Sequence record: PZ379177.1
Length of the DNA stretch: 64,000 nt
Direction: 5' to 3' (one strand)
Source: a phage
Positions 1 to 64,000 of this stretch are shown piece after piece; position 1 is the first letter of the stretch, and each line of letters begins with the position of its first letter. The notes beneath the pieces were generated by a model that was given only the letters and a program-made list of their open reading frames with translations, was not told the origin of the DNA and did no database searches. The position numbers and the translations under genes were made by a program.

Positions 1-1578
1 CGGCGGCGGCGGTACGCCGTCCAATCGGCTAACGTTCCATGAGCGTCTGATGCCGTCAGTCTCTGCAATCAATGTTGCGTTTCCTGGGTACGGGTAGCCG
101 CCGATTGAACCAGAGTACGCAAGTGATGACCCAGGCTGCATGAATGACTCGCCCACCATGCCATTTCTTGTCGTCAACGGACCGTTTGCGCAAGAAATGT
201 TGTTGAGCGTTCCCGCCGTTACAGACAGTATTGCTGTTCCGTCAGAAGGAGGGTTTTGCGTTCCATAAAAATAAGGCTCAGGTCCATTTGGATTCTGAAC
301 AGGGTCGCAGACGCAAATCGAGTATCCAAAAAGAAGTGCATCAGACCCTTCAGGCAATTCACGAGTTTGAGTTGATCCAGCGGCAGTCGCCTTCAACTCT
401 ATTGAAAAGCTGGTACTTACTCCAGAAGCAGCGGTTGCCGTCTGCTCTACAATCCAGATTCGATACCAATCGCCGCCAATTGCTTTTATGCCACCACGGT
501 TTGATTCCCTTCTTACTCCATCGAATTTGCCTTTGATGAAATAGCTCAATGACGGGTCCAAGTTGAACTGGCCAGTGACGGGGTCAAACAGCTTTCCATT
601 ACTCGATGCATCACTATTCTCTGTAACAGAAACAGAAGCGACGTTTTCAGAAAGCACCTTTATGTAGAAGCTATAGCAAACGTTGACGCCAGCCTGCGAA
701 GGAAGCGAAATTGATTTGGCACTTGGATTATTGGCCAAAGAATACACAGGCTCACCGCTTGAAGCCGTCTTGATGACCCTTACTGCGTTGGCAAAATTCT
801 CTATGGCCTCGCCTGGGTAATCACCACACAACTGCCCATAGTAATCAGGCCCACCATACTGTCTGGTGTCGCCGCCGACAAGCCCTGTGCCGGAACCATT
901 TCCCCATGAGTACCAATCTGGGTGCGCCATCCGTGACACGGTGCCTGACACTCCGCTGATGGCCAGTCCGGCGTTGTTGCCATGGCTTAAAAGTATCTGC
1001 TTATAATCATGCTGAATCTCAGTTGACCCTTGCCAGTCGTACAGAAGGAATGAGCCATTGGTTGATTCAGACGAAGACACCGCGCCTTGAGTATTGTCGG
1101 TCACATATGCGTAGCGTGATGAAGAGTAATCCCAAGCCTCTCCACGGTTGAAAATCCACTTAAGCATGCGGTTGATACTTTCGATGCGGCCATCACTTGT
1201 AAGCGTCAGATAACGAAGCTTAAGAAGTATGCGCGCTTCTTCGATATTCTTTACAACCTTCCCGCCAGCACCAAAGAAGTTGCCGCCGATGTTGTCCGCA
1301 CCTTCAAAGTTGTCGCGCGTCGGTCCAAACGCCCAGTTGTGCTCATAATTGCTTAAGTCCACAAAGTCTCTTGGTATGCAAAGAATGTCGCACCAAATAT
1401 AAATGCCCATTGCATCACAAGTGTCAATGTTAAAAATGTTATTGTACCAGTCAGTCCAAAACTGATCTTGGTATCTTTCATACCAGTCACTTTTCTTTTG
1501 CACCAAAGATGCGATGTTTGGCGCATTGTTCTGCATCCACTTAAGGTTTTGCAACAGGTTTGTGTCAAACTTTTGCAT
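1..1578 (-). CDS. Tail fibre / host-specificity-like structural protein, partial (ATG at 1578-1576; 3' end runs off the window start)
   Basis: Hand translation of the minus frame from 1578 to 1 gives 526 codons with no stop (MQKFDTNLLQNLKWMQNNAPNIASLV...). GAGGAA RBS-like sequence just upstream, directly after the stop of the 423-aa gene. Gly/Ser/Thr-rich and last in the tail gene string. Not in the ORF track because it is truncated. Confidence 0.55.
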   Translation of the reverse strand, partial: MQKFDTNLLQNLKWMQNNAPNIASLVQKKSDWYERYQDQFWTDWYNNIFNIDTCDAMGIYIWCDILCIPRDFVDLSNYEHNWAFGPTRDNFEGADNIGGNFFGAGGKVVKNIEEARILLKLRYLTLTSDGRIESINRMLKWIFNRGEAWDYSSSRYAYVTDNTQGAVSSSESTNGSFLLYDWQGSTEIQHDYKQILLSHGNNAGLAISGVSGTVSRMAHPDWYSWGNGSGTGLVGGDTRQYGGPDYYGQLCGDYPGEAIENFANAVRVIKTASSGEPVYSLANNPSAKSISLPSQAGVNVCYSFYIKVLSENVASVSVTENSDASSNGKLFDPVTGQFNLDPSLSYFIKGKFDGVRRESNRGGIKAIGGDWYRIWIVEQTATAASGVSTSFSIELKATAAGSTQTRELPEGSDALLFGYSICVCDPVQNPNGPEPYFYGTQNPPSDGTAILSVTAGTLNNISCANGPLTTRNGMVGESFMQPGSSLAYSGSIGGYPYPGNATLIAETDGIRRSWNVSRLDGVPPPP

Positions 1579-1584
1579 AGTTCC

Positions 1585-2856
1585 TCACACAAATTTAACG
1601 TTGATGAAGCCGCGCATAGTATTAGCCTTATCCCAAGGATTGGCAATCCACTCGCTGCCGTAATCGGATGGATAATTTGGCGCTGCCTGTCCGCTTTTAA
1701 CTGCTGCAATTTTGCAATCTTTAATGTACAGACCTGGATACTCGCAAGATACTGCTGAAGCAATCTCAAAAGAAGATTGAGATTGGCCTACTGCATATCC
1801 TTGCTCGCCGTTAAAATTTCCATTACCGTAATTCAACACAGCGGCAATAATAGATTCGGCATCGGCGGTTGCGGTGCCTCTTACAACAGTAATATCGACA
1901 TACAAGTCATATATGACAGCAGTGTTGAACTTTACGAAATAAGACAGTTGTGATTCTTCGTCGACAACTTCTATTCCATCAGGAGAGTTGACTGGATTGC
2001 CCTGGTTGGCAGCACCAAAGTCCCACGGCTGGCCGCCCATTTTCGCTTTGAAAATAGTCTCAGCAAAAACTTGCTTATCGAAAGTTCCGCTTGCGCACAC
2101 CCAAACACCGTTAGGCGTTGAAAAGGTGATGCCGCGTACCGTTCCAGGCAATCCCGTGTCGTTCTCCACGACCATCACAGATTCCACGCCGTCGACCGAC
2201 ATGGCGCGAGCGCGAATGGCACCAAGCGATGCAATGCCCTGCTGGTAAAGACGCTTAACGCGAGCGGCCTTTAATGCTCCGTCGCCCATGTATTGCGCTC
2301 CTGGCACAGTCGTCGTTGCTGATGTTGAATACGTTCTTGACCATCCGATGACGTCATAACCTTGCACCACTGTAAACTCTTCATCAGGTGCAACAGTAAA
2401 TGAGCCATACTCTTTTGATGCAAGAGTCATATTGCTTGTCTTGCCAGTCGAAGTGATTTGAACGTCTTCCAAAACATACCAGTATGTGCCATTTGAATCC
2501 GTCAGCAAACTTCCAGCAGGAATCTCCAACAGCGGCGTTCCTTCTGCGGTAATTCCTTTTAGCATCGTGCTGATGTTTTTAGTTCGCTCAATCCCAAGCA
2601 ATGCCGCGATGGCATCAAGGTATACGCCATACGAATAATTTGGGTTGATGAGACTTCCCAGCTCGGCGTTGTTCTTCATCACTGAAGTTCTTGCCAAAGT
2701 CTCCGTTGCGATTAGGGTGCCTTGCGGTGTCGAGGCATCAACGTCAAGCCCGACCCCTAATGACTCAATCCATTCACTTTGAACGTCAGCCAGCAAATCG
2801 GCTGTGTCGATGGTTATTACACCAGTGCTTACTATGTAAGAATATTGTGCACTCAT
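1585..2856 (-). CDS. Tail/baseplate structural protein (possibly baseplate J-like)
   Basis: 423-aa ORF between the spike-like gene and the fibre-like gene; its start overlaps the upstream stop. Function inferred from position only. Confidence 0.5.
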   Translation of the reverse strand: MSAQYSYIVSTGVITIDTADLLADVQSEWIESLGVGLDVDASTPQGTLIATETLARTSVMKNNAELGSLINPNYSYGVYLDAIAALLGIERTKNISTMLKGITAEGTPLLEIPAGSLLTDSNGTYWYVLEDVQITSTGKTSNMTLASKEYGSFTVAPDEEFTVVQGYDVIGWSRTYSTSATTTVPGAQYMGDGALKAARVKRLYQQGIASLGAIRARAMSVDGVESVMVVENDTGLPGTVRGITFSTPNGVWVCASGTFDKQVFAETIFKAKMGGQPWDFGAANQGNPVNSPDGIEVVDEESQLSYFVKFNTAVIYDLYVDITVVRGTATADAESIIAAVLNYGNGNFNGEQGYAVGQSQSSFEIASAVSCEYPGLYIKDCKIAAVKSGQAAPNYPSDYGSEWIANPWDKANTMRGFINVKFV

Positions 2857-3605
2857 TCTATCATATCCCCAGTTCTGTTTCCAGGTCCGTTACCTATGTG
2901 ACCGTGAGTGGATACATTTGTGCCGCCGATTGTTGTGCCAGTCGGAAGCGTTGCCGTCGTTCCTTCTTTCCCTTCTATACCACCATTGAACGTTGCCTTT
3001 CCATTAACTATCAATTGTTGGTCGATAGTGGTTATTGGTGTTTTCACATTTACTCCAGCCGATGCAGTTATGTTTATCGAGTCATCACTTAATGCGATGC
3101 GGACAGCTCCGCTGAGTGACTGGATTACCATTGAGCCTGCATCCTCTCCGCTTATGGTGTATTTTCGAAATACATCCGGTATGAACAGTCCATCAGCGAA
3201 AGTTTTCGCGCGACCATTGGTAGGCGCGGTCGGCTTCAATTCTTCAAGGAATGTCGACAACTCGCGGTCGCCAGCGAATATCCAGCCCAAATCACCTTCT
3301 TTCAAAGGAAAGTTGATTACAAAGCCGCCGCCGCCGATTGCTAATACAGGAATTGACACCAGGGGTTGACGCTCCACTGGTTTATCATCAAGACTTACGA
3401 AATGAATAACAGGCTTTATGACTGCTAAATTCTGTTTGCGGTCATAAGATATTACTTGTGCAGGAATCATGCCGTCAGTGGTATACTTGCCACGGTCCAG
3501 CATTCCCTGCAGCGCGGCAAACATACTTGATTTGTCAGTTTGGTTGGGGCTTGTAAGTTGGGTTAACTTTTCTGCCATCATAGACTCCTTATATCTGATC
3601 AACAA
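2853..3605 (-). CDS. Baseplate central spike-like protein (gpV-like)
   Basis: 250 aa. Gly-rich beta region (AIGGGGFVINFPLKEGDLGW) and a C-terminal His-rich tip (GGTNVSTHGHIGNGPG), as in metal-binding spike apex domains. Position downstream of the tape measure gene. Confidence 0.55.
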   Translation of the reverse strand: MLIRYKESMMAEKLTQLTSPNQTDKSSMFAALQGMLDRGKYTTDGMIPAQVISYDRKQNLAVIKPVIHFVSLDDKPVERQPLVSIPVLAIGGGGFVINFPLKEGDLGWIFAGDRELSTFLEELKPTAPTNGRAKTFADGLFIPDVFRKYTISGEDAGSMVIQSLSGAVRIALSDDSINITASAGVNVKTPITTIDQQLIVNGKATFNGGIEGKEGTTATLPTGTTIGGTNVSTHGHIGNGPGNRTGDMIE

Positions 3606-3638
3606 ATTATAATCTATAAGGAGTCTATAAGCAATATT

Positions 3639-4160
3639 TTAGCGATTTGACTTTGATTCTTTAATGGCAGCTTCGTTTGAGTAGGCTTCATTAAGTGATT
3701 TTGCTATTAAACCATCAAACATGGCAAATGCATCACGCAATGAATAGTATTCTTCCAACTCCTTTAAAGAGGCAAGGCCGTTATTTATTAGACTTGCAAC
3801 CATTGGCTCAAGATAATTAGGCTCTACTGTCGGTGCATCCGCCAAGAATCTATTTGGAATCTTGGTGCCTTTCCAATCGCTAAGGAATCCAAAGTTGTGC
3901 TTTTTAACGGCTTCCATTAATACTTTCAACACAAGATTAGGCGGCAAGTGATTAGGTATGCTTTTCACTTCCTCACTAATTACTTTTTCAGAATTAAGCC
4001 TTACTTTGGACCCGTCATATTTGATGACATAACATTCACTCAATAATTCAAGTGGAGTTAATATGCTTATGTCGTCCACCATTTCGAATGCATCTATTGC
4101 GCTGAATTGATGAATTTCATAAGTAACGCCAAACAAGTCAATTACTTTATTCTTTCTCAT
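3639..4160 (-). CDS. Hypothetical tail-associated protein
   Basis: 173-aa ORF inside the co-oriented tail gene string. Confidence 0.5.
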   Translation of the reverse strand: MRKNKVIDLFGVTYEIHQFSAIDAFEMVDDISILTPLELLSECYVIKYDGSKVRLNSEKVISEEVKSIPNHLPPNLVLKVLMEAVKKHNFGFLSDWKGTKIPNRFLADAPTVEPNYLEPMVASLINNGLASLKELEEYYSLRDAFAMFDGLIAKSLNEAYSNEAAIKESKSNR

Positions 4161-4162
4161 AT

Positions 4163-5035
4163 TTATGCCGATGGTGCAACGCCGCCCGTCACCGTAAATA
4201 TATCATCACGACTTGCTAAATCATATTCAAGTTGCATGATGACAAATGTGGTGTCGTTCAAGCTTGGGTTTAAGACTGATTTGAATTTAACACCTTGTGC
4301 AAGCTTCAAATCTGCGTTATACATACAAGTAAAGTCTGCACCCCACTCGTTCCACATCGGTATTCCGACAAATTCCTCAATGACCGTAATCTGGTCTGGA
4401 TTTAGAATTTTGTCTTTATCCTTGGCAATTAACGTATCGTCATCAATGTATGCCGCGATGGAGTTGCGTTGATAGTTCTGGATCTCAAGCAGCAGCGCAG
4501 CAGCGACATATGTCGTTCTTCCTGGATTCACAAGTCGCTGATTGTTAATCGACGTATCACAAATAACAGTATCGATGTCCATTTGTTTTGCAGACCATTC
4601 CACAAACTCTTTGAAAGTCGGGTTGGATGGCGCAGCTTGAGTGATGAACTTAGTTCTGTTTATTTGGTTGGTGTAGCAAGTGATTCTGATGACAATATTC
4701 GGCGGCGGCGCTGTTATCTCAACTGTCGTCACCTGTCCCTTGTATACCAAGTTGCTGCTGATTACATTCCCTTCTCTGTATCCAGCTTCAATAGTCACGT
4801 TGACGTAGTTCGCCGCCAGCTGGCCTTGATCACGCAGACGTTTGTTGAATGCCGTGAAGTTGGAAAGCAGGTACTCTCTCAAGTACCCTGTTAATCCTGC
4901 GACTTCAATCGTGGCCTTATTCTGAACGGAAAGTGCTGCCTTTTTGATTCGGCATCTAAGCATCAATCCTTCGTCAAGCACTTGGCTTGTGCCATCCGGC
5001 ATGGATAAGGTGACTTTAAGGATTCTCTTTTTCAA
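4163..5035 (-). CDS. Tail/baseplate-associated protein (distal tail or hub-like)
   Basis: 290-aa ORF immediately downstream of the tape measure gene. Confidence 0.5.
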   Translation of the reverse strand: MKKRILKVTLSMPDGTSQVLDEGLMLRCRIKKAALSVQNKATIEVAGLTGYLREYLLSNFTAFNKRLRDQGQLAANYVNVTIEAGYREGNVISSNLVYKGQVTTVEITAPPPNIVIRITCYTNQINRTKFITQAAPSNPTFKEFVEWSAKQMDIDTVICDTSINNQRLVNPGRTTYVAAALLLEIQNYQRNSIAAYIDDDTLIAKDKDKILNPDQITVIEEFVGIPMWNEWGADFTCMYNADLKLAQGVKFKSVLNPSLNDTTFVIMQLEYDLASRDDIFTVTGGVAPSA

Positions 5036-5039
5036 ATGA

Positions 5040-7220
5040 TCACCACTTCAAAGGTGTAGCAGTAAGGTTGTTTATGTCGTTGATATCATCTTGTTCAAGC
5101 ACGCGCTTAGTCTCAATAGCCGTGCTTCGTGGGTCTTGAGCGCCGTTGACGTTGATGACAACGTTTTTCTGACCCATAGTGATATCACGCCCACCAGGTC
5201 GACTATTCGCGGAGAGGTCGCCGCCGTATTTCTGGAACGCCTCAAGCTGGAATGCCGCAAGACGAGCATTCTTCATCGCTTCGGCCTGAATGTTCGGTCT
5301 TACGCCTGGAGTTGAAGCCAGCTGCATGTTTTTAATATAATCCCTTTGCGTTCCAAGTTTAAGGTAAGTTTGAGCAAAGTCAATATCACCTTTGTTAACT
5401 TGCCCTTGCATCAGCTGCTCAACTGGCACGTTTAGGTATCCTGCAATGGCTTCTTGCAACTGTCTGTATTGCACCGTTTGGCGGGATTGGCCTTGTACTG
5501 GTGCATAGCTTCCTTTCGGCGCTTCTGCTCCGCTGCCGCTAAGAACTGGAGTAACTGGTGCACCTTGCGGCGCTCCTGTGGCGTATTCTCCATTCGCCTG
5601 TCGGTCGAGAGCAGCCATCACCTTGCCAGGATATGCACGGGTGTTCTTTCCCCATCCGCTGCGGTCATATCCACCGTGATACATAGTCAGGGCAAGATTC
5701 CAATCGCCATTGGCAGCGGTTAAATATTCCTTGAGAAGTTGAGCGCCGCCCATAATGTTTTGTCTTGGGTCGTTACCGTCTGTAATGCCAAGTCCCTTGA
5801 AGTTGGAAGGCATTATTTGCATCAATCCGGTCGCGCCTGCTCCGCTCACAGCGTTAGGGTTGAATCCAGATTCGACTTCTGTGACGGCCTTCATCATCGC
5901 AACAGGGATTCCATAACGCTTGGAGGCTTCCTCATAGATTGAGTCATATGCAGTCGGATTTCCTGACCCCAAGTTGTTGCCTACGGTCGCACCAGTGCTT
6001 AGTGCTGGCGTGCCAGGCATTGCGGATTGGCCTGCGCTTCGTCCTATCTCACCAGCCCATGCAGCCCACGCTTGTCGCTCATCAATAACACCAGCAAAGG
6101 TTGAAACGGCGCTTGAAAACAGGTTTATATCGCGAGTGAAAAGTGCTTGCGCAGAACGTTGTTCAGCCGCGTTTTGCTCCTGGTTCCTCTGGCGTTTCAC
6201 ATCGCCGTCAGCCATCTGAGTTATCCATCTATCAACGGCACGCTCGTGACGCTCGTTAACAGCCGCCTGTTTATCGAACGGGTGTTTCAAATCAGCGATG
6301 AAATTGTCGACAAATTCAGACCATCCATCAGACATCCTTTGGAACATCATCTGGAATCCTTCGACTGTATCGGCGGTCTTGCTGACAAGCATCGAGAATG
6401 CAGGCATCACGTTCTCACCGATTACCAGTTCAATGCGTCGCCAGTCTTCTTGAATTTGGCCCATGCTGTTTCGTATCGTTTCAAGCGCAGCCTGCTGTCT
6501 TTGCAGCTTCGCCGTTTCTTCGTCGCTTATACGGGTGCTTTCTTTGACTGATTGATTTCGCTCACGAAGCGCACGGACTTCATCGGCGGTAAAACCTGCC
6601 AGAGCACCAATAGCACGAGCGGTTTGCTCATTCACACTTCTCAGCTTTGTGCCAATTTCATCAAGCAGCTGGTTTGTGTCTTTGATGCCGCCGTTACTGT
6701 TGAAAGGACTGGTCCCCATCTTGTTCAGAAGCAAGTTATCCTTGTTCATCACATCGGGGTTGGTGTATGCGTTAAATGCGAGATTAGAAGCCTTGCTGAT
6801 TAAATCCCTTGACCCTTGCGCACCAAGAACTCCGCCTGAACTTTCATTCAATTGTCGCTGTAGTTGCTCCACTCCGATTGGTGAAAGCCCTGCTTCAAAT
6901 CCAAGCTTCCTTTGCGCTTCATATTCTTTTCGAACATCAACGATTGATTTAACGACAACAGCCAATCCTGCAACAACAGGAACGAGCGCGGCGAAGCGAT
7001 AAGTAAGCCGCGCAAGGATTCCGTCAATAGACCCCAGTTCAGCTGTGAGAGGCTTCAACTCACCAAACACATCTTTGAATGCTCCGGTGAAGTCTTTACC
7101 AGCGGACTTTGCCTTTTTGTTTGTCTGATCAACCTTATCTTGCAATTGCTCAAGACGATTGATGGACTCTTTCAAGTCCACCGTATATTGAAGCACAAAT
7201 TTTTCTAATGAGTCAGACAC
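5040..7220 (-). CDS. Tail tape measure protein with lytic transglycosylase (SLT) domain
   Basis: 726 aa. Long helical, Ala/Gln-rich N-terminal part. SLT-type motifs TEVESGFNPNAVSGAGATGLMQIMP and MYHGGYD. Sits between chaperone-sized ORFs and baseplate-like genes. Confidence 0.8.
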   Translation of the reverse strand: MSDSLEKFVLQYTVDLKESINRLEQLQDKVDQTNKKAKSAGKDFTGAFKDVFGELKPLTAELGSIDGILARLTYRFAALVPVVAGLAVVVKSIVDVRKEYEAQRKLGFEAGLSPIGVEQLQRQLNESSGGVLGAQGSRDLISKASNLAFNAYTNPDVMNKDNLLLNKMGTSPFNSNGGIKDTNQLLDEIGTKLRSVNEQTARAIGALAGFTADEVRALRERNQSVKESTRISDEETAKLQRQQAALETIRNSMGQIQEDWRRIELVIGENVMPAFSMLVSKTADTVEGFQMMFQRMSDGWSEFVDNFIADLKHPFDKQAAVNERHERAVDRWITQMADGDVKRQRNQEQNAAEQRSAQALFTRDINLFSSAVSTFAGVIDERQAWAAWAGEIGRSAGQSAMPGTPALSTGATVGNNLGSGNPTAYDSIYEEASKRYGIPVAMMKAVTEVESGFNPNAVSGAGATGLMQIMPSNFKGLGITDGNDPRQNIMGGAQLLKEYLTAANGDWNLALTMYHGGYDRSGWGKNTRAYPGKVMAALDRQANGEYATGAPQGAPVTPVLSGSGAEAPKGSYAPVQGQSRQTVQYRQLQEAIAGYLNVPVEQLMQGQVNKGDIDFAQTYLKLGTQRDYIKNMQLASTPGVRPNIQAEAMKNARLAAFQLEAFQKYGGDLSANSRPGGRDITMGQKNVVINVNGAQDPRSTAIETKRVLEQDDINDINNLTATPLKW

Positions 7221-7223
7221 AGT

Positions 7224-7640
7224 TTACCCCTTGTTTGGAGTCTCGCCGCTGAGGAATGGCGCGATTAATCGCATCGATTCGCCGATGAATGCTGCAGCCA
7301 TTTCGCCGCCAGCTTGTTCCCAGTAGCCTTCACGCTCGGCGTGAGTATCTGGGTTTATACCGTTCTCCATGAGGACTGCTTCGAAGACTTCTTTAAGGTT
7401 TTCCCAGTCACCAAGATGGTTGTCAATTAGTGCACCAGTGCTTAATGGGATTTCTTGGCCCACATCAAGCTCGACTTTTGCGAAGCTCAACACTTCCATC
7501 GTATACTCTGAACGAAACGCAGGGTCCTTCGACATTGCAAATTCGACAAAGCGACGCTGAATATTCCAGCCTTCCATCGCAGTCATTTTGCTGATTTTGA
7601 TTTCTACTGTACGACCAGTTTGTTTGTTGGTGATCTTCAT
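7224..7640 (-). CDS. Putative tail assembly chaperone
   Basis: 138-aa ORF immediately upstream of the tape measure gene. Confidence 0.45.
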   Translation of the reverse strand: MKITNKQTGRTVEIKISKMTAMEGWNIQRRFVEFAMSKDPAFRSEYTMEVLSFAKVELDVGQEIPLSTGALIDNHLGDWENLKEVFEAVLMENGINPDTHAEREGYWEQAGGEMAAAFIGESMRLIAPFLSGETPNKG

Positions 7641-7641
7641 T

Positions 7642-8202
7642 TTATATTCCTACTGTTGATTTTATTTTATTATATAACGAACTCACAGTTGTAGTCAAAC
7701 TGACTGGTTCTTTAATAGCAACACCATTTGATGATTCGTCTGCAGATTGTTTAGGGTCGAAGCTTCCTTGAATGCTAAATGACGTTTGCTCGAAAGTTAT
7801 TACTATTGAGACTCCATTCAAGTTTTCTTCTGACTGGGTTATTTCAACGTCGGACATCGACATTTTACTGGCAATGATGCTTCGAGAAGTTATTGAAAAT
7901 GTGACTTCGTCATCATCAAATGAATTTATGATATTTTCAATTGTAGACTGGTCATTGCAAATTACGTTTAACGCCATATGGGCTGGCATTACAACCTTTG
8001 CCGCCTGTAAATTGCTTACTGATGACGTGCTTGATACTTCGACAACCTGCATGGCTGTACCAGCAAGAGGGAATTGAGTTGTTTCTGCTGGGGATGTTAT
8101 TTCTGCAGAAACAGGTGAAAGCCTTGTCCAGACAGGAAGACCTGTTGACTCATTCGTTATGGTCAAAGATTGACCAGAAAGCAGAATCGAAACGAAGTCC
8201 AT
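7642..8202 (-). CDS. Putative tail assembly/structural protein
   Basis: 186-aa ORF adjacent to the chaperone-like ORF in the tail string. Confidence 0.4.
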   Translation of the reverse strand: MDFVSILLSGQSLTITNESTGLPVWTRLSPVSAEITSPAETTQFPLAGTAMQVVEVSSTSSVSNLQAAKVVMPAHMALNVICNDQSTIENIINSFDDDEVTFSITSRSIIASKMSMSDVEITQSEENLNGVSIVITFEQTSFSIQGSFDPKQSADESSNGVAIKEPVSLTTTVSSLYNKIKSTVGI

Positions 8203-8735
8203 CAGAACATCCCCTTGATACCATTCATCACCTTTGTAGCGACGCCAGTGACGCTGGCAGAAGTTTCTTTTATGTATGCAATGCCGCGCTCTATTACTGT
8301 TGAGTCGCCTGCCTGCGCTGTTTGAATAGACACATCCTGCTGTGTTAATATCTCATGGAAGACCAATTGTATGGGCTGAGATGTTATATTGTCAGCGTCC
8401 TGGCTGAAGTTGTTATTTTGCAGCACCATACGTTCGAATATTAGACCACGGGAATTAATTGTGTATATAGTCGACCTGTTTTGCAACATCTTAGCTATTG
8501 CATCTGATGCGCTTTTCGTCTGAGCTATCACGGTGACAGTGAGTATTCGCGGCATCTTTACTCTGCCATCGACAATATAGCTGCCGTCTTCCCTTTGGTT
8601 TTTGAATATCTTCGCTTGGAGTCTTATTTTAACGTTAACAATCGCCCAACCAAGCGTTGACACTTCCCCAAGGTTGAAGCTTCTTATTGTGAAGCTTCTG
8701 TTGGAAAGACTATATGACAATAAATCGATAGCCAT
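8202..8735 (-). CDS. Hypothetical tail protein
   Basis: 177-aa ORF; start and stop overlap with neighbours. Confidence 0.45.
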   Translation of the reverse strand: MAIDLLSYSLSNRSFTIRSFNLGEVSTLGWAIVNVKIRLQAKIFKNQREDGSYIVDGRVKMPRILTVTVIAQTKSASDAIAKMLQNRSTIYTINSRGLIFERMVLQNNNFSQDADNITSQPIQLVFHEILTQQDVSIQTAQAGDSTVIERGIAYIKETSASVTGVATKVMNGIKGMF

Positions 8736-9232
8736 TAAATTGACCCCAATATGCTCTGCACCACGCCTTTTGCAATTTGCGATGTGCTCTGTGCGCCGCC
8801 GTAGCTGGCAAACACGAATGTGTATCTGTTTGTCTTACGACGACCGGACTGCTCAATGGAGTCGCCAAGCGGACCGCTGATGATGGTCCCGTTCGAAAAC
8901 GCCACTCTGCCGCCATCAGGATATGTAATAAGCATTGATGTGACATCCTGGATAGGAAGCCACTTGAATCCGCCTTTACGAGCGGAAAGCAAAAGCTTTA
9001 GGTTTATGTCATCTTCAGTGTTTGGGATCACCGCAATGGATACGCGAACGACGGCGGCCTTGTCATAAATACAAATGCCGCCGTCATAAGTAAGTTGATA
9101 GCCTACTGATTCAACTTCCTCAATAATTAGCGAATCCTGGTCATCAGACAAAGAACTGATATTCAGCCCAACAGGAAAAGATTGGAGAGCGACAATTCTA
9201 ATGCTTGTGCCAAATCCACTAATATTGACCAT
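8735..9232 (-). CDS. Tail tube-like protein, paralog of 10183-10650
   Basis: 165 aa. N-terminus MVNISGFGTSIRIVALQSFPVGLNISSLSDDQD matches MINVSGFGASIRLVASNTFPNGVTLSDFADDAD of the 155-aa ORF. Confidence 0.5.
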   Translation of the reverse strand: MVNISGFGTSIRIVALQSFPVGLNISSLSDDQDSLIIEEVESVGYQLTYDGGICIYDKAAVVRVSIAVIPNTEDDINLKLLLSARKGGFKWLPIQDVTSMLITYPDGGRVAFSNGTIISGPLGDSIEQSGRRKTNRYTFVFASYGGAQSTSQIAKGVVQSILGSI

Positions 9233-9234
9233 GT

Positions 9235-9501
9235 TTACTCCGCAGATGCAGATTTAACTGCTGCAAGAATTTCATCCTTATAAGAAAGACCTTTGATGTC
9301 AATCTCATGTTCCTTTGCATAAGCCTTCAATTCAGAGACGCTCATTGAATCAAAATCAACTTTCGATTCCACTTCCTTCTCTTCAACCTGTTCTTTCTTC
9401 TCCGCAACAGGGTTTGAAGTCTTTTTGAATAATTCCGATGCGTCTTCAAATTTTTCGCCAAATTTCATGACGCCATTAGCAAAATGAATTACTTGTGCCA
9501 T
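9235..9501 (-). CDS. Hypothetical protein
   Basis: 88-aa acidic ORF in the tail string. Confidence 0.45.
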   Translation of the reverse strand: MAQVIHFANGVMKFGEKFEDASELFKKTSNPVAEKKEQVEEKEVESKVDFDSMSVSELKAYAKEHEIDIKGLSYKDEILAAVKSASAE

Positions 9502-9857
9502 TATTGATTACTCACCTTTATACGTTCGCCATAAATAGTCACCACTTCAGCGGTGAATCCAAGAATACCGTTTTGGATGGTGACAGTCAATGAGTCGATT
9601 CCGGCAACGTCTGCTTTCTTCAGAATAGCATCTGCAATCGACTTTCTCGCACCGTCTTCATCAACGGGCGATTTGAAAACAGTGCCTAAATAATCGACTC
9701 CGTTTTCAACATCGTACAAGTCTTCACCAAGTCGCAGTTGATGCGCTGCCTTGATAACTTGTACCATGGCCTTTTCTCCTGACAGAATATTCAAATTTCT
9801 TCCATCAGGCAGAAACAGGTCGTTGTTATCATTAACTTCAATCGTTAGAGTTGTCAA
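9501..9857 (-). CDS. Hypothetical protein
   Basis: 118-aa ORF; overlaps neighbours at both ends. Confidence 0.5.
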   Translation of the reverse strand: MTTLTIEVNDNNDLFLPDGRNLNILSGEKAMVQVIKAAHQLRLGEDLYDVENGVDYLGTVFKSPVDEDGARKSIADAILKKADVAGIDSLTVTIQNGILGFTAEVVTIYGERIKVSNQ

Positions 9858-10183
9858 ATTGCAAACTCCGCTTCAGCAGTTTTCTGGAATTCAGCCAACT
9901 CAGATTCTGACATGTAATATAAATTACAGCCGCCAGAGTTAAAATTCTCATAATCGGGTGTGCTGTCAAAAATAAAATTGCCGTACCCAATCATGAGATA
10001 TTTATAAGGCACCATTGGTATACCACCAAAACAACGTACCCCCTGAATCAACAATTCGCCATTGCGGTAAACATCTGCGCACATGTGCTCAATTGCGGCG
10101 AATATGTGCAGCTGCCAATAAGCACCGTCAACGTTAAAGCTGATATTCTGGTTAGGTACGCTGTCAAGTGGTATTTGATACAT
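9854..10183 (-). CDS. Hypothetical protein
   Basis: 109-aa ORF; overlaps neighbours at both ends. Confidence 0.5.
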   Translation of the reverse strand: MYQIPLDSVPNQNISFNVDGAYWQLHIFAAIEHMCADVYRNGELLIQGVRCFGGIPMVPYKYLMIGYGNFIFDSTPDYENFNSGGCNLYYMSESELAEFQKTAEAEFAI

Positions 10184-10650
10184 TATAAAATCTCTTGGTT
10201 GCTCACGCCAGTTTTGACTACGTTCTCAAACTTAAAGCGATATTGACGTGTTTTTACACGACCCTGAGACTGGATGCCAGGAATTACTGAGCCAGTCGTC
10301 AAAGTGCCCTTGTTCAGTGTAATGACCATGCCAGAAGGGTAGGTCAGAATAAGGGTGATCACGTCTTTCGCAGAGTTCTTTCGCTTGCCTACACGGTTAG
10401 CCGCTGCCAGAACATCTAAGTTCACATCGCTTTCAGAAGTAGGGATGATGTTGACGCCTACTTCAAGAGGGTTGGCACGGTTCCATACTACCAGGTCACC
10501 GTTCAATCCCATTGCTGCTTCAGAGATTTGAAGATCAGGCGCGTCAATCGGATCAGCATCATCTGCGAAATCAGAAAGAGTTACACCATTTGGAAAAGTG
10601 TTTGATGCCACTAAACGAATCGAAGCGCCAAAACCGGAAACGTTAATCAT
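10183..10650 (-). CDS. Putative tail tube protein
   Basis: 155 aa, directly downstream of the 512-aa sheath/major-tail candidate; paralog of 8735-9232. Confidence 0.5.
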   Translation of the reverse strand: MINVSGFGASIRLVASNTFPNGVTLSDFADDADPIDAPDLQISEAAMGLNGDLVVWNRANPLEVGVNIIPTSESDVNLDVLAAANRVGKRKNSAKDVITLILTYPSGMVITLNKGTLTTGSVIPGIQSQGRVKTRQYRFKFENVVKTGVSNQEIL

Positions 10651-10697
10651 TACAGATTCCTCTCAGAGAGATGGCCGCCAGTTACGGCGGCAATTAT

Positions 10698-12236
10698 TTA
10701 GATAAGAACGTCACGACCTTCAACGCGACGCACAGCATCATCTTTAGAGTAGATTAGCGTGTATGTTGCATAGTATTCGGTGCGCCCATCGGAAGTGGTT
10801 TCAGTATCAAAATCTACAGTCAGCCAGTAACCGATAGTTTCAACCTGCCGCCAAGCAGTGTTGTCACCGGAAGTTTGCGTGATGTATTGTTTCTGAATCT
10901 CAGTCAGCGCCTTGCCAACAGAGATGGTGCCGTTCACTTTTGCGTTATCCACAGCAACCTGAATCATGGCTTGCACAGTCGCCTTCCCTTCTTCGTTAGC
11001 AGGGACGCGACCAAGATTCAAGAACATGCTGAACAGCTGAGATGTAATAGCAGACTTGAGCCACATTTCGTTGGCATAAGTGTTCATATCAACTGCTGCT
11101 GTCGACCCGCCCATCAATACGCCGCGCTGGAAGAATGCCAAGGTTTGTCCGGCCTGCTGAGTAGCACCGATGTAGTTCGCACGGTTTTGATCAGCAGTAT
11201 CTGCGCGAGAGTCAGTTGAAACAGTCACGTTGCGAGTATCAAACTGATAATACATGTAGTTTTGAGTCGCATTCACAGTATTATAGTTTGTTGCCGCGAG
11301 GATTTCAGCAGGTGCTTGGTCGATGTAATCGTTGGCAAGGTTAGTTGCGCGAATCATCATGCCAACGCCTGAGTACCCTTTCAGAGCGGTGTAGTATGAC
11401 CCGATATTAGCGAACGAAGTCGAGAATAAATACATGTACATATTATTCTGCGAATGAGTCCACGCTGCCACAGCGGTAATTTCTTCCAGAGTTCGGTCAG
11501 CCCCAGCAAAAAGGAATGAGCCAAAGTTGTTGGAGATTTCCACAGATGCCGCGATGGCTTCTACCGGACTTGAAACGCCCTGGCCTGCAACGGTTACGGT
11601 GCCAGTGGTGGTCCAACCCAATGCTTGAGACGGGTCGGTCGGTTGGCCTGTGACGTTGATAGACAGGTTGCCTGCACCAGCGGTCGACGGCGCTGCTTCC
11701 AGTGTAAACTGCTGAGTATTAGCATTCCAATACACTTCTGCATCAGCAAGTGCAGGCACCGACGTGCCACCAGCTGATGCAAATTTAGTATTGATTGCCG
11801 TTTCCAGAAGTTCAGCCACATTTGCCAGACTTGTTGCCGCTGAAAGGTTAATTGCGTCAGTCAGGTAGTCTGTACCATCATAAGTAATGCTTAAGATAGC
11901 GCCAGTAAATGCTTGAAAAGTAGCAAGCACTTTAGGCTCAGTATCACCGATGACCATTGCTGGAATCGCAGTTGAAACAATGCGCGAGAAGCTGATTGAA
12001 TCAGGTGAGTTAATTTGCTTGCTGATGAATCCAAAATATAATGCTGCGCGCTTATATTCTTCGGAAGAATAACCGAAATATGATCCAACAGCATCAGCCG
12101 TTGAAAATTCTGCTACAATGCCAGGCGGCAGAACTGTATTAGAAGTCATGACGCGAAGAGACAGTTTGCGAACTGCAACAGCCGCGCCTGCTCCGACCCC
12201 TGATACAATTTTAATATAACGAGATTGACTGATCAC
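10698..12236 (-). CDS. Putative tail sheath or major tail protein
   Basis: 512-aa ORF between head-tail connector-sized genes and the tube-like gene. Assignment by size and order only. Confidence 0.5.
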   Translation of the reverse strand: MISQSRYIKIVSGVGAGAAVAVRKLSLRVMTSNTVLPPGIVAEFSTADAVGSYFGYSSEEYKRAALYFGFISKQINSPDSISFSRIVSTAIPAMVIGDTEPKVLATFQAFTGAILSITYDGTDYLTDAINLSAATSLANVAELLETAINTKFASAGGTSVPALADAEVYWNANTQQFTLEAAPSTAGAGNLSINVTGQPTDPSQALGWTTTGTVTVAGQGVSSPVEAIAASVEISNNFGSFLFAGADRTLEEITAVAAWTHSQNNMYMYLFSTSFANIGSYYTALKGYSGVGMMIRATNLANDYIDQAPAEILAATNYNTVNATQNYMYYQFDTRNVTVSTDSRADTADQNRANYIGATQQAGQTLAFFQRGVLMGGSTAAVDMNTYANEMWLKSAITSQLFSMFLNLGRVPANEEGKATVQAMIQVAVDNAKVNGTISVGKALTEIQKQYITQTSGDNTAWRQVETIGYWLTVDFDTETTSDGRTEYYATYTLIYSKDDAVRRVEGRDVLI

Positions 12237-12248
12237 GTCGGTGTCCTC

Positions 12249-12734
12249 TTATTTAATGACTTGGCTGCTGACAGATTGCCACATGAGGCTGGTGTGAATC
12301 AAAGGCTTGTCGAATCCCTTCACACGTACAGTATATCTGGCGTTTGGTTGCCACGGTCCGTTTTTAATTGATTCGACAATCTTTGCTTCCATCGCAAGCC
12401 CAATTTGACCCAATGCCTGTCTAGCGTCTATTTTACCGGAAAAAATCTTTTTAGCAATTTTATTCTCTATTTCACTGCGCTCACTAACGAATAATTCATA
12501 GGCATATCTCATGAATGGTCTGGGTGGCACTTCCACCCTGACTGGGCCTTGTCCAAAGTTCAAAACGGCTATGTGACCAAATTCGTTAAGTCGCGCGACT
12601 TCTGACACCAGTATGCCTTCTCCACCAGTTTCTGAAGGGTATCTGGTGGAATCAAACCATCCTGCTTCAACAGTAAGACCCTTCATAGATTGAAGCGCCT
12701 TAATTTGTTTTTCTATCATTTTTGATTTTGTCAT
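12249..12734 (-). CDS. Hypothetical head-tail joining/tail completion protein
   Basis: Track ORF 12249-12794 trimmed to the internal ATG (MTKSKMIEKQ...), which removes the overlap with the upstream gene ending at 12736. Confidence 0.45.
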   Translation of the reverse strand: MTKSKMIEKQIKALQSMKGLTVEAGWFDSTRYPSETGGEGILVSEVARLNEFGHIAVLNFGQGPVRVEVPPRPFMRYAYELFVSERSEIENKIAKKIFSGKIDARQALGQIGLAMEAKIVESIKNGPWQPNARYTVRVKGFDKPLIHTSLMWQSVSSQVIK

Positions 12735-12735
12735 A

Positions 12736-13317
12736 TTACACCGGAACGTCACCCAAATCATTATTAACAGCTCTTGCCACTGCAGGAGTATCAATTGAAA
12801 TTGCGTTTCTGTGAAGTATTACCAAATCAAAAGAAGGGAATGATTCGAATTGAGACATGTCATCATAAAACTTTTCATTATTATTCATGTCGATTCGATA
12901 TACTGAAGCTTGGTGCTTTTTAAACCAATCTCTCAGATTAGCTTTATGAGTTATGAATCTTGCCAAATAAGTCAACACGTCATTAGCAGTAGGCTTTTCT
13001 GGATTGCCAGGAACTTCTGGGAATAAGCCGCTGATTTGAAAACGTGTTGCGTATATCTGATCTTCAATATCTTTAAATTTTCCGTTTACAAATTGAGACT
13101 CATCATTGACAAATTCACTTTTCCTCATGGACCATCCAAACGGAACTGAGAATAAAAGGTTAAACCAAATTTGGTCACCAGTCGGAATACCCTGTTGAGT
13201 CGGTTGATACTTTTTCTGGACCGGAACAGCAGAAAGGTCTGCACGACTATACGCCGCCAGACCTTCTTCAATTCGCGTTGCCAGCATGTCAATCAGGTCG
13301 ACATCTGTCATATACAC
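12736..13317 (-). CDS. Hypothetical head-tail connector protein
   Basis: 193-aa ORF in the connector region. Confidence 0.5.
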   Translation of the reverse strand: MYMTDVDLIDMLATRIEEGLAAYSRADLSAVPVQKKYQPTQQGIPTGDQIWFNLLFSVPFGWSMRKSEFVNDESQFVNGKFKDIEDQIYATRFQISGLFPEVPGNPEKPTANDVLTYLARFITHKANLRDWFKKHQASVYRIDMNNNEKFYDDMSQFESFPSFDLVILHRNAISIDTPAVARAVNNDLGDVPV

Positions 13318-13318
13318 C

Positions 13319-13705
13319 TCAAGTAGACACTGGAAAGCTTTGTTTTATTTCCACGGCAAGGCAAGTCGTCCAACCATCTTGGTCAAACCATGTCGTTTCA
13401 TCTTCCATTTTATACGTTTTCCCACCAAACACAAAATAGTCGCCGGAAGCGTCGCGGTCAAGGTCAACAATGTCTTTGTCTACCCAGATTTTGACATAGT
13501 TCTTTTGAAGCTCCAATCCAAGCTCGACGTATTGATTTCGAAGAACAGCCTGCACCGAAGCAAGTAGCGTGATTGGTTCTTCATAAGTGGTAACGTAGTT
13601 GCGCATTTTATCAAGAGCGCGCCCCTTGTACATGTAATATTGAATCGGTTGGCGACCGATGACCTTTGTCGCAACTCGATATAAGTTTACGCCAGGAATC
13701 CTCAC
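13319..13705 (-). CDS. Hypothetical head-tail connector protein
   Basis: 128-aa ORF. Confidence 0.5.
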   Translation of the reverse strand: MRIPGVNLYRVATKVIGRQPIQYYMYKGRALDKMRNYVTTYEEPITLLASVQAVLRNQYVELGLELQKNYVKIWVDKDIVDLDRDASGDYFVFGGKTYKMEDETTWFDQDGWTTCLAVEIKQSFPVST

Positions 13706-14166
13706 CAGAATACCCCACCAATTTTACGAAATCCTTCGCGCTCTGGAAGACCGCCAAACGACAAGCCGCCGACAGCCAGTGCTTGCAGAAGCGCCCAAAG
13801 CGCCATGCCATAAGGAGTGCTTGAAAGCCAGTATTCCCAACCATCACTTGCAGGCGGCGCTACCTTATTCACGGTGATGTCACCGATTGTTGCACCAGTC
13901 ACGAAGCCGCCTTGTTCAACTCCGTCACCAGAAGACACAGACACCTGTTGGTCTGTGGCTATGCATAAAAGATGAGCCGTCATATATTCCAATGCCAGCT
14001 CCAATTTACTGCCATTTAAAACACGACAAGGACTGTCTTGTGATTCAATAAATTCACATGCCATGTCATAGAATACTTGAAGCGTTGCGTCAGGGAATTT
14101 GACCTGATCAGCAAACTGTGGAAATTTTATTCTGAACTTGTCGTAATCTAATGACATGGCATTCAC
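13702..14166 (-). CDS. Hypothetical head completion protein
   Basis: 154-aa ORF; overlaps the downstream gene. Confidence 0.5.
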   Translation of the reverse strand: MNAMSLDYDKFRIKFPQFADQVKFPDATLQVFYDMACEFIESQDSPCRVLNGSKLELALEYMTAHLLCIATDQQVSVSSGDGVEQGGFVTGATIGDITVNKVAPPASDGWEYWLSSTPYGMALWALLQALAVGGLSFGGLPEREGFRKIGGVFW

Positions 14167-14171
14167 CTTAT

Positions 14172-14636
14172 TTAAACGCGGAACAAATCATCTTCTTGGT
14201 CGCCGCTCAATTTAACCTTGATGCGCTTGTCAGCAGTTTCACGCGTCATAGGTGCGAACGGGTCATCTGACATGCCGCGCACTTCTTTAGCGACAGCCTT
14301 GTGATTGCCAACGATGTCGTGGTTAACCACTTTAACCAGACCTTTTTCAAGGTGCTGCTTGAATACGTGATGATCTTTTAAATGTTCAAAATCAGCATCG
14401 CTTACAACGGTGACGATTCCTTCAGGAGTCCACAAAGGTGCACCATCAGCGCCTTTTGCCATTTCACCAAAGCCGGAAGTTGCCGAAGTAAGACCAGCAC
14501 CGCCCTTGATCAGAATCTGTTTGCGAATATTTGGAAGAGCGCCTGAACCAGCTTTTGCGTTCGGATTTTCTTTCACTTCCGTATAGAAAGTGTAGTTGAC
14601 TGACATAGACATAGTTGAAACGATGTATTTTGGCAT
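14172..14636 (-). CDS. Hypothetical structural protein
   Basis: 154-aa ORF directly downstream of the capsid gene. Confidence 0.5.
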   Translation of the reverse strand: MPKYIVSTMSMSVNYTFYTEVKENPNAKAGSGALPNIRKQILIKGGAGLTSATSGFGEMAKGADGAPLWTPEGIVTVVSDADFEHLKDHHVFKQHLEKGLVKVVNHDIVGNHKAVAKEVRGMSDDPFAPMTRETADKRIKVKLSGDQEDDLFRV

Positions 14637-14751
14637 TTTGTAGTCCTATTTATATAAGCCTCAGATAAGCCCCTACAGCCCTTGAGGTCTATTGATATGG
14701 GGCGAAGCCTTTCGACCACGCCCCATGTGTTTTACTGTGTAATCACAGCAA

Positions 14752-15891
14752 TTAGATACCAGTCATACGGACGACTGCGAAAGGACGCTTGAGCAGAACG
14801 CCTGCTGTTGCGTTTGCGTAGTCTTCAACGTAGCTCTTAGCACGTTTCTCAACGCCCAGAGTCATGAACTTAGTCTGGACCAGCTGACTGAATACTGAAC
14901 CATCATCGCTTGAGCCATCAATTGAGGAATCGATGTGATCAGCGTACAGATATGCCACATTCAGGAAAGTCGGGTCACTGCCAAGTGCGCCGTTGAGTTC
15001 CGGTGCAGATTTGATCTTCATCTTCGGATAAGTCTGGGTGATCCAGTCACGTACAGAAATACCGAAGTCGGTGGTGTTTGACAGCCAATCAATAGAGTTG
15101 GTCGGCAGCGCCAGAGTCATGTCAACCTTCTCTGGATCAATCTGGTCCTGAGAGTTTACACGAATTTGACGAACCATCAAACGGATGTCTGCAGTCACCT
15201 GTTGGAAGGTCGCAGTAGCCCAGCCGGAAGTGGTGTTTGAAGTCATCGCCGCTGGCAGGTTTGGATCATTCAGGAAGCCGAACGTGCGGTTGTTCCCGTT
15301 GTACCAACCATAGAAGCCGATTGCGTTACGCATGATTTCCAGAGATACAGCAGCCTGCTGGCGCTTGGTTTCTGCGGAGTTCAGACGCATCGCAGACGCG
15401 CGACCTTCTTCCAGCATGCCGACTGCCATGCCCATTTCACCGCGAACGATGGAACGGCGTTCAAAGTTTACGTTCCAGCTTGCCAGAGGAATAGCGGTGA
15501 AATCACCATATTCAACTGCGGTGCCAGCTGGTTCAACAATGCCCTGAACGATTTCTGCATCTTCCCACTGGCCAACGGTGTCAATACCAACCAGCTCGTC
15601 AATTTTACGAGCAGCGGTCATGATTTTGACGAAGCCAGGCAGCCACTGTTGCAGGAACTGCAGCGGGGTCGGGATTGATGGCGTGGTCTGCGGCGCAGTA
15701 AATGCGGCGTCACCTACGCGGAAAGCGCCTGCACGGTTTAAGTGCTCAATCTGATCACGCACAATCGCGGAATCAAACACAATACCGATACGCGCAAGCT
15801 GGGAAACAGCCGCGTCGGTCACGGATTGCATATCAAAAGGGCGCACCTTGCTCGCTGGGAGGCGAGAGTGTGTTTGGCTAATGCGAGTCAT
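14752..15891 (-). CDS. Major capsid protein (putative)
   Basis: 379 aa, the usual size, placed after the protease/scaffold-like and decoration-like genes and before the connector genes. No search run. Confidence 0.6.
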
Positions 15892-15905
15892 TATTCACCT
15901 GCCTA

Positions 15906-16523
15906 TTAACGAGTCAATTGTACAATGGTATAAGTGGAAGACTGGACGCTTGGGCCGGAAAGGGCAATAGCAGTCGGGTCAATCACAATACCGCCTGGGA
16001 TGGCAACCATGCCAGTTGGCAGTGAGCCAGTATAGGCGATAATTGCACCGATAGGCAAGTTGTTCGGGTTGTTGCCGCTGGAAATGCCTTTAGGTACATA
16101 AGCGAGCAGGTCGCCGTAGTTCAGCGTCTGCGGGCTGGTGCTTGGGTTGAATACTTCAACTACGAGGCCCGTGCACATATCATAGAACTCGCCTTCGCTA
16201 TATTGAGGCAGAACCATGCTGGCACCCAAAGGACCAGTAGAGTTGCCATACAGCGCGTAACGCTTGCTATTGCCGAGGATGCCGTAGTAGTTGGTGCCGC
16301 CCAGCTCAACTTCAAAGTCCTGCGCGCCCAAAGTTTTGGTTTGACCAGTACCCATTAAGGATACGTCAGTCTTAAAACCGAACACACGGCTGATGGCGTT
16401 TACGTTTGCGCCTTCGTTGGCGTTGGCAATTCGGCCTGGCTTCCCACGCTGTGGGCCGTCGCGAACGATGTCGCCAGGAAAGCCAGTTGTATATTGACGG
16501 CCTACACTAGTTTGGAAAGTCAT
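15906..16523 (-). CDS. Putative capsid decoration/structural protein
   Basis: Track ORF 15906-16544 trimmed to the internal ATG (MTFQTSVG...) so that it abuts the upstream stop at 16526. Gly/Thr-rich. Confidence 0.45.
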   Translation of the reverse strand: MTFQTSVGRQYTTGFPGDIVRDGPQRGKPGRIANANEGANVNAISRVFGFKTDVSLMGTGQTKTLGAQDFEVELGGTNYYGILGNSKRYALYGNSTGPLGASMVLPQYSEGEFYDMCTGLVVEVFNPSTSPQTLNYGDLLAYVPKGISSGNNPNNLPIGAIIAYTGSLPTGMVAIPGGIVIDPTAIALSGPSVQSSTYTIVQLTR

Positions 16524-16525
16524 AT

Positions 16526-17944
16526 TTATTCCCCTTTCAACCAAGCTTCAAATGCTTCGTCAGTTGCTGCAGAATCCGCAGCGGCCTTTTGTTTTGCGAC
16601 TACACGCTGTTTTTGACCGTGTTCAACGCCGCGCAGATAGTTATCCACAACGTCAAACTCAGCACCATCAACGCACTTCAAGCCTAACTTTTTAGCGCCA
16701 TATTTCGCTACGGACTTGGAGTCCATAGTTGCATGATCAAAGGCACCAACAACTTTAGACAGGCGCTGGTAGAGGCTATTCTTACGAGCAGAATCAGCGT
16801 AGAAAGCAGCAACTGCTGAATCAGATGCCATTGAGTGTTCCCCTTTTGCTGGACCTGGCGACGCTTTCGCCGCTTTTGTCGGTTTGTCATCTTTTTCGAC
16901 CGAAGCCCCCTTTACGTTGCTGTTTTGCAGGCCGCTAACCACATCTTCAGCTTTGTCGCAAGGTGATACATCTTCAGCCTTGACTTCAACTTCTTCGTCT
17001 TTGACTTCGGCTTCAACTTCTTCTTCATCACCTACCGCGCCACCTTTCAGTTTTGCAATAAGTGCTTCGATTTGGCTGATCAGTTGCGGAAGCTCGCCAC
17101 CAGCGTGAGATTCAGTTTCAACTTCAAACTTCTCTTCACCTTCTGGAGTCTCTTCAGCTTCTGCTTTGACTTCTGGATCAACCATCACTTCTTCACGTTC
17201 TTCGGTTGAATCCTTCTCTTCTGCTTTCACTTCAACTTCGTCCTGATGAGCAGCTTCGGTGCTCTCTTCATTCAGAAATTGTTCGAGCGCAGGGATCAGT
17301 GATTTCAGCTGTTCAACAGCATTATCACGCGCTTTACCTTTTAACGGTTTTGGCATGTCTAAATCCTCGTTGGATGGTGTTACAGTCGTCAAACAAAGAT
17401 GGTCAAAGCAACGACCATCCAGCACCCGTGCACCTGGTACTCGACCAACGTCCACGAGAGCAATGTGGTTGCCGCGAAGAGTTGTCTGTACCACTTCATA
17501 CGGCTGCCCGTCAAACTCTCCAGACTGTATGATGAATTCACAGTCATAGCCCAAAGACAAGTCAACCTTTCCAGAATCGATGGCTTTCTTCAGACGACGG
17601 CTAAAAACTTTAAGATCGCCGCGCATCCATGGCTTGTCATAATAAACATTGCCAGTTAGAACGCCATCAACGCCATACTCTTCGGGTGCTGTGTTATCCT
17701 CATCACCTTCGAATCCAGAAAGCATTTCGTGATTGTCTATGAAAGGGATATTTTTGAATGAATCTATCGCTTCGGGGTCTTTCACCGCTGACTCTGGGCG
17801 ATAAACTTTTACGATGCGATTCGGATCACCATCAAGTCCAACCTGACCTGCAGAATAATCAAAAATGCCAAATGACGAAATGGGACAACCCACAATCGTC
17901 AAGAATCCATTTTTGTCAATTTCGCGTGCCGTTTGCATTCGCAT
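16526..17944 (-). CDS. Putative prohead protease/scaffolding protein with acidic linker
   Basis: 472 aa. Globular N-terminal region, then a long acidic low-complexity stretch (EEVEVKAEEKDSTEEREEVMVDPEVKAEAEE...) typical of scaffold proteins. First gene after the repeat-rich intergenic region. Start could be the ATG two codons in (17938). Confidence 0.5.
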   Translation of the reverse strand: MRMQTAREIDKNGFLTIVGCPISSFGIFDYSAGQVGLDGDPNRIVKVYRPESAVKDPEAIDSFKNIPFIDNHEMLSGFEGDEDNTAPEEYGVDGVLTGNVYYDKPWMRGDLKVFSRRLKKAIDSGKVDLSLGYDCEFIIQSGEFDGQPYEVVQTTLRGNHIALVDVGRVPGARVLDGRCFDHLCLTTVTPSNEDLDMPKPLKGKARDNAVEQLKSLIPALEQFLNEESTEAAHQDEVEVKAEEKDSTEEREEVMVDPEVKAEAEETPEGEEKFEVETESHAGGELPQLISQIEALIAKLKGGAVGDEEEVEAEVKDEEVEVKAEDVSPCDKAEDVVSGLQNSNVKGASVEKDDKPTKAAKASPGPAKGEHSMASDSAVAAFYADSARKNSLYQRLSKVVGAFDHATMDSKSVAKYGAKKLGLKCVDGAEFDVVDNYLRGVEHGQKQRVVAKQKAAADSAATDEAFEAWLKGE

Positions 17945-18039
17945 CCACCCTCAAATAAGTATTGTGTATTATATCTAATGAAAAAAACTTAGGCAAACAA
18001 TAATTATGGTTTGAATATGTATAACAACCGATATAGCCG

Positions 18040-18340
18040 CGCCTTAATTAGTGTGATACGGATGATACGGATAAAATGAGGCGTATTTTTATCCGTATCG
18101 GTGTATAAGCCGCGCTATCACTGGTGTGCTACGGATGATACGGATGATACGGATACTTTTCATATATAAGAGTTTATAAAAAAAATAAAATTAAATTAGA
18201 TATATAATTTTAAATTAATTTATTTGAATTCCTATAAAGTATCGCGGCAACGCGTATCATCCGTATCATCCGTAAGATTCTTTTGAAAACAACTACTTAC
18301 TTGATACGGATGATACGTCATTATACGCGTAAAATCCTGC
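18040..18340. repeat. TACGGAT-family repeat module, copy 1
   Basis: About 9 copies, e.g. GTGATACGGATGATACGGATAAAA, a 13-bp-arm palindrome GATACGGATAAAA...TTTTATCCGTATC, GCTACGGATGATACGGATGATACGGATAC and CGTATCATCCGTATCATCCGTAAGATTC, flanking an AT-rich core (AAAAAAAATAAAATTAAATTAGATATATAATTTTAAATTAATTTATTT). Confidence 0.75.
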
Positions 18341-18361
18341 GGCAATCCATTGCCAGGCGAT

Positions 18362-18498
18362 TCAGTGAATATTAAAAAGCACTCCAGCAACTAAAACGCC
18401 AATCAGCATCGAGTCGTAAACAGCCCATTTCCAAGAAAGCAAAGAGTTGCAATTAATATTTCGCACTTTAACGTAACGTGACTGAATAATCTTTTGCA
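18362..18498 (-). CDS. Small hydrophobic peptide (44 aa)
   Basis: ATG preceded by AAGAGGAAG RBS; product MQKIIQSRYVKVRNINCNSLLSWKWAVYDSMLIGVLVAGVLFNIH. Below the 60-aa track cutoff. Confidence 0.3.
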
Positions 18499-18509
18499 TA
18501 ACTTCCTCT

Positions 18510-19430
18510 TTAGTTCAACTTAATTGCGGTGATCTGTCCGTAAACGGTAGATGTCAATGCGTCTGTGCATTGATAGTTTAGATACACGTTGCCAGGCGCG
18601 GCAAGAGTAATTATCTTTGTTGGGATATTGCCGCCGAAACGACCTGCAGCCCGAATGCCAGCTGACATTGTAAATGCATCATCCGTAATATCTGAATTAC
18701 TTGTTGACAGCTTGACTGTAATTCCGGTATTCGCTTGAACTCCTGCTGTCGCGACAGTCAACTGACTTGCTGTCACAAGCCATTTCCCTGCAGGCAGGTT
18801 TAAGGTTGCCAGATTCACCAGAGTTGTCGGAGGATTGCTTACGCTGTTGCTTGCGTTCTGCACAGTGCTTGCAGCAGCATTAAGGACGCCAGAACCATCA
18901 ATTGATAGTGTCGTTCCTACCTTTATGCCACCCAAGGTTGATGCTGATGCAATCGGTAATGAGTATTGAGTCACACTAATTGTACCGTCACCTGCAACGC
19001 TTATGCCACTTCCTATTTTGACGCCGCCAAGAACAGAAGCCGTTGCCGCTGGTAGTGTGTATTGGTTGCTGCTGGATTTGACTACCTTAACGGCGACAGC
19101 ATTCTTGGACCCTCCAGACTCCATGCCTATAATCACTGCTTCTCCAAAAGCGATGGCGATCGTAGATGCAGTTAAACCAGTCTGCACGTCTGTTATGTTC
19201 ATTTTGGGAACTGAAAGTGTCAGATTCGGCTTGCTGGTAGAATCGCCATCATTACCGATCATAAAGAACTGGCCAACTGAATTGTATCCAGACGCCAATG
19301 GCGGACTCAATGGAACAATCAGGTTTTTATCGGATGTGAATTCCGAAACAATCGCCAAACCGTTAGCATATACAGCAGGCAATACTGGCGTTTGTCCAGA
19401 TAGAGGAAACGTGCTGATTGGTATCGTCAT
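18510..19430 (-). CDS. Structural protein with tandem beta-repeats (fibre-like)
   Basis: Track ORF 18510-19499 trimmed to the internal ATG (MTIPISTFPL...), which removes the overlap with the upstream gene ending at 19438. Internal repeat TLPAATASVLGGVKIGSGISVAGDGTISV / SLPIASASTLGGIKVGTTLSIDGSGVLN. Confidence 0.5.
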   Translation of the reverse strand: MTIPISTFPLSGQTPVLPAVYANGLAIVSEFTSDKNLIVPLSPPLASGYNSVGQFFMIGNDGDSTSKPNLTLSVPKMNITDVQTGLTASTIAIAFGEAVIIGMESGGSKNAVAVKVVKSSSNQYTLPAATASVLGGVKIGSGISVAGDGTISVTQYSLPIASASTLGGIKVGTTLSIDGSGVLNAAASTVQNASNSVSNPPTTLVNLATLNLPAGKWLVTASQLTVATAGVQANTGITVKLSTSNSDITDDAFTMSAGIRAAGRFGGNIPTKIITLAAPGNVYLNYQCTDALTSTVYGQITAIKLN

Positions 19431-19437
19431 AATGACC

Positions 19438-20289
19438 TCAAATGATTGGTATTTTTCTGCACTTGCAGTGTATCGCCCATCCAGGAGGACCGATGTCACC
19501 CTTTTTGAACTTCAACTCTCCGCCCACTTCCCATAGACGCTTGTCATCAAGTTTGAATCTCATTCCGTCGACATGTTCATGAGAGATTCGCGGCTCCTTT
19601 CCTGCTCCTGAGTGCGCCCATTCAAATTCTTCAACTCCATTCTGGCGCATCCTTTCATCGCTTAGAACGCAATACAATTTGCTTGTCTGGTCTTTAGCGA
19701 TTAAGTCGACTCTCTTTGCAGAGAAGTGTTTTACGTTTCGCAGCGCCGCCTGAATGCCTGACGTGCCTTGCTGGGCTGGGTCGGGCGAAGTCAGCGAAAG
19801 CATGACTGCTTCGTACACTCTGTTGTGAATATCCTCGCCGACCTTAGTCACTAGAGTCGTGTTAAACGTCTCGCTTGTTCTAAGAGTGTTCTCAACGAAT
19901 TTGTTATATGTGGCCTTTGGCGCTTCTATGCCTGCGGACTTAAGGCTGGCGAATGTAGCAGAAGTAGCACCCTTTTCAACCGACTTGATAAAATCAGCGG
20001 CAATCTTCGACCCAACACGAGCAAACGCCTTTGCCCATTTCAGCTGCAGACGTTTCATAAGAGTTTGGAATGTTGAATCAGCAGAGTCTTGCGCAAAGAA
20101 CTTCTGCACCTGCTTCTTTTCAAGCCACTCTGAAATTCCTGCCTGATAGTCATCAATCATCGCATAGCAAAGACCTTTCATCTCACGACGGTAGGCCATC
20201 GCAATAGCGTTTGATGGGATTATCGGACTGCCGCGCCCGATTCTATCGGGTGAGCGGCGTTCACGTTTTTTCGAAGCTTTAAAAGCCAT
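19438..20289 (-). CDS. Head morphogenesis protein (Mu gpF-like / SPP1 gp7-like)
   Basis: C-terminal signature ...EWAHSGAGKEPRISHEHVDGMRF...GPPGWAIHCKCRKI (PxxHxxCxC). Directly downstream of the portal gene. Start set at ATG 20289 (MAFKASKKRER...). Confidence 0.75.
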   Translation of the reverse strand: MAFKASKKRERRSPDRIGRGSPIIPSNAIAMAYRREMKGLCYAMIDDYQAGISEWLEKKQVQKFFAQDSADSTFQTLMKRLQLKWAKAFARVGSKIAADFIKSVEKGATSATFASLKSAGIEAPKATYNKFVENTLRTSETFNTTLVTKVGEDIHNRVYEAVMLSLTSPDPAQQGTSGIQAALRNVKHFSAKRVDLIAKDQTSKLYCVLSDERMRQNGVEEFEWAHSGAGKEPRISHEHVDGMRFKLDDKRLWEVGGELKFKKGDIGPPGWAIHCKCRKIPII

Positions 20290-20290
20290 A

Positions 20291-22666
20291 TCAACCTTGC
20301 TTCGGTGAATTAGTAGGATTATTGAGTGCTCCGTATGCTTGAGAGCAATCACCCTTCAACCACTCCTTGAATGAGTTCACATCTAATTCGTGGATTGAGT
20401 CGAATCCGTTCCAACCGTTACCAAATGATGCTTGATAAGCTTCTTTCGCTTCTTCTGCTGAATCGAATCCAAGCATACACTTGTGTTCATCAAACTCGCC
20501 AGAGTAGTTATCGTTTTGGTTCACGATAAAGACTTTCGGCGACTTCAGATTTGGACCCACAAAGCAGTCGACTTCATCACCGTCTGCGCCCTTGGTGCCC
20601 TTGATGAATCCGTAGTGGTGCGGCATCTTCACGGCCCATTCACCGTCAAGGCTGTTTCCTCTACGAATGCTGTTTCGCGGATTCTCAATGCCAAGAATCA
20701 TTCCGTGCAACTTCATCTTAGGTAATGATGCTGCGTCCATTTTACCCACGTTGTGGCGTAAGTTGACGACGTGTCCTTTAACGCTTGGAAGGGTAGACGG
20801 TTGCACCGACCGTGAATCTTTTTGAGGGTCAAAATCCACATCCTGACCTTCTTTCAGGTAGTAATCCGCAATACCCTCCAGCCCTTCTTTCAACTGCGTT
20901 AGGACATCAACCTGATGGCTTGATTCATCACCGGTATCGTCCATGTTGATTTCGACAGGCGCTTTGTCAGGGTTTTCCGCCAACTCACCACGCGCAGCAC
21001 CCTCTGGCATAATACCTGTTTCGCTATAGAACTGGCCGCCCATCTTAACGACATCAGCTTTCGCCTGTTCAATATCGGCCTTACCTTGCAGGACTTCACC
21101 AGCAGACTTGCCAAGCAATGCCATATTCTCTGGAGACATCCCTGGGGTTTCTTCTGCTGCGTCTTCCGGCAGACGGTTGTAGCCGCTGTTTTTGTCGTCT
21201 TTGATGCGGTCGCGCTCTTCATCAGGAGAAATGACGCCAGCATCAATAAGAGTTTTGCCAGTGTTGGCTCGCTTATCATTGATTTCTGCAAGTTGAGTAG
21301 CAGTAAGTGAGCCAACTGGTTCCCATGCAACCTTAACATCGACATCCACCCCTTCTGATTTGAGAAGGATTTTGTAATGGCGGTCGAGAATTTTTGTCAG
21401 GTCATGCTGCTGGCACGTTTCCAACTCTTCGTGATAGCTGACCATCTCGAATTCACCAGTGGCGTTAAAGCCTTTTGGCGAAGTCCCAAGCAGTTTGGTC
21501 GACGGAACTTTTGCGATTGCGGCCACAAGCTGGTACTGGTTCATGATGATGCTGTCGAAGTCTGACAAGTTGATGTCAAACTGGTCCATCTCTTCTTTTT
21601 GGCCAAGCACTTTGACTGCATAGTTGTCGCGGTACTTGATCCACATCATCAGACGTTCTGCAAAAGACCGCTCATTGGCAATAGCCTTGTCAACGTCGGT
21701 CCGCAGCGTCGTTGTACGCTTGGACATCGCCAGCAATGGCGCTTCGTTGGCGGTACGTTCAGCGGCATAGATGCGTTCATAAATCTGCTGAGTCAGAGGG
21801 ATGCCGCCGTAAATATAAGTCGGCTTGAGAATATCAGCTGGCTCATCGTTGCGCAAGATTATGAGGTGGCTGCGATGATAACGTTGTCCGCTGATTACCC
21901 AATATTCTGGGTCATAGAAGTGCTGTGATGCAGGGTCTGCCGTGTTTTCAGACGTCAGAAACGGCATCATCCAATAAGGGTCAACCTGAATGATTCCCTT
22001 ATAAGACCCCTTTGTCACACCATCAATGTTAAAAGGCTTGCTGTAATATTCTGGGTCATCGCTACGCACATCAAATATGATGACGCGGATACCAAAAATA
22101 TTTTTGAATCGTTCGGCTTCAACTAAGTGCTCTTTGATATTAAATTCTTTATCAATTTGCTTTAGGCGTTCGCTTGCCTGTACTGACAATTCTGACTCAG
22201 AACTGGATTTGACTTCCCAACCTTTACGGACCGCATCGCGGCCTACCATGGAACACGCCTTGTTCACCAGCCAATGCTGTGCGATGATGGCACAAGCTTG
22301 ATAGCCGATGAATGACTGTGACAGATACCAGTTTTGAAGTTGAATAGGTACTGTGTATGGGTTGACTTGCCCTTCTGAACTGATGTTCTTTAAGGCATTA
22401 TCCATAACCTTTTTGGATACTGTTGCGGAATCGACTGAACGACCTTTTATGATTGCAACACCATCGCCATTAATATCAGGCTCATATAAAGGGAAGTCAT
22501 CAACCGTTTTAAAGGTCGGTCGATTGCTTTCAGTCTTTTCCCAGCGTTGACCGCTGCCGCGCCTTTCAAGGCGTTCAAACGGTGCCAATGGGTCGCCTGG
22601 CGGCATCTCCGCTGGTTCGGCTTCTGGTTGCGTCTTCTCCCAGAGTTTTATGCCAAGAATTTTCAT
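20291..22666 (-). CDS. Portal protein with C-terminal inorganic-pyrophosphatase-like domain
   Basis: Large ORF between terminase and the Mu-F-like gene. Track start is TTG at 22699; ATG at 22666 (MKILGIKLW...) with AGGTGG RBS preferred. C-terminal ~150 aa carries MPHHYGFIKGTKGADGDEVDCFVG, which resembles the pyrophosphatase core [24 protein letters not shown]. Confidence 0.65.
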   Translation of the reverse strand: MKILGIKLWEKTQPEAEPAEMPPGDPLAPFERLERRGSGQRWEKTESNRPTFKTVDDFPLYEPDINGDGVAIIKGRSVDSATVSKKVMDNALKNISSEGQVNPYTVPIQLQNWYLSQSFIGYQACAIIAQHWLVNKACSMVGRDAVRKGWEVKSSSESELSVQASERLKQIDKEFNIKEHLVEAERFKNIFGIRVIIFDVRSDDPEYYSKPFNIDGVTKGSYKGIIQVDPYWMMPFLTSENTADPASQHFYDPEYWVISGQRYHRSHLIILRNDEPADILKPTYIYGGIPLTQQIYERIYAAERTANEAPLLAMSKRTTTLRTDVDKAIANERSFAERLMMWIKYRDNYAVKVLGQKEEMDQFDINLSDFDSIIMNQYQLVAAIAKVPSTKLLGTSPKGFNATGEFEMVSYHEELETCQQHDLTKILDRHYKILLKSEGVDVDVKVAWEPVGSLTATQLAEINDKRANTGKTLIDAGVISPDEERDRIKDDKNSGYNRLPEDAAEETPGMSPENMALLGKSAGEVLQGKADIEQAKADVVKMGGQFYSETGIMPEGAARGELAENPDKAPVEINMDDTGDESSHQVDVLTQLKEGLEGIADYYLKEGQDVDFDPQKDSRSVQPSTLPSVKGHVVNLRHNVGKMDAASLPKMKLHGMILGIENPRNSIRRGNSLDGEWAVKMPHHYGFIKGTKGADGDEVDCFVGPNLKSPKVFIVNQNDNYSGEFDEHKCMLGFDSAEEAKEAYQASFGNGWNGFDSIHELDVNSFKEWLKGDCSQAYGALNNPTNSPKQG

Positions 22667-22828
22667 TGTTAACGCCACCTGACAGTGAAAGGGAATCAAT
22701 CTATATTATAAATATTCATGTGTTTGTAAGCAAATGATATGTATGGTGATCATAAATAGTTCATAAAATATTTTGCTTTTGTATCATTTTGAGTTATATT
22801 TTAGTTAACTAAACGAAAGGAGATTGAA

Positions 22829-23245
22829 ATGAGCACAACAATTGTATTTGTCGTCCTACACAACGGCGAAGTCGTTAACGTATGCGAATATGAAGAAATG
22901 GCAAAGGCCACTGCTGCGAGATACGAAGGTGCTACTATTGACCCGTGGATTTTAGATGCGCGCAGCGTCTTGCAGGCGACTTTAGATGAGTGGTTGTTGG
23001 GTCGCAAGGTCTATCCAGTAGACAACATCGACTCAATTCAAGGCGAAACAGTATACTTTGAAGATGAATGCGTTCGCGGCATCGGCAAATTTATGGGATT
23101 ATGTCCATCTTCATCCAAAAATAAATTTTATCGTATTCAAGTTGAAGAAAACGATATGTTTGACAAAGTCACGCGCTCGATTGTTCCTGGCGGCGGCACT
23201 CCAATCTTTATGGCAGAATCAGACATCAAGGGGATTATCAAATGA
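22829..23245 (+). CDS. Hypothetical protein (opposite-strand insert)
   Basis: 138-aa ORF with strong RBS (AAAGGAGATTGAAATG), convergent with terminase. Confidence 0.55.
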   Translation: MSTTIVFVVLHNGEVVNVCEYEEMAKATAARYEGATIDPWILDARSVLQATLDEWLLGRKVYPVDNIDSIQGETVYFEDECVRGIGKFMGLCPSSSKNKFYRIQVEENDMFDKVTRSIVPGGGTPIFMAESDIKGIIK

Positions 23246-23481
23246 GAACTTTAACCGAACTCGATGTTTTGAAAGATGTTGCAGCCGCGCTGGGCGTTGA
23301 AGTCTCCGAAAAGTCGACACTGGGTGCGTTGCGTCGCGATTTACTCGAAGCCGTCGACCGCAACGATTTTGATCGTAAGTGTTTGCAAAAGAAGATTCGA
23401 CAGGCAGTAAGGGCGGGTAAGCGATTCCGTGCCAGGTCGTTTGCCGCAAGAAAACTCGACCTTCAGCACGGAATGCTTTAA
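23242..23481 (+). CDS. Hypothetical basic protein
   Basis: 79-aa ORF overlapping the upstream stop (ATGA); Arg/Lys-rich C-terminus. Confidence 0.5.
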   Translation: MRTLTELDVLKDVAAALGVEVSEKSTLGALRRDLLEAVDRNDFDRKCLQKKIRQAVRAGKRFRARSFAARKLDLQHGML

Positions 23482-23484
23482 TTG

Positions 23485-24945
23485 TCAAAGGTTAGAGAAG
23501 AAGCCGGATGCTGCAACAATTGGTTTCATCAACGCCATGATTGCTGCGTCCGCTTTGTTAGGCGATTTGACTCCACGCTTTGCCATATCCTTTTTCGATT
23601 CAACTTTAAACTTACCAAGCACAGACGTGTCTTTGCGCGGCGCTGACATCTCAAAAAGAAATGTCTCAATTTCTTCCGCAGACCAAGCAGGAATCCCAAG
23701 TTCTGGAATGCCGTCTGTGTCGATGGAAATCAGCTCATCAGTCGGGTATACGGCCTGCCCTGTTGCATACTCATATGTCTTCCTGAATCGTTCGGCAATC
23801 TCAGTCCATTTTTGCGCTTTTATGTTTGCGAAATGGTCTTTATTGAGTATTTCAACGTGTGGTAACTCAAGGAAGACGTCATCAGGATCATCAACAGCAC
23901 CTTGCGCGTTGAACGCATTAAATTCGATTCTTGGGAATGTTGGATTTTCATGGATTGCATACTCATTAAGCTCATCAAATTTTGAACCAGCAAATGCACC
24001 AACACCGATGGCGTCATAGGTAATTGATGCGCCGAATGTTAATGCATCTTTCCAAACTCCGCTTGCGGACTTAAGCAATTCATCTTCCAGACCTTCCCAT
24101 GTCTTGATGCCGCGCAATACGTTGCCCGTGACAAATGCTGTGGCGTTTAAGTCGTCGCCGTCGTCTGCCACGTCAAAGCCTATGCGGTTAGACCCTGACA
24201 AGCTCCATCCCAGCGTAGGGTGTTTGTGTAGGTTTAGCGCGGCCTTGACGAATGCACGGTTTATGACAGACTTGTCGCCGCCTGTCTTCGGTACTCCGCC
24301 ATAAACGTGTTCTGCCTTTTTCGGGTCGCGCTCATACATGCCAGCAATAACGTCCAGCATTGTTTGCGACAAGAATGGATTGTCCTGCCAGTTAATCTTC
24401 TTAACGATGGCGTTCTTCGGCGGTCGCATGACAAAGTTCTGGTAGACGAAATCAGCCTCTTCATCAGGGTTAAATATGATCCATATTTCGGACCCTTCCT
24501 TACGAATTGTCGGCTCAATAATGTCCCACTGCTCTTCAGTCAGCGCGTGCGCTTCCTCAAGCCAAAGAACATCAACGCCTTCTGTTGATTTGATTTCGTC
24601 AACGTTGCGTGCAATACCGTAAAATAAAAATTCAGATTTTGTTCTTTTGTGTTCAATAGAGTTCTTTAATAAGTTGAACTCGTCTTTAAAATCAGAAATC
24701 TCTATTTTGTCTTTTAATAGCGTATATACTGATTCAGAAATCTTGTTCTGGAATTGTCGGACGCAAAGGAATTTTAATTTAAAGTTTGCCGCCAAATAAA
24801 TAGCAAAACCAGCGGCATCATGCGATTTGGAAGATGCACGACCGCCGTATATTACTTTGTATCGCGCTTTCGTCTTCCAGACTTCTCTTAAAGCAGGATT
24901 CAACTGGTACATGACTTTCCAATTATGTGTTAATATTTTATTCAT
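23485..24945 (-). CDS. terL: Terminase large subunit
   Basis: 486 aa. N-terminal Walker A-like VIYGGRASSKSHD, Walker B-like VLWLEEAH, C-terminal acidic nuclease-type region GFDVADDGDD. Adjacent to portal. Confidence 0.9.
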   Translation of the reverse strand: MNKILTHNWKVMYQLNPALREVWKTKARYKVIYGGRASSKSHDAAGFAIYLAANFKLKFLCVRQFQNKISESVYTLLKDKIEISDFKDEFNLLKNSIEHKRTKSEFLFYGIARNVDEIKSTEGVDVLWLEEAHALTEEQWDIIEPTIRKEGSEIWIIFNPDEEADFVYQNFVMRPPKNAIVKKINWQDNPFLSQTMLDVIAGMYERDPKKAEHVYGGVPKTGGDKSVINRAFVKAALNLHKHPTLGWSLSGSNRIGFDVADDGDDLNATAFVTGNVLRGIKTWEGLEDELLKSASGVWKDALTFGASITYDAIGVGAFAGSKFDELNEYAIHENPTFPRIEFNAFNAQGAVDDPDDVFLELPHVEILNKDHFANIKAQKWTEIAERFRKTYEYATGQAVYPTDELISIDTDGIPELGIPAWSAEEIETFLFEMSAPRKDTSVLGKFKVESKKDMAKRGVKSPNKADAAIMALMKPIVAASGFFSNL

Positions 24946-25063
24946 ATTATAGTTTGCTTGCGACAGCTATATCAAGTAAAATTATGATTCCAGCTTAGTA
25001 TTGGATAAAGGGTGATCTTTTCGGCCAGATTCTTTCTGGCCATTTTTTTATCAGGAGTAAATC

Positions 25064-25294
25064 ATGGCCCTAGTAAATATTCAACTCACTCCATCTTACA
25101 CTTCCGTTCTTTCTGTTGCTGAAAACGTATCAGGCGCACTTATTCAAGTTCGCGGCGGTGCCGCAGAGATCTGTTTCGAAGAAAAAGCCGATGACAAGTT
25201 GATCGGAATAGCAGTTGTTGGCACGGTCACAATCCCGCCAGGCGTTGAGATTTTCGCGAAAGGAAGCGGCACATTAGTCGTGTCTTCTCACTAA
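25064..25294 (+). CDS. Hypothetical protein
   Basis: 76-aa ORF with RBS CAGGAGTAAATCATG. Confidence 0.5.
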   Translation: MALVNIQLTPSYTSVLSVAENVSGALIQVRGGAAEICFEEKADDKLIGIAVVGTVTIPPGVEIFAKGSGTLVVSSH

Positions 25295-25383
25295 TCATTT
25301 GCCATGGACGGCATAAATTCACAAAAAGTTTGCCTTTCTGAAACTCTGCATTATAATCATATTAACTCAAAACCGGAGGTAAT

Positions 25384-25599
25384 ATGAAACTAATCGACCG
25401 CGCCATCAAAGTCATTGATAATCACTCCACCGCGCTTGCTTTCGTGATGGGATTTTGTTTCACTGCTGCGTTTGGCGACGTTCACACATTCAAGTCTGTC
25501 ATCTTGTGCTGGTCCATTTGGTCACTTATTTCTCTGGTTTTGATTCTTCCGATGACATGGCTTGTTCTTACTTGTCTGGAATCTCAAGGTGAAGACTGA
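25384..25599 (+). CDS. Small membrane protein (holin-like candidate)
   Basis: 71 aa, two predicted hydrophobic helices; RBS CCGGAGGTAATATG. Confidence 0.5.
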   Translation: MKLIDRAIKVIDNHSTALAFVMGFCFTAAFGDVHTFKSVILCWSIWSLISLVLILPMTWLVLTCLESQGED

Positions 25600-25820
25600 T
25601 GAGGCTATCAATCAAAGAGCGGGCAAAGCGACCCAAAAGGAGTGAGCCAAAGTCCAAATACACATGCATCGGCGGACCATTCGACGGTCAAGTGATGTGG
25701 CTTTCAAAATCTAATCCATCGACGGTTGAGTTCAGCCTTCATGGAATGCGCGGCAGATACCTGCTAAATAGAGAAACAAGTGGCAGTACATTCGTGGAGT
25801 GGAAAGAAAATGGCAAATGA
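25599..25820 (+). CDS. Hypothetical basic protein
   Basis: 73-aa ORF whose start overlaps the upstream stop. Confidence 0.45.
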   Translation: MRLSIKERAKRPKRSEPKSKYTCIGGPFDGQVMWLSKSNPSTVEFSLHGMRGRYLLNRETSGSTFVEWKENGK

Positions 25821-26043
25821 ATTGACTTTAACAGTACCAAAAGAAGTGCTAGACAAGGCATATGCAGATTCTGTAAAAGAATTGGCTGGAGTGCTTGGAA
25901 TTGAAAATGAATTCAACGTTCAGCTGCAATTCCTTAAGGATACTCTTCAGATTAAAGAGAACAGAGAGGCGGGAAGTGGTGCGCCTTTAGCTTTAGCAAT
26001 CCTCTATGCGGGACTTGTTTTGCAATCTGGAGATGAACTGTGA
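25810..26043 (+). CDS. Hypothetical protein
   Basis: Track ORF 25780-26043 trimmed to ATG 25810 (MANELTLTVPKEV...). Confidence 0.45.
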   Translation: MANELTLTVPKEVLDKAYADSVKELAGVLGIENEFNVQLQFLKDTLQIKENREAGSGAPLALAILYAGLVLQSGDEL

Positions 26044-26239
26044 ATCGTTGGTGCAGTTGGAAGTTGAAACGTCTCGCCTGGGCCAATGCCGCCAATTCTG
26101 CTGGCCCAATCACCGCTGGTGTTGGGTCGATATGGGATGGTGAGGGCCGTTGGGACTCGCTGTGTGGCACGCGCTTATTCTTTCGCGTAAAATAATATTC
26201 GCCCTTCCCACATCGGGAAGGGAATTTAAAGAGGTTATC

Positions 26240-26581
26240 ATGAACAACACTTTATCACAACTTCTAATATGGACCATCGCCGCTATCATCGGCACCGTTA
26301 TTATGATGTCAAGTGCAAAGGCCGATACGGATATTTGCGGCAGACTTATGTCTGAGAATGGCGAGATTTATTATGGCAACTCAAAAGGTGATTATATATC
26401 GACTGAAGTTTGCGCTCAGAAGAAAGCAGAAATGCAAAAGCAGTATCATGAAGATCAATCCATATCTCAGGCCGCGCTGATTGAATTAAGTATATCAGCC
26501 ATCATCTTTCTAATCGTTTTTATGCTCATTATTAAACCAAATAATGACAGCAACCGTCATATTCCTCTCAAAAGAAATTAA
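26240..26581 (+). CDS. Secreted/membrane-anchored protein
   Basis: Start set at ATG 26240 with RBS AAGAGG. N-terminal signal-like helix MNNTLSQLLIWTIAAIIGTVIMMSSAKA and a C-terminal hydrophobic helix. Confidence 0.5.
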   Translation: MNNTLSQLLIWTIAAIIGTVIMMSSAKADTDICGRLMSENGEIYYGNSKGDYISTEVCAQKKAEMQKQYHEDQSISQAALIELSISAIIFLIVFMLIIKPNNDSNRHIPLKRN

Positions 26582-26619
26582 GGCTATAATACGGTTGTCG
26601 ACAAAACGAGGACCGTAAA

Positions 26620-28962
26620 ATGCCAAGGCTAATATTCAAAAACAACTTTGAGGTCGCGCTCGCTCAGCCAACGACGACTTCAAACACCACAATCACAATT
26701 CGCTCAGGGTCGGGCTTTCCGACCTTGGGCGCAAACGAGCGTGTAGTGGCGACAATCGTTGACGCTGCAACAGGCCTCCAATTCGAAATCGTCACAGTAA
26801 CAGCCGTTGTTGGAAACGTCCTGACCGTGCAGCGTGCACAAGAAGGAACTGCAGCGCGTGCATGGGCAGCTGGCGATTTACTTTCCATTCGAACAACTGC
26901 CGCGACTTTGACGGGTACTGTCCGAAACTTTGGAGAGATTCCCTCAGGCATCAACCTTAATGCGCTTACTGGCAGCTGGTTCGGTCAGTATTATCAACCT
27001 TCTAGTGGCGCAGCATCAACTGCGCTTAATTACCCACTCCAATCGTCTGGCGTGCTGGAAGTAATTCAAATTTCAGCAAATGCTTGCTCACAAAAATACA
27101 CTACCACAGTAGGTTTTGAATATAATAGAACATTTGATGGCGCATCATGGTCACCTTGGAAGAGGGTTTATAGCGAACTCGATGTAATCCCAGTCTCCAA
27201 CGGTGGTACAGGTCAAACTACCATCCAAGGAATGAAGTCTGCTTTTGGATTCGGGCAAGTCGCTGATCAGAATATTGTTCCTACTTCGATGGGCGGCACA
27301 GGCTCAGCAGACAACGCTCAAGCATGGCTAAATATTCGTCCACAAGGCTCAACACCGCTTGCTGGCGACCCAGTTAACGACTATGATGCGACAACTAAGC
27401 GTTGGGTTGAGAACTTAGTTAACACAGGCACCGTTGGCCCAAGTATGAACGGCGTCATGAACTATGGTGTTGGTGATTTCCATCTTCGCAATAGTAGATC
27501 ATATATTCAGCAATACGAAGTCGTTGCAGACGGGCAATTACTAAACCGTGCTGACTGGCCTGAACTTTGGGCATATGCACAGATGCTTTCACCCATTGCA
27601 GATGCCGATTGGCTTGCGGATAAGTTCAAACGTGCAAAATATTCTTTAGGCAACGGAACAACGACATTCCGTGTCCCAGACCTTAACGGTGTCCAGACAG
27701 GTTCTGTACGGGCGCTGTATGGGCGCGGCGATGGCGGAAACTCCACTGCGAACGGTCAAATATTCGAATCTGCCGCGCCAAACATCACAGGCTCAGCCGC
27801 AGGTGTATCGGCAGGCACTTATGCGCAAATTTTTGGCACAGCCGTCCGAGGTGCTTTTTACACAAACAATGATTTGTACCCTCAAGGCGCTGGCGACACC
27901 ATACCTGTTGGAAGCGGTGCAGTAGAGGGTCGTCTCAATACAATAAATATTGATGCATCCAGATCAAGCCCGATTTATGGAGCAGCAACTGACGAAATCA
28001 TGGGCCGCAACTTTGTAGGCATTTGGGTTATTCGTGCATCGGGCGGATTTGTTGCCGCGAATACGCAATGGCAAGTTATCAATGCTGATGCTGTTCGCCC
28101 AGGGTCTGGAGTGAAGGCATCTTCTGGACAGGTAAAGGCACAATACAAAATTGGGACGACAGTTGAAGCAGAAGCAGGATTGCGAAGCGATGCATACATG
28201 GATGGTATGTATTACGCAATAATGTCTGTCTACAACAAAACAAAAGGTGTTACAAAGGAATTTGCATTTGGCGATGATGGAATGCTGAATGGTGACAGAT
28301 ACACTGCAAGATATGGCACATTGATGGCTTGGAGTGAGACTGGTACTAGAAGGGGAACATTCTCGATTGAGAACCAGTCACTTGCGGCGAACTATGCATT
28401 CAATAGTCTGCTCAGTGGTGGGCAATCGGTATCAGCAGGATATTATACTTCTACACACTTTGGCATGATTCACAATGACGGTGGAAGCTTTGCTCAATCG
28501 TGCTGGCACGTGGTTGGTGACGAAAACAACGGGTATGGTTGCCGATTGGCGATTCAACCAAACAACGATAACATATTCTTTTATCGTTGGGTGCCTGGTG
28601 ATACCGCTACTTATACACTTGCAAAGAATGCTGTGTCTGATGAAAGGCTTAAATCTGATATCACTGATGTCTCTGTTGATAAGGCTTGGGCGAATATTGC
28701 TGCGCTTAACTTTGTTAATTTCGTCTATAAGTCCGATGAACAGCAAAGGTTGCGGCGCGGCATCATAGCACAGCCTACAGAGTTAATTGAGCCTCTTTAT
28801 GTTAAAACTCGTAAATTTTACGACGACAACAATGTGCAACAAGAGCAAAAGGAGCTTGACACAACTCCAATGCTTCTTGACACGATGCACGTGGTTCAGG
28901 AGTTGATGAAAAAGGTTGAGTCACTAGAGGCAGAGATAGCCGCGCTGAAATCAGCAAAATAA
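26620..28962 (+). CDS. Tail fibre/spike with C-terminal intramolecular chaperone (peptidase S74-like) domain
   Basis: 780 aa. C-terminal motif SDERLKSDITDVS...GIIAQPTELIEPLYV followed by a coiled-coil, as in auto-cleaving fibre chaperone domains. Gly/Thr/Ser-rich shaft. Confidence 0.8.
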   Translation: MPRLIFKNNFEVALAQPTTTSNTTITIRSGSGFPTLGANERVVATIVDAATGLQFEIVTVTAVVGNVLTVQRAQEGTAARAWAAGDLLSIRTTAATLTGTVRNFGEIPSGINLNALTGSWFGQYYQPSSGAASTALNYPLQSSGVLEVIQISANACSQKYTTTVGFEYNRTFDGASWSPWKRVYSELDVIPVSNGGTGQTTIQGMKSAFGFGQVADQNIVPTSMGGTGSADNAQAWLNIRPQGSTPLAGDPVNDYDATTKRWVENLVNTGTVGPSMNGVMNYGVGDFHLRNSRSYIQQYEVVADGQLLNRADWPELWAYAQMLSPIADADWLADKFKRAKYSLGNGTTTFRVPDLNGVQTGSVRALYGRGDGGNSTANGQIFESAAPNITGSAAGVSAGTYAQIFGTAVRGAFYTNNDLYPQGAGDTIPVGSGAVEGRLNTINIDASRSSPIYGAATDEIMGRNFVGIWVIRASGGFVAANTQWQVINADAVRPGSGVKASSGQVKAQYKIGTTVEAEAGLRSDAYMDGMYYAIMSVYNKTKGVTKEFAFGDDGMLNGDRYTARYGTLMAWSETGTRRGTFSIENQSLAANYAFNSLLSGGQSVSAGYYTSTHFGMIHNDGGSFAQSCWHVVGDENNGYGCRLAIQPNNDNIFFYRWVPGDTATYTLAKNAVSDERLKSDITDVSVDKAWANIAALNFVNFVYKSDEQQRLRRGIIAQPTELIEPLYVKTRKFYDDNNVQQEQKELDTTPMLLDTMHVVQELMKKVESLEAEIAALKSAK

Positions 28963-28971
28963 TTCACTCAA

Positions 28972-28996
28972 GGCGCTGAAAAGCGCCTTTACTTTA
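28972..28996 (+). terminator. Putative rho-independent terminator after the tail fibre gene
   Basis: Hairpin GGCGCT-GAAA-AGCGCC followed by a T-rich tract. Confidence 0.45.
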
Positions 28997-29043
28997 TGCT
29001 CGATTAAGTTATACTCATTATACGTTAACAAGTGAGGTGGTTC

Positions 29044-29250
29044 ATGGAAATTAAAGTATTGTCCGATTTTGTGAAAAGTATCGAAGCCAAAGGCATGACA
29101 ATCAAGGCCAAAGGCAGTCTCGTTTGCATTGATAAGCAACAAAGCGATCAAAGTATATCACTTGATGATATCAAAACGATGCAAAAGCTCAATAAGAAAG
29201 GTGCTTTGCACGAGTTCTTAACGGATATTGGAGCAGTGGACAATGGATAA
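29044..29250 (+). CDS. Hypothetical protein
   Basis: Track ORF starts at GTG 29032; ATG 29044 preferred (MEIKVLSDF...) with RBS GAGGTGG. Confidence 0.45.
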   Translation: MEIKVLSDFVKSIEAKGMTIKAKGSLVCIDKQQSDQSISLDDIKTMQKLNKKGALHEFLTDIGAVDNG

Positions 29251-29341
29251 AGAGGCACGGCGCTTTGCATTTTGGGGCACGGTTTGTGTTGTCTCCCTGT
29301 TTGGGATAGTTTACGCAATCATTCATGCTGCTGCGGCATAA
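29243..29341 (+). CDS. Small hydrophobic peptide (32 aa)
   Basis: ATG overlaps the upstream stop (ATGGATAA); product MDKEARRFAFWGTVCVVSLFGIVYAIIHAAAA. Below the track cutoff. Confidence 0.3.
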   Translation: MDKEARRFAFWGTVCVVSLFGIVYAIIHAAAA

Positions 29342-29344
29342 ATT

Positions 29345-29740
29345 ATGATCATCGATATTGAAAAGGCGCTTAAGCGTGAACTGACACCAGGCGCAACTCC
29401 TGGTGAAGAAGCCTACTACCGACCAAAGTCGCAACGCACCAATGATATTCCGGTCGCCAAGCGTACAGTGAATAAAAACGGTCAGCGGTCGCGACCGCGC
29501 TCTATCCGGTCCGGTGAGAAGCTGAAAACGATTCGTCAGTGTCTACAACGCCTCGAAATCATGGGTTGTCGCGCTTATATCGACCCTGATGGAAAGGTTC
29601 TGGTGAGAATTGGCAATAGTACACAACTACAAGACGGATTGCCCTGCGGCGAATCCAGACCCATAGCCAAGACCGACCGTGTAGCTACTGGCCGCGAGAT
29701 TGAGGAAAGTTGGTTGGGTGCTTTCTTATTAAAATATTGA
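29345..29740 (+). CDS. Hypothetical basic protein
   Basis: 131-aa ORF, Arg/Lys-rich. Confidence 0.5.
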   Translation: MIIDIEKALKRELTPGATPGEEAYYRPKSQRTNDIPVAKRTVNKNGQRSRPRSIRSGEKLKTIRQCLQRLEIMGCRAYIDPDGKVLVRIGNSTQLQDGLPCGESRPIAKTDRVATGREIEESWLGAFLLKY

Positions 29741-29747
29741 GGATTAT

Positions 29748-29945
29748 GTGAATCAAAATGAATCAGTAGCATTCTTACAATGGCTGGAAGGTGTGGTGGA
29801 GTATTACGCTCCAAAAGACCGCTTCATCTTTCAAGGAAAAAGTTACAAGCGCAAAGGGCAGGCCCAGAAAGCAGCGCGTAAGTACTGGAAGGAAGTTTAT
29901 TCAGAGTTCTTTCAGCAGATGGGCAGCACAGTTGGTATCGATTGA
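29748..29945 (+). CDS. Hypothetical protein
   Basis: 65-aa ORF. Confidence 0.45.
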   Translation: MNQNESVAFLQWLEGVVEYYAPKDRFIFQGKSYKRKGQAQKAARKYWKEVYSEFFQQMGSTVGID

Positions 29946-30043
29946 TGAATGTTGATTTCGTGATGTTTTTGATCATATTGGCGATAAGTTCAGTATTTGT
30001 TGTCGCTATGATCGCGCTTATTGATTGGTTGGATAAATAAATC
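29945..30043 (+). CDS. Small hydrophobic peptide (32 aa)
   Basis: ATG overlaps the upstream stop (TGATG); product MNVDFVMFLIILAISSVFVVAMIALIDWLDK. Below the track cutoff. Confidence 0.3.
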
Positions 30044-30749
30044 GTGGTTTTGGTGATTTTGGTGATTTAACCGTGAATCGTGGGTCGCTGTGGCGGCCCT
30101 TTCTTTTGCCTGCCGCGCAGGAGTGTACTGCAAATTTACTGTGGGCACAAAATAGTACGGTACTGTCCAGGACTTTTTCTTTGAAAAGTTAGTGGACCAA
30201 ATGTGTCGTATTTTGATTAGTGTACTGCAAATTCCATCAAGTAGCAAAACGCACCAAAAGACCCATGCCATAAAAACCACACGAACGCAATAATCAATCG
30301 CCGTTACAGTTTCCAGCGTTACAATTCGAAAGCGAATGATTCGATGCATAATAATATGAAGCATAATGATTCGAAAGCTAATGATTGCGTGTAGGATAAT
30401 ATCGGTGGGGATTATTCTAGATGCATGTAATTTCGCATGCGTACTATTTTCGGACGAAGGGTCGGCATATTCCTCGTTTTAGTTCGGAACGAAGGGAAAG
30501 TTTTGCGCCTTTATAAAACAATGACTTACGCGACCCGCCCTAACGGTCCGATATAGGTGTCTATATAAAACAAGGACTTACGCGATGTTCTCCATTTAAC
30601 GTAATACCCGTTATGCGAACTAAGGCGCATCTCGACGAAGATTATGCGACGACGAAGGGAAGGATAAAGGAGTTTTCGCGGAGAAGCGCATCGAGATAGG
30701 GACGAAGAAAAGCCGCGACTAAGCGCGGCCTATTAGTAACGGAAGGGTA
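30040..30749. repeat. Long non-coding repeat-rich region
   Basis: No credible ORF. Contains tandem TGGTGATTT x2, GTGTACTGCAAAT at about 30124 and 30221, AATGATTCGAAAGC-like x2, ACGAAGG x4, and TATAAAACAA(T/G)GACTTACGCGA twice (30510-30535, 30561-30587). Confidence 0.6.
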
Positions 30750-31040
30750 TTATAAGGAAACGATTTTAAAGAAAGAGTAACGGCCTTCGCCTTCGGATAC
30801 CGCGAGATATTCGCCGCCGAACTCCGTAGCAAAATAAACCTTGCCTTCGATAGTAACGCGGAAGGTAGAAATATCTTCCTCTTCGAGTTCCGTAAATTCG
30901 CTAAAATCGATAGGACTATGAAGCTCCTCGATAGTCGCATCTACGTTAAAGAGATAAACGTTTTTAAGTTTTTCGCCAAATACGTTAGAGTTTTCGGAAG
31001 TTTCGGCGCGAGCGTTACGGATAGCGGCTAAAGTAATCAT
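30750..31040 (-). CDS. Small acidic early protein B (96 aa)
   Basis: Preceded by the conserved leader ...CCCAACTAGGAGATTATTATG and promoter cassette B. Acidic product. Leu codons TTA/CTC/CTT; TG/CA dinucleotides depleted. Confidence 0.55.
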   Translation of the reverse strand: MITLAAIRNARAETSENSNVFGEKLKNVYLFNVDATIEELHSPIDFSEFTELEEEDISTFRVTIEGKVYFATEFGGEYLAVSEGEGRYSFFKIVSL

Positions 31041-31099
31041 AATAATCTCCTAGTTGGGTCGGGAGGGTAGCGACCTATTCGCTACCTCATCCCCTCTCG

Positions 31100-31137
31100 A
31101 TATAAAACATTATAGTCTTAGTGTACGAAGAAGTAAA
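31100..31137 (-). promoter_or_regulatory. Sigma70-like promoter, cassette B
   Basis: In gene sense: TTTACT - 17 nt - TATAAT, followed by TTTTATATCGAGAGGGG, a stem-loop (GTAGCGAATAGGTCGCTAC) and the conserved RBS. Confidence 0.55.
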
Positions 31138-31148
31138 GCACTTTTTCA

Positions 31149-31451
31149 TTATTCTGCGATAAAATATTTATAAGCTTTATCGCCTTCTACGTCGATATAC
31201 TCGACGATAATTAACGCTTCGCCGCGAGGCGTAACCGTCTCGATAAGGGTAACGGCTTCGTCGTCGGTCTTCGCGAAGCGGATGGCGCTACGTTCGGCAT
31301 ACTTCATATCGTCGAAGGAAAGGCCGATGAAGGCGACCGCGCGGACCTTAATGGCGCTAGATTCTAGTTCCGCGTTAACGGCGGCGATAAGAGAGCGAAC
31401 AGTTAAGCGGTCTTCGTCGTAAGTAAGGATGGAAGAGATTAAAGTAGTCAT
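31149..31451 (-). CDS. Small acidic early protein C (100 aa)
   Basis: Track ORF 31149-31508 trimmed to ATG 31451 (MTTLISSIL...), which follows the conserved GGGAGCTTTATTATG leader; preceded by promoter cassette C. Confidence 0.55.
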   Translation of the reverse strand: MTTLISSILTYDEDRLTVRSLIAAVNAELESSAIKVRAVAFIGLSFDDMKYAERSAIRFAKTDDEAVTLIETVTPRGEALIIVEYIDVEGDKAYKYFIAE

Positions 31452-31497
31452 AATAAAGCTCCCGATGCTAGTAGAAGAAAGGGCCATCGCCCGTCTC

Positions 31498-31535
31498 GAT
31501 ATAAACAAGTATACGCGAGTGTACGAAGAAGTAAA
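31498..31535 (-). promoter_or_regulatory. Sigma70-like promoter, cassette C
   Basis: In gene sense: TTTACT - 16 nt - TATACT, followed by TGTTTATATCGAGACGGG. Confidence 0.5.
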
Positions 31536-31579
31536 GAAAAAAGATAAAATAATTTATCGCATTTTTATCTAAAAAGTGC

Positions 31580-31615
31580 TTTACTTTTTTCTACACTATA
31601 TTATAATGTACTCAT
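31580..31615 (+). promoter_or_regulatory. Sigma70-like promoter, cassette A
   Basis: TTTACT (31580-31585) - 16 nt - TATAAT (31602-31607), followed by CTCATATCGGGACGGG, stem-loop GTTAACGAATAGGTCGTTAAC and CCCAACTAGGAGTTTATTATG. Confidence 0.55.
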
Positions 31616-31675
31616 ATCGGGACGGGATGAGTTAACGAATAGGTCGTTAACGCCTCTCCCAACTAGGAGTTTATT

Positions 31676-31990
31676 ATGGCTATCGTTACCCGCTTTACCC
31701 TCGAAAACGCAACCGCCGAAGTCCAGGGCGTTACGCTTACTTACGGCGAAATTCTCGCTAAATTCTCCGGCGTTCGCTTAGGCGAAGAAATTAACGACGC
31801 GACGGTAATCGAGCAACTCGCTGCTTCTCGCTTAGAGCGCGACGAAAACGGATTCTTCGAAGTCGATGCGGAATTAAATTTATGCGGTAAAACGGCGTTT
31901 ATTAACGAGTTCGAACTCGCCGTTTTAGTTAATTACGATAGCAAAGCTTACGCCTTCGCCCTCGAATTAATCGAAGACGACGAAGAGTAA
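31676..31990 (+). CDS. Small strongly acidic early protein A (104 aa), DNA-mimic-like candidate
   Basis: First gene after promoter cassette A. Product has many Glu/Asp and ends ELIEDDEE. No CTG or TTG Leu codons. Confidence 0.55.
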   Translation: MAIVTRFTLENATAEVQGVTLTYGEILAKFSGVRLGEEINDATVIEQLAASRLERDENGFFEVDAELNLCGKTAFINEFELAVLVNYDSKAYAFALELIEDDEE

Positions 31991-32070
31991 GAGAGGATTT
32001 TTAGAGCGTCGTGCGCGGCGCTTTAATAAAATTCTTTCGCGCCTAGCGCCCTAACAAATAGGAGTTTATT

Positions 32071-32697
32071 ATGGTTAGCTTAAATCGCTTTTCTACTAGC
32101 GGCGACGTTATCGCAACTAAGACCGCCGACCTCGTTGCATTCTATAATGCAAATTCCGGCTCAAAACCGATTAAGAAGTTTGCGGACCGCCGGACCGCCG
32201 AGACTCGCGTAATCGCGTTAATCGAGTCCTTAAACGCGCTCGATGCGCCGTCCAACGAGTCGCCCATCCCCGACGCGAAGGCGCGCGAGGAAGTGTCCAG
32301 CGATGTAAAAACTCATAAGGCGCGTGCGGTCGTTAAAAAGGCTGAGCCGACCCAGGAAGAACTCGACGCGATGACCGACGAAGAATATGAAGCCTTCGTT
32401 AAGAGCGGTTTAAATGATAGTGCAAATTGCGTAGTGCAAAATGGAACTCCTTCCCATCGCCGTTCGAATAGCGAAGGTATTGCAAAAAGCTGGGATAATA
32501 AGGAAGTGGCGCAAAAGCGTCTCACCCGTAACGGTGTCATGGTCGAGGGTGTAGGCGAGTTCAAATCGGTCCGCGTAGCGTTCGCTGCGCTGGGATTACC
32601 GGATAGCAAGCACATTCGCTTCCGCATGAAGCTTAAGGAAGCTGGGCGCTTGAACTTCGAGTTCGGCAACAAGTCCTACACCTTCCAGATTATCTAA
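32071..32697 (+). CDS. Hypothetical protein
   Basis: 208 aa; RBS context AATAGGAGTTTATTATG resembles cassette A. Contains two in-frame TAGTGCAAA repeat copies. Confidence 0.55.
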   Translation: MVSLNRFSTSGDVIATKTADLVAFYNANSGSKPIKKFADRRTAETRVIALIESLNALDAPSNESPIPDAKAREEVSSDVKTHKARAVVKKAEPTQEELDAMTDEEYEAFVKSGLNDSANCVVQNGTPSHRRSNSEGIAKSWDNKEVAQKRLTRNGVMVEGVGEFKSVRVAFAALGLPDSKHIRFRMKLKEAGRLNFEFGNKSYTFQII

Positions 32698-32747
32698 TAG
32701 AATGGCGGCCCTTCGGGGTCGCTTTTCATAGTGCAAATTGGTGGCTT

Positions 32748-33011
32748 ATGAATACGCTCATTCTCATCGCTACGTTATCCATCGGAAGTGGTCGCACCTT
32801 ATCCCTTTACGACCATAGTGCAAATTGCGCTTATCCTACGCGCGTTGCGGCGATAGTTAATAGTGCAAATAAGATGCTATTCGAGACTTGCTGGCGGGTC
32901 GATAACGAGAAAGGTCGGGTAGTCTTAGGTTATAGTGCAAATCTGCTGGTGGAGTCGTTCGATTGGACGGTTGAAGGTCGTAAATTGTTACGGAAAGTGA
33001 CTAAAAGATGA
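32748..33011 (+). CDS. Hypothetical protein (iteron-encoded SAN repeats)
   Basis: 87-aa ORF. Three in-frame TAGTGCAAA copies give HSANC, NSANK and YSANL. Could be a reading frame imposed by the repeats rather than a functional protein. Confidence 0.4.
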   Translation: MNTLILIATLSIGSGRTLSLYDHSANCAYPTRVAAIVNSANKMLFETCWRVDNEKGRVVLGYSANLLVESFDWTVEGRKLLRKVTKR

Positions 33012-33125
33012 CTTATAATAATACACTTTCTAACGCGTTTATGGTTGTAACCTTCCCCGTCGTATTACCGATGGCCCTAGAAGTGGAGAAAATGTGTTCT
33101 AGGGCCGTTTTATAGTGCAAATTGG

Positions 33126-33614
33126 CTAGTGGCGGGAGAATTGCTCACCTTCTTTGGCCGCCTCTCCAAAATCCTTGTAGAAATCGTCCATGGAACGGCC
33201 CATTTTACTATTGCCGTTTTCATCAATCATCGTGATGCCGTAGATGATATTCAGTTCACGAATAGCATTAAGTTTGGCTGACGCCGCGACTTCTGGATCA
33301 CGCACAAGCTTGACCAAATTGTGAATTGCACCTTTTACGCTCCACAAATCCTTGAGTGGCATCTCTTCCATACGCTTTTTGAAGCGCATCTTGTAGTATG
33401 GATTGCGTTGCGCGCAAAGGATTCGCTGGCCAGTGTAGTTATCCGTTGCAACTTCCATTCCAAATACTAGTGCAAAAGCTGCGCGCATGTCATGGCCCTG
33501 AATAACAAGGTCAATGAACTCATCGAATAAAGCCTGATTGTGCTCTGCAAATCGCGGGTCTTCAAAGTCTTCAGGCATCGCTACATAATCTTGACTCATA
33601 GTGCAAAATCCCAT
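33126..33614 (-). CDS. Hypothetical protein, possible helix-turn-helix DNA-binding protein
   Basis: 162-aa ORF whose start codon lies within an iteron copy (reverse complement TTTGCACTATG). A small-terminase-like role is speculative. Confidence 0.45.
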   Translation of the reverse strand: MGFCTMSQDYVAMPEDFEDPRFAEHNQALFDEFIDLVIQGHDMRAAFALVFGMEVATDNYTGQRILCAQRNPYYKMRFKKRMEEMPLKDLWSVKGAIHNLVKLVRDPEVAASAKLNAIRELNIIYGITMIDENGNSKMGRSMDDFYKDFGEAAKEGEQFSRH

Positions 33615-33699
33615 AGTGCAAATTAATAGTGTGAATTATACAATGGATGGACATTATATTCAAGTGCAGATTGATGTTCATTATGGCTATAAACGTACA

Positions 33700-34110
33700 C
33701 AAATCATAGTGCTGAATGGATAACGGACCGTGGTGCGTGGTGTACTGTTTGATACGGATAAAAGAAATCCATCCCTTTCGCCGCTTGTTATGCAAATCAA
33801 TGACTTAGCCGCTGCTGGCTGGTTTAAGCGTATCATGACGTATCATCCGTATTGCCGCAAGTCTTTGTTTTTACTTATATCTTACGGATAATACGTTAAA
33901 TATATAAATTAACATAAGTATGAGGATGTAGAAAAAAAATTAATTTAAATTAATTCAAAATGGAGTTAATTAATTTTTGAAATAATTCTGGTTACAATAA
34001 GGAAAAATGGCGTATCATCCGTATCATCCGTAAGATTCAGTGTACAAATCCAGGCGCGGCGCACCCTAGCGCCATGATACGGATAAAAACCTATCCGTAA
34101 GAGTGTACGC
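33700..34110. repeat. TACGGAT-family repeat module, copy 2
   Basis: About 8 direct and inverted copies of GATACGGAT/ATCCGTATC flanking an AT-rich core (GAAAAAAAATTAATTTAAATTAATTC...). Shares the exact 29-mer CGTATCATCCGTATCATCCGTAAGATTC with the module at 18.2 kb. Confidence 0.75.
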
Positions 34111-34415
34111 TTCAATTAAAGAATCCAGGCGCGGCGCGGCTTTCACCACCACACACCACGGTTCACTCTCCAAAATCCGCACACTAAATTCCAAAATCCA
34201 ATGCTCATACTCCAAAAATAAATCCAAATTTCCATTTTATTTATTATTTTCATCCACAATATACTAAATTCTATCCGTATTAACCACGACTCAACCCACC
34301 ACGATTCATGCCAATCACTTCAAAATTTCCATCGAAAACGACAAAAGGCCGCGTAAAGCGACCAATTGCACACATTCCATTATTCAAAACACGTAAACGA
34401 GTGTTCTTTTATCCA

Positions 34416-34955
34416 CTATAATTTAGGCATCAATCCCTTTTCCGTTCTCCTTTTTATCTCGTCTTCTATCATTTTATTGGTCACTCTATAGCCAATCCTT
34501 TCCAATTCCATTAATACTTCCTTTTGGTATTTTCTTATTTTCACAATGTCAACCGTATCCCTCCAATAAGATAATACCTTCTTAATGACTGACTTTTCCA
34601 TTTTATATCTGGCGGTAGTCATATACTTCATTTTAAAAATAGAGTTGATCGCATCAGTCTTTAACCATTCCTTTCTTAATTCAGGATGATCATTCCAAAG
34701 AGTAATGGCGAACTCCTGCGGACTTTTGCACCTGCTTTGAAGCTCCTTTATATAGTCAGCCGTTTTTACTTTTCTATCTAAACGCGCGCGGCAAACGGTG
34801 CACTCTTCCTTGAGCAACCAATCGGCCTTCTTATCAATTTGCAAAGTTGAATTGCCATCCCTTTTATACCTGCCGCAAAAGCTTATGCCTTCATCTTTTA
34901 AGAAGTAATGCAACTCTTTAGAGTATTTCGCTTTACGCCAAAAGCCTCCCATCAC
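34416..34955 (-). CDS. Hypothetical early protein
   Basis: 179-aa ORF; Cys-containing, basic. Confidence 0.5.
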   Translation of the reverse strand: MMGGFWRKAKYSKELHYFLKDEGISFCGRYKRDGNSTLQIDKKADWLLKEECTVCRARLDRKVKTADYIKELQSRCKSPQEFAITLWNDHPELRKEWLKTDAINSIFKMKYMTTARYKMEKSVIKKVLSYWRDTVDIVKIRKYQKEVLMELERIGYRVTNKMIEDEIKRRTEKGLMPKL

Positions 34956-35521
34956 CCCTCCTTAACTACCCGATAAGCAACAACGTCCCAAGCTTCTCCG
35001 TGGTGATCCCAATGCAAAACACTCGAGTGAATTTGATCATTGCCACGTTCGCCGTTACGCATTTTGAATTCAACCATTTCCCCAGGCACCGGATTATCGC
35101 CACCAAACCACACGGTCCACGCTTCCTCCTTCGGCGCATCAGAATCCACGCCTATAGTAGCAACGACGTCATGCAACTGCTTAACGAGCGCCGACGCATC
35201 ACGGACTTGTGAGCGTAATGCAACCAACTCGCGTTGCACTTCACTGTATTTCGCTTCCAGCGCGGCATAATCAGCAAACTTCACATATGAACCAGAGGTG
35301 TCATCACCCTCTGTATTGAGCCATGCATCATTGCAGTTTACTGCATACGTTTTAACTTCACCGCATTTCGGCTCAAGCGCGACGCGACTTTTTACTTCAC
35401 TGTATTTCGCTTCCAGCGCGGCATAGTCCTCATATTCAACATAGCCGCCTTCATCATCCTTTACAACTTCGCATGTGCAAGCGTGCTGCGTGCAATAATC
35501 AACATCATAACGTTGTATCAT
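34952..35521 (-). CDS. Hypothetical early protein with internal tandem duplication
   Basis: 189 aa; contains YEDYAALEAKYSEVK and FADYAALEAKYSEVQ, encoded by a 30-bp exact DNA repeat. Confidence 0.5.
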   Translation of the reverse strand: MIQRYDVDYCTQHACTCEVVKDDEGGYVEYEDYAALEAKYSEVKSRVALEPKCGEVKTYAVNCNDAWLNTEGDDTSGSYVKFADYAALEAKYSEVQRELVALRSQVRDASALVKQLHDVVATIGVDSDAPKEEAWTVWFGGDNPVPGEMVEFKMRNGERGNDQIHSSVLHWDHHGEAWDVVAYRVVKEG

Positions 35522-35738
35522 TTAACTTCTCCAAAATTTCGATGGCGATTTGTGTTTGCTTCTCAAGAGCAAGACGCAACATGTCAATTTGCAAGTCACG
35601 GTGGGCCAGTTCAGCGGCGATGTCTGACTTGCGGTAAAGTCCTTCATGAGTCATGGCATAGATGTGGCGCGTATAATAGCCGCCCTCGTCGAGTTGCTCG
35701 ATGTCACGTTGCCCGACTGCGTATTGTTTATCGGTCAT
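35505..35738 (-). CDS. Hypothetical early protein
   Basis: 77-aa ORF overlapping its neighbour. Confidence 0.4.
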   Translation of the reverse strand: MTDKQYAVGQRDIEQLDEGGYYTRHIYAMTHEGLYRKSDIAAELAHRDLQIDMLRLALEKQTQIAIEILEKLNDTTL

Positions 35739-35791
35739 GATGCATCCTTAGTTGGATAAAATTTAGGATTGGCCTTGTAGAATGCTTTGAG

Positions 35792-36067
35792 TCATGCCTT
35801 TGCTTCGGCAATGCTGCTGAACTCTTCCTTGGAGAGTCCGGTGCGGTCCTCGCCTGCGACCTTGAAATGGATGCGCACCTTGAGCCGAAGGTTGGTTGCT
35901 CTCGCGTAGTGGCCTTCATAGCCGTGATGGTCTAGGCTTACGATTGCGGCGAGAAGCTCGCAATCTTCTTTATCTGGATTGCCGCTGTAACAAGTCGGCC
36001 AGCCGCGACGTTGGAATGACCTGTATGAGCCTGTTGGCTCAGGGTCCACGTACCATTTCAATTTCAT
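35792..36067 (-). CDS. Hypothetical early protein
   Basis: 91-aa ORF. Confidence 0.4.
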   Translation of the reverse strand: MKLKWYVDPEPTGSYRSFQRRGWPTCYSGNPDKEDCELLAAIVSLDHHGYEGHYARATNLRLKVRIHFKVAGEDRTGLSKEEFSSIAEAKA

Positions 36068-36387
36068 TCAAATTTCTCCGTTTCTTTAATACACTGTAAT
36101 ACTTCTTCAAGGCCGACTTCAACTTGAACATTGCTTTGACGCATCTCATCAATGAAGTCATCTTCACAGCGTATCGGGTTGTGCATTGTTGATATTTCAA
36201 ATACCTCGACGTGACTTACCAAAGGCAGAAGGTGCTTCCTTACTAGTTTGATCAAAACATCGTGGGAGTCTTTGTCTTTTAATTCTGATTCAATATTGTT
36301 TTCTTCACAGAAAAGTGACACGATGTCACCATCCATGAATCCGAACTTAGATGCAAGCGAACGCGCCTGCAAGTTAAGAGTTTTCAT
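36064..36387 (-). CDS. Hypothetical early protein
   Basis: 107-aa ORF; stop/start overlap with neighbours. Confidence 0.5.
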   Translation of the reverse strand: MKTLNLQARSLASKFGFMDGDIVSLFCEENNIESELKDKDSHDVLIKLVRKHLLPLVSHVEVFEISTMHNPIRCEDDFIDEMRQSNVQVEVGLEEVLQCIKETEKFE

Positions 36388-36782
36388 TTGACCTTCTCCA
36401 ATTGGAATCTCGCTTCTGGAAAGCCTGCGACAAACATGTCACGGCCCTCGACATCACGCTTCACGAACCAACGCATCCCGTTGACGACCGTGAAGACAAT
36501 TTGCCTTCCATCAATAATAAGTCCTTTTGCCTCATAAAGCAAATAAGTCTGCCCGACTTTGAAGCTTAACATATCCTTGCTTGTGCTGGTGCACTTAAGC
36601 CGCCACTGGGTGAGATTGGATTCGCTTGCCTCGATGTCAACAACCTTACCGCGCAGCAGCGATGTGCGCTGAAGCTCTTGCATTTGCTCGTCGAACGTTA
36701 GCTCACGGCCTTCTTGCTCTTCCATTATTCCTCCACGACGCGATGATAGACATTCTTGCGCCGCTTTGCCTTGTACAGACAA
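36384..36782 (-). CDS. Hypothetical early protein
   Basis: 132-aa ORF. Confidence 0.5.
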   Translation of the reverse strand: MSVQGKAAQECLSSRRGGIMEEQEGRELTFDEQMQELQRTSLLRGKVVDIEASESNLTQWRLKCTSTSKDMLSFKVGQTYLLYEAKGLIIDGRQIVFTVVNGMRWFVKRDVEGRDMFVAGFPEARFQLEKVK

Positions 36783-36869
36783 CGGTCGCCGCTGCGGTTG
36801 TAGATGTTAAGCCAGGTGCGCTTACTAATCTTATATGGCACATGCGGCTTGATGAATAACAAACGGGCT

Positions 36870-37163
36870 TTAAGATTGGATGTCATAATATTTACCTCCA
36901 GCCATATTTTCTTTAATCTCTTTTAATGCCGCGCGACCTGCTTTTGTCATCACCACGGATGAATAGCGCGTCGGGTCTTTCTCCCCTGGCACCGCCCAAT
37001 CAACAAGGCCCAACCGGAATAAGACAGGGATTGATGGCGCATTGATGTCGTGAAACAGTGATGGCCGCTTTTCATAAGCCTTCTTGCGGTCGCCGCGCAG
37101 CATGTATGGCGTTCCGTCTTCCATCCGGTACAATGTTTGAATTTGCGCTAGACTTAGTCTCAT
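36870..37163 (-). CDS. Hypothetical early protein
   Basis: 97-aa ORF. Confidence 0.45.
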   Translation of the reverse strand: MRLSLAQIQTLYRMEDGTPYMLRGDRKKAYEKRPSLFHDINAPSIPVLFRLGLVDWAVPGEKDPTRYSSVVMTKAGRAALKEIKENMAGGKYYDIQS

Positions 37164-37465
37164 AGCTCCCCTCCAAACGTTGCAACACGGATGCCGCGCC
37201 GCTCGAACGTTAACATTGGGTTAAGGCCGTCAGCGCAAGTGATGAACAAATCATCAACGATAAGCTCATATCCGCCGACGTAAAGGATGAATGTGTCATC
37301 GCTGTTCTTCAACAGCATTATGGCAGCAATTCCGTTTTTGTTATTATTGAATCCGTGCACCGTCACCTCACCGACTTGCCTTTCAGTAAAGGTTTTAATG
37401 GCACCACAGTTCACGGCTTCTTGCAAAGCGTTCAAAATCTTTTTCTTCATCGCTTCGGTACTCAT
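37160..37465 (-). CDS. Hypothetical early protein
   Basis: 101-aa ORF. Confidence 0.5.
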   Translation of the reverse strand: MSTEAMKKKILNALQEAVNCGAIKTFTERQVGEVTVHGFNNNKNGIAAIMLLKNSDDTFILYVGGYELIVDDLFITCADGLNPMLTFERRGIRVATFGGEL

Positions 37466-37824
37466 AGCTCACCCTCTTTAAAAACAAAGCCGCTGATAAC
37501 AGATTGATAGTAGTTCACGCCGCGCACCTCTACAACCTTGCAGCGATGGGCCTGGCCCTTATGTTCTATCCACCAGACTTCCATATCAGGCAAGTTGTTG
37601 CGACGCGTCAACCAGCCGTGAAACAGCTTGTATGTTTCGCCGACCTTAAAAGGTTTCAGCGTACCGTAAGAATCAACCTTGAATGCGCAGACAACATCTT
37701 TGCTGTCTTTGTGCACCGCGTCATGAAATAATCCGCTTCTGCCAAACCTTTCGTCGTAACTCATAATCATTTCTCCTTTGCTTGATGAACTAAGTATAAT
37801 ACAGACAAATAAAAAGGCAAGCAT
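37462..37824 (-). CDS. Hypothetical early protein
   Basis: 120-aa ORF; true start may be internal (MIMSYDERF...). Confidence 0.45.
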   Translation of the reverse strand: MLAFLFVCIILSSSSKGEMIMSYDERFGRSGLFHDAVHKDSKDVVCAFKVDSYGTLKPFKVGETYKLFHGWLTRRNNLPDMEVWWIEHKGQAHRCKVVEVRGVNYYQSVISGFVFKEGEL

Positions 37825-37842
37825 TTAGCTCACCTTTTTGAA

Positions 37843-38103
37843 TTAAATATTCTTTGCCTCTTCGTGAAGGCCGACCGACCTTAGTTTACGCCGCAAGTAA
37901 GCTTTCTTTTCGCTCTCCCGTCCGGCTGGAGTGACGCGCCAGCGTAATGTGTTCTCCAGATTCTTGCGACGGTTGTGCTCGTCGAGTAGCTCTACCAGTG
38001 CCTTTGCGTCGTCGAGTGTTAACGCCACGGGCCGCGACCCATTAACGGCTTGTCGAAGCTTCCGCGCGGCAACGGCCAACTTAGTCATCGGACCCTTGTT
38101 CAC
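37843..38103 (-). CDS. Hypothetical basic early protein
   Basis: 86-aa ORF, Arg/Lys-rich. Confidence 0.45.
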   Translation of the reverse strand: MNKGPMTKLAVAARKLRQAVNGSRPVALTLDDAKALVELLDEHNRRKNLENTLRWRVTPAGRESEKKAYLRRKLRSVGLHEEAKNI

Positions 38104-38492
38104 GGCAACTCCTTATTCATCGGCGTTATGGACAGCACCTTCACTTCAGTGATGTCACGGTTGTATTCGCGCTTGATTTGTAGAATCTGGGATTGGATGC
38201 GCGCGATAAAGTGCGACGTGATTCCTTCCTTAACGTTAATCCAAGCCGCAAGTTGGATTGAGTCGATGTCACTTCTCAATGTCGTTGGGCAGTTAATAGC
38301 ACTTGGCGCACCGCTCGCACCGTAAGCCAGTTGCGCGTCATAAGCTGAATACTTGAATGACACCAGAAACATTCTTTCTTCAAGTTCGCTTTCGCTCTTA
38401 GGATTCTTATCACAGTTAATCATGTGCTGCACGAACTCTTCGTGTGGAAGGTGCATCACATCGTGGCAATAAGGGCAACGCTTCATTCTCAT
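38100..38492 (-). CDS. Hypothetical early protein with N-terminal zinc-finger-like motif
   Basis: 130 aa; CPYCHDVMHLPHEEFVQHMINC (C-x2-C...H...C). Confidence 0.5.
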   Translation of the reverse strand: MRMKRCPYCHDVMHLPHEEFVQHMINCDKNPKSESELEERMFLVSFKYSAYDAQLAYGASGAPSAINCPTTLRSDIDSIQLAAWINVKEGITSHFIARIQSQILQIKREYNRDITEVKVLSITPMNKELP

Positions 38493-38725
38493 TTTGCATA
38501 CTCCATAGCATATTGCTGCAGCTTAAATGCAGCCTTTTGTAATTGTTTACGACGCTCATTCAATTCTTTCCATTCTTCTTCAGGACAATTTAGAGAGTAG
38601 GCCTTGTTTGCAATCTTGATTAGTGATAAATGCGTTTGTTGAAAGCGCGACACCATACGCAACTCGTTGCGCTTGTTGAAAGACAGCTTACCCAGCGCGG
38701 CATTCATAATTGCACCTCGACACAC
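38489..38725 (-). CDS. Hypothetical early protein
   Basis: 78-aa ORF. Confidence 0.45.
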   Translation of the reverse strand: MCRGAIMNAALGKLSFNKRNELRMVSRFQQTHLSLIKIANKAYSLNCPEEEWKELNERRKQLQKAAFKLQQYAMEYAK

Positions 38726-39021
38726 GATTCACTAGCCTCGAAGCCCCACCCCTCCAGGCCGACTTCGCCGCAACAGCGCACACTTGCCCAGCCAGTCATG
38801 AGCCATTGGTGATACTTTTCGAAGTATGTCGGCTTTTCTGAGTAACAATGAACAAGGCCGTTATCGTCAATGGCCACGTAACGCGTCCAAGGTGCAACGG
38901 GTACAACTACGTCGCCGTGGTCTTCTGGCCAAGGCTTGATGTGTACAGCTGTGTTCAAGTCTACGTTTAACACGCTTCCTAACCGCTCGTCTTGTTCCTT
39001 GTCGATTCCTAAGTAAATCAT
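38704..39021 (-). CDS. Hypothetical early protein
   Basis: 105-aa ORF. Confidence 0.45.
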   Translation of the reverse strand: MIYLGIDKEQDERLGSVLNVDLNTAVHIKPWPEDHGDVVVPVAPWTRYVAIDDNGLVHCYSEKPTYFEKYHQWLMTGWASVRCCGEVGLEGWGFEASESCVEVQL

Positions 39022-39106
39022 AATTCACCTCGCTTGTTTGTCTTGATGAAAAGAGTATAAGTATTGATAAAAGAAAAGGCAAGCATTTAGCTCACCTTTT
39101 TGATAT

Positions 39107-39439
39107 TCATTTTACATAGTGGAGTAGGTCAATCTCTATCTCGTGCCGCGTCCTTGTTATCTTTGTATCACCCGTCCGATGGGAGAATTGATAGAAGAAA
39201 GAGTCTTTGTGAGCACCTCGTTCAAACGTCATGCTGGCAATTCTGCACCCGCATATTGCATCAAGCTTTGCTCCGTTGGACAAAAGGTTGAATGTCAATA
39301 CAGTGTTATCCATCCTTGCGTTTTGTTTGATGCACTTCTTTAAGAAGTAATAAGAATCAGCAAAAGAATTGGCCTTCTTCCATACTTCTTTTATCAATCC
39401 ACGCTCATGCGCGGCGAGTATCTGATCACGGGTCATCAC
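39107..39439 (-). CDS. Hypothetical early protein
   Basis: 110-aa ORF. Confidence 0.45.
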   Translation of the reverse strand: MMTRDQILAAHERGLIKEVWKKANSFADSYYFLKKCIKQNARMDNTVLTFNLLSNGAKLDAICGCRIASMTFERGAHKDSFFYQFSHRTGDTKITRTRHEIEIDLLHYVK

Positions 39440-39738
39440 TGCACCTCTGTTATTCCGGTAATTCGAACGATGACTGTGTCATCCAAATTGAACTGCTGCC
39501 GCGCGACGCGTTTGATGTCGTCCTTAAGGTCCGCAATCAACTCCCTTGTTAACACTGTACGCTCTGAAACGTCATATTGAACGTCAAAGGTATACTCGCC
39601 ATAAAATACCGCGCCATTGGGAAGTTGCACGACATAGAATGCCATATACATCGCATTGATATAATCTTCCATTATACATTCTCCGAATCTTGATGATATT
39701 TCGTAAGCCATTTTTGATATCGAAATAAGCAATCGCAA
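39436..39738 (-). CDS. Hypothetical early protein
   Basis: 100-aa ORF. Confidence 0.45.
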   Translation of the reverse strand: MRLLISISKMAYEISSRFGECIMEDYINAMYMAFYVVQLPNGAVFYGEYTFDVQYDVSERTVLTRELIADLKDDIKRVARQQFNLDDTVIVRITGITEVQ

Positions 39739-40001
39739 GCCTTTTTATTGCTTTTAAATCTTTCTAAGAAAAGAGTGTCAACTCCCATTGTTAAGGATTC
39801 GTCACAGCTCGAACGACCTACCAGCCACAAGCTATAAGTCTGAATGTCCAACCCATAATTTCTATCAAGATTCAAACGCACTTTTAACGGCCTTTCACCT
39901 TGCTCTTTTTCGAATTTCGTTAATCTTTCTTTAAAAGTATCTTTATTCATTATACATTCTCCACGGGTCGACGGATGAGTTTGCGTAATCCTTCGGGCCA
40001 T
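39672..40001 (-). CDS. Hypothetical early protein
   Basis: 109-aa ORF; the overlap with its neighbour leaves the start uncertain. Confidence 0.4.
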   Translation of the reverse strand: MARRITQTHPSTRGECIMNKDTFKERLTKFEKEQGERPLKVRLNLDRNYGLDIQTYSLWLVGRSSCDESLTMGVDTLFLERFKSNKKACDCLFRYQKWLTKYHQDSENV

Positions 40002-40297
40002 ACCTTCTTGATGACGGCCTTCGCTGGGCTGGATGAAAGCTTCTTCAGCTTCAATAGAACACAGCCTTCATCATCGTTCGGTTGCACCTGGATAACGACG
40101 CGCGCTTGTCGGTCGATGACCATGACATCGCCAACGCGAATGTCTTTTACCAACACGCCCATCTCCTTCGTGCCGGATACGCCAATCACATGGTCGCATC
40201 GAACGCGCGGCGGTAGCAGCGTGCCACCTTCAGCCATCTCACGCACGCGCTTCTTGATCTCTGCGCCATACAGCACTTCGTCTTTAACATGAGCCAT
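39950..40297 (-). CDS. Hypothetical early protein
   Basis: 115-aa ORF. Confidence 0.45.
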   Translation of the reverse strand: MAHVKDEVLYGAEIKKRVREMAEGGTLLPPRVRCDHVIGVSGTKEMGVLVKDIRVGDVMVIDRQARVVIQVQPNDDEGCVLLKLKKLSSSPAKAVIKKVWPEGLRKLIRRPVENV

Positions 40298-40766
40298 GGT
40301 CGAGTACCTTATAAAGAGTGCAAGAAGGACTGCTGAATTCCCTTAATGCATAAGCCACGTTCAAGCTGCCAGGTTCTTTCTTTGCGTTTGTCACTTCCAT
40401 GTATTGGCAGCCGTTTATGCTGTATCGTCTTACTACAACAGCATTGAAAATCTGACTGCCGTAATAGACGCAGACGATAACATCACCGACTTCTATTTTA
40501 TCAGCCGGAACAGGTTTAAGGCGCGGCTTTTTATCAACATAAGTTTTAATAGGAACTTTTACGCAACGTGATTGATGATGGACAAGTCTTTCAACATGCC
40601 TTTTTGTTGGCGGTAAGATATTGAATGACTCAACACCTGCAAACTCGTTGTCGATAAATGTATTTATTTTCATCCTTAATGGCATTGGGACGTCGCATTG
40701 ACTTGCTGCCGCTAAAATAATTGCGGCTTCTGATTTACTTAACATTAAAGGGCGATGGATGATCAT
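40284..40766 (-). CDS. Hypothetical early protein
   Basis: 160-aa ORF. Confidence 0.5.
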   Translation of the reverse strand: MIIHRPLMLSKSEAAIILAAASQCDVPMPLRMKINTFIDNEFAGVESFNILPPTKRHVERLVHHQSRCVKVPIKTYVDKKPRLKPVPADKIEVGDVIVCVYYGSQIFNAVVVRRYSINGCQYMEVTNAKKEPGSLNVAYALREFSSPSCTLYKVLDHGSC

Positions 40767-40920
40767 AATTAACCTCTGATTTGTGACACAAAACGTTTAT
40801 AATGTTCTTTGGCTAAGACGCGTGCGCGCTCTTTTGTATGGCCGCTGGCTTCAAGTACGCGGCGAAGCTGCTTGATTGCGTCCGCTTTACTAATCTTGTT
40901 ATCGTTAAACTGAAATTTAT

Positions 40921-41141
40921 TCATGCTTCACAAGCCGCCTTAATTTGACGTGGAGTAACGATGACTACTTCACCAACCAGTGACTTGTCATCTTCTTTTA
41001 CCGTATCGATTCGAACGCGATAGTGATTGCGACCGCGCGAATCAGTAAGGTATTGATCCAGCTCAAGGATGGTGCCTGCGCGCATATTCTGTCCTGACAT
41101 CCAACTGATGCGGTCCCCAGCCTTAAGAGTTTTCTTGCTCA
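40921..41141 (-). CDS. Hypothetical small protein
   Basis: Track ORF 40921-41307 trimmed to the internal ATG (MSKKTLKAGDRISW...) to avoid overlap with the 41150-41428 gene. Confidence 0.4.
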
Positions 41142-41149
41142 TCTTCAAC

Positions 41150-41428
41150 TCACTTATAATATTTAAACATAGCCGCGCAAAAGTCTTGCATGGCATTCTT
41201 AATTTGCTTCTTGAACAACGGGTCGTGCATCGTTTCAACATTCGTCTTAATCCGAACGTGACCGATAACATCAAACGCAGTTGCCGGCATCGGCTCATAG
41301 ATTTCATGATCGTTCAATATTATATCTAGTCTTGACTCAGAAATCACGGGATAATTCTTTCCAGCAGTAAACTGGTCATCAATCGATGACGTGCACTTGA
41401 CAAAGAACACTTTGTATGTAGAAATCAT
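41150..41428 (-). CDS. Hypothetical early protein
   Basis: 92-aa ORF. Confidence 0.45.
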   Translation of the reverse strand: MISTYKVFFVKCTSSIDDQFTAGKNYPVISESRLDIILNDHEIYEPMPATAFDVIGHVRIKTNVETMHDPLFKKQIKNAMQDFCAAMFKYYK

Positions 41429-41634
41429 AGTGAGTCCTTCGGGCCGCAGTAGCGCCCGTCCAGGTATCGGTCGTATTGGATTAAAGCGAATGTTTTCAAC
41501 GAAAGGTTACGGCGCTTAAACAGGTGACCCGTTGATGGATTCTGCTCGTGCGCCGTAGGATAAAGGCGTGTCAGGTAGTGGATGAGGACTTGTAAAGCCC
41601 TACGTTGCTTTGTTATTCTCCCTTGTGTATTCAT
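41425..41634 (-). CDS. Hypothetical early protein
   Basis: 69-aa ORF. Confidence 0.35.
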   Translation of the reverse strand: MNTQGRITKQRRALQVLIHYLTRLYPTAHEQNPSTGHLFKRRNLSLKTFALIQYDRYLDGRYCGPKDSL

Positions 41635-41824
41635 GGCTGAATCTACCCTCTGTCAATATCCGGTCGTGGATGACTATACCAGTGCACCGCAGGCGGTTGG
41701 CATTGCTTCGCGCCTTTGCTGCTTGATGAGGATTGAACAAGCCAAATAAACTAGCCTTAAAAGCAAACTGGTAATATTTGATTAAGGTACTAAGTGCTAA
41801 CTCAATCCTGTCTAAATTAATCAT
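41600..41824 (-). CDS. Hypothetical early protein
   Basis: 74-aa ORF. Confidence 0.35.
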   Translation of the reverse strand: MINLDRIELALSTLIKYYQFAFKASLFGLFNPHQAAKARSNANRLRCTGIVIHDRILTEGRFSHEYTRENNKAT

Positions 41825-41863
41825 AATATCACCTCGTCAGAAAAGCAAATATTTTGATGATAA

Positions 41864-42511
41864 TTATCCTGTGGCCTGCATATTGCGTACATACTTCTGC
41901 TCTAATGAATAGATGAAGTCGGCGACCGTCAATCCTTTGGTGTGCCACTCATACATTGTGTAGCCTGTATTCAGGAAATAGCCGCGCACTTTATCCATCG
42001 CTTCAGCTTCCTCCATGGAAGCCATCAGCGCGGCGACGTTATCATAAGAAGGCACAAATCCCTTCTTGCGTAGCGCATTGCGCAAATCTTTAGTTCTGAA
42101 TCCAATCTTGCACGGGTCATCACGGCCCGTTGATGATGCAACCTTCGGCAAAGCAAGGAACTCTTTGAGGAACATCGAGATGTTCAGGTCGCCTGCATCA
42201 TCAAGCTTCTGGAGTCGGTTGCGACCGCGCCCCTTGAATTCACTCGCACGGGGGTGAGCGCCAAAACAGTGCGCACCTTCCAATTTAGGGTCGATGATCA
42301 TCAAATCTTTTCCTACGCGCAATTCAACGTAGTAAAGGTATGTCTCATCGACAAGCTTCGTGCGTTTACAGGTGATGGAGTCCTTATCGTAACCAAAACC
42401 ACGCAACACGGTTGAAATCATCCGGTTCATTTCTTCTCCGTGAACGTCACTCTCTTTGTTCAGTTCACCGAGATGTTGAAAGAATTTAGCGATGTTGATT
42501 GCTTTATTCAT
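41864..42511 (-). CDS. Hypothetical early protein
   Basis: 215-aa ORF abutting the helicase gene. Confidence 0.5.
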   Translation of the reverse strand: MNKAINIAKFFQHLGELNKESDVHGEEMNRMISTVLRGFGYDKDSITCKRTKLVDETYLYYVELRVGKDLMIIDPKLEGAHCFGAHPRASEFKGRGRNRLQKLDDAGDLNISMFLKEFLALPKVASSTGRDDPCKIGFRTKDLRNALRKKGFVPSYDNVAALMASMEEAEAMDKVRGYFLNTGYTMYEWHTKGLTVADFIYSLEQKYVRNMQATG

Positions 42512-44181
42512 CAGAATTCATCCTTATCTCTTCCTAAAGAACGTTTGCGCTCAATAACCTTCTTCAAGAATTCAATATCTTCAGGGTCAGACTCGTCGCG
42601 AATAAGATACGCTAAGATAGTCATCAAGTCAGAAATGTATTCCCCTGCTTCATTCTTAATCAGCGGCGTAAAGTATCCACGCTGGTTGCGATAGGTCGCA
42701 GGCTCAAATCCAAGCTTCGACATGTGCGGCGCAAGGGTACGTGAGAAAGGCGACTTGCCGCACTTAGCTCTGAATCCCATAGCGATTGCACCACTGGTGA
42801 TGTGCCAGCGTCCGCTGTGATGTCGGTCATAAGGCGCGGTAATGACGACTTCAACAAGGTCGTTGTCGACCATCTCATCACGGATAACGCCGCGAGCACG
42901 TTCCATTTCATTCTTGCTAAACTCAGTAAGCATGCGAGATGTTTCACCAACAAACGCGTTGTAACCTGCTTCGCCGTGCTTCTCCATCCATGCAGCGCAC
43001 TCAGCCATCAATTGCCAAACGTCTTCTTTCAAAGTGGAAAGATCAGCTTGGAAGTCTTTCGACCAGTTCGGCTGCCCGTCCTTGTCAGCAAGTTGGCCAA
43101 CAAAGATAGGATATACACGACGGTTGCCCGTGTCATCACGCTGCATACCTGCGTATTCGTTGCCGTCCATGATAGCAATCCACTGGCGTGGTTTAACCTG
43201 CGTATCTTCAAATTTGAAGTCCAGGTCATCTTCCGTCTTAGTCAGGAATGCTTTCATGTTTTCGATGTCAGCCTTTTTAAAGCCTGTCATCTCGCCAACG
43301 TTCGCGATAATTGAGCGACCCGTAATAGCTCGCAAGAACGGGTTGAAGTTCTGCGCGGCCAAGTTCAACGGAATCGGTGTTGCGTGGCGGTCGTTCATAA
43401 TAGCTTCGCAAAGTAGCTTACTAAAATAACTCTTCCCTGCGTTCTGGCCGCCGATGAGCGCGATGGAGATTGGCGCTTGACATCCAGGGTTTGTCAGGCG
43501 GTTGTAGAGCGATAGCCAAAAATACACACCGATTTGTCGGTTTAACTCTGTATCGAACGGTCGGAATAGCTCGATAAGGTATTTTTCAATGCGCGCAGTA
43601 CCGTCCCATTCAGGAAGCTTCTTGTAGAAGAAGTCCATCAGGTCGTCGCGCTGATAACGCATGGCCCATTCCTTATAGGATTGAGCGACCTGACGTGAGT
43701 TTGGGTTGGACAGTCCTGCTGCGTCGACAGCGGCAACTATCTCTGTGACTTCCAAAGTACGGTCGGTGAATGTTTCGCCGCGATGGTCGACTAAGCGCCC
43801 ACGAAAAGTATCTTTGTGAGGGAATGGAACAACGCCACTTCCCTTATCAAACAACGCGTCGAAAACCGCATAACGGTTCATGTCACTCGTCCGGTCTGCC
43901 TGTAGAACGAAGTCATCTTTGGTAGGCTTGTAGTGAGGGAACTTGATTACCTGAAGTGAGGCGAGCAAGCGTGCTCTTTCAACCAAGTCTTCTTCACCGT
44001 AGCATTCCATGCGCTCTGCATCTTTCTCAACAGCCTTATGCTGGAGGCTGATTTTAGCTCTGGTGCCTTGCTGCTCTGCCGCTTGCATCTCTTCTGAAAC
44101 ACCAGCGTCTTGAATTTCGTCAAAGATTGCACCAAATTCATCACCTGTATCCTCTGGAAGATTGTCATGTTCAATTGACAT
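42511..44181 (-). CDS. VirE/D5-like P-loop DNA helicase (primase-associated)
   Basis: 556 aa; Walker A IALIGGQNAGKSYF; WDGTARIEKYLIELF region typical of phage VirE-family helicases. Confidence 0.7.
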   Translation of the reverse strand: MSIEHDNLPEDTGDEFGAIFDEIQDAGVSEEMQAAEQQGTRAKISLQHKAVEKDAERMECYGEEDLVERARLLASLQVIKFPHYKPTKDDFVLQADRTSDMNRYAVFDALFDKGSGVVPFPHKDTFRGRLVDHRGETFTDRTLEVTEIVAAVDAAGLSNPNSRQVAQSYKEWAMRYQRDDLMDFFYKKLPEWDGTARIEKYLIELFRPFDTELNRQIGVYFWLSLYNRLTNPGCQAPISIALIGGQNAGKSYFSKLLCEAIMNDRHATPIPLNLAAQNFNPFLRAITGRSIIANVGEMTGFKKADIENMKAFLTKTEDDLDFKFEDTQVKPRQWIAIMDGNEYAGMQRDDTGNRRVYPIFVGQLADKDGQPNWSKDFQADLSTLKEDVWQLMAECAAWMEKHGEAGYNAFVGETSRMLTEFSKNEMERARGVIRDEMVDNDLVEVVITAPYDRHHSGRWHITSGAIAMGFRAKCGKSPFSRTLAPHMSKLGFEPATYRNQRGYFTPLIKNEAGEYISDLMTILAYLIRDESDPEDIEFLKKVIERKRSLGRDKDEF

Positions 44182-44317
44182 TTAATCCTCCTGATACGGC
44201 TTTGTTATATTGTTGCATGGATATATCCTTTCAGGGTGCGGTAAATAAACGCCAGATTTCTGGCGTTGTATATTAATATAGTAAAACTCAATTTAAAGCA
44301 ATATAACTGGTGAACTA

Positions 44318-44608
44318 TCAGCAAGGAAATTGGTTGGCGTATGCCTTTCTCAATTTGTTTACTGATTGAACAGCATGAAGGTATTGGCAATCGGTGAAGA
44401 TGCGGCGCAAATGATCCATAGAAGACAGGTCATCGTTAGTAACCACCAGAATCTCTTCCGAAGGACAGCCAGCTTCTTTGACAATCTCATTGAGATTTGC
44501 GCCACTAATTTCTTCAACACGTTTCACCTCATCGATACCGTAAACATCAACGGCAACTTCGATGTCGTCATCGCTGATATTTTCACCATAAAGAATTACA
44601 ATATTCAT
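44318..44608 (-). CDS. Hypothetical early protein
   Basis: 96-aa acidic ORF. Confidence 0.45.
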   Translation of the reverse strand: MNIVILYGENISDDDIEVAVDVYGIDEVKRVEEISGANLNEIVKEAGCPSEEILVVTNDDLSSMDHLRRIFTDCQYLHAVQSVNKLRKAYANQFPC

Positions 44609-44727
44609 CCACTCACCCCTGCCAAATAATATGCCATATCCAATACATATAATAGCCCCAGGATGATGACAAGGGAAATGATTAATGTGTATTTCTTTAC
44701 GGCTTTCATAAGTATCTATACCTAAAT

Positions 44728-45072
44728 TTACTGTTGAGGATCACCAATGGAGTCTGTTGCATCCCATTCAACGCGTGCTGTGCGCTCTGCTGGTGGGCAA
44801 CCTTCGCCAGCGTAAAGCTCCACAACGCCTTCATGAGAGCAGCACTGGCACTCTACAAGGTCGCCATCTTCCCAGGCACCTTCCTCCGCGTTGCGATGCT
44901 GCCGCACCTTGATAACATCGCTTGCACAGTTAGGACAAGTCGAGAGATTGCTGGTAACGTTCCAGGTGAACTCGTTACGGAAAGCACCCATGCTACACCT
45001 CTTGATCTCTTTGCTGTTGAATCGCGGCTGAAGCTTCGTCAAAATTGACTGGCTCAACGGTGAACGTTGCAC
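44728..45072 (-). CDS. Hypothetical zinc-ribbon-like protein
   Basis: Contains CPNC...CQCCSH Cys clusters; start uncertain. Confidence 0.45.
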   Translation of the reverse strand: MQRSPLSQSILTKLQPRFNSKEIKRCSMGAFRNEFTWNVTSNLSTCPNCASDVIKVRQHRNAEEGAWEDGDLVECQCCSHEGVVELYAGEGCPPAERTARVEWDATDSIGDPQQ

Positions 45073-45283
45073 TGACCGTAAGGTTTTTAATAGTCAGCAG
45101 CGTATTGAATCGTTCGGCCTGAAGATTCATAGCGACATGCGTGGATACGTTAAGGATTGCCCCAACAACTTCCTCCACTGCGTAGCCTGCAAACAAAGGA
45201 AGAATCTGGTTGACAAGCTTAAGCTCGTTTTCAACACGAAGATTTTGTGCTTCTTCAACGGTCATCATTTTTGGTTCGTTCAT
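44993..45283 (-). CDS. Hypothetical early protein
   Basis: 96-aa ORF. Confidence 0.45.
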   Translation of the reverse strand: MNEPKMMTVEEAQNLRVENELKLVNQILPLFAGYAVEEVVGAILNVSTHVAMNLQAERFNTLLTIKNLTVSATFTVEPVNFDEASAAIQQQRDQEV

Positions 45284-45287
45284 TTTT

Positions 45288-45432
45288 ATTCCTTAACAAA
45301 TTCAGAGTAGTGTTGGGCCGCAGCCGCTTGATGGTGAGCCATGACTCCTTGAAGGGTCGGAAGCTCTGCTGGTTTAGGTTCTAACGACTTTAACAGACAT
45401 TCAACCTCGATGTTCAATTCTTCGCTTTGCAT
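45288..45432 (-). CDS. Small ORF (47 aa)
   Basis: ATG with AGAGGTGA RBS; product MQSEELNIEVECLLKSLEPKPAELPTLQGVMAHHQAAAAQHYSEFVKE. Below the track cutoff. Confidence 0.3.
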
Positions 45433-45490
45433 GAATCACCTCTGCTTCAGTTCATAAAATGATTATAGTTGCTATGAAAATAAAAGCAAA

Positions 45491-46573
45491 CTATTTTATG
45501 CCACCTGCACGACGATTTATCATGTCAAGTTGATTCTCAATATAAGGCATGACGATTGCTTCAACAAAAGCAGTCCAACCTTTCTTGCCTTCCCCTTTCC
45601 GGTGACAGTCGTGAGCGCAACCGAAAACGAATTCATGTTCAGCGCCAGGGATTGGGCCGCGAAAATAAGCGCCGTATGGGTCGCCGTTGGTGTGTTCTTC
45701 ACCCCAAGGACAGATGATGCGGCATTTGCCTGACATGTTTTCAACAACATCGCCATCGGACCCTTCACCCATCTTATTGCGAGCAAGGATTTGCTGGGCT
45801 ATTTTATACCAAACAGCATCATATTTGTATTCGTCAACGTCAATTTGAATTTCACGCTTTTGCGGCATAACGACGTGGAAACCGAAGGCTTGGCAAATCT
45901 CTTCGATTGTGTAGCGCAAAGAATAGTCTGCATGAACAAGTCGGCAGCGGAACGGGTCGCCGTTCTCATCGACATATTTATAGGGGCCGTCGTGAGTCAC
46001 ACGCTTGTTGTTGATGCACCCAGGAACACGGCCCACGCGCGTTACGTCTTTAATCGTGTTGTCGCCGCCCTTCTTGAGTACCATGTTAACGAAAGACCCA
46101 AGGAACGCTTTGAACTGAATAAGATGGTCAATCGGTTCTTTAAAGAAGTACCAAAGCTGGTGGTTGTTCGGTGAAGTCTCGACGATGACAGTCGGCTTCA
46201 GTCGCTCGAAAAAGAATTCCAAATCTAAATCGCCTTTGGACCCTTTACCGTGACCGATGTCGTCGACCATCATCGCCATACCGTGACCAAAGGCCGACTC
46301 TGTACGCCAGTATCGCATCTCACCCGTCTTTGGGTTGGGAGACTTACGCATCGAACTGATGCAAGCATAGCCGTTTTGGTGCTGCATGAGCGGCTTGCCC
46401 AACTTCCAAGGCTTAGGCCAGAAGCTGCTGTTGATCTTCTTGCCGCGTTCGTCGGTCTGTACCGTTGCTTCAGGAGCAAACACCGTCATGACGCGCTCAT
46501 CTTCTGGAATGCCTCTTTGGAGTTCTGTTAAAAACTCTTCGATTATTTTTGCTTCTTCTCTTAAACTAGCCAT
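45491..46573 (-). CDS. PrimPol-like (archaeo-eukaryotic-type) primase with C-terminal Cys/His cluster
   Basis: 360 aa; acidic MVDDIGHG, then ETSPNNHQLWYFF (SxxxxH motif), and C-terminal CPWGEEH...CAHDCH. Confidence 0.65.
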   Translation of the reverse strand: MASLREEAKIIEEFLTELQRGIPEDERVMTVFAPEATVQTDERGKKINSSFWPKPWKLGKPLMQHQNGYACISSMRKSPNPKTGEMRYWRTESAFGHGMAMMVDDIGHGKGSKGDLDLEFFFERLKPTVIVETSPNNHQLWYFFKEPIDHLIQFKAFLGSFVNMVLKKGGDNTIKDVTRVGRVPGCINNKRVTHDGPYKYVDENGDPFRCRLVHADYSLRYTIEEICQAFGFHVVMPQKREIQIDVDEYKYDAVWYKIAQQILARNKMGEGSDGDVVENMSGKCRIICPWGEEHTNGDPYGAYFRGPIPGAEHEFVFGCAHDCHRKGEGKKGWTAFVEAIVMPYIENQLDMINRRAGGIK

Positions 46574-46733
46574 CTTTCTTTCCTTCGGTGATCAATACCT
46601 GCAGTATAATATTGAGTGATACAAAGTCAACAATATTTACCATTTAGTTCACAATTTCGATTTACTTTGCTTTATACTATATCTGCAATTATACTATCAG
46701 AAAATATTTCCGCACTAACAAAGGTCGCCTGAA
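46574..46733. promoter_or_regulatory. Divergent AT-rich intergenic region
   Basis: Separates the leftward early operon from the rightward replication operon; contains TATAAT-like hexamers. No promoter mapped. Confidence 0.4.
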
Positions 46734-47060
46734 ATGAACGAAAAAGAGACGAAGCAACGCGAACGTGCAACACACGTCGGCATCGTTGAGTCCTTCCTTA
46801 ATACAAGATTGAATTCAAGCCTAACAATCATGCGATTCCTGGGTCAACCAGACAGAATCAAATTTATTTTTGCCGCAAATCCGGTATCGCTGTACATCCC
46901 TGTTGAATCCATGGCGTACTTAGTGCGCGACGAGAAAGGATGGAAGATACCAAACACAACTGTTTTCTTCAGCCATGTTGATGGTGAGATGTTTGAACGA
47001 AAAGAAGATTGCCATTTTATTCCAGTATATCTGGACCTTGACAGCGTAGTGGAGTTATAA
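46734..47060 (+). CDS. Hypothetical protein
   Basis: 108-aa ORF; its stop overlaps the helicase start. Confidence 0.5.
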   Translation: MNEKETKQRERATHVGIVESFLNTRLNSSLTIMRFLGQPDRIKFIFAANPVSLYIPVESMAYLVRDEKGWKIPNTTVFFSHVDGEMFERKEDCHFIPVYLDLDSVVEL

Positions 47061-48244
47061 TGAGCATTCCAGAATTTAATGATGAGCCAGTGATTCAGTT
47101 TAACGCGCAACAAATCGATGCCATCGAGAAGGCCGTTGCATGGTACAAGCGATTGCAGGACGGTAAAACTACGAAGCGCGTGTTTTTCATTGCTGGCTAT
47201 GCAGGGACTGGTAAAACCTCTATTGCTCGCGAGATTGTGCGCCGATGTGTCGGTGAGTACGGCGCTATCTATATTGCTCCGACCGGAAAGGCTGCAAGCC
47301 GATTAAAGCAAAAAGGCTGTCGTGGCGCTAAGACCCTTCACCAGTTCATCTATAACGTGCGCGGCGTTAACGATGACAATGAACCAATCTTCGCAAGAAA
47401 GTCAACGCTTGATGAAAGGCCGCACCTTGTCGTCCTTGATGAAGCTTCAATGGTCGGTGAGTGGGACACAGAGCGCCTTCTTGATCACCGCATCCCTGTC
47501 CTGGCATTAGGCGACATTGGACAAGTCCCTCCGGTAAAAGCCGCAGCCTACTTTACCGAAGAAGCCGTTGACGTACTGTTAACCGAAATCATGCGGCAGG
47601 GGAAAGAGTCAAACATAATCCGCGCCTCCTTCTTCGTGCGCCAAGGCAACCGACTTCCTCCGCGTGAATACGATGACGTCAAAGTATTGGCAGAATCGCC
47701 GCGCGTTACTGCGTTGAAGAAATTCATGGGCAAAGATGATCAAATTATTTGCTCCTATAACAGCACCAAAGATAAATGGAATTCATTATTACGGCAAGTG
47801 AGCGGACGTATAACGCCAATGCCAGGAATCGGTGAGAAGGTTATTTGCACCTTCAACCAACACGGGCCAGGATTCTGTAATGGCGAGCAAGGGATTGTTA
47901 TTAGCTATGAGCCAGTGCCGGACTTTGAAAGGGATGAAGATGAGTCGAATGAAATCATGTATGTTAATTTACGCTCATTGACTGATGGGAAAGATATAAA
48001 GGTAAAGATCAATCCTCTTTCCTTCTCTACTGATCAGGAAGTGCGCAAAGAGGCCCAACGCGCTGTTGGAGGCATGGACTATGGCTATGTCATCACGGTG
48101 CACAAATCGCAAGGCAGCGAGTGGGACAATGTGTGCGTGCTGGAAGAAATCTTGCACGGCGTTCCGTACTCCAAGATGATGTACACCGCTATCACCCGTG
48201 CTAAGAAGAATCTGACCGTGTACCGTGATTTGAAAGCGCGTTAA
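47060..48244 (+). CDS. Dda/RecD-like superfamily 1 DNA helicase
   Basis: 394 aa; Walker A GYAGTGKTS, Walker B VVLDEASMV, C-terminal VITVHKSQGSEWDNV. Confidence 0.85.
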   Translation: MSIPEFNDEPVIQFNAQQIDAIEKAVAWYKRLQDGKTTKRVFFIAGYAGTGKTSIAREIVRRCVGEYGAIYIAPTGKAASRLKQKGCRGAKTLHQFIYNVRGVNDDNEPIFARKSTLDERPHLVVLDEASMVGEWDTERLLDHRIPVLALGDIGQVPPVKAAAYFTEEAVDVLLTEIMRQGKESNIIRASFFVRQGNRLPPREYDDVKVLAESPRVTALKKFMGKDDQIICSYNSTKDKWNSLLRQVSGRITPMPGIGEKVICTFNQHGPGFCNGEQGIVISYEPVPDFERDEDESNEIMYVNLRSLTDGKDIKVKINPLSFSTDQEVRKEAQRAVGGMDYGYVITVHKSQGSEWDNVCVLEEILHGVPYSKMMYTAITRAKKNLTVYRDLKAR

Positions 48245-48397
48245 TGTTGACGTAAATTTACGAAAAATAAAACTGAAAATCAGTTTAATTAAAGTGGCAT
48301 TGCCGCCATAGTTTTTAGTTGCTACTGGCGGCGACTGAAGGCATAATTAAGTTATCCCAAACGGGGAATATAAAATAAACTAATTTATTTAAGGACT

Positions 48398-49243
48398 GTG
48401 AATATGGCCGAAGCAATCAAAGTATTATCTAAAGAAGAAAAACAAGCAGCCGCAGCAGAACGTCGTCGCGTGGCTGAAGAAAAACGCCTGGCTAAAAAGA
48501 AAGAAGCCGAAGAAAAACGCCAGAAGCGTGAGCAGGAAAAACAAGCCAAGCGTGAAGAAGCTGCGCTGAAACGCAAGCAAGCTGCTGATGAGAAGGCTCA
48601 GAAGCGTGCTGAAGAAGCAGCTAAGAAAGCTAAAGAGCGTGCAGAAAAGGCTGCCGCTAAGAAGGCAGAGCGTGAAGCCGCTAAAGCCGCTAAAGAAATT
48701 GAAAAGGCAAAGGCGAAAGAAGAAGCCAAGCGCCTGAAAGCTGAGCAGGCTGCGGCCAAGAAAGCTGAGCGTGATCAAGCCCGTGCTGCAGCGAAGGCCG
48801 AAAAAGAGAAGGCAAAAGAAGAAGCTAAAGCGAAACGCAAGGCAGAGCGTGAAGCTGCTAAGATTGCGGCGAAAGAAGCTGCAGAACAGCAGAAAGAACA
48901 GCGTAAGAAAGAAGCTGAAGAACGTCGCAAAGCCATCGCAGAACGTAAGGCTGCTAAAAAGGCAAACGGTCAGCGTCGTGCAAAAGCCACTCACTTCATC
49001 TACACTGGCAATGGCCTGAGCCAGCCGCAAGAGCATTCCACCCGTGGACGCGTTCTGGCGGCGATCAAAGAAGGCGAAGTTGGCGTGGCGCAGTCTATCG
49101 ATGAGCTGGGCGAAAAAGTTAAAGATCAACTGTTTGGCGCTTCCGTTCGCTCCTACCTGAGCAAGCTGGAAGAGATGGGCCACATCGAGTTTGTCGATGT
49201 TGAATCCAATGACGATGCCGAAGACGGTGATCAAGCGGAATAA
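48398..49243 (+). CDS. Lys/Ala/Glu-rich charged helical protein with globular C-terminal domain
   Basis: 281 aa; about 190 aa of KAE low-complexity (AEEKRQKREQEKQAKREEAALKRKQAADEKAQKRAEEAAKKAKERAEKAAAKK...) followed by a roughly 80-aa non-repetitive tail. Confidence 0.6.
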   Translation: MNMAEAIKVLSKEEKQAAAAERRRVAEEKRLAKKKEAEEKRQKREQEKQAKREEAALKRKQAADEKAQKRAEEAAKKAKERAEKAAAKKAEREAAKAAKEIEKAKAKEEAKRLKAEQAAAKKAERDQARAAAKAEKEKAKEEAKAKRKAEREAAKIAAKEAAEQQKEQRKKEAEERRKAIAERKAAKKANGQRRAKATHFIYTGNGLSQPQEHSTRGRVLAAIKEGEVGVAQSIDELGEKVKDQLFGASVRSYLSKLEEMGHIEFVDVESNDDAEDGDQAE

Positions 49244-49271
49244 CCTGTAGGACGGTTATGTAGCGGTAATT

Positions 49272-49298
49272 GACCCACACTTGTTGTGGGTCTTTTTT
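49272..49298 (+). terminator. Rho-independent terminator
   Basis: Hairpin GACCCACA-CTTGT-TGTGGGTC followed by TTTTTT, directly after the KAE-rich gene. Confidence 0.7.
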
Positions 49299-49377
49299 CG
49301 TCTGTACTAAATAGAAATGACTTGTTGCTGTAAAATAATTTAGCTATTATACTTCTCATATCACCCACAAAGGACAA

Positions 49378-50373
49378 ATGAACATGAAACAACCTGTAAT
49401 GATTATCGGCGGCGGCTTGGCAGGACTTATTACCGCGTGTCACTTCCCGAACTCTATTGTGTACGAAGCAGGGGAGCGAGCGCCACAGCACAAGGCGCTG
49501 CTACGCTTTCGCGGCGAAGAAGTAAGCCGTATTACCGGAATACCTTTTAAGGCCGTGACAGTTGACAAGGCTGTGTATTTTCGCGGTAACTACTACCACG
49601 ACCATTGCCCAATTAACCTTGCAAATATGTATTCCATGAAGGTCACCAATCAGTTTGGCAGCCGTTCAATCATGAAGCTTAAGACTGCAACGCGTTATAT
49701 TGCGCCTGATGACTTTTATGATCAGCTTGTCGACAAACTGGGTGACCGCATATTCTTTAATACTCCGGTTGATACTCTTTGCGGCTATAGCGAGACGCCA
49801 ATCATCAACACGTCGCCGCTGCCAGTAATGATGAAGCTTGCTGGGATTGATCAAAAGCTTGATTTCTCATTTGATAAAGCAAACATTCGCGTTTACCGCT
49901 TTAAGATTAAACGTAAGTGTGATTTGTATCAGACAATTTACTTCCCTGACTACTCCGTCAGAACTTACCGCGCATCAATTACTGGTGACACACTTATCAT
50001 TGAAACCATTCCTTTGGTCAGCGTGAGTGAAGCTGCAGTTGAAGCCGCTGGCGGCATCACTCGTTACCGTGACATGAAGCTGCGCGCAGAAGTCGACGAA
50101 GTGTTGACAGCCTTTGGCCTCTCATGGAGTGACATCGCTCTTGAAGAAGTTGAAAAGGTCGACCAGAAATATGGCAAGATTGTCGACATTCCGAAAGACT
50201 TGCGACACGCCCTACTCCTGCAGCTGACCATGGATTTAAACGTGTTTAGTGTCGGTCGATTTGCTACCTGGCGCAACATTTTGCTTGATGACGTCGCTCA
50301 TGACCTTGTTGAAGTTGAAAAACTCATCAAAGCAAATAACTATCAAAAATTTGCTTATATTGCTAATAAATAA
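49378..50373 (+). CDS. FAD/NAD(P)-binding Rossmann-fold oxidoreductase-like protein
   Basis: 331 aa; N-terminal dinucleotide-binding motif VMIIGGGLAGLITA (GxGxxG). Confidence 0.55.
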   Translation: MNMKQPVMIIGGGLAGLITACHFPNSIVYEAGERAPQHKALLRFRGEEVSRITGIPFKAVTVDKAVYFRGNYYHDHCPINLANMYSMKVTNQFGSRSIMKLKTATRYIAPDDFYDQLVDKLGDRIFFNTPVDTLCGYSETPIINTSPLPVMMKLAGIDQKLDFSFDKANIRVYRFKIKRKCDLYQTIYFPDYSVRTYRASITGDTLIIETIPLVSVSEAAVEAAGGITRYRDMKLRAEVDEVLTAFGLSWSDIALEEVEKVDQKYGKIVDIPKDLRHALLLQLTMDLNVFSVGRFATWRNILLDDVAHDLVEVEKLIKANNYQKFAYIANK

Positions 50374-50438
50374 TTTGCTTTCTGCTTCAATGGGCGTATA
50401 CTTTAATCATTGAAGCAGAACTCATAGAGGAAACGAAA

Positions 50439-50885
50439 ATGAAACGAATCACTGGAATCGCGCTTGCCGCGACTGCTATTCTCGGCACCATGTATATGGA
50501 AGCGACTGAAGCCGCTGTCCGTACTTCCGATTCAATCGCTGTTTACGATTGTGAAGCGATGGACGGTAAGACCGCAGCAACGACTGGTGCAAAGATTACC
50601 ACTTACATCGGTGTGAATGAGCAAGAAGGTCTGAATATTCAGATTCAGGGATTCACGGGAAAAGGTGTCAACCGGACTCCGTGGATGCAACGTTTCACTT
50701 TCGTCCAGCCTCGTTCAACTGGCGGCTTTATCAACCTGATTGGTGAAAACCGTTCTGGTGCAGAAATCTTTACATCAATGAGTTCTAATAATGAACCAAA
50801 GAAAAGTTTTCAGTTGCTTTATAACGCACAATTCGTTTATCATTGCGTTTTCTCTGGTGATCAGCAACTGGTAAATTACCGTTAA
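50439..50885 (+). CDS. Secreted protein
   Basis: 148 aa; signal-peptide-like N-terminus MKRITGIALAATAILGTMYMEATEA. Confidence 0.5.
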   Translation: MKRITGIALAATAILGTMYMEATEAAVRTSDSIAVYDCEAMDGKTAATTGAKITTYIGVNEQEGLNIQIQGFTGKGVNRTPWMQRFTFVQPRSTGGFINLIGENRSGAEIFTSMSSNNEPKKSFQLLYNAQFVYHCVFSGDQQLVNYR

Positions 50886-50898
50886 TAGGATAATTAAA

Positions 50899-51672
50899 AT
50901 GAAAGTTGAATTAGTAAGATACACCCAAGATGCACTTGAACTTCTGCTGGAAACAAAGAACACGCGCATGACTGGCAAGCCTGTCTCTGAGATGACAGAG
51001 TCAGAGAAACAAGAGCACTGGCGATATATGCTTGACACCATCAAGTCACCTTTTGACTTTGTGGACTATATCTTTGACATCACCGACGTGTCTAAGAACA
51101 TGACCCATCAAATGGTGCGCACCCGCACAGGCGCATATCAAGAGCGCACCAGTCGCGCTCAGGAGTCGTCAGCGTTTGATGCGATTCGTCCGAAGGCTTT
51201 TGAACATCCTGAAGGGTCCACAAGCGTGCTTGGCGAAAAGTGGGATGATGCCATGGCGACTATTGACGCAATCTATCAAGAGTTGCGCGCGGCGGGTGCA
51301 GAAATCCAAGATGCGCGTGGCGTCCTGCCTTCGAATATGCAAACGCACATCATGGCCAAGTTCAACTTGCGCACGCTGCAACAAATGGCATCCAACCGCC
51401 TCTGCACGCGCACTCAAGGCGAGTACCAAAACGTATTTCGCGCAATGGTTGCTGAAGTTCTTAATGTGCACCCGTGGGCAAACCCTCTCTTACAGCCGCT
51501 GTGCATCGGTATGGGTAAGTGCGCATTCCCTCGTCACGGTAAGGCCCATTGCCCTTGGTATCGTGATTGGATGGATACCACTGCACAGCAAGAAGAATTA
51601 CGCATCCAGTTTTGGGATGCCGCGCCAATCACCAATAATCCAGTTGCCAAAGATGGAGTATCAAAAGGATGA
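50899..51672 (+). CDS. ThyX-like flavin-dependent thymidylate synthase homolog with variant motif
   Basis: 257 aa; THQMVRTRTGAYQERTS aligns with the ThyX signature RHR-x7/8-S, but His is replaced by Thr (RTR). Confidence 0.55.
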   Translation: MKVELVRYTQDALELLLETKNTRMTGKPVSEMTESEKQEHWRYMLDTIKSPFDFVDYIFDITDVSKNMTHQMVRTRTGAYQERTSRAQESSAFDAIRPKAFEHPEGSTSVLGEKWDDAMATIDAIYQELRAAGAEIQDARGVLPSNMQTHIMAKFNLRTLQQMASNRLCTRTQGEYQNVFRAMVAEVLNVHPWANPLLQPLCIGMGKCAFPRHGKAHCPWYRDWMDTTAQQEELRIQFWDAAPITNNPVAKDGVSKG

Positions 51673-52517
51673 AAACCTTAAACATTTTTGATTTAGACGG
51701 CACCATATTTAATGACGCTTGGCGTTTACAATACATCGATAAAGAAAACAAGAACTATGATGGCTATCACGAGCGATTGACTCATGATGATCACTTTCCT
51801 AATATAGCTTCGCAAGTAGGCTGGTCACTAAGTGAAGGCGCTGTTGAGTTCTGGACAGCGCGACCTAACAAGTGGCGTGCGACTACAACTAAGAAGTTGG
51901 AAGATACTTTCGGATGTATGCCTGGCGTAATCATACGCATGCGCGGCGATGATGATTTGCGTAGCGCGGCAGCATTGAAAGCAGATTACATGCGTCGACT
52001 CCCTTCAGGCTATGATCAGGTGTATGTGTACGACGACCGCGCAGACGTTTTGGATGCCATGATCATTGAAGCGCGTCCAAAGACTGGCGTCACGTTCCGA
52101 TTCTACCTTTGCACCAATGGTAGCTTCACGGAATACCACACACTTTTTAACCGCTCTAATAAAGCGAAAGTGCCTACTACGCAGGACACGCTGGGAGATT
52201 CGTTAGAAGCAACCAAGCCTGCCACCGCCGCCGATATTCTTGATGCGATGGCCGCGACCTTCCGTGAGCGCAACGCCGTTTATGGCGATAACGCTGTGAT
52301 GGTAGGTCAGGTTATGCAGGTGCTTTTCCCTAATGGCGTAACGTTGAAAACGCCGGAAGACTACCACATGTGGCATCTGTTCGAGCTTAAGATTGTCAAG
52401 CTTACACGCTTTGCAATCAGCGGCCTGAAGCACGAAGACTCTATACACGATGATGGTGTTTACAGCGCCATGTGTGAACGTCTTGTCAACACCCATAATA
52501 TTAATTTCAATAAATAG
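51669..52517 (+). CDS. HAD-superfamily phosphatase-like protein with C-terminal extension
   Basis: 282 aa; N-terminal motif I IFDLDGTIF (DxDGT); start overlaps the upstream stop. Confidence 0.55.
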   Translation: MKTLNIFDLDGTIFNDAWRLQYIDKENKNYDGYHERLTHDDHFPNIASQVGWSLSEGAVEFWTARPNKWRATTTKKLEDTFGCMPGVIIRMRGDDDLRSAAALKADYMRRLPSGYDQVYVYDDRADVLDAMIIEARPKTGVTFRFYLCTNGSFTEYHTLFNRSNKAKVPTTQDTLGDSLEATKPATAADILDAMAATFRERNAVYGDNAVMVGQVMQVLFPNGVTLKTPEDYHMWHLFELKIVKLTRFAISGLKHEDSIHDDGVYSAMCERLVNTHNINFNK

Positions 52518-52581
52518 TTTACTTGTGCGTTTCGATGAGTTATATTTATCTCATCGAAACGAAGTCCAAAAGGATAAATAA

Positions 52582-53265
52582 ATGAAAAAAGTAATTGTTG
52601 TAACTGGCTGCAATTCCGGTCTTGGTAAATCCATTTTTGACACCCTTGGTGCTTACGGTCATGAAGTTGTCGGTATTGATTTGGAGAACGGCTATGACAT
52701 CCGTAACGCGAAACAGATGAAAGAGCTTCTCTCTCAATACGACGTAGAAGGCTTGATCAACTGCGCTGGCGTCAACTCCAACAACTGGTTCGAAGATGTT
52801 AACTACGAAGAGTTCAATCGCGTTATGCACACCAACGCCTTCTCTTTCGTCAACACGACTCAGGCCGCGCTGAAAAGTCTTATTGACAACAAAGGTTTTG
52901 TGATCAACATCGTTTCCAACGCTGCGCATATTCCTATGACGTCCAGCTTGTGTTATAATGCATCCAAGGCTGCTGCGCTTATGATTAGCAAGCAGATGGC
53001 TCACGAGCTTACGCCTAAGTACGGAATCACGGTATTCTCTATTAGTCCTAACAAGCTACGTGGTACTGGCATGTCCAAACAGATTGAAGATGCTGTTTGC
53101 GCGACTCGCGGCTGGACTCCTGAGTATGCTGCTGAATACCAGAAAAAGGCGTTGATGAACGGATTGGAGACTGAGCCGCAAGTAATTGCTGACTTCATTC
53201 GCCATATCTTAATTACGGGCGCATGGCGCTTTATGTCTGGTACTGATATTCCATTTGGGAAATAA
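52582..53265 (+). CDS. Short-chain dehydrogenase/reductase (SDR)
   Basis: 227 aa; cofactor motif VIVVTGCNSGLGKSI (TGxxxGxG) and catalytic YNASKAA (YxxxK). Confidence 0.75.
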   Translation: MKKVIVVTGCNSGLGKSIFDTLGAYGHEVVGIDLENGYDIRNAKQMKELLSQYDVEGLINCAGVNSNNWFEDVNYEEFNRVMHTNAFSFVNTTQAALKSLIDNKGFVINIVSNAAHIPMTSSLCYNASKAAALMISKQMAHELTPKYGITVFSISPNKLRGTGMSKQIEDAVCATRGWTPEYAAEYQKKALMNGLETEPQVIADFIRHILITGAWRFMSGTDIPFGK

Positions 53266-53268
53266 ATC

Positions 53269-53439
53269 ATGACTATCAAAGTTGTTGTAGAAGTGATTGG
53301 CGACGTAGCAGAAGTGAAGATTGATCAAGAAGGTGTTGGATTTGAAGTAATAAGAATCGAAAACGCAAAGATTAACCACGAGCGCGTCGGTGCCATTGAG
53401 ACTTATTCCATCGAAGGCAACACAGTAATTAATCAATAA
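53269..53439 (+). CDS. Small ORF (56 aa)
   Basis: ATG immediately after the SDR stop; product MTIKVVVEVIGDVAEVKIDQEGVGFEVIRIENAKINHERVGAIETYSIEGNTVINQ. Confidence 0.3.
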   Translation: MTIKVVVEVIGDVAEVKIDQEGVGFEVIRIENAKINHERVGAIETYSIEGNTVINQ

Positions 53440-53459
53440 TATTTAATTAAGGAAACAAA

Positions 53460-54011
53460 ATGCCACATTTTAAAATTGAACAAATCGCCCTGTCAATTCC
53501 AGGTGCTCAGCGCGCACAGAATTTCCTGGCTAAAATCGGCCTGACAGAATGGTTCCATGATCACGTTGTTGCTACTGGTCGCGTATTTGAAGCTGATGTC
53601 TTTAAGGGTCAGCGCGGCGATTGCACCAACGAAGCTGACTTGCGCTTCAACTATCAGGCTGGCAACGGCACCGATGGCGGCGCTGGTAAGCCTCTTGAGC
53701 TTGAAATTCTTGACTATACAAAAGGTTGCAACTGGATTCACGAAAACATCGAATACATCGATGCGCACGACAATCAGGTTAGCCATCTTGGTATGCACGT
53801 GACTGCCGCTGAACTTGCTGAATGGCGCAAGTTCTTTAAAGAAGAAGGCATTCAGGTTGCGCAGGAAGTCGTAACCGACTCTCACACCAACCCAAATATT
53901 GCTGGTCAGCGTCGTTACAACTATGTGATCTTTGATACGCGTGAGATCATCGGCGTTGATTTGAAGTTTATCGTGCGCTTGAATCAAGACGGTACTCCGT
54001 ACACTGTATAA
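53460..54011 (+). CDS. Hypothetical enzyme, possibly glyoxalase/VOC-like fold
   Basis: 183 aa; His/Glu-containing beta-alpha segments (LELEILDY, SHLGMHV). Assignment weak. Confidence 0.4.
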   Translation: MPHFKIEQIALSIPGAQRAQNFLAKIGLTEWFHDHVVATGRVFEADVFKGQRGDCTNEADLRFNYQAGNGTDGGAGKPLELEILDYTKGCNWIHENIEYIDAHDNQVSHLGMHVTAAELAEWRKFFKEEGIQVAQEVVTDSHTNPNIAGQRRYNYVIFDTREIIGVDLKFIVRLNQDGTPYTV

Positions 54012-54027
54012 CGAATCGTGAATCTGT

Positions 54028-54052
54028 GGCCGTCCTAATGGGCGGCCTTTTT
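54028..54052 (+). terminator. Putative rho-independent terminator
   Basis: Hairpin GGCCGTCC-TAAT-GGGCGGCC followed by TTTTT. Confidence 0.55.
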
Positions 54053-54065
54053 GTAGGAGGCCAAT

Positions 54066-54608
54066 GTGTTATTTCTCCCTTATGACTTCGAAACAACCGG
54101 ATTGACCGTGCACCCGAAAGCGCCGCTTGGGATGCAGCCGCGCCCTATTGAATTTGCAGGTCTGTTGACAGACGGCAAAGAGATTATTGAAACGTTTGAA
54201 TTCATAATTAATCCTGAAATCGTGATTGAAGAAATTATCACAAAGATTACCGGATTAACAAATGAAGACCTTGAGTGCAATCCACCATTCATCAATTTTG
54301 TCCCGCAGCTAAAAGAAATCTTCAAGAAGACGGCTGCCACTATCGCGCACAACCATGCGTTCGATAAAAACATTCTTGATTATGCACTACAGCGCGAAGG
54401 ACTTACGCTTGATGATGTTAATTTTCCAGAAATAAACATTTGTACAGTTGAGCAAACCTTGCCTATTTTTGGCCGAAGAGTTAAGCTTCAAGAGCTGTAT
54501 GAATTATATTTCGGAAAATATGAACAGAAACACCGTGCATTAGACGACGTAATATTACTGCACAAAGTCTGCCAACAAATTGGCGTATATGACATCTGGA
54601 GTAAATAA
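54066..54608 (+). CDS. DnaQ-like 3'-5' exonuclease (DEDDh family)
   Basis: 180 aa; Exo I motif FLPYDFETTGL, Exo II-like HNHAFDKNIL, Exo III HRALDDVILL. GTG start with AGGAGG RBS; stop overlaps the DnaE start. Confidence 0.75.
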   Translation: MLFLPYDFETTGLTVHPKAPLGMQPRPIEFAGLLTDGKEIIETFEFIINPEIVIEEIITKITGLTNEDLECNPPFINFVPQLKEIFKKTAATIAHNHAFDKNILDYALQREGLTLDDVNFPEINICTVEQTLPIFGRRVKLQELYELYFGKYEQKHRALDDVILLHKVCQQIGVYDIWSK

Positions 54609-57505
54609 TGTTTCCACAATTGAGAGTTCGCAGCGGTTACACGTTCAAAGAAGTTTATGGACGGCATCCTGAAATTATAGCACGGCTCAAAGAGTTGGGC
54701 TGCGAAGTCGCGGCATTAGTTGATAACAACACATGGGGTCACGTTCGCTGGGAAAAGGAATGCCAGAAAAATGATATTAAGCCTATGTTTGGAATGGAGA
54801 TTCCAATCATCGACCCTGATGCGGACCCGAAAAAGGGATTCAAACCGAAGGCTTGGATATTGGCCCTTGACTTAAAATCTTTTTACAACGCTACAACACT
54901 TGCAACGCAGCGTGGTGGTCTTACCCGTGCAGAGTTCGGGGCGCTTGATGGCGTCGTTAAATTCTGTGGCGGTGCCGTGGAACTGCTGCGGCCAGAGGAC
55001 TACGACTATATAGACGTCAACCCATCGTCGTTCCTTTTGGCAAAGCGCCAGGCGTTGGCTCATCGTAGCAGTGGAAGGCCGCTGGTTTTAACCGGATACA
55101 ATCACATGCCTTCTCCTGAGCACGTTGACTTCGCTTATGCGTGGGAAGTGCGCGACACGGTTAAGCCGCATTGCATCGTTGACGTTGAAGACTTGCGCAA
55201 ACAGCTTAAAGGCATCTTGACTGAAGATGAGCTTGATCAGGCAACGGCCAATGCCGTGGACATCGCGAACGGCATAGTCGGACTTGACTTGAAATTGCGT
55301 AAGGCACCGATTATTCACCTTGCTGGTGACATGGTAAAGCTTGCTCGCGAGGGGATGGAGTACCGTCTAAAAGCAGGTCACATCAAAGAATGGACTCAGG
55401 AATATGAGGACCGCTTCAACGAAGAAATTCACCAGATTCAGCTGAAAGATTTCGACTCATACTTTCTGGTGGTAGCGGACCTTGTACGATTCGCAAAAAC
55501 AAAAATGCTAGTCGGTCCTGCGCGCGGCTCATCGGCTGGTTCACTTGTTTGCTATTGCCTCGGCATCACGGAAGTGGACCCAATACCGTATAAACTGCTT
55601 TTTGCCCGATTCATCGACGTAAGCCGCGCCGACCTTCCTGACATCGACATCGACTTTGAAGATACCAAACGCTATATGGTGTTTGATTATCTTAAAGAGA
55701 AATACGGCGAAATGAACGTTGCAAAGCTTGGCAACATTAACACGCTTAAGGCCAACTCAGTAATGGCGCAGGTTGGTAAGAAGTTCAACATTGGATACCA
55801 CGAAACGGCCAACATTAAAAACGCACTGCTTGAATACTCATCCGGTGACGCCCGTTATGGCCACGGCCTGGAGGATACCTTTGCCACAACAACCACGGGT
55901 CAAGAGTTTGTGGCCAAATATCCTGATGCCGCGCGTTGCATGGGCGACCTTGAGATTCACCCGTCTCACACAGGTGTTCACGCAGCGGGAATCATTGTGT
56001 GTAATGACCCAATCTCTGATTATTGTACTGTAACTGCAGAAGGGATTGCACAAATTGATAAGCCTGACAGCGAATACCTTAACCTTTTGAAGCTTGATGC
56101 GCTGGGCCTTCGTACTCTCGGCATTATTTCTGATACAGGCGTTATTGATGCTGAAACGCTCTACGGCATCAAGCTTGATGATCAAAGCGTCCTTGACATT
56201 CTTAACGAAAACAAGATGTCAGGCATCTTCCAGTTTGAAGGCGACGCTGTACGCTCAGTAACAAACTTTGTGCACGTCGATAACTTTAACAAAATCGACA
56301 ACCTGACGGCTTTGGGTCGACCTGGCCCGTTGTCATCCGGTATGGCCCAGAAATACATTGAACGCGCAGCAGGGCGTGCGCCGATTGAATACGACGTGCC
56401 GCAGCTTGAGCCGTACTTAAAAGAGACTTACGGCGTGTTCCTTTACCAAGAGCAAATCATGGCCGTGGTTAAAGAGATTGGTTCATTTGACTGGGCGAAA
56501 ACATCCGCTGTGCGTAAGGCAATGTCAGGCCGTAAGGGTGAGGAATACTTTAACAAGCTTGGCGAAGACTTTGTTGCAGGCGCAATAAATAACGGCGTAC
56601 CGGAAGCGGATGCAAGAAAGCTTTGGCAGGCGATGGCTACGTTCGGGTCATGGGGCTTTAACAAGTCGCACTCCGTGTCATACGCGGTCGTGACCTACTG
56701 GACCTTGTGGCTTAAACGACACTACCCGTTGGAATTTGCCGCTGCTTGCTTACGCGCTGCTAAGGACGAAGACCAGACGATTGCGATATTACGTGAACTT
56801 GCGAAGGAAGGCGTGGATTATGTGCCAATCGACCCTGATCACTCTTCAATGAACTGGACCATCGCTAACGGAAAGCTAATCGGCGGCATCATGAACGCGA
56901 AAGGGTACGGAATGGTGAAGGCGATGAAGTATATCGAAGCACGTGAAGCCGGAACCTTAACGCAAAAGCAAAAGGACGCATTGGCCAATGCTGAAGTAAA
57001 ATACGGCGACCTTACAGAGATGCACACAAAGTTCGGCTGGGCGTATAATGACCCGTATCTGATTGGTGTGACGTCCGGCGCTTCAATACGCCAGATGAAG
57101 GAAGTCGGTGATGACGAGCGCGCAATAGTAATCGGCAAGTTGACAAAGAAAGTGCTTGCGGACGAGAACGAAGCAACACGCATCCGTAAACGACTTGAGC
57201 GCGGCATCTATACAAAGCACGGCAAGCTTAAAAAGGGTCTTCAAGTTGATGGCCGCTACGCAGAGTTTGACCAGTACGGGAACAAGCTTGAGACTCAGTT
57301 CATCGACCTTATGTGCAAAGACGACTCGACCGACTCGCCAATGCGCTTCAGGATTCGCCCAGAGAAGTTCCAGAAGTACGGGAAGTACATTGCTGAAAAC
57401 GTCGGGAACGGCGCATTCTTCCTGATGAAAGGTCGCAAGCTTGAAGGCATTGACATGTTCATCGTTGACGTGATCAAACAGGTGTATCCAGATGGCAACA
57501 AATAA
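54608..57505 (+). CDS. DNA polymerase III alpha-type (DnaE-like) replicative polymerase
   Basis: 965 aa; DnaE-like segments GPARGSSAGSLVCYCLGITEVDP and FNKSHSVSYAVVTYWTLWLKRHYPLEFAAACL. Confidence 0.85.
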   Translation: MFPQLRVRSGYTFKEVYGRHPEIIARLKELGCEVAALVDNNTWGHVRWEKECQKNDIKPMFGMEIPIIDPDADPKKGFKPKAWILALDLKSFYNATTLATQRGGLTRAEFGALDGVVKFCGGAVELLRPEDYDYIDVNPSSFLLAKRQALAHRSSGRPLVLTGYNHMPSPEHVDFAYAWEVRDTVKPHCIVDVEDLRKQLKGILTEDELDQATANAVDIANGIVGLDLKLRKAPIIHLAGDMVKLAREGMEYRLKAGHIKEWTQEYEDRFNEEIHQIQLKDFDSYFLVVADLVRFAKTKMLVGPARGSSAGSLVCYCLGITEVDPIPYKLLFARFIDVSRADLPDIDIDFEDTKRYMVFDYLKEKYGEMNVAKLGNINTLKANSVMAQVGKKFNIGYHETANIKNALLEYSSGDARYGHGLEDTFATTTTGQEFVAKYPDAARCMGDLEIHPSHTGVHAAGIIVCNDPISDYCTVTAEGIAQIDKPDSEYLNLLKLDALGLRTLGIISDTGVIDAETLYGIKLDDQSVLDILNENKMSGIFQFEGDAVRSVTNFVHVDNFNKIDNLTALGRPGPLSSGMAQKYIERAAGRAPIEYDVPQLEPYLKETYGVFLYQEQIMAVVKEIGSFDWAKTSAVRKAMSGRKGEEYFNKLGEDFVAGAINNGVPEADARKLWQAMATFGSWGFNKSHSVSYAVVTYWTLWLKRHYPLEFAAACLRAAKDEDQTIAILRELAKEGVDYVPIDPDHSSMNWTIANGKLIGGIMNAKGYGMVKAMKYIEAREAGTLTQKQKDALANAEVKYGDLTEMHTKFGWAYNDPYLIGVTSGASIRQMKEVGDDERAIVIGKLTKKVLADENEATRIRKRLERGIYTKHGKLKKGLQVDGRYAEFDQYGNKLETQFIDLMCKDDSTDSPMRFRIRPEKFQKYGKYIAENVGNGAFFLMKGRKLEGIDMFIVDVIKQVYPDGNK

Positions 57506-57914
57506 CCGTGAGCAGAAATACATATTCGTGCCTTTGAAGAAGCATTCAGAATCGGTATTGAAGCTTCAACGAATCGAGTCGATGACTGGTGATGGCGTGC
57601 CGGACGTAATCGGCACCAACCGGAAAGGGCGCGGCTTTTGGCTTGAAATGAAGTTCTTTGAATCGTGGCCTGCAAGGGCCACCACTGCACCTTTCAGAAA
57701 TGCATTTGAGAAAGGCCAATGCAGCTTTCTTTCTTCGTGGAATGATTGGAAATACCCATCATTTGTTCTGCTTAAGGTTGATTCTGAGAAGATGTTTTAT
57801 TTAGTCCACCCTTCTATTGAATTAAAGCGTTATAATATTGCAGACGTTCAACGTGAGATAATCGTGAAGGGAACTATTCATCACATCATCAAGTATTTAG
57901 AGGAATTGTCATGA
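57492..57914 (+). CDS. VRR-NUC domain nuclease
   Basis: 140 aa; PD-(D/E)xK-type motif GDGVPDVIGTNRKGRGFWLEMKF. Immediately upstream of and overlapping the SNF2 helicase gene. Confidence 0.65.
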   Translation: MATNNREQKYIFVPLKKHSESVLKLQRIESMTGDGVPDVIGTNRKGRGFWLEMKFFESWPARATTAPFRNAFEKGQCSFLSSWNDWKYPSFVLLKVDSEKMFYLVHPSIELKRYNIADVQREIIVKGTIHHIIKYLEELS

Positions 57915-59434
57915 AAACACAAGGAATGCGCCACCAATTATTGGCGCTTGATAAAGCAGGCCGCAGAAAATACTTTGCTTATTTTATGGAGCAGGGTCTT
58001 GGCAAAACCTGGACTGCTTTGGCAGAGTTTGAAAAGCACTTCACTGCTGGCGCGTTCGATGCCATGGTCGTCATCGCTCCAAACGGTGTCCACTCCAACT
58101 GGATTCGTCGTGAAGCACCAGAACACCTTTCCATCAAGTGGATTGGGCACTACTGGCGCGGCAACGACAAGATGAAGACTAAAAAGGGCAAGGCGCTTTG
58201 GGAGAAGATGTTTGCTGATCACTACCCTGAAGGCGAAGTGCCTGCGCGCATCTTCTCATTCAACATCGATACCGTCAACACACCAGTAGGTTATCAACAC
58301 ATCGAGTCGGTCTTGAAGAAATACCGCTGCCTGATGATCATTGATGAATCGACTCGCATCAAAAATAACACAGCAAAACGCTCCATCAAGGTCGTGGAGT
58401 TGGGTCGGCTGGCAAAGGCCCGTCGAATCCTTTCTGGCACGCCGTTGCCGCGCTCGCCTGCGGATATTTACATGCAATATCACTTCCTTGAAGCAGGCTT
58501 GCTCGGCACCAAATCTTTCCGCGCCTTCAACTCTGAATTCACTGTGCTACTTGAAGCGCACGACCCAGAAATGCAAGCCATCCTCAAGAAAATCGGCGGC
58601 AATGGCTATGGGATTCCGCAAGTGCCGCGCAAAGACCAGTTTGGCCGACCGATGTACAAAAACCTTGACAAGCTTATCCGGCTGATGGAACCGCACTATT
58701 TTCGTGCGACAAAAGCGGAATACTTGCCTGACCTTCCAGAGAAGGTGTATAAGTTTATCGACTTCGAGCTGTCGCCTAAACAACGCGATGTCTACGATGA
58801 ACTCAAGAATGAGTACAACTATTTGATGGAATACAAGGGCGAAGAAGAAAACGTCAAGTTTGAGATGATCGCATCTCGCACTAAGATGAAGCAGGTGACA
58901 TCAGGCTTTGTTAAGGTGTATGATGAGATGGTCTACATGGAAGACAACCCACGATTCACAGCCTTTAAGGATTATGTGGAAGGGGTGCTGGAAGACGACC
59001 CAGAGCGCAAATTCATTGTTTGGGCCATCTTTAAGGAAGAGATGAACCAGATTAAGGACTGGCTTGAGTCTGAAGGCGTGGTCACTGGTGTGTACAACGG
59101 TGAAACATCAAAAGAGCAGCGCGAGTTCTTGATTGATGACTTCCAGAAAAACACAGTCGAGAACGGTGGAACGCAAGTGTTGGTGTGTCACGCAGCTGCG
59201 GCAGGCATCGGAATCACGCTTACCGCCGCCGACTTGGCAATCTATTATTCTTGCAACTATGACAACGAGTTGCGAAAGCAATCCGAAGACCGAAATCACC
59301 GCATCGGCACCAAATCAAGCGTGTTGTATGTTGATTTTATTGGCGTTGATACCATCGACGAAGAAATTCAGCGTTCACTGAGCATGAAATCTATGCTTGC
59401 TGATCACATCCTCGACGGCAAAAAGATGAATTAA
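57911..59434 (+). CDS. SNF2-family helicase
   Basis: 507 aa; motifs MEQGLGKTWT, LMIIDESTRIKN, LSGTPLPRSPADIY and C-terminal helicase motif QVLVCHAAAAGIGITLT. Confidence 0.85.
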   Translation: MKTQGMRHQLLALDKAGRRKYFAYFMEQGLGKTWTALAEFEKHFTAGAFDAMVVIAPNGVHSNWIRREAPEHLSIKWIGHYWRGNDKMKTKKGKALWEKMFADHYPEGEVPARIFSFNIDTVNTPVGYQHIESVLKKYRCLMIIDESTRIKNNTAKRSIKVVELGRLAKARRILSGTPLPRSPADIYMQYHFLEAGLLGTKSFRAFNSEFTVLLEAHDPEMQAILKKIGGNGYGIPQVPRKDQFGRPMYKNLDKLIRLMEPHYFRATKAEYLPDLPEKVYKFIDFELSPKQRDVYDELKNEYNYLMEYKGEEENVKFEMIASRTKMKQVTSGFVKVYDEMVYMEDNPRFTAFKDYVEGVLEDDPERKFIVWAIFKEEMNQIKDWLESEGVVTGVYNGETSKEQREFLIDDFQKNTVENGGTQVLVCHAAAAGIGITLTAADLAIYYSCNYDNELRKQSEDRNHRIGTKSSVLYVDFIGVDTIDEEIQRSLSMKSMLADHILDGKKMN

Positions 59435-59508
59435 TATCAAAAATAATTTGACTTGTCATGGAAGATGAGTCATAATTACTTCATCGAAACGAAACAGAGG
59501 AATACAAA

Positions 59509-59772
59509 ATGGTACGCATCCTTGAACGTTACAAAAATGAAGCTACTGGCGCAATCGCTTTCAAACGTCTTTTGGTCAAAGAAATTGACGGGATGTTCCG
59601 CGTTGTTAAAGAGTTTGATTATGGCAACGGTGCTGGGGTGAATACCGTTATTATGCCTGGCATCAAGGCGTATAAAACCTTGAAAGGCGCTGAGAAGGCT
59701 TTGGCGGCTTGGAAGCCTGAACGTTATCAAATGACCCGTGTTGAAGGGCTAATGCAAGAAGGTAAAATATGA
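59509..59772 (+). CDS. Hypothetical protein
   Basis: 87-aa ORF. Confidence 0.5.
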   Translation: MVRILERYKNEATGAIAFKRLLVKEIDGMFRVVKEFDYGNGAGVNTVIMPGIKAYKTLKGAEKALAAWKPERYQMTRVEGLMQEGKI

Positions 59773-60326
59773 GCAATATTAATTGGGAAGATGATTTGCC
59801 GCAGGTCGCTCCTGAGAGCATTCAAGAGCGCCTTGCGCGCTTAGTATCTGAACTGGCAGAACGCCAAGAAGCTTTGACAGAGCTTGAAGATGAAGCTGAT
59901 ATGCAAAAGCAGCGAATCAGTGAAATCAAAACTGTTCTGCTTCCTGGCGTTATGGATGAGCTTGGCGTGTCCGAAATCAAGCTTGAGGACAAGACCAAAA
60001 TCAAGGTCGAGTCCAAGGTGAATGCTTCAATCAAGAAAGAAAACGAATTAAAAGTTTTCGATTGGCTTGTCAACAACGGTTACGGCGGCTTGATCAAGTC
60101 CAGCGTCACGGCTGAGTTCGGTCGCGAAGAAATCGAACAGGCGCAAGAGATTGTTGCCGCGCTGCGTGAAGATGGTGTTGAAGTCACATTGAAACAAGGC
60201 GTTCATTCTGCTACACTGAAGTCATTTGTAAAAGAACAGCTGGAAGCAGGCAATCCAGTTAGTGAAGATATTAGCGTTTTTGAATACAAAGAAGCTAAAA
60301 TAACCTTGCCTAAAAGCAAAAAGTAA
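59769..60326 (+). CDS. Hypothetical coiled-coil protein
   Basis: 185-aa ORF; acidic coiled-coil N-terminus. Confidence 0.5.
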   Translation: MSNINWEDDLPQVAPESIQERLARLVSELAERQEALTELEDEADMQKQRISEIKTVLLPGVMDELGVSEIKLEDKTKIKVESKVNASIKKENELKVFDWLVNNGYGGLIKSSVTAEFGREEIEQAQEIVAALREDGVEVTLKQGVHSATLKSFVKEQLEAGNPVSEDISVFEYKEAKITLPKSKK

Positions 60327-60385
60327 TTTAACCTTTATCTTGAAATCAGGTTGCCACGAAACTTGATACTATAGGAAAATATCAA

Positions 60386-61246
60386 ATGTCTAAGAAAGAA
60401 ACTACCGAAGTTGCAGTGAAAAACACCCAGATGTCCGCTATGGCTGATTTTGTCGACATGACCGATTTTGGCGCTGGTTTTGAAGGTGCCGATGCCGATG
60501 CATATGCCATTCCTTTTATCGTCGTGCTGCAGAAGATGTCTCCTATGGTCGACGAAGATGATCCAAAACACGTTCCTGGCGCAAAAGCTGGCATGCTTTA
60601 CAACACCGTTACTGGTGAGTTGTATGACGGCAAGAAAGGCGTGCAGATCATTCCTTGCGCATTCAAACGTACCTTCATTCTTTGGGGCGGTCGCGAGTCC
60701 GACGATAAAGGCTTTAAAGGTGAATTTACCAAAGAGCACGTTGATGCAGAAGTAGCGGCAGGCCGCGCTGTTGAGATCAACGGTAAAGTATTTGTGCCGG
60801 ACGAAAACGGCAAGGTGCACGAGAAGAAGTCTCCTTACTACGCAGATACACGTAACCACTTCGTAATTCTGTTGAACGAAGAAACGGGTGAATTTGGTAG
60901 CGCAATGCTGTCTTTGACTTCTTCCATGATCAAGCCGTCTCGCATGCTGATGACCGCTCTGCAGCAGAAGAAAGTTCAGACTCCGCAAGGTCTGAAAACG
61001 CCGCCGACCTTTATGAACATCGTTCGCATGGGTACTGCATCCCAGTCCAAAGACGGCAACACCTGGTCCGTTCTTAAGTTTGAGCTGGAAGGTCTGGTGC
61101 AGGACAAAGGTCTGTACGAAGTCGCCAAGGCATTCCACAACGACGTAGTTGGCGGCAACGTTAACATCGACCGCAGCAAGCAAGAAGAAGCAAGTGGCGC
61201 TGCTGGCCCTGTCAATGAAACTCCGACCGACGCAGAAGAGTTTTAA
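60386..61246 (+). CDS. Putative ssDNA-binding/annealing protein with acidic C-terminal tail
   Basis: 286 aa; ends ...NETPTDAEEF, an acidic tail with terminal Phe as in SSB-type proteins; sits in the replication module. Confidence 0.45.
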   Translation: MSKKETTEVAVKNTQMSAMADFVDMTDFGAGFEGADADAYAIPFIVVLQKMSPMVDEDDPKHVPGAKAGMLYNTVTGELYDGKKGVQIIPCAFKRTFILWGGRESDDKGFKGEFTKEHVDAEVAAGRAVEINGKVFVPDENGKVHEKKSPYYADTRNHFVILLNEETGEFGSAMLSLTSSMIKPSRMLMTALQQKKVQTPQGLKTPPTFMNIVRMGTASQSKDGNTWSVLKFELEGLVQDKGLYEVAKAFHNDVVGGNVNIDRSKQEEASGAAGPVNETPTDAEEF

Positions 61247-61303
61247 TCGACAATCAAATCAACAAGGCTGCCGATTGGCGGCCTTTTATTTATCTGGTGC
61301 ATC

Positions 61304-61822
61304 ATGATAGAAAGAATTGTACCGCTCCTGAAGATTCTGGCCCTTGTTGGCGCATTTGCCGCTGGATCATACGTTGAAGACCTGCAGCAAACCAACGCAT
61401 CACTGGCCAAGGATAATCAATATCTGACATCGCTTAATGAGCGTAAGGACAAGATAAATGCACTCGAAGAGCAAATTGCATCTTTACAGGTTGAATCGGC
61501 ATCGGCATATGAGAAGGGTCGCCAGGAAGCGCAACTGGTTGCTGATGACACTATTGCTAGTTACAAGTCTGGGAATATCAAGCTGCGCGAGCAACTCAGC
61601 TGCTCCCGTGAGTTACTCAGGAGTATGCCCGACTCTGCGACCACTGGACGCCTCTCTATCCCAGAAGGAAACTGTGGACTATCAGAAGAAGATGTCAGAT
61701 TTCTTGTTCAGTTCGCCGCAGAAACAAACCGATTAAAAGAGAAGGTTAATAGCTTGATTGATACTTATAATCAGGCTAAAATAAAAATCGATCAATTCAA
61801 TGCATCAAAGGAAAATAAATGA
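61304..61822 (+). CDS. Putative i-spanin (Rz-like)
   Basis: 172 aa; N-terminal transmembrane helix (IVPLLKILALVGAFAAGSYV) followed by coiled-coil; a lipoprotein ORF is embedded in the +1 frame. Confidence 0.5.
   Translation: MIERIVPLLKILALVGAFAAGSYVEDLQQTNASLAKDNQYLTSLNERKDKINALEEQIASLQVESASAYEKGRQEAQLVADDTIASYKSGNIKLREQLSCSRELLRSMPDSATTGRLSIPEGNCGLSEEDVRFLVQFAAETNRLKEKVNSLIDTYNQAKIKIDQFNASKENK
61509..61736 (+). CDS. Putative o-spanin (Rz1-like lipoprotein) embedded in the i-spanin gene
   Basis: ATG at 61509; product MRRVARKRNWLLMTLLLVTSLGISSCASNSAAPVSYSGVCPTLRPLD... with a lipobox-like ISSC and a Pro-containing mature region. Lies wholly inside 61304-61822 in another frame. Confidence 0.45.
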   Translation: MRRVARKRNWLLMTLLLVTSLGISSCASNSAAPVSYSGVCPTLRPLDASLSQKETVDYQKKMSDFLFSSPQKQTD

Positions 61823-62412
61823 AACAGATTTATGCAAACATTCGCCAGTGGGCTTCTGACCGTAACATCATCCAAGGTTGCGACCTTAAGGACCAATACC
61901 CGAAGCTTATCAGCGAGTTTGGGGAGTTAACCGACCACGTTGATCAACTCCATGACCTTGTGTTCTTTGACCCTGAAATCGGATATACAGAGCAGGCCAT
62001 TTGTGATTTGCAAGCCGCAATCAAGGACGACATCGGTGATTGCCTTGTTGTGTTAACTATTCTTGCCGCGCAAAATGGTGCAAAAATCGAAGACATCAAC
62101 GGCGGCGGTTGCGCTGACAAAGGCGCTCACCCTCATTCCTTTATCCTTCGCTTGGCGAAGACTCTCGGACGGCTTGGTGACGCCATTGCTAAAAATCAAA
62201 GCATGGATATTGATGTCACTATCATGGCCGCAGTCGATTATCTTTCCGGCGTAGCGCATGATTATGGACTTCGACTGTCTGATTGCGCTCAAGCCGCCTA
62301 TGAAGACATCAAGGACCGTAAAGGTGTGATGTACAACGGAACGTTTATCAAATCGACTGATCAGGCTTATGCCTATGCGCTGGAACAAGTGATGAATAAG
62401 GAGTTTGAGTGA
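61819..62412 (+). CDS. MazG-like nucleotide pyrophosphohydrolase
   Basis: 197 aa; EExGE-like LISEFGELTDHV and DDIGDCLVVLTILAAQNGAKIEDI. Confidence 0.6.
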   Translation: MKQIYANIRQWASDRNIIQGCDLKDQYPKLISEFGELTDHVDQLHDLVFFDPEIGYTEQAICDLQAAIKDDIGDCLVVLTILAAQNGAKIEDINGGGCADKGAHPHSFILRLAKTLGRLGDAIAKNQSMDIDVTIMAAVDYLSGVAHDYGLRLSDCAQAAYEDIKDRKGVMYNGTFIKSTDQAYAYALEQVMNKEFE

Positions 62413-63386
62413 TGGCAGGAGAAATCAAAGCATTAAAACCAATGAAAGGTTGCCAGCGTAAACAAATCATCGAGCGCGGCGAAGATGTGCCGCTGCCTTG
62501 CGGATTATCCTTCAAGGTCGATGGAATACGCGCGATGGCGTATGACAACTTGCCAATGGGCACATCCGGCATGGCACTGCGCAACATTCAAATCAAAAAA
62601 GAGTTCCTATTCTTGGGTGAATTGATTCACGGACTTGATGGAGAGCTAATTGACGGTAATCCGAATGACAAGAACGTCATGCAACAGGCCTATACTGCAT
62701 GCATGAACACTGATGCAATCACTAACTTTACATGGTGGGTGTTTGATGACTTCAGCGACCCTGATTTGCCTTTTGAAAAGCGTTATGCAAACTATCGCGC
62801 TAGAGTTGCTGAAGTCAATCAGCACCTCATCAACCATGGTCGACGCCCATTCCTTCGCGCTCTCGAATATCGAAACATCGAAAATATGGAACAGTACGCG
62901 GCGATGCAAATCGAAGCAGACCAACTTGGCTATGAAGGCTTGTATGGCAAGTCTTGGACGGGCAAATACAAGCATGGCCGCGCGACGCCAAAGTCACGTG
63001 ATGTGTGGAAGGACAAGCCGTGGACCGATGAGGAAGGACTGATCATAGACTTCGTTGAGATGATGGAGAACAACAACGAAGCATTCATTGATGAGTTGGG
63101 TCGCACTAAGCGTTCGAAAGAGGCTGAAGGCTTAGTTGCAAAAGGATACCTTGGATCATTTGTGGTTGTCAATCCAAAATATGTTGATGAGAAAGGTGAA
63201 ATGATTCCTTTCCGCGTCTCCGCTGGTTCAATGCCTATGGCAGAGAGAAAAATGCTTTGGGAGAATCGCGAGAATTATCGCAACAAGTATCTGACATATA
63301 AATTCTTCAACTTTGGCATCGTTGACGTGCCGCGCTCTGCCTTGTATAAATGCTTCCGTGATATTACCGATATGGAGTATTTTTAA
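62409..63386 (+). CDS. ATP-dependent DNA (or RNA) ligase
   Basis: 325 aa; nucleotidyltransferase motif I LSFKVDGIRAM (KxDGxR) and motif EGLVAKG. Confidence 0.7.
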   Translation: MMAGEIKALKPMKGCQRKQIIERGEDVPLPCGLSFKVDGIRAMAYDNLPMGTSGMALRNIQIKKEFLFLGELIHGLDGELIDGNPNDKNVMQQAYTACMNTDAITNFTWWVFDDFSDPDLPFEKRYANYRARVAEVNQHLINHGRRPFLRALEYRNIENMEQYAAMQIEADQLGYEGLYGKSWTGKYKHGRATPKSRDVWKDKPWTDEEGLIIDFVEMMENNNEAFIDELGRTKRSKEAEGLVAKGYLGSFVVVNPKYVDEKGEMIPFRVSAGSMPMAERKMLWENRENYRNKYLTYKFFNFGIVDVPRSALYKCFRDITDMEYF

Positions 63387-63471
63387 CACACTGGATAAAT
63401 AATTGGTGCGTATAATCTATCGCGCCGTTTTCTAGAATTTAATATACAGTGTATACATAAAGCCGGAAATT

Positions 63472-63497
63472 TCCGGCTTTTCTTTTATTTACTTTCG
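63472..63497 (+). terminator. Rho-independent terminator
   Basis: Hairpin AGCCGGAAATTTCCGGCT followed by TTTTCTTTT, downstream of the ligase gene. Confidence 0.65.
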
Positions 63498-63561
63498 GCG
63501 TATTTACTTTCAAAACCTTGAGCCTATACTATTAATATTCATAATCAAAAGGTGAATTATA

Positions 63562-64000
63562 ATGAAAGCGAACAAATTAAAGATTGTTTTGATCATCATC
63601 ATGGCTATGCTGACAGTTATATTCTTCACCAAGACTGCATCGGCTGAAAATATGTTTACGCCGCCGAATGGAAGTGCAAAAGTTTTGACAAGATATTTCA
63701 ACAATGGGCAGTCATTTGAGTTTTGCTGGAATAAATACGACGTAATAAAAGAAAGATTTGACAAAGAAAAGATGTGCGTAATGAATGATCGCGGTCGGCA
63801 GGTCGTGTCGTTTGTGTTCGGAATGTCAATGGCAAAAGTTGATGCCCCTGAAATCGTTGTCAGGTATAATACATTGGACAGCGGCCTTGTCGACAAGACA
63901 TACCCTGTTGCAGTAGACAGCAGGACAGGCGGCGCACTAATACTCACTCCAGAAGATAAATCAGATGTCGTTAACATGCTCATCAACAGCAAAGACGTAA
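63562..64000 (+). CDS. Secreted protein, partial (3' end beyond the window)
   Basis: ATG with AAAGGTGA RBS; signal-peptide-like N-terminus MKANKLKIVLIIIMAMLTVIFFTKTASA; no stop before the window end. Preferred over the antisense track ORF 63510-63992. Confidence 0.5.
   Translation, partial: MKANKLKIVLIIIMAMLTVIFFTKTASAENMFTPPNGSAKVLTRYFNNGQSFEFCWNKYDVIKERFDKEKMCVMNDRGRQVVSFVFGMSMAKVDAPEIVVRYNTLDSGLVDKTYPVAVDSRTGGALILTPEDKSDVVNMLINSKDV

What the first reader, a model, noticed from the sequence alone, without database searches (positions are those of the whole stretch)
18040..18340. TACGGAT-family iteron module with AT-rich core, copy 1
About 9 direct and inverted copies of GATACGGAT, including a 13-bp-arm palindrome GATACGGATAAAA...TTTTATCCGTATC, flank a roughly 60-bp AT-rich tract. 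The module shares the exact 29-mer CGTATCATCCGTATCATCCGTAAGATTC with a second module at about 34.0 kb. Iterons beside an AT-rich unwinding-like element are the classic layout of a replication origin; a regulator-bound promoter hub is an alternative.
Basis: partly seen in the sequence, partly recalled or inferred. Interest (0 to 1): 0.6.

Follow-up and report, generated by a model that had tools for sequence, protein, structure and literature searches.

The report
Probable phage replication origin module
A cluster of short repeats around the most easily melted stretch of this E. coli phage genome is real, is one of two sister copies kept across several phage genera, and most likely is a replication origin bound by the phage's own initiator-helicase, though this has not been tested experimentally.

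Summary
Window 18055-18317 holds nine TACGGAT cores (seven exact GATACGGAT) in direct and inverted 9-bp arrays. They flank a ~97-nt tract that is the least stable DNA in the 64 kb.

The window is a Wifcevirus (E. coli myovirus, 99.7% to WFH). The module fills the gap upstream of the prohead protease gene. A paralogous copy lies at 33.75-34.1 kb, upstream of the small terminase gene.

Pantoea phage PA1, Serratia phage Spe5P4 and Pseudomonas phage 14-1 each have both modules at the same syntenic sites, and each lineage has its own repeat unit. Four metagenomic relatives, checked only at the second site, show the same pattern.

The phage encodes a homologue of the SaPI Rep self-loading helicase. 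Its C-terminal domain is a predicted winged helix and diverges much faster than its core. SaPI origins have the same layout: short iterons in opposite orientation on both sides of an AT-rich centre.

Best reading (about 0.45): a Rep-bound iteron origin, one of two per genome. Rivals are a promoter or regulator hub and a packaging site. The packaging rival matters because the genome's terminal-repeat end maps inside the sister module's AT core. Nothing here is experimental. I rate it a new member of a known kind, of moderate interest.

The parts
18055..18099 (.). Outer left iteron group. Two tandem GATACGGAT units (18055-18072, + orientation) and one inverted unit (18091-18099). Together they form the 13-bp-arm palindrome 18064-18076 / 18087-18099.
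18128..18154 (+). Inner left iteron array. Three tandem 9-bp units (GCTACGGAT GATACGGAT GATACGGAT) pointing toward the AT core. It is the left arm of the perfect 22-nt inverted repeat.
18155..18251 (.). AT-rich core, a candidate DNA-unwinding element. It is the most AT-rich and least stable 60-100-nt stretch of the whole 64-kb window.
18252..18280 (-). Inner right iteron array. It has about 2.5 units in the opposite orientation, within the 29-mer shared exactly with 34010-34038, and forms the right arm of the 22-nt inverted repeat. Phage Bas101 lacks exactly one 9-bp unit here.
18302..18317 (+). Outer right iteron group (TGATACGGATGATACG, 1.5 units).
17968..17996 (-). Sigma-70-like promoter TTGCCT-17-TATAAT (10 of 12), just upstream of the prohead protease ATG at 17944. 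It is invariant in 10 relatives and recurs as TTGCTT / TTGCTC-17-TATAAT in PA1 and Spe5P4. It is adjacent to the module and may or may not be part of it.
33751..34099 (.). Sister module (copy 2). Iteron arms at 33879-33895 and 34020-36, with the 29-mer at 34010-34038, flank the AT core 33896-34009. Further units lie at 33751, 33830-33851, 34076 and 34093. The left end of the direct terminal repeat of five deposited Wifcevirus records maps to 33961, inside this core.
42511..44181 (-). Candidate iteron-binding initiator. A 556-aa VapE-like SF3 helicase homologous to SaPI1 Rep (PDB 7PDS), with a predicted winged-helix C-terminal domain (residues ~430-556).
45491..46573 (-). RepB-type primase (360 aa), the likely partner of the helicase.
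33126..33614 (-). Small terminase gene (162 aa) immediately downstream of the sister module. It is the alternative candidate binder.

Best explanation
Module 1 is one of two paralogous iteron-type replication origins, or at least initiator-binding sites built like origins, in a Wifcevirus genome.

Inferred mechanism:
1. The phage's 556-aa Rep-like SF3 helicase recognises the TACGGAT units through its C-terminal winged-helix domain.
2. Hexamers assemble on the oppositely oriented arrays on either side of the ~97-nt AT core.
3. The core, the least stable DNA in the genome, melts.
4. Two helicases self-load, and the RepB-type primase and the phage polymerase start bidirectional synthesis.
5. The outer iteron groups add cooperative binding.

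The two modules may fire independently. Alternatively they may pair, as P4 ori and crr do (from memory).

What is shown: the repeats, the AT core, the paralogy, the cross-genus conservation with lineage-specific repeat units, and the identity and fold class of the helicase.

What is inferred: that this helicase is the binder, that the core melts, and that replication starts here.
For: 1. Non-random repeat architecture: nine TACGGAT cores within 255 nt, and a perfect 22-nt inverted repeat bracketing the core.

2. The AT cores of modules 1 and 2 are the two least stable 100-nt windows in 64 kb, more than 4 sd from the mean.

3. The same layout (array | ~100-nt AT core | inverted array | further units) lies in the syntenic gap upstream of the prohead protease gene in three other genera, with different units:
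- Pantoea phage PA1: TAACCGTTA
- Serratia phage Spe5P4: TTACTTTTCG
- Pseudomonas phage 14-1 / HTN4: GGTAATTTGG

4. Each of these genomes has a second copy with the same unit, upstream of the small terminase gene.

5. Four metagenomic relatives have further units at that second site: ACGTATCA, TATCCGCAAGA, CTATCCGCCATC and CAGATAG.

6. The phage encodes a VapE-like helicase (Pfam E 1.6e-28) that matches SaPI1 Rep, PDB 7PDS, at E 4e-11.

7. The helicase's C-terminal domain is 16-56% identical between lineages against 50-85% for the core. The two halves of the small terminase diverge about equally, to within roughly 20 points per pair.

9. PMC9371898 describes SaPI origins as follows: Rep's C-terminal winged helix binds short iterons; there are 6-12 iterons just downstream of rep; an AT-rich region sits in the centre; and at least two iterons on each side point in opposite directions.

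10. The sister module lies immediately 3' of the rep gene in 14-1 and Spe5P4, and one gene away in L050.
Against: - There are no experimental data on binding, melting or initiation.
- Module 1 is not next to rep (24 kb away), and the sister module is 8.5 kb from it in this genome.
- Cumulative GC skew shows no inflection at 18 kb. Published GC-skew minima in Pbunavirus lie elsewhere (PMC12390725).
- Units are 8-11 bp rather than the 5-6 nt of SaPIs.
- The sister module contains the terminal-repeat end and abuts the small terminase gene, which fits a packaging role.
- Both modules sit upstream of, and co-oriented with, genes that have sigma-70-like promoters.
- Fast divergence of a terminal domain is common and does not prove co-evolution with the repeats.
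- Foldseek found no significant match for the C-terminal domain.
- Conservation within the genus adds nothing: the module is 97.2% identical to Bas99, against 96.0% for third codon positions of the adjacent protease gene.
Confidence: 0.45

Rival explanations
1. Regulator-bound promoter region. The repeats are operator or activator sites for a phage DNA-binding protein that controls the sigma-70-like promoters of the two downstream late operons (prohead protease-scaffold-capsid, and small terminase). The AT core acts as an UP element, a bendable spacer or an additional promoter.
For: - Both modules lie upstream of their gene in the same orientation in all genera examined.
- A 10-of-12 sigma-70 promoter lies at 17996-17968, and two more lie at 33680-33635.
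- The JG024 paper predicted a sigma-70 promoter inside the AT core of the Pbunavirus homologue of module 1 (PMC3008698).
- Phage 14-1 has promoters that need phage factors (PMC10914365).
Against: - No good sigma-70 match lies inside either AT core in this phage. The best are 9 of 12 and overlap the repeats.
- Only two of the many operon starts carry the module. The portal, large terminase and tail operons do not.
- The proximal promoters are near-consensus and should not need activation.
- Shared orientation across genera follows from synteny alone.
- Inverted arrays around a 100-nt gene-free AT tract are not a usual operator layout.
Confidence: 0.2
2. Packaging signal. The repeats are small-terminase (or accessory) binding sites that organise DNA around an AT-rich cutting zone, as in P1 pac or lambda cosB. 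Module 2 is the functional site. Module 1 is a second terminase-binding site, comparable to the gene 16 / gene 19 pac pair that T4 gp16 synapses (from memory), or an unused copy.
For: - Records of five Wifcevirus phages (WFH, WFC, Ro157lw, SP13, Mansfield), from at least two laboratories, start at the identical base, window 33961, inside module 2's AT core.
- Mansfield annotates 1..3673 as a PhageTerm direct terminal repeat.
- The next gene is the small terminase (PDB 7UXE, E 6e-34) in every lineage examined.
Against: - No deposited record places a terminus at module 1.
- The other terminal-repeat boundary (~30258) has no such module.
- Pbunaviruses keep both modules, yet Banzai shows headful packaging with no defined ends (PMC12390725).
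- E217 small terminase showed no appreciable DNA binding in vitro (PMC9611059).
- The small terminase shows no fast-diverging DNA-binding half.
Confidence: 0.15
3. Non-functional remnant. Module 1 is a decaying duplicate of the terminal module with no role of its own.
For: The two modules are paralogous. Conservation within the genus is no higher than at synonymous sites of the neighbouring gene.
Against: Both copies persist at the same syntenic sites in lineages whose proteins are only 30-55% identical. In each genome the two copies carry the same lineage-specific unit, which requires continued selection or concerted change.
Confidence: 0.03

Closest known systems
SaPI / PICI replication origins with Rep self-loading SF3 helicases (Ubeda et al.; Qiao et al. 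2022, PMC9371898)
   Same: - Short iterons in at least two copies on each side of a central AT-rich region, pointing in opposite directions.
- The initiator is an SF3 helicase of the VapE-like family with a C-terminal winged-helix domain.
- A separate primase is present.
- In Pbunavirus and Myosmarvirus relatives one module lies just downstream of rep.
   Different: - Units are 8-11 bp in tandem arrays rather than 5-6 nt.
- There are two modules per genome.
- Module 1 is 24 kb from rep, inside the structural operon.
- The host element is a 68-kb virulent myovirus, not a satellite.
- Binding and melting are untested.
Phage P4 ori and crr bound by the alpha primase-helicase (recalled from memory, not checked here)
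   Same: Octamer-sized iterons in both orientations at two separate loci in one genome. They are bound by the winged-helix C-terminal domain of an SF3 primase-helicase.
   Different: - P4 alpha fuses primase and helicase, whereas here they are separate genes.
- P4 crr lacks its own AT-rich core, whereas both modules here are complete.
- The Pfam DUF5906 hit is below its cut-off (22 against 27.6 bits).
Bacillus phage SPP1 oriL and oriR bound by G38P (recalled from memory)
   Same: A virulent phage with two distant initiator-binding regions, each made of repeated boxes next to an AT-rich segment.
   Different: The initiator family is different (G38P is a replisome organiser that needs a separate helicase loader and helicase), and the repeat types differ.
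P1 pac and lambda cosB terminase recognition sites (recalled from memory)
   Same: Short repeats on both sides of a cutting zone near the terminase gene. This resembles the sister module, which holds the genome end next to terS.
   Different: Module 1 holds no known end and is not next to a terminase gene. The related Pbunavirus small terminase did not bind DNA in vitro.

Membership tests
SaPI/PICI-type iteron origin (Rep self-loading helicase) | At least two short iterons on each side of a central AT-rich region, in opposite orientation | tested here: met
   Three units at 18128-18154 (+) and about 2.5 units at 18252-18280 (-) flank the 97-nt core as a perfect 22-nt inverted repeat. The units are 9 bp rather than 5-6 nt.
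SaPI/PICI-type iteron origin (Rep self-loading helicase) | Origin located immediately downstream of the rep open reading frame | tested here: not met
   Module 1 is 24 kb from rep (42511-44181), and module 2 is 8.5 kb downstream of it. The feature is met only for the sister module in 14-1 and Spe5P4, and nearly so in L050.
SaPI/PICI-type iteron origin (Rep self-loading helicase) | The element encodes an SF3 helicase-initiator with a C-terminal winged-helix domain | tested here: met
SaPI/PICI-type iteron origin (Rep self-loading helicase) | Rep binds its cognate iterons specifically, melts the AT region and supports replication | not testable with these tools
   There is only indirect support. 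Repeat units differ between lineages, and the C-terminal domain diverges two to three times faster than the helicase core.
Classical plasmid / lambda-type iteron origin | Iterons of about 17-22 bp, mostly as direct repeats, bound by a dedicated non-helicase initiator | tested here: not met
   Units are 9 bp in tandem and inverted arrays. The ten replication-region and early proteins scanned against Pfam gave no RepA-, O- or DnaA-type initiator. DnaA boxes were not searched systematically.
Terminase recognition site (pac / cos) | A physical genome end, or the first packaging cut, maps within the site | tested here: not met
   For module 1, all five deposited records with defined ends start at window 33961, inside module 2, and none starts near 18.2 kb. 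The feature is met for the sister module.
Terminase recognition site (pac / cos) | The small terminase binds the repeats | not testable with these tools
   The literature reports no appreciable DNA binding in vitro for the homologous E217 small terminase (PMC9611059). The primary paper is not held.
Sigma-70 promoter with regulator sites | A promoter within or directly served by the repeat cluster | tested here: inconclusive
   A 10-of-12 promoter lies at 17996-17968, with its -35 about 60 bp from the nearest unit. Nothing better than 9 of 12 lies inside the AT core. No transcription-start data were available.

The most novel reading that the evidence does not exclude
In Wifceviruses the origin doubles as the packaging start. 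The left end of the 3.7-kb terminal repeat is cut inside the initiator-melted AT core of the sister module, next to the small terminase gene. This would couple replication initiation to end formation and terminal-repeat duplication. Module 1, in front of the capsid genes, would be the partner site that pairs with it. That would be a new way of making direct terminal repeats, and it would explain why headful Pbunaviruses and terminal-repeat Wifceviruses share the same two modules.
Probability: 0.12. Interest if true: 0.75.

Novelty: new member of a known kind. Interest (0 to 1): 0.5.

Why it matters
- Pbunaviruses are among the Pseudomonas phages most used for therapy.
- Wifceviruses are reported to replicate unusually fast (PMC11990801).
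- I found no paper that defines a replication origin for either group. The one prediction I found places it elsewhere, from GC skew.
- A defined pair of origins with a named candidate initiator would give direct handles for phage engineering, for in vitro replication systems, and for asking how such fast replication is achieved.
- The position of the terminal-repeat end inside the sister module raises a testable link between replication and packaging.

Tried and rejected
- **GCGGCAA / TTGCCGC as a second shared motif.** It recurs in the modules of all genera. It is also about five-fold over-represented across the whole genome (38 hits in the window, 36 in PA1), so it is not specific to the modules.
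- **Conservation within the genus as evidence of constraint.** The intergenic region looked better conserved than the 4-kb flank. This is a mosaic effect. The head-fiber and MuF genes are divergent (88-90% to Bas99). The module (97.2%) is no better conserved than third codon positions of the adjacent protease gene (96.0%).
- **GC skew.** There is no inflection at 18 kb. The turning points follow gene orientation.
- **A scan of IMG/VR for the 18-mer.** Only Wifcevirus contigs have clusters. The other ten loci are single chance matches.
- **The lone GATACGGAT at 26324.** It lies inside a small coding sequence.
- **Rfam.** No family matches anywhere in the window.
- **Xanthomonas phage XcP1.** The syntenic gap shows no obvious arrays.
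- **Papers not available.** The E217 terminase paper (PMC10026623) and the supplementary start-site tables for phage 14-1 are not held.
- **Co-variation between repeat unit and binder.** Every lineage differs in the repeat unit and in both candidate proteins, so eight lineages cannot separate the helicase from the small terminase beyond the difference in domain divergence rates.

Full report
**What the window is.** Window 16500-20500 is 99.7% identical to Wifcevirus WFH and Shigella phage CWP003, and 92-98% identical to about 25 other records of E. coli myoviruses of this genus. The window is the reverse complement of most deposited records. Genes at 1-24.9 kb are structural and on the minus strand. 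Replication genes lie at 42-63 kb.

**The observation.**
- GATACGGAT occurs 11 times against 0.30 expected. TACGGAT occurs 23 times against 5.06 expected. No shuffle reaches either count.
- Nine TACGGAT cores lie at 18057-18311 and eight at 33753-34279. The remaining six are scattered singletons, and the one exact 9-mer among them (26324) is inside a small coding sequence.
- Anatomy of module 1:
  - two tandem units at 18055-18072;
  - an inverted unit at 18091-18099, which forms the 13-bp-arm palindrome;
  - three tandem units at 18128-18154;
  - an AT tract at about 18155-18251;
  - about 2.5 units in the opposite orientation at 18252-18280;
  - 1.5 units at 18302-18317.
- The inner arrays form a perfect 22-nt inverted repeat with 101 nt between the arms.
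- The unit consensus is W-TACGGAT-R-A, with a 9-bp period.
- The 29-mer GCGTATCATCCGTATCATCCGTAAGATTC is exact at 18252-18280 and 34010-34038.
- The AT cores of the two modules are the first and second most AT-rich and least stable 60-100-nt windows of the 64 kb.

**Context of module 1.** It fills a 417-bp gap (17945-18361) inside the late operon. Upstream on the minus strand are the portal, MuF-like, head-fiber and a 45-aa gene. Downstream are the prohead protease (16526-17944), scaffold-like and major capsid genes. A near-consensus sigma-70 promoter, TTGCCT-17-TATAAT, lies at 17996-17968, just before the protease ATG.

**Context of module 2.**
- It lies between the end of the minus-strand early operon (34416) and a 162-aa gene at 33126-33614 (minus strand). 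That gene matches the small terminase of Pseudomonas phage E217 (PDB 7UXE, E 6e-34) and is annotated as small terminase in phage Mansfield.
- Position 1 of the linear WFH record maps to window 33961, inside module 2's AT core. Its last base maps to about 30258.
- WFH, WFC, Ro157lw, SP13 and Mansfield all start at the identical base.
- Korf et al. report a 3.7-kb terminal repeat (PMC6563267). Mansfield annotates 1..3673 as a PhageTerm direct terminal repeat.
- The other repeat boundary has no TACGGAT cluster.

**Comparative evidence.** This is the strongest result.
- The syntenic gap upstream of the prohead protease gene has the same layout in three other genera:

| Phage (genus) | Repeat unit |
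|---|---|
| Pantoea phage PA1 (Kylevirus) | TAACCGTTA |
| Serratia phage Spe5P4 (Myosmarvirus) | TTACTTTTCG |
| Pseudomonas phages HTN4 and 14-1 (Pbunavirus) | GGTAATTTGG-type |

- The layout in each is: tandem array, roughly 100-nt AT core, inverted array, further units, then a sigma-70-like promoter.
- Each genome has a second cluster of the same unit directly upstream of its small terminase homologue.
- Four metagenomic relatives show further units at that second site. Their module 1 sites were not examined.

| Relative | Helicase identity to the window | Repeat unit |
|---|---|---|
| L049 | 75% | ACGTATCA |
| L050 | 56% | TATCCGCAAGA, nine copies |
| L051 | 52% | CTATCCGCCATC |
| L052 | 50% | CAGATAG |

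- The units of L049, L050 and L051 are visibly related to TACGGAT / ATCCGTA, so the recognition sequence drifts gradually.
- Two copies that are kept at fixed sites and change in step within each genome are bound by a lineage-specific protein. A decaying duplication is excluded.
- Xanthomonas phage XcP1 shows no obvious arrays.

**Who binds.**
- ORF 42511-44181 (minus strand, 556 aa) carries a VapE-like domain (E 1.6e-28) and matches SaPI1 Rep1 (PDB 7PDS) at E 4e-11. ORF 45491-46573 is a RepB-type primase.
- PMC9371898 states that SaPI Reps are initiators as well as helicases. It says their C-terminal winged helix recognises 5-6-nt iterons, and that 6-12 iterons lie immediately downstream of rep. 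It also says an AT-rich region sits in the centre, with at least two iterons on each side pointing in opposite directions.
- That is the layout seen here. In 14-1 and Spe5P4 the sister module does lie immediately 3' of the rep homologue. In L050 one gene intervenes. In Wifcevirus and PA1 a run of small genes has been inserted.
- Across eight lineages the helicase core is 50-85% identical, while the last ~125 residues are only 16-56% identical. The two halves of the small terminase diverge about equally, to within roughly 20 points per pair.
- The AlphaFold2 model of residues 420-556 (pLDDT 85.7) has winged-helix topology.

**Weighing the readings.**
- **Origin.** This reading accounts for the architecture, the unstable core, the lineage-specific units, a cognate initiator of the right family, and the rep-adjacent position in several relatives.
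  - It does not by itself explain why the terminal-repeat end falls in the sister module's core.
  - It also does not explain why a second complete copy sits before the capsid genes. Two-locus initiator binding has precedents in P4 and SPP1 (from memory).
- **Packaging.** This reading fits the sister module. It is weakened in three ways:
  - Pbunaviruses keep both modules, yet Banzai packages by the headful mechanism without defined ends (PMC12390725).
  - E217 small terminase did not bind DNA in vitro (PMC9611059).
  - Module 1 holds no known end.
- **Promoter hub.** This reading fits the position upstream of two late genes and an earlier promoter prediction in JG024 (PMC3008698).
  - The cores lack good promoter matches here.
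  - Other late operons lack the module.
- **Probabilities.** I put the origin reading at about 0.45, the promoter hub at 0.2, a packaging role at 0.15, and a non-functional remnant at 0.03. The remainder is unassigned.

**Cautions.**
- GC skew gives no support.
- Conservation within the genus is uninformative.
- Among ten relatives, none of the few substitutions in the module falls in a 7-nt core. One of them turns GCTACGGAT into the consensus unit, and Bas101 has lost exactly one 9-bp unit. These counts are too small to be significant.
- Everything about binding, melting and initiation is inference.

**Novelty.**
- Iteron origins served by SF3 helicase-initiators are known.
- I found no paper that identifies these modules as origins in Wifcevirus or Pbunavirus.
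- The JG024 paper noted AT-rich boxes and motifs of unclear function. The Banzai paper places putative origins elsewhere by GC skew.
- I therefore rate this a new member of a known kind. It has two unusual features: two complete copies per genome, and the genome end inside one of them.

Noticed in passing
window 30258-33961: This 3.7-kb stretch corresponds to the direct terminal repeat of deposited Wifcevirus records. The small terminase gene (33126-33614, minus strand) lies inside the repeat, about 8 kb from the large terminase gene (23485-24945). It would therefore be present twice in virion DNA.
   Followed up: partly
window 34040-34420: The non-coding stretch next to the genome end carries its own repeats: AATCCAGGCGCGGCGC twice (34048, 34122), CCAAAATCC-type and ACCACG-type repeats, and a terminator-like hairpin at 34363-34347. 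Their function is unknown.
   Followed up: no
window 30100-30700: Near the other terminal-repeat boundary, AGTGTACTGCAAAT occurs twice (30124, 30220). A 400-bp non-coding tract holds repeated AATGATTCGAAAGC and CGAAGGG motifs. GTGTAC also recurs beside module 2 (34040, 34103).
   Followed up: no
window 18321-20352: There is a sharp mosaic boundary. Against phage Bas99 the head-fiber and MuF-like genes are 88-90% identical (third positions of the head-fiber gene 70%). The protease, capsid and portal genes on either side are 98-99.7% identical. The divergent block begins at about 18321, right at the edge of module 1.
   Followed up: partly
whole window; also PA1 genome (L028 + L029): The heptamer GCGGCAA / TTGCCGC is about five-fold over-represented genome-wide (38 hits in 64 kb, 36 in PA1, against about 8 expected), in coding and non-coding DNA alike. 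The cause is unknown.
   Followed up: partly
L021 (phage Bas101), aligned to window 18253-18261: Bas101 lacks exactly one 9-bp repeat unit in the right inner array. Copy number therefore varies by whole units within the genus.
   Followed up: no
window 18362-18499 (minus strand): A 45-aa ORF, annotated as transmembrane in vB_Eco4M-7, ends just upstream of module 1. A gene of similar size occupies the same position in Pbunavirus (14-1 gp21) and Spe5P4.
   Followed up: no
window 34416-42511 (minus strand): About 25 small genes of unknown function separate the rep-like helicase from module 2 in Wifcevirus. In Pbunavirus and Myosmarvirus the helicase gene directly abuts the module. This looks like an insertion hot-spot for accessory early genes.
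   Followed up: no

Follow-up and report, generated by a model that had tools for sequence, protein, structure and literature searches.

A diverged family I pyrophosphatase fold at the C-terminus of a phage portal protein

A minus-strand gene in the 64,000-nt stretch of phage DNA analysed here (sequence record PZ379177.1; hereafter the window) encodes a single protein in which a Phage_portal_3 body is followed by a barrel helix, an acidic linker and a C-terminal InPase domain (Table 1). The InPase domain is a diverged and shortened version of the family I pyrophosphatase (PPase) fold, in which the acidic cluster for metal binding is retained. We favour, with a probability of roughly 0.55, the view that this domain is an encapsidated enzyme cargo, held at the capsid-interior end of the portal and probably released and ejected early. 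Judged from its sequence, the window is that of a Wifcevirus, an E. coli phage; the portal-InPase protein shares 99.8% amino acid identity with the portals of Wifceviruses ECML-117, WFH and Bas99.

Table 1. Features of the portal-InPase region of the window. Residue numbers refer to the 791-aa protein.
Feature	Position	Strand	Description
Portal-InPase fusion gene	20291..22666	(-)	791 aa, 88.6 kDa; ATG start; TGA stop at 20291-20293
Shine-Dalgarno-like AGGTGG	22675..22680	(-)	8 nt 5' of ATG 22666; read from sequence
Portal body, PF06381 Phage_portal_3	21263..22303	(-)	residues 122-468 of 791; E 3.5e-88
Predicted long helix	21017..21133	(-)	residues 512-550; AF2, low confidence
Variable acidic linker	20723..21016	(-)	residues 551-648; mostly disordered
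InPase domain, PF18823	20354..20722	(-)	residues 649-771; diverged family I pyrophosphatase OB-fold
IENP motif	20678..20689	(-)	E661, putative counterpart of E. coli E20 (IEIP)
Core motif HHYGFIKGTKGADGDEVDCFVG	20555..20620	(-)	Y685, D695, D697, D700 = E. coli PPase Y55, D65, D67, D70 (hhalign)
FDEHK motif	20480..20494	(-)	D726, E727, K729, putative counterparts of E. coli E101/D102, K104
MuF / SPP1 gp7-like head morphogenesis gene	19438..20289	(-)	283 aa; PF04233 + phrog_324

Organization of the portal-InPase gene

The program-made open reading frame (20291..22699, minus strand) extends to a TTG at 22699 and specifies 802 aa, its residues 660-782 being residues 649-771 in the 791-aa numbering used here. 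The upstream AGGTGG and the annotation of phage Mansfield, in which a ribosome-binding site is marked at the equivalent position, place the start at the ATG and not at the TTG. The product is covered over its full length by phrog_4660 in a profile search. Profile match, homology to solved portals (Pa193 gp19, 9b41, E 7e-251; E217 gp19, 8fvh, E 1e-189) and position among the head genes all assign it to the Phage_portal_3 / Pbunavirus gp19-type portals. The TerL gene lies upstream, and the genes for MuF, protease, cement and MCP lie downstream; the protease, 2.3 kb downstream of the portal, is a prohead protease of the DUF2213/Pa193_gp24 type. A single nucleotide separates the portal stop from the ATG of the MuF gene, suggesting translational coupling, and the order portal then MuF recurs in Mansfield, Kyle, BcepF1, MyoSmar, Pa193 and Pluto. 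Scanning this region for promoters and terminators returned background levels.

One might suspect that the C-terminal extension is an artefact and stems from a downstream gene, either frameshifted or separate, or from a nested gene read from an internal start. In-frame Met codons do occur at residues 631, 639 and 644 of 791, just before the InPase domain. However, none of these codons is preceded by a convincing Shine-Dalgarno sequence, and Pa193, whose protein was deposited at full length (765 aa), lacks them, so the nested gene was ruled out. A frameshift or separate gene, contemplated in the preliminary description as a possible source of the extension, was likewise dismissed, as the frame is unbroken in all orthologues and under purifying selection. 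The same full-length architecture is found in 351 phage records, and all of the best 120 database homologues share it at 48-100% identity, with the frame continuous throughout; the MuF gene follows immediately on the portal stop. Altogether, an artefact of this kind is extremely improbable.

Properties of the InPase domain

The PF18823 InPase profile matches the C-terminal domain with an E-value of 3.1e-46 and a score of 157 bits (cut-off 26.8), over model positions 12-135 of 135. Such a score, far above the cut-off, is far beyond chance. It bears out the preliminary description, which had proposed a pyrophosphatase-like domain at the portal C-terminus and located it at 20291-20760, a range that encloses the PF18823 match; the two strings quoted there, MPHHYGFIKGTKGADGDEVDCFVG (20555..20626) and GEFDEHKCML (20471..20500), are indeed part of the translation. 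The profile of the classical family I enzymes, PF00719, reaches 17.9-20.9 bits, below its cut-off of 23.5, in an alignment of just 25 residues around the same DGDxxD motif, and PPases in the PDB are matched by sequence at E-values between 0.01 and 1. Searching the PDB with Foldseek returned family I PPases as all of the top 50 matches, so that the pyrophosphatase homology expected from the letters alone is found by profile and by fold. In the AF2 model, the InPase core has pLDDT values above 90 and displays the OB-fold barrel and the C-terminal helix typical of family I PPases.

Identity to the family I enzymes (E. coli Ppa, PF00719) is 12-21%, and the stretch from the first Glu to the YG is about 11 residues shorter in InPase. 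E. coli Ppa is a free hexameric enzyme, whereas the portal InPase is a fused domain. The spacing between E661 and Y685 is 24 residues, as against 35 between E20 and Y55 in E. coli, consistent with a deletion. Iyer et al. 2017 (PMC5512222) described the PF18823-type domain as having four conserved acidic metal-binding residues; a further hallmark of the family is the lack of the extra beta-hairpin that solved family I PPases contain between core strands 1 and 2.

To compare the putative active site, we considered the E. coli Ppa catalytic set E20, K29, E31, R43, Y51, Y55, D65, D67, D70, D97, D102, K104, Y141 and K142, and measured conservation in 166 PF18823 domains drawn from very different architectures. 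The DGDxxD metal-binding cluster noticed in the preliminary description was recovered by hhalign, which aligned it with D65, D67 and D70 of the E. coli enzyme. This alignment spans 28 columns only, around DGDxxD, and the hmmsearch alignment reached further for the H. pylori PPase alone; the correspondences proposed for E20, D97, D102 and K104 are thus putative. The FDEHK motif matches the MDEK segment of the H. pylori PPase by position, off by one column, so that the assignment of its residues rests on strand position and not on structural superposition. The likeness between IENP and IEIP was read straight from the sequences, and Y744 is, by position, a plausible invariant counterpart of Y141.

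Residues E661 (kept in 162 of the 166 domains), R668, Y685, D695, D700, D726, E727, K729 and Y744 are at least 97% conserved, and D697 is 92% conserved; those of the FDEHK motif are invariant or nearly so. The acidic metal-binding residues that characterize PF18823 are all present (D695, D697, D700 and D726/E727). No clear equivalent of K29, E31 or R43 is seen in InPase, in which R668 and W677 are invariant, and the position equivalent to D97 appears to be an invariant Gln (Q717). With the catalytic set being partial (K29 and R43 missing, Gln at D97, shorter spacing), specificity for PPi is doubtful. A search of the literature for an enzyme assay of any PF18823 member found none.

The C-terminal domain is under strong purifying selection, with dN/dS values of 0.011-0.019 compared to 0.006-0.010 for the portal body. 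Across 56 homologues, identity to the window averages 62% in InPase and 66% in the portal body, and drops to 24% in the linker between them. The linker varies between 115 and 165 aa in homologues, always in frame despite this variation. Net charge is -12 over residues 521-640. Model confidence falls below a pLDDT of 50 at residues 551-579 and 621-633; between these segments, AF2 predicts one conserved amphipathic helix (about 581-603, pLDDT 72-89). While the preliminary description was right in recognizing a linker, it had taken this segment to be rich in Ala, Glu and Gly; its composition is acidic, rich in Gly, Val, Asp and Glu. A PGMSPEN motif is conserved in the predicted long-helix region of the homologue alignment. 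The predicted helix 512-550 continues the C-terminal barrel that, in E217 and Pa193, projects into the capsid.

Distribution and relatives of the fusion

The fusion is common to Wifcevirus, Pbunavirus (E217, Pa193), BcepF1, Kyle, MyoSmar and others. It was described by Iyer et al. 2017 from the BcepF1 orthologue (PMC5512222), and InPase is already annotated in GenBank and UniProt records. A literature search for later work on InPase or a portal pyrophosphatase yielded nothing beyond Iyer et al. and related surveys of the Aravind group. Given the 2017 publication, the dedicated Pfam family and the database annotation, the fusion is not novel; nor is it unusual, as had been thought at first, being widespread in a large clade of phages.

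BcepF1 gp124 (YP_001039808.1) is 52.6% identical to the window protein over 96% of its length, with the same order of portal, linker and InPase and with MuF downstream. It differs by a longer C-terminal tail (862 aa in total) and by the host genus, but not in kind. Pbunavirus gp19 (E217 8fvh, Pa193 9b41) shows 52% identity over its full length and 57% in InPase, within the same head synteny. The InPase domains of polyvalent proteins (PF18823) are about 50% identical to that of the window and have identical conserved residues. However, they reside within multi-domain proteins of 2000-6400 aa from phages and conjugative elements, whereas the portal is the sole partner of InPase in the window. 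An AGNYKKGH-type motif that precedes many polyvalent InPase domains is absent from the portal-fused form. Overall, PF18823 comprises more than 9,000 clusters at 50% identity (E <= 1e-10).

Location in the virion and possible function

Cryo-EM of E217 and Pa193 showed that the C-terminal barrel of the portal projects into the head; in E217, the barrel interacts with DNA and folds only when the head is full. Only residues 94/97-528 are modelled in these structures. The InPase region is invisible, residues 529-765 giving no density, which is consistent with a flexible tether, and neither structure paper mentions a pyrophosphatase. In a study of the Pbunavirus SCUT-S1, the portal was detected in virions by mass spectrometry with 59% coverage, from whole-lane digestion and with no peptide positions given. 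Extrapolating from the dodecameric portal and inward barrel of the Pbunavirus orthologues, twelve InPase domains should be located in the head interior, each on a flexible, acidic tether some 100 residues long.

As an encapsidated cargo, the domain would be an active, Mg2+-dependent phosphoanhydride hydrolase. Its release would most plausibly fall to the prohead protease of the DUF2213 type, and ejection with the DNA would follow. Cleavage would be needed for any action in the host, since a tether of this length (about 100 residues) can bridge some 350-400 Å at most, whereas the tail measures about 1300-1500 Å. A T4-type LxE site for the prohead protease was considered in the linker and dropped, the protease here being of the DUF2213/Pa193_gp24 type. 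Once in the cell, the enzyme might hydrolyse PPi and so favour early transcription and replication, or it might hydrolyse a nucleotide that contains pyrophosphate and is produced by the host upon infection. Both substrates, together with injection, were proposed for exactly the portal-InPase fusion by Iyer et al. 2017 (PMC5512222).

The company kept by InPase elsewhere bears on the question. PF18823 domains also occur in giant polyvalent virion proteins (2000-6400 aa) and in phage structural modules. Five portal homologues, with the same head-gene synteny, carry a PF03496 ADP-ribosyltransferase (ART) toxin domain C-terminal to InPase. In this they parallel T4 Alt, an ADP-ribosyltransferase that is packaged, processed by a protease and injected, and the parallel supports the cargo interpretation. 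Like MuF-effector fusions, Alt resembles the portal InPase in concept, as a head-attached enzyme domain delivered with the DNA; unlike InPase, to which it has no sequence relationship, it has had its processing and injection demonstrated. In the ART-bearing relatives, neither the 375-aa spacer nor the 142-aa ORF downstream gave a Pfam match in a search for an extra domain or an immunity gene. We know of no portal that sheds domains into the host, and this counts against the cargo interpretation.

A more specific proposal, which we regard as speculative and rather unlikely, is that the portal InPase is a pre-loaded counter-defence enzyme. Clipped by the protease, it would enter with the first DNA and destroy a pyrophosphate-linked immune or stress signal before the host defences fire. 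Targets could include ADPR-derived Thoeris-type signals, the (p)ppGpp/(p)ppApp alarmones or precursors of cyclic-oligonucleotide signalling. The shortened pocket, with no K29/R43 hairpin and a Gln for D97, would then be adapted to a nucleotide bulkier than PPi, and the portal C-terminus would act as a general cargo slot, also loaded with an ADP-ribosyltransferase in some relatives.

Alternatively, InPase might remain attached and work in the particle without ever reaching the host, either as a structural or organizing element at the portal mouth inside the head (a plug, a spacer, an organizer of the DNA end or a pressure-sensing mass) or as an enzyme of the capsid or procapsid. The interior location of the C-terminus, the DNA contacts of a barrel that folds only in the full head and the conserved amphipathic helix of the linker all fit this possibility, to which we lend limited credence. 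Cleavage of the portal has not been reported, and nucleic acid binding is frequent among OB-folds, to which the PPase fold belongs (textbook knowledge; also Iyer et al. 2017, PMC5512222). Yet in thousands of homologues not attached to a portal, the acidic, Lys and Tyr residues of catalytic type are almost invariant, a pattern that speaks for chemistry and not for bulk. Moreover, two high-resolution maps show no ordered density for the domain, an acidic metal site would bind DNA poorly, and the ART toxin extension of the relatives would make no sense in a purely internal structural role.

Finally, InPase could act before assembly, while portal subunits are still free in the producer cell, removing PPi or a nucleotide late in infection, with its encapsidation being incidental. 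The portal is expressed late, removal of PPi favours polymerase reactions (Iyer et al. 2017, PMC5512222), and unusually fast replication has been reported for Wifceviruses. Against such a role stand the low copy number of the portal and, as is textbook knowledge, the abundance and efficiency of the host PPase. Furthermore, the family is consistently fused to proteins packaged in virions (portal, polyvalent and structural-module proteins) and not to replication genes. We thus consider a role confined to the producer cell quite improbable, and prefer the encapsidated cargo.

As a discovery, the portal-InPase protein of the window adds little, since PF18823, its relationship to family I PPases and the portal fusion were all described in 2017. 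Pbunavirus phages that serve in phage therapy against Pseudomonas carry this fusion, too. E. coli Wifceviruses in the BASEL collection provide an example of a tractable member, and knowing the substrate of one such member would be instructive for the large class of polyvalent proteins found in phages and plasmids.

Architecture of the portal protein

The portal ORF of the window (20291..22699, minus strand; 802 aa counted from TTG), which the preliminary description had held to end in a pyrophosphatase-like domain, is real, and both peptide strings quoted from it were located (20555..20626 and 20471..20500). The true start is the ATG at 22666, whose equivalent is annotated in phage Mansfield, and the product is a protein of 791 aa and 88.6 kDa. 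The TTG at 22699 is a mechanical ORF start only; residue numbers counted from it, those of the preliminary description included, are thus offset by +11.

Pfam returns two significant matches, Phage_portal_3 (PF06381, E 3.5e-88) and the diverged family I pyrophosphatase-like domain InPase (PF18823), while the classical pyrophosphatase profile PF00719 matches the same DGDxxD stretch below threshold (17.9-20.9 versus 23.5 bits). PHROG 4660 ("minor head protein") covers the protein over its whole length. We regard the identity of the protein and its domain as practically certain. In a full-length AlphaFold model built on a 57-sequence alignment, the portal body is followed by a long helix (512-550) continuing the barrel of the Pbunavirus structures, by a linker predicted to be disordered at 551-579 and 621-633, and by a confidently modeled, compact beta-rich domain (650-771). 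Despite the variability of the linker, its amphipathic helix (pattern L..L...L..I.D....EG.D) is conserved in seven phage genera; it may serve in docking, in protease recognition or in packing against InPase.

Features of the portal region and of a metagenomic relative
Feature	Position	Strand	Remarks
DUF2213-type maturation protease/scaffold	16526..17944		
Head-fibre-like ORF	18510-19499	-	after MuF-like gene; weak Pfam Phage_head_fibr match, E 3e-6
MuF/SPP1-gp7-like head-morphogenesis gene	ATG at 20289	-	283 aa; adjoins portal stop
Portal stop TGA	20293-20291	-	
InPase (PF18823)	20354..20722	-	residues 649-771; E 3.1e-46, 157 bits (cut-off 26.8)
Amphipathic linker helix	20855-20923	-	residues 581-603; pLDDT 72-89 (moderately confident)
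Shine-Dalgarno AGGTGG	22675-22680	-	precedes ATG 22666
Two small genes	22829-23481	+	138 and 79 aa, 4-nt overlap; between terminase and portal
Terminase large subunit	23485..24945		
Portal-InPase-spacer-ART fusion	L011:6001-9966		Logan ERR14146702 contig; also homologues P0184, P0020, P0233, P0263

Conservation and genomic setting of the fusion

The fusion is genuine: relatives carry it in one continuous frame, with dN/dS of the purifying type and with both domains conserved across a variable linker. At least 80% of the portal protein lies in a single frame in 351 phage records, and PF06381 and PF18823 co-occur in all 120 of the 120 best homologues from a 5.8-billion-protein collection. In an alignment spanning Wifcevirus, Kylevirus, Bcepfunavirus, Myosmarvirus, Carpasinavirus, Pbunavirus and Luteibacter phage Pluto, portal body and InPase are conserved and the linker is not; across 56 homologues, identity to the window averages 66% in the body, 24% in the linker (115-165 aa, net charge -12) and 62% in InPase. 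Among Wifcevirus, dN/dS of the InPase segment (0.011-0.019) is comparable to that of the portal body (0.006-0.010). An artefactual origin of the extension is extremely improbable. Internal Met codons ahead of the domain were considered as a separate start and rejected, as they are neither conserved nor preceded by a good ribosome-binding site.

Such fusions are already described and widespread. The InPase clade was defined in "polyvalent proteins" by Iyer, Burroughs, Anand, de Souza and Aravind (J Bacteriol 2017; PMC5512222), who noted the absence of a beta-hairpin present in the solved enzymes. BcepF1.124, from which they described the portal fusion, is an orthologue of the window protein (52.6% identity). 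The record of Serratia phage MyoSmar gp083 notes "IPR008162 … Inorganic pyrophosphatase family", the Pluto portal is named "inorganic pyrophosphatase", and several viral UniProt entries are called "Inorganic pyrophosphatase domain-containing protein". This is a very large family of 11,263 clusters (50% identity) at E <= 1e-3, or 9,362 at E <= 1e-10, and many members form part of proteins of 2000-6400 aa; other phage contexts include a 2307-aa polyvalent protein, a ParB-like protein and a 282-aa protein encoded between capsid and sheath genes.

The window is from a Wifcevirus, an E. coli/Shigella myovirus. Its portal is 99.8% identical to the orthologues of ECML-117, WFH, Ro157lw and ManiWeber/Bas99, with 93-97% DNA identity to these genomes over the surrounding 15 kb. 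The gene lies in a head module of standard type, ordered terminase large subunit, portal, MuF-like, head-fibre-like, DUF2213-type protease/scaffold, cement and major capsid protein. The single base between the portal TGA and the MuF-like ATG (TGAtATG; 20287-20293, minus strand) suggests that the two genes are translationally coupled, and this arrangement is kept in Mansfield, Kyle, Pa193 and others. The two small plus-strand genes break the otherwise co-oriented module, a layout also seen in the Mansfield annotation. The Phage_head_fibr match falls in a repeat-like Ser/Gly/Ile region, and the WFH counterpart is annotated 'head fiber protein'. GC content is uniform (43-49%), gene orientation, judged by GC skew, changes at around 28 kb and 34 kb, and an ARAGORN scan of positions 1-64000 detected neither tRNA nor tmRNA genes.

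Likeness to pyrophosphatases

The proposed pyrophosphatase homology was borne out for both fold and core motif. In a profile-profile alignment to E. coli Ppa (sequence identical to PDB 4um4_A), Y685, D695, D697 and D700 align with Y55, D65, D67 and D70. Across 166 InPase domains from the best 150 50%-identity cluster representatives, conservation is at least 95% for E661, R668, G670, G675, W677, Y685, G686, D695, D700, G704, Q717, D726, E727, K729, G733, A740 and Y744, and 92% for D697. The domain is conserved in an enzyme-like manner. The positions of E20, D102, K104 and Y141 in the E. coli enzyme probably correspond to those of E661, E727 or D726, K729 and Y744; E661 lies in IENP, as compared to IEIP at E. 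coli E20, and an H. pylori alignment supports these assignments.

Compared with classical pyrophosphatases, the domain is shortened by 11 residues between its first Glu and the YG motif, has no clear equivalents of K29 and R43, and holds an invariant Gln at the expected D97 position. Because of these differences the domain is assigned to PF18823 and not to the classical enzyme family, and a specificity for PPi is putative. In the 166-domain alignment, an A-G-N-Y-K-K-G-H motif precedes most InPase domains of polyvalent proteins (upstream of residue 650), whereas the portal-fused form has ..LPKMK.. at this place.

A possible cargo enzyme

The protein is homologous to dodecameric portals and carries one C-terminal InPase domain per subunit; by homology, its C-terminus faces the capsid interior. 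Cryo-EM models of the Pbunavirus orthologues cover residues 97-528 (E217 gp19) and 94-528 (Pa193 gp19) of 765, residues 529-765 having no density in either study and neither mentioning a pyrophosphatase. The barrel ahead of the linker points into the head, where it is ordered only with DNA present. Proteomics of one Pbunavirus detected the 84.5-kDa portal protein in virions (59% coverage, without positional or size information). Neither activity assays nor genetic studies of an InPase-family member turned up in our literature search.

We favor, with a probability of roughly 55%, a model in which twelve InPase domains would hang in the head on acidic, DNA-repelling tethers, be released by proteolysis, the prohead protease being the obvious candidate, and be ejected with the DNA. 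As the tether (about 100 residues) is shorter than the tail (1300-1500 A), action in the host would need both release and ejection. A domain that stays tethered, with a capsid-internal or structural role, is a rather unlikely alternative, and a role in the producer cell is still more doubtful. The cargo model draws support from five metagenomic portal homologues (e.g. P0178, 1321 aa) that carry a PF03496 ADP-ribosyltransferase (ART) exotoxin domain after InPase and share the terminase-portal-MuF-protease synteny; they parallel T4 Alt, an ART that is packaged and injected. The InPase-to-ART spacer (about 250-375 aa) and the 142-aa ORF directly downstream have no Pfam match. The chemistry would be metal-dependent phosphoanhydride hydrolysis, acting on either PPi or, since the substrate-binding half of the site is altered, a pyrophosphate-containing nucleotide. 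The remaining value of the observation is as a pointer to a very common phage domain that is also borne by the portal of phages in therapeutic use.

What the first reader, a model, noticed from the sequence alone, without database searches (positions are those of the whole stretch)
22700..23485. Opposite-strand two-gene insert between portal and terminase
Two plus-strand ORFs (138 and 79 aa) with good RBS and an ATGA overlap are wedged, convergent with terminase, inside an otherwise uniformly leftward morphogenesis operon. An AT-rich promoter-like region lies upstream. This moron-like arrangement often marks accessory cargo such as toxin-antitoxin pairs, superinfection exclusion or anti-defence genes. 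The second protein is strongly basic.
Basis: inference. Interest (0 to 1): 0.5.

Follow-up and report, generated by a model that had tools for sequence, protein, structure and literature searches.

The report
Shrunken early-gene cassette splitting terminase from portal
The two rightward genes between terminase and portal of this E. coli Wifcevirus phage are real and conserved, but they are not a recent insert: they are what remains of an old, separately transcribed, non-structural gene cassette shared by PB1-like phages, and their function is still unknown.

Summary
ORF1 (22829-23245, 138 aa, acidic) and ORF2 (23242-23481, 79 aa, basic) are plus-strand genes coupled by an ATGA overlap. Both are under strong purifying selection (dN/dS 0.04-0.09). 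They are convergent with TerL, with a 3-nt gap and no terminator.

The "insert/moron" reading is not supported. The window is a Wifcevirus. The pair occurs in all 29 Wifcevirus records, has median GC, and is absent from E. coli genomes and plasmids.

Seven more distant lineages carry the same opposite-strand cassette between portal and TerL. It starts with an ORF1 homologue and includes an ORF2 homologue. A lipoprotein trypsin-like protease usually sits between them, and a DUF2786 gene usually comes last. Wifcevirus has lost the protease and DUF2786.

ORF1 is a divergent homologue of Pseudomonas phage 14-1 gp17 (phrog_5124). That is the first gene of the Pbunavirus "early region", which also lies between TerL and portal.

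A sigma-70-type promoter for the pair lies back-to-back with the portal promoter and is conserved across lineages. Neither protein was found in published virion proteomes.

Predicted folds are an SH3/Tudor-like barrel for ORF1 and a SAP-like helical bundle with an Arg-rich tail for ORF2. The likely role is intracellular nucleic-acid or protein binding. The function is untested. Interest is modest.

The parts
22705..22733 (-). Promoter-like element for the portal operon: TTGCTT-17-TATAAT. The -10 hexamer ends 38 nt before the portal ATG at 22666.
   Evidence: An equivalent TTG(C/A)TT-17/18-TATAAT is found at the same relative position in L009, L023, L024, L025, Kyle, L010 and L026. The whole 162-bp spacer has only 3 variable sites among 7 Wifcevirus genomes.
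22773..22800 (+). Promoter-like element for ORF1-ORF2: TTGCTT-16-TATATT. The -10 hexamer ends 28 nt before the ORF1 ATG.
   Evidence: It is conserved in L009 although ORF1 there is only 53% identical. In L025 the equivalent is TTGACT-16-TATAAT (11 of 12), and Kyle has a similar element; TTGACT-16-TATACT in L010 and L026 is my own reading of the sequences printed (the script itself reported another register). The motif TTGCTT-N15-18-TATWWT occurs 7 times in the window against 0.26 expected.
22818..22822 (+). Shine-Dalgarno AGGAG of ORF1
   Evidence: Read. Also annotated as an RBS in phage Mansfield.
22829..23245 (+). ORF1, 138 aa, acidic (pI 4.7). A divergent homologue of Pbunavirus 14-1 gp17 / phrog_5124. 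Predicted N-terminal beta-beta-alpha-beta unit, a linker helix, and a C-terminal SH3/Tudor/Sm-like beta-barrel.
23242..23481 (+). ORF2, 79 aa, basic (pI 10.3). Predicted four-helix protein with an N-terminal helix-extended loop-helix (SAP-like) and an Arg/Lys-rich C-terminal half. Its start overlaps the ORF1 stop (ATGA).
23482..23484 (.). 3-nt gap between the convergent stop codons of ORF2 and TerL. There is no terminator on either strand.
   Evidence: In relatives the last cassette gene overlaps the TerL 3' end by 4-12 nt.
23485..24912 (-). Terminase large subunit. It is a separate transcription unit convergent with the pair. The likely start is the ATG at 24912 (475 aa, as annotated in relatives).
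   Evidence: Pfam Terminase_3. Annotation in Mansfield and WFH. Its own promoter, TTGATA-18-TATAAT at 24975->24946, scores 11 of 12 and is conserved in relatives (my reading of the sequences printed).

Best explanation
ORF1 and ORF2 are the minimal remnant of an old, independently transcribed, opposite-strand cassette. In PB1-like myoviruses (Pbunavirus, Wifcevirus, Kylevirus and unnamed metagenomic lineages) this cassette separates the terminase large-subunit gene from the portal operon.

Shown:
- Both are real, translationally coupled genes under purifying selection.
- They are read rightward from a conserved sigma-70-type promoter that lies back-to-back with the portal promoter.
- They were not detected in published virion proteomes.
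- ORF1 is homologous to Pbunavirus 14-1 gp17 (phrog_5124), the first gene of the block that Pbunavirus papers call the early region.
- The nearest relatives have a lipoprotein serine protease between ORF1 and ORF2 and a DUF2786 gene after ORF2. Wifcevirus lacks both.

Inferred: the Wifcevirus lineage lost those two genes. The protease loss fits a deletion between two similar RBS/start sequences, which would have created the ATGA junction.

Inferred mechanism: both proteins act inside the infected cell, probably early. ORF2 would bind DNA or RNA through a SAP-like helix-loop-helix and an arginine-rich C-terminal helix. ORF1 is an acidic protein with an SH3/Tudor-like barrel and would act as a protein- or nucleic-acid-binding adaptor. 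Because no terminator separates the pair from TerL, their transcript must run antisense into TerL, and the TerL transcript antisense into them. This could also damp or time terminase expression.
For: Real genes: third-position variation and dN/dS of about 0-0.09, against more than 2 for the antisense ORF.

Identity of the phage: 98% to Escherichia phage ECML-117, genus Wifcevirus.

Conservation: 29 of 29 Wifcevirus records.

Same cassette elsewhere:
- Pantoea phage Kyle: gp028 (ORF1-like), gp027 protease, gp026 (ORF2-like), gp025, gp024 DUF2786.
- L009: ORF1, Trypsin_2, ORF2, DUF2786/DUF7168, then convergent TerL.
- L010, L023, L024, L025 and L026 follow the same plan.
- ORF2 family alignment.

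The window has no protease or DUF2786 homologue. Junction microhomology: AAGGGGATT..AAATG against AAAAGGATT..AAATG.

ORF1 and 14-1 gp17: hmmsearch 43.8 bits, hhalign probability 97.5%, shared phrog_5124. Both are the first gene divergent from portal.

Early-region status in Pbunavirus: 14-1 gp11 (YfiN-interacting peptide) and gp12 (RNA polymerase binder) lie in the same TerL-portal block and are described as products of the 'early genome region' (PMC8085984; gp12 also in PMC10914365).

Promoter: conserved in position in 8 lineages. The spacer has 3 of 162 variable sites, against about 13% in ORF1.

Not virion proteins: vB_Eco4M-7_34/_35 and ECML-117 gp32/gp33 are absent from the MS tables, while neighbouring portal and minor capsid proteins are present (PMC7048862; mapping).

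Folds. Charges. No terminator between the pair and TerL.
Against: - No experiment addresses the function or timing of these two genes in any Wifcevirus.
- No Pfam SAP/HeH model matches ORF2 or its relatives, and a family profile finds nothing in the PDB.
- The ORF1/gp17 link rests on about 20-44 bits plus shared position.
- 'Early' is carried over from Pbunavirus, where ORF2 has no detectable homologue.
- The TTGCTT-type promoter also precedes late genes such as portal and the baseplate spike, so the promoter says nothing about timing.
- Absence from shotgun virion MS does not exclude a low-copy virion protein.
- The antisense effect on TerL is inferred from gene layout alone.
Confidence: 0.6

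Rival explanations
1. One reading: a recently acquired moron-like insert carrying accessory cargo, such as a toxin-antitoxin pair, a superinfection-exclusion gene or an anti-defence gene.
For: Opposite strand, own promoter, small uncharacterised proteins, not in virions (PMC7048862). The Pbunavirus cassette at the same position does hold host-directed ORFans (PMC8085984), so an anti-host or anti-defence function for an old gene remains possible.
Against: Present in all 29 Wifcevirus records and in 7 further lineages at the same position. GC is at the genome median. No terminator of its own. No copy in E. coli genomes or plasmids. A protease gene separates the two genes in six lineages, which does not fit an obligate TA pair. 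No hits in PADLOC, Pfam or NCBIfam.
Confidence: 0.12
2. Packaging accessory proteins: a DNA-recognition or DNA-end-binding factor (ORF2) and a partner (ORF1) that work with TerL, TerS and portal. They could, for example, mark the packaging start or the long terminal repeats.
For: Located between TerL and portal. ORF2 is predicted to bind nucleic acid. Purified TerS of the related phage E217 showed no appreciable DNA binding in vitro (PMC9611059), which leaves room for another specificity factor. Relatives package with long direct terminal repeats, as annotated for Serratia phage MTx.
Against: A clear homologue of E217 TerS (PDB 7UXE) exists elsewhere, at window 33126-33614 (-), E=6e-34. The pair is on the opposite strand with its own promoter. 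ORF2 has no detectable Pbunavirus homologue, although the packaging machinery is shared. In relatives the same cassette holds a secreted lipoprotein protease and, in Pbunavirus, host-directed early proteins. No sequence or fold similarity to any TerS.
Confidence: 0.12
3. Transcription-control pair. ORF2 would be a lambda-N-like arginine-rich RNA-binding antiterminator. ORF1 would be an RNA-polymerase-binding partner with a KOW/Tudor-like barrel. Their target would be the conserved promoter-proximal terminator at 25023-25051, opening the rightward gene block that includes a tail fibre.
For: The ORF2 C-terminal half has 12 K/R to 1 D/E, with a conserved (K/R)x(W/F)R motif across lineages. ORF1 barrel matches include NusG and Spt5 KOW domains, and there is a sub-threshold Pfam hit to CarD_TRCF_RID (E=0.06). 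A promoter, short leader, strong terminator, then gene layout is conserved with different stem sequences in the window, L009, L023, L024, L025 and Kyle. It was not found in 14-1 or MTx, and no ORF2 homologue was detected among the annotated cassette proteins of either.
Against: All of this is indirect. The co-occurrence follows phylogeny (one clade). The barrel fold is generic and the Pfam hit is not significant. No boxB-like repeat was identified. The terminator element might equally be a small RNA gene or a simple attenuator.
Confidence: 0.07
4. Not genes at all: chance ORFs on the strand opposite an unannotated leftward gene, for example the 89-aa ORF at 23219-23488 that starts in a TTGA overlap with the TerL stop.
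For: A minus-strand ORF of 89 aa is open in all 7 Wifcevirus genomes compared, and it abuts the TerL stop.
Against: Substitutions fall at the third codon positions of the plus-strand frames, which are the second positions of the antisense frame. dN/dS for the antisense ORF is 2.5-7.0. Plus-strand homologues persist at 22-66% identity in distant phages.
Confidence: 0.01

Closest known systems
Pbunavirus (PB1-like) early region between TerL and portal, e.g. Pseudomonas phage 14-1 gp04-gp17
   Same: Same position and orientation: a block on the opposite strand between the TerL gene and the portal operon, starting from a spacer shared with portal and ending convergent with TerL. The first gene, gp17, is homologous to ORF1. 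Both are small non-structural ORFans. The Pbunavirus block is called the early genome region and contains gp11 (YfiN-interacting peptide) and gp12 (RNA polymerase binder) (PMC8085984, PMC10914365).
   Different: 14 genes in 14-1 against 2 here. No ORF2 homologue was detected in 14-1. Wifcevirus lacks the DUF2786 gene shared by Pbunavirus, MTx, Kyle and the metagenomic relatives. 14-1 has a 36-nt gap between the convergent stops, against 3 nt here.
Cassette of Pantoea phage Kyle (gp024-gp028) and metagenomic relatives L009, L010, L023-L026
   Same: Homologues of both ORF1 and ORF2, in the same order, at the same place, with the same divergent promoter layout.
   Different: Those cassettes have 5-7 genes. 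They include a lipoprotein Trypsin_2 protease between ORF1 and ORF2 (absent in L023) and a terminal DUF2786/DUF7168 gene whose 3' end overlaps the TerL 3' end. Wifcevirus keeps only the two genes.
SAP / HeH (helix-extended loop-helix) DNA-binding domains (Siz1, PIAS1, FAN1 SAP; Rho N-terminal domain)
Phage morons (lambdoid-type independently transcribed inserts)
   Same: Own promoter, opposite orientation to the surrounding late genes, non-structural products.
   Different: Not sporadic, no own terminator, typical base composition, and ancestral to several genera (and the synteny calls).

Membership tests
phrog_5124 / Pbunavirus 14-1 gp17 family (for ORF1) | Significant profile similarity over most of the length | tested here: met
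   hhalign of the ORF1 family against 14-1 gp17: probability 97.5%, E=7.2e-12, 121 columns. hmmsearch 43.8 bits. phrog_5124 is the only PHROG hit for ORF1 (E=9e-4) and the best for P0011 (1.8e-4) and P0012 (2.1e-4); gp17 itself scores 1.6e-88.
phrog_5124 / Pbunavirus 14-1 gp17 family (for ORF1) | Same genomic position: first gene transcribed divergently from the portal gene | tested here: met
   Window. 14-1 gp17 at 8694-9095 (-) next to portal gp18 at 9275 (+). The same holds in Kyle, L009, L010 and L023-L026.
phrog_5124 / Pbunavirus 14-1 gp17 family (for ORF1) | Similar size and charge | tested here: met
   Full-length members are 129-148 aa with pI 4.5-5.1; one 81-aa member covering only the C-terminal barrel (P0021) has pI 5.9. 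gp17 is 133 aa with pI 4.7.
PB1-like opposite-strand early cassette | Block of genes on the opposite strand between TerL and portal, convergent with TerL | tested here: met
   Burkholderia phage Maja lacks it.
PB1-like opposite-strand early cassette | Transcribed early in infection | not testable with these tools
   Only stated for Pbunavirus in the literature (PMC8085984). No transcript data exist for Wifcevirus. The supplementary TSS tables of PMC10914365 are not held.
PB1-like opposite-strand early cassette | Contains the shared DUF2786/DUF7168 gene | tested here: not met
   Present in Ab27 ORF28, MTx gp022, Kyle gp024, L009, L010 and L023-L025. tblastn finds none in the 64-kb window.
Type II toxin-antitoxin pair | Homology of either partner to a known toxin or antitoxin family | tested here: not met
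   No Pfam, PADLOC or NCBIfam match.
Type II toxin-antitoxin pair | The two genes stay adjacent wherever they occur | tested here: not met
   A protease gene lies between them in Kyle, L009, L010, L024, L025 and L026, and a 45-aa ORF in L023.
Type II toxin-antitoxin pair | One product is toxic and the other neutralises it | not testable with these tools
   Needs expression experiments.
Moron | Own promoter and own terminator | tested here: not met
   Promoter present. No terminator between the ORF2 stop and TerL on either strand.
Moron | Sporadic presence among close relatives and/or atypical composition | tested here: not met
   29 of 29 Wifcevirus records. GC 46.4%, the 49.9th percentile of windows of the same size.
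Small terminase (TerS) | Sequence or fold similarity to a known TerS | tested here: not met
SAP/HeH domain (for ORF2) | Match to the SAP/HeH/Rho_N sequence profiles | tested here: not met
   No such Pfam hit for ORF2 or any of the other 8 sequences in alignment A9 at E<=1.
SAP/HeH domain (for ORF2) | Helix-extended loop-helix fold superimposable on solved SAP domains | tested here: inconclusive
SAP/HeH domain (for ORF2) | Binds DNA | not testable with these tools
   Needs EMSA or similar.

The most novel reading that the evidence does not exclude
ORF2, through its arginine-rich tail, and ORF1, through its KOW/Tudor-like barrel, form a previously undescribed phage antitermination or transcription-timing module. 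It would act on the conserved promoter-proximal terminator upstream of the rightward block (25023-25051). In addition or instead, the terminator-less convergent arrangement with TerL would be a conserved antisense or collision device that delays terminase expression. The arrangement is kept even after Wifcevirus lost the original last gene of the cassette.
Probability: 0.07. Interest if true: 0.6.

Novelty: new member of a known kind. Interest (0 to 1): 0.3.

Why it matters
Wifcevirus and Pbunavirus phages are used or considered for therapy and biocontrol. Wifcevirus is also reported to replicate unusually fast (PMC11990801). Yet the small genes between their terminase and portal genes are annotated only as hypothetical.

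This work shows three things. The pair is the reduced core of a cassette shared across genera. ORF1 is homologous to a Pbunavirus early-region gene. The pair has a conserved promoter. Together these give a defined two-gene target for deletion and interaction studies, and they link E. coli work to the better-studied Pseudomonas system.

It also corrects the picture of a single leftward morphogenesis operon: TerL is a stand-alone unit facing the cassette head-on. None of this changes current understanding of phage biology unless the regulatory reading proves true.

Tried and rejected
1. Missing small terminase. TerL starts its own unit with no TerS upstream, so I tested whether the pair could be TerS. 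Rejected: window 33126-33614 (-) matches E217 TerS (7UXE) at E=6e-34, and neither ORF resembles any TerS.

2. Antisense 89-aa ORF as the real gene. Rejected by dN/dS.

3. P0008, an apparent 156-aa ORF1 variant, is a frameshifted copy matching the +1 frame. It is not informative.

4. Sequence searches for annotated relatives. Pfam, PHROGs, NCBIfam, PADLOC and PDB gave nothing apart from phrog_5124.
   - The 5.8-billion-protein search found only Wifcevirus-like and Kyle-like proteins.
   - The exhaustive profile search found 7 small clusters plus 5 doubtful long or fragmentary hits, which I did not follow up.
   - IMG/VR and metagenome scans returned only close relatives. One alignment was too diverse to scan.

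5. Fold searches. Only generic small-barrel and SAP-like matches. BFVD returned the family itself plus non-significant hits to T4-type MotB and 'transcriptional regulator' entries (E>=0.03, TM about 0.3). AFDB50 was unavailable.

6. Terminator between the pair and TerL. None found. I first read the strong plus-strand terminator at 25023-25051 as the end of the cassette transcript. It has its own conserved promoter about 35 nt upstream, so it is more likely a separate element.

7. Rfam on 22500-25400: no match.

8. Papers. The E217 terminase paper (PMC10026623) and the supplementary TSS tables for phage 14-1 are not held. The 14-1 RNA-seq preprint gives no per-gene phage timing.
Full report
**What the window is.** The 6 kb around the finding is 98% identical to Escherichia phage ECML-117 and 91-98% identical to 28 other Wifcevirus records. 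Wifcevirus is a genus of roughly 66-72-kb E. coli/Shigella myoviruses distantly related to Pseudomonas Pbunavirus (PB1-like) phages (PMC11990801).

Portal is at 20291-22666 (-). It matches Phage_portal_3 and carries a C-terminal InPase domain. TerL is at 23485-24912/24945 (-) and matches Terminase_3.

**The observation.**
- ORF1 is 22829-23245 (+, 138 aa). ORF2 is 23242-23481 (+, 79 aa). They overlap in ATGA, and each has a Shine-Dalgarno sequence.
- The ORF2 and TerL stop codons are 3 nt apart.
- The 162-bp spacer between portal and ORF1 is 27% GC.
- ORF2 has pI 10.3, and ORF1 has pI 4.7.
- Among seven Wifcevirus genomes, variable sites fall mostly at plus-strand third codon positions: 43 of 53 in ORF1 and 22 of 27 in ORF2.
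- dN/dS is 0.07-0.09 for ORF1 and about 0-0.06 for ORF2. A fully overlapping 89-aa minus-strand ORF gives dN/dS of 2.5-7.0.

**Is it an insert?** No.
- Both genes are in all 29 Wifcevirus records at 93-100% amino-acid identity.
- Their GC content is at the genome median.
- Nothing similar exists in 5,426 complete E. coli genomes or in PLSDB plasmids.

The same tblastn searches gave weak hits for both proteins next to each other in Pantoea phage Kyle (genus Kylevirus). There, five opposite-strand genes lie between TerL and portal: gp028 (ORF1-like), gp027 (protease), gp026 (ORF2-like), gp025 and gp024.

Profile searches then found ORF1 homologues at 20-56% identity on metagenomic contigs. Every one sits in the same place. 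It is the first gene after an AT-rich spacer divergent from portal. A Trypsin_2 protease with a lipoprotein signal peptide usually follows, then an ORF2 homologue of 71-79 aa, then one to three small genes. Last comes a DUF2786/DUF7168 gene whose 3' end overlaps the 3' end of TerL by 4-12 nt.

The 64-kb window has no protease or DUF2786 homologue.

The closest outgroup, L009 (ORF1 53% and ORF2 66% identical), and the more distant Kyle, L010, L024, L025 and L026 all carry the protease between ORF1 and ORF2. All of these except L026, a 2-kb contig that ends inside ORF2, also carry the DUF2786 gene. The simplest history is therefore loss in Wifcevirus.

In L009 the ORF1/protease junction (AAGGGGATTGTGAAATGA) and the protease/ORF2 junction (AAAAGGATTACACAAATG) resemble each other. 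A deletion between them would give exactly the Wifcevirus ATGA junction. This step is an inference.

**Link to Pbunavirus.** Serratia phage MTx has 7 opposite-strand genes in this gap, Pbunavirus Ab27 has at least 9, and 14-1 has 14. Burkholderia phage Maja has none.

An HMM of the ORF1 family hits 14-1 gp17 at 43.8 bits, and hhalign gives 97.5% probability. gp17 is the first gene divergent from portal in 14-1. Independently, the only PHROG that ORF1 touches, and the best one for P0011 and P0012, is phrog_5124, which is the gp17 family. ORF1 is thus a divergent member of a gene conserved at this position across the PB1-like group.

No ORF2 homologue was detected in 14-1 or MTx.

In the Pbunavirus literature this block is the 'early genome region'. 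14-1 gp11 (YfiN-interacting peptide) and gp12 (RNA polymerase binder and transcription inhibitor) both map inside it (PMC8085984, PMC10914365; coordinates).

**Transcription signals.** The portal-ORF1 spacer has only 3 variable positions of 162 among Wifcevirus genomes. That makes it more conserved than the flanking coding sequence.

It contains two back-to-back sigma-70-type elements:
- TTGCTT-17-TATAAT toward portal (22733->22705).
- TTGCTT-16-TATATT toward ORF1 (22773-22800).

Both are retained in L009. Equivalents lie at the same distance from the start codons in most of the eight lineages; in L010 and L026 I read the ORF1-side element from the printed sequences, and the ORF1-side match is weak in L024 and not evident in L023. 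The motif TTGCTT-N15-18-TATWWT occurs 7 times in the window against 0.26 expected. It precedes both late genes and replication genes, so it gives no timing information.

TerL has its own promoter, TTGATA-18-TATAAT (11 of 12), which is conserved in relatives (my reading of the sequences printed). The 'leftward operon' is therefore at least two units.

No intrinsic terminator lies between the pair and TerL on either strand. The two units must transcribe into each other.

**Not virion proteins.** Shotgun MS of vB_Eco4M-7 and ECML-117 particles detected portal, minor capsid protein and many others. It did not detect vB_Eco4M-7_34/_35 or ECML-117 gp32/gp33 (PMC7048862, tables 1-2; gene mapping). 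The E217 virion structure paper does not mention gp17 or gp18, the numbers just before its portal gp19.

**What the proteins look like.**
- The ORF2 N-terminal half is acidic. Its C-terminal half has 12 K/R to 1 D/E, with a conserved (K/R)x(W/F)R motif and an invariant Cys.
- Neither family matches Pfam, NCBIfam, PADLOC or PDB sequences.

**Interpretation.** The best-supported reading is that the pair is the conserved core of an ancestral, independently transcribed, non-structural cassette that Wifcevirus has reduced to two genes.

By analogy with Pbunavirus, and from the folds, the products most likely act inside the infected cell. ORF2 would be a nucleic-acid binder and ORF1 a protein- or nucleic-acid-binding adaptor. 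The head-on, terminator-less arrangement with TerL may also affect terminase expression. These mechanistic steps are inference.

Rivals considered:
- Recent moron or toxin-antitoxin pair. Synteny, composition and non-adjacency in relatives argue against it.
- Packaging accessory. Position argues for it. Strand, a separate TerS at 33126-33614 and the cassette content in relatives argue against it.
- Antitermination pair acting on the conserved promoter-proximal terminator at 25023-25051. The element and ORF2 co-occur in the same six lineages, but the evidence is thin.
- Artefact. Excluded.

**Verdict.** Both genes are annotated only as hypothetical proteins in the records I inspected, so this is a new member of a known kind of phage region, and interest is modest. 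The value lies in the cross-genus homology, the reconstruction of cassette reduction, and a clearly defined two-gene target for experiments.

Noticed in passing
window 24946-25063: Between TerL and the next rightward gene there are overlapping back-to-back promoters. One is P_TerL, TTGATA-18-TATAAT, on the minus strand. The other is a plus-strand TTGCTT-17-TAAAAT. About 35 nt after the plus-strand promoter comes a strong intrinsic terminator (GGCCAGA-ttctt-TCTGGCC plus T7, 25023-25051), and then the RBS and ATG at 25064. The same promoter, short leader, terminator layout occurs in L009, L023, L024, L025 and Kyle with different stem sequences, but was not found in 14-1 or MTx. It could be an attenuator or a small RNA of about 60 nt. 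There is no Rfam match.
   Followed up: partly
window 33126-33614 (-): Homologue of the E217 small terminase (PDB 7UXE, E=6e-34), about 8 kb from TerL and separated from it by genes on the other strand. No terminase small subunit is annotated in the stretches of Wifcevirus records that I inspected.
   Followed up: partly
window 20291-22666 (-), portal residues 660-782: The portal protein carries a C-terminal InPase (inorganic-pyrophosphatase-like, PF18823) domain, E=3e-46. The same fusion is seen in L004, L009 and L025.
   Followed up: no
window 25064-25294 (+): This 76-aa ORF lies in a roughly 260-bp stretch that is absent from WFH, WFC and related genomes. Yet its product (vB_Eco4M-7_32 / ECML-117 gp30, 7.7 kDa) is detected by virion MS, with a high score in vB_Eco4M-7 (PMC7048862).
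   Followed up: partly
window 3606-3634, 22705-22733, 22773-22802, 36514-36542, 44275-44301, 45462-45489 (and 12015-12042): The promoter-like motif TTGCTT-N15-18-TATWWT occurs 7 times against 0.26 expected, mostly just upstream of gene starts on the coding strand. The copy at 44301->44275 is followed directly by a hairpin with a T-run (44265->44250).
   Followed up: partly
window 37813-37837 and 39075-39099 (-): Two identical terminator-like hairpins (AAAGGTGAGCTAAATGCTTGCCTTT followed by a T-run) lie 1.26 kb apart in the block of small leftward genes.
   Followed up: no
L005 (Kyle gp027), L009 6411-7019, L010 1857-2417, L024, L025, L026: Relatives encode a Trypsin_2-type serine protease between the ORF1 and ORF2 homologues. 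In the three that I translated (Kyle, L009, L010) it has a lipoprotein signal peptide with an L-A-G-C lipobox. A secreted phage protease in an early-type cassette is unusual. Its target is unknown.
   Followed up: no
L004 10001-10471 (protein P0008): A 156-aa ORF1 variant on a metagenomic Wifcevirus contig is a frameshifted copy. It switches to the +1 frame within the A/T-rich stretch encoding SKNKFY, near residue 98 of ORF1. This is probably an assembly error.
   Followed up: yes
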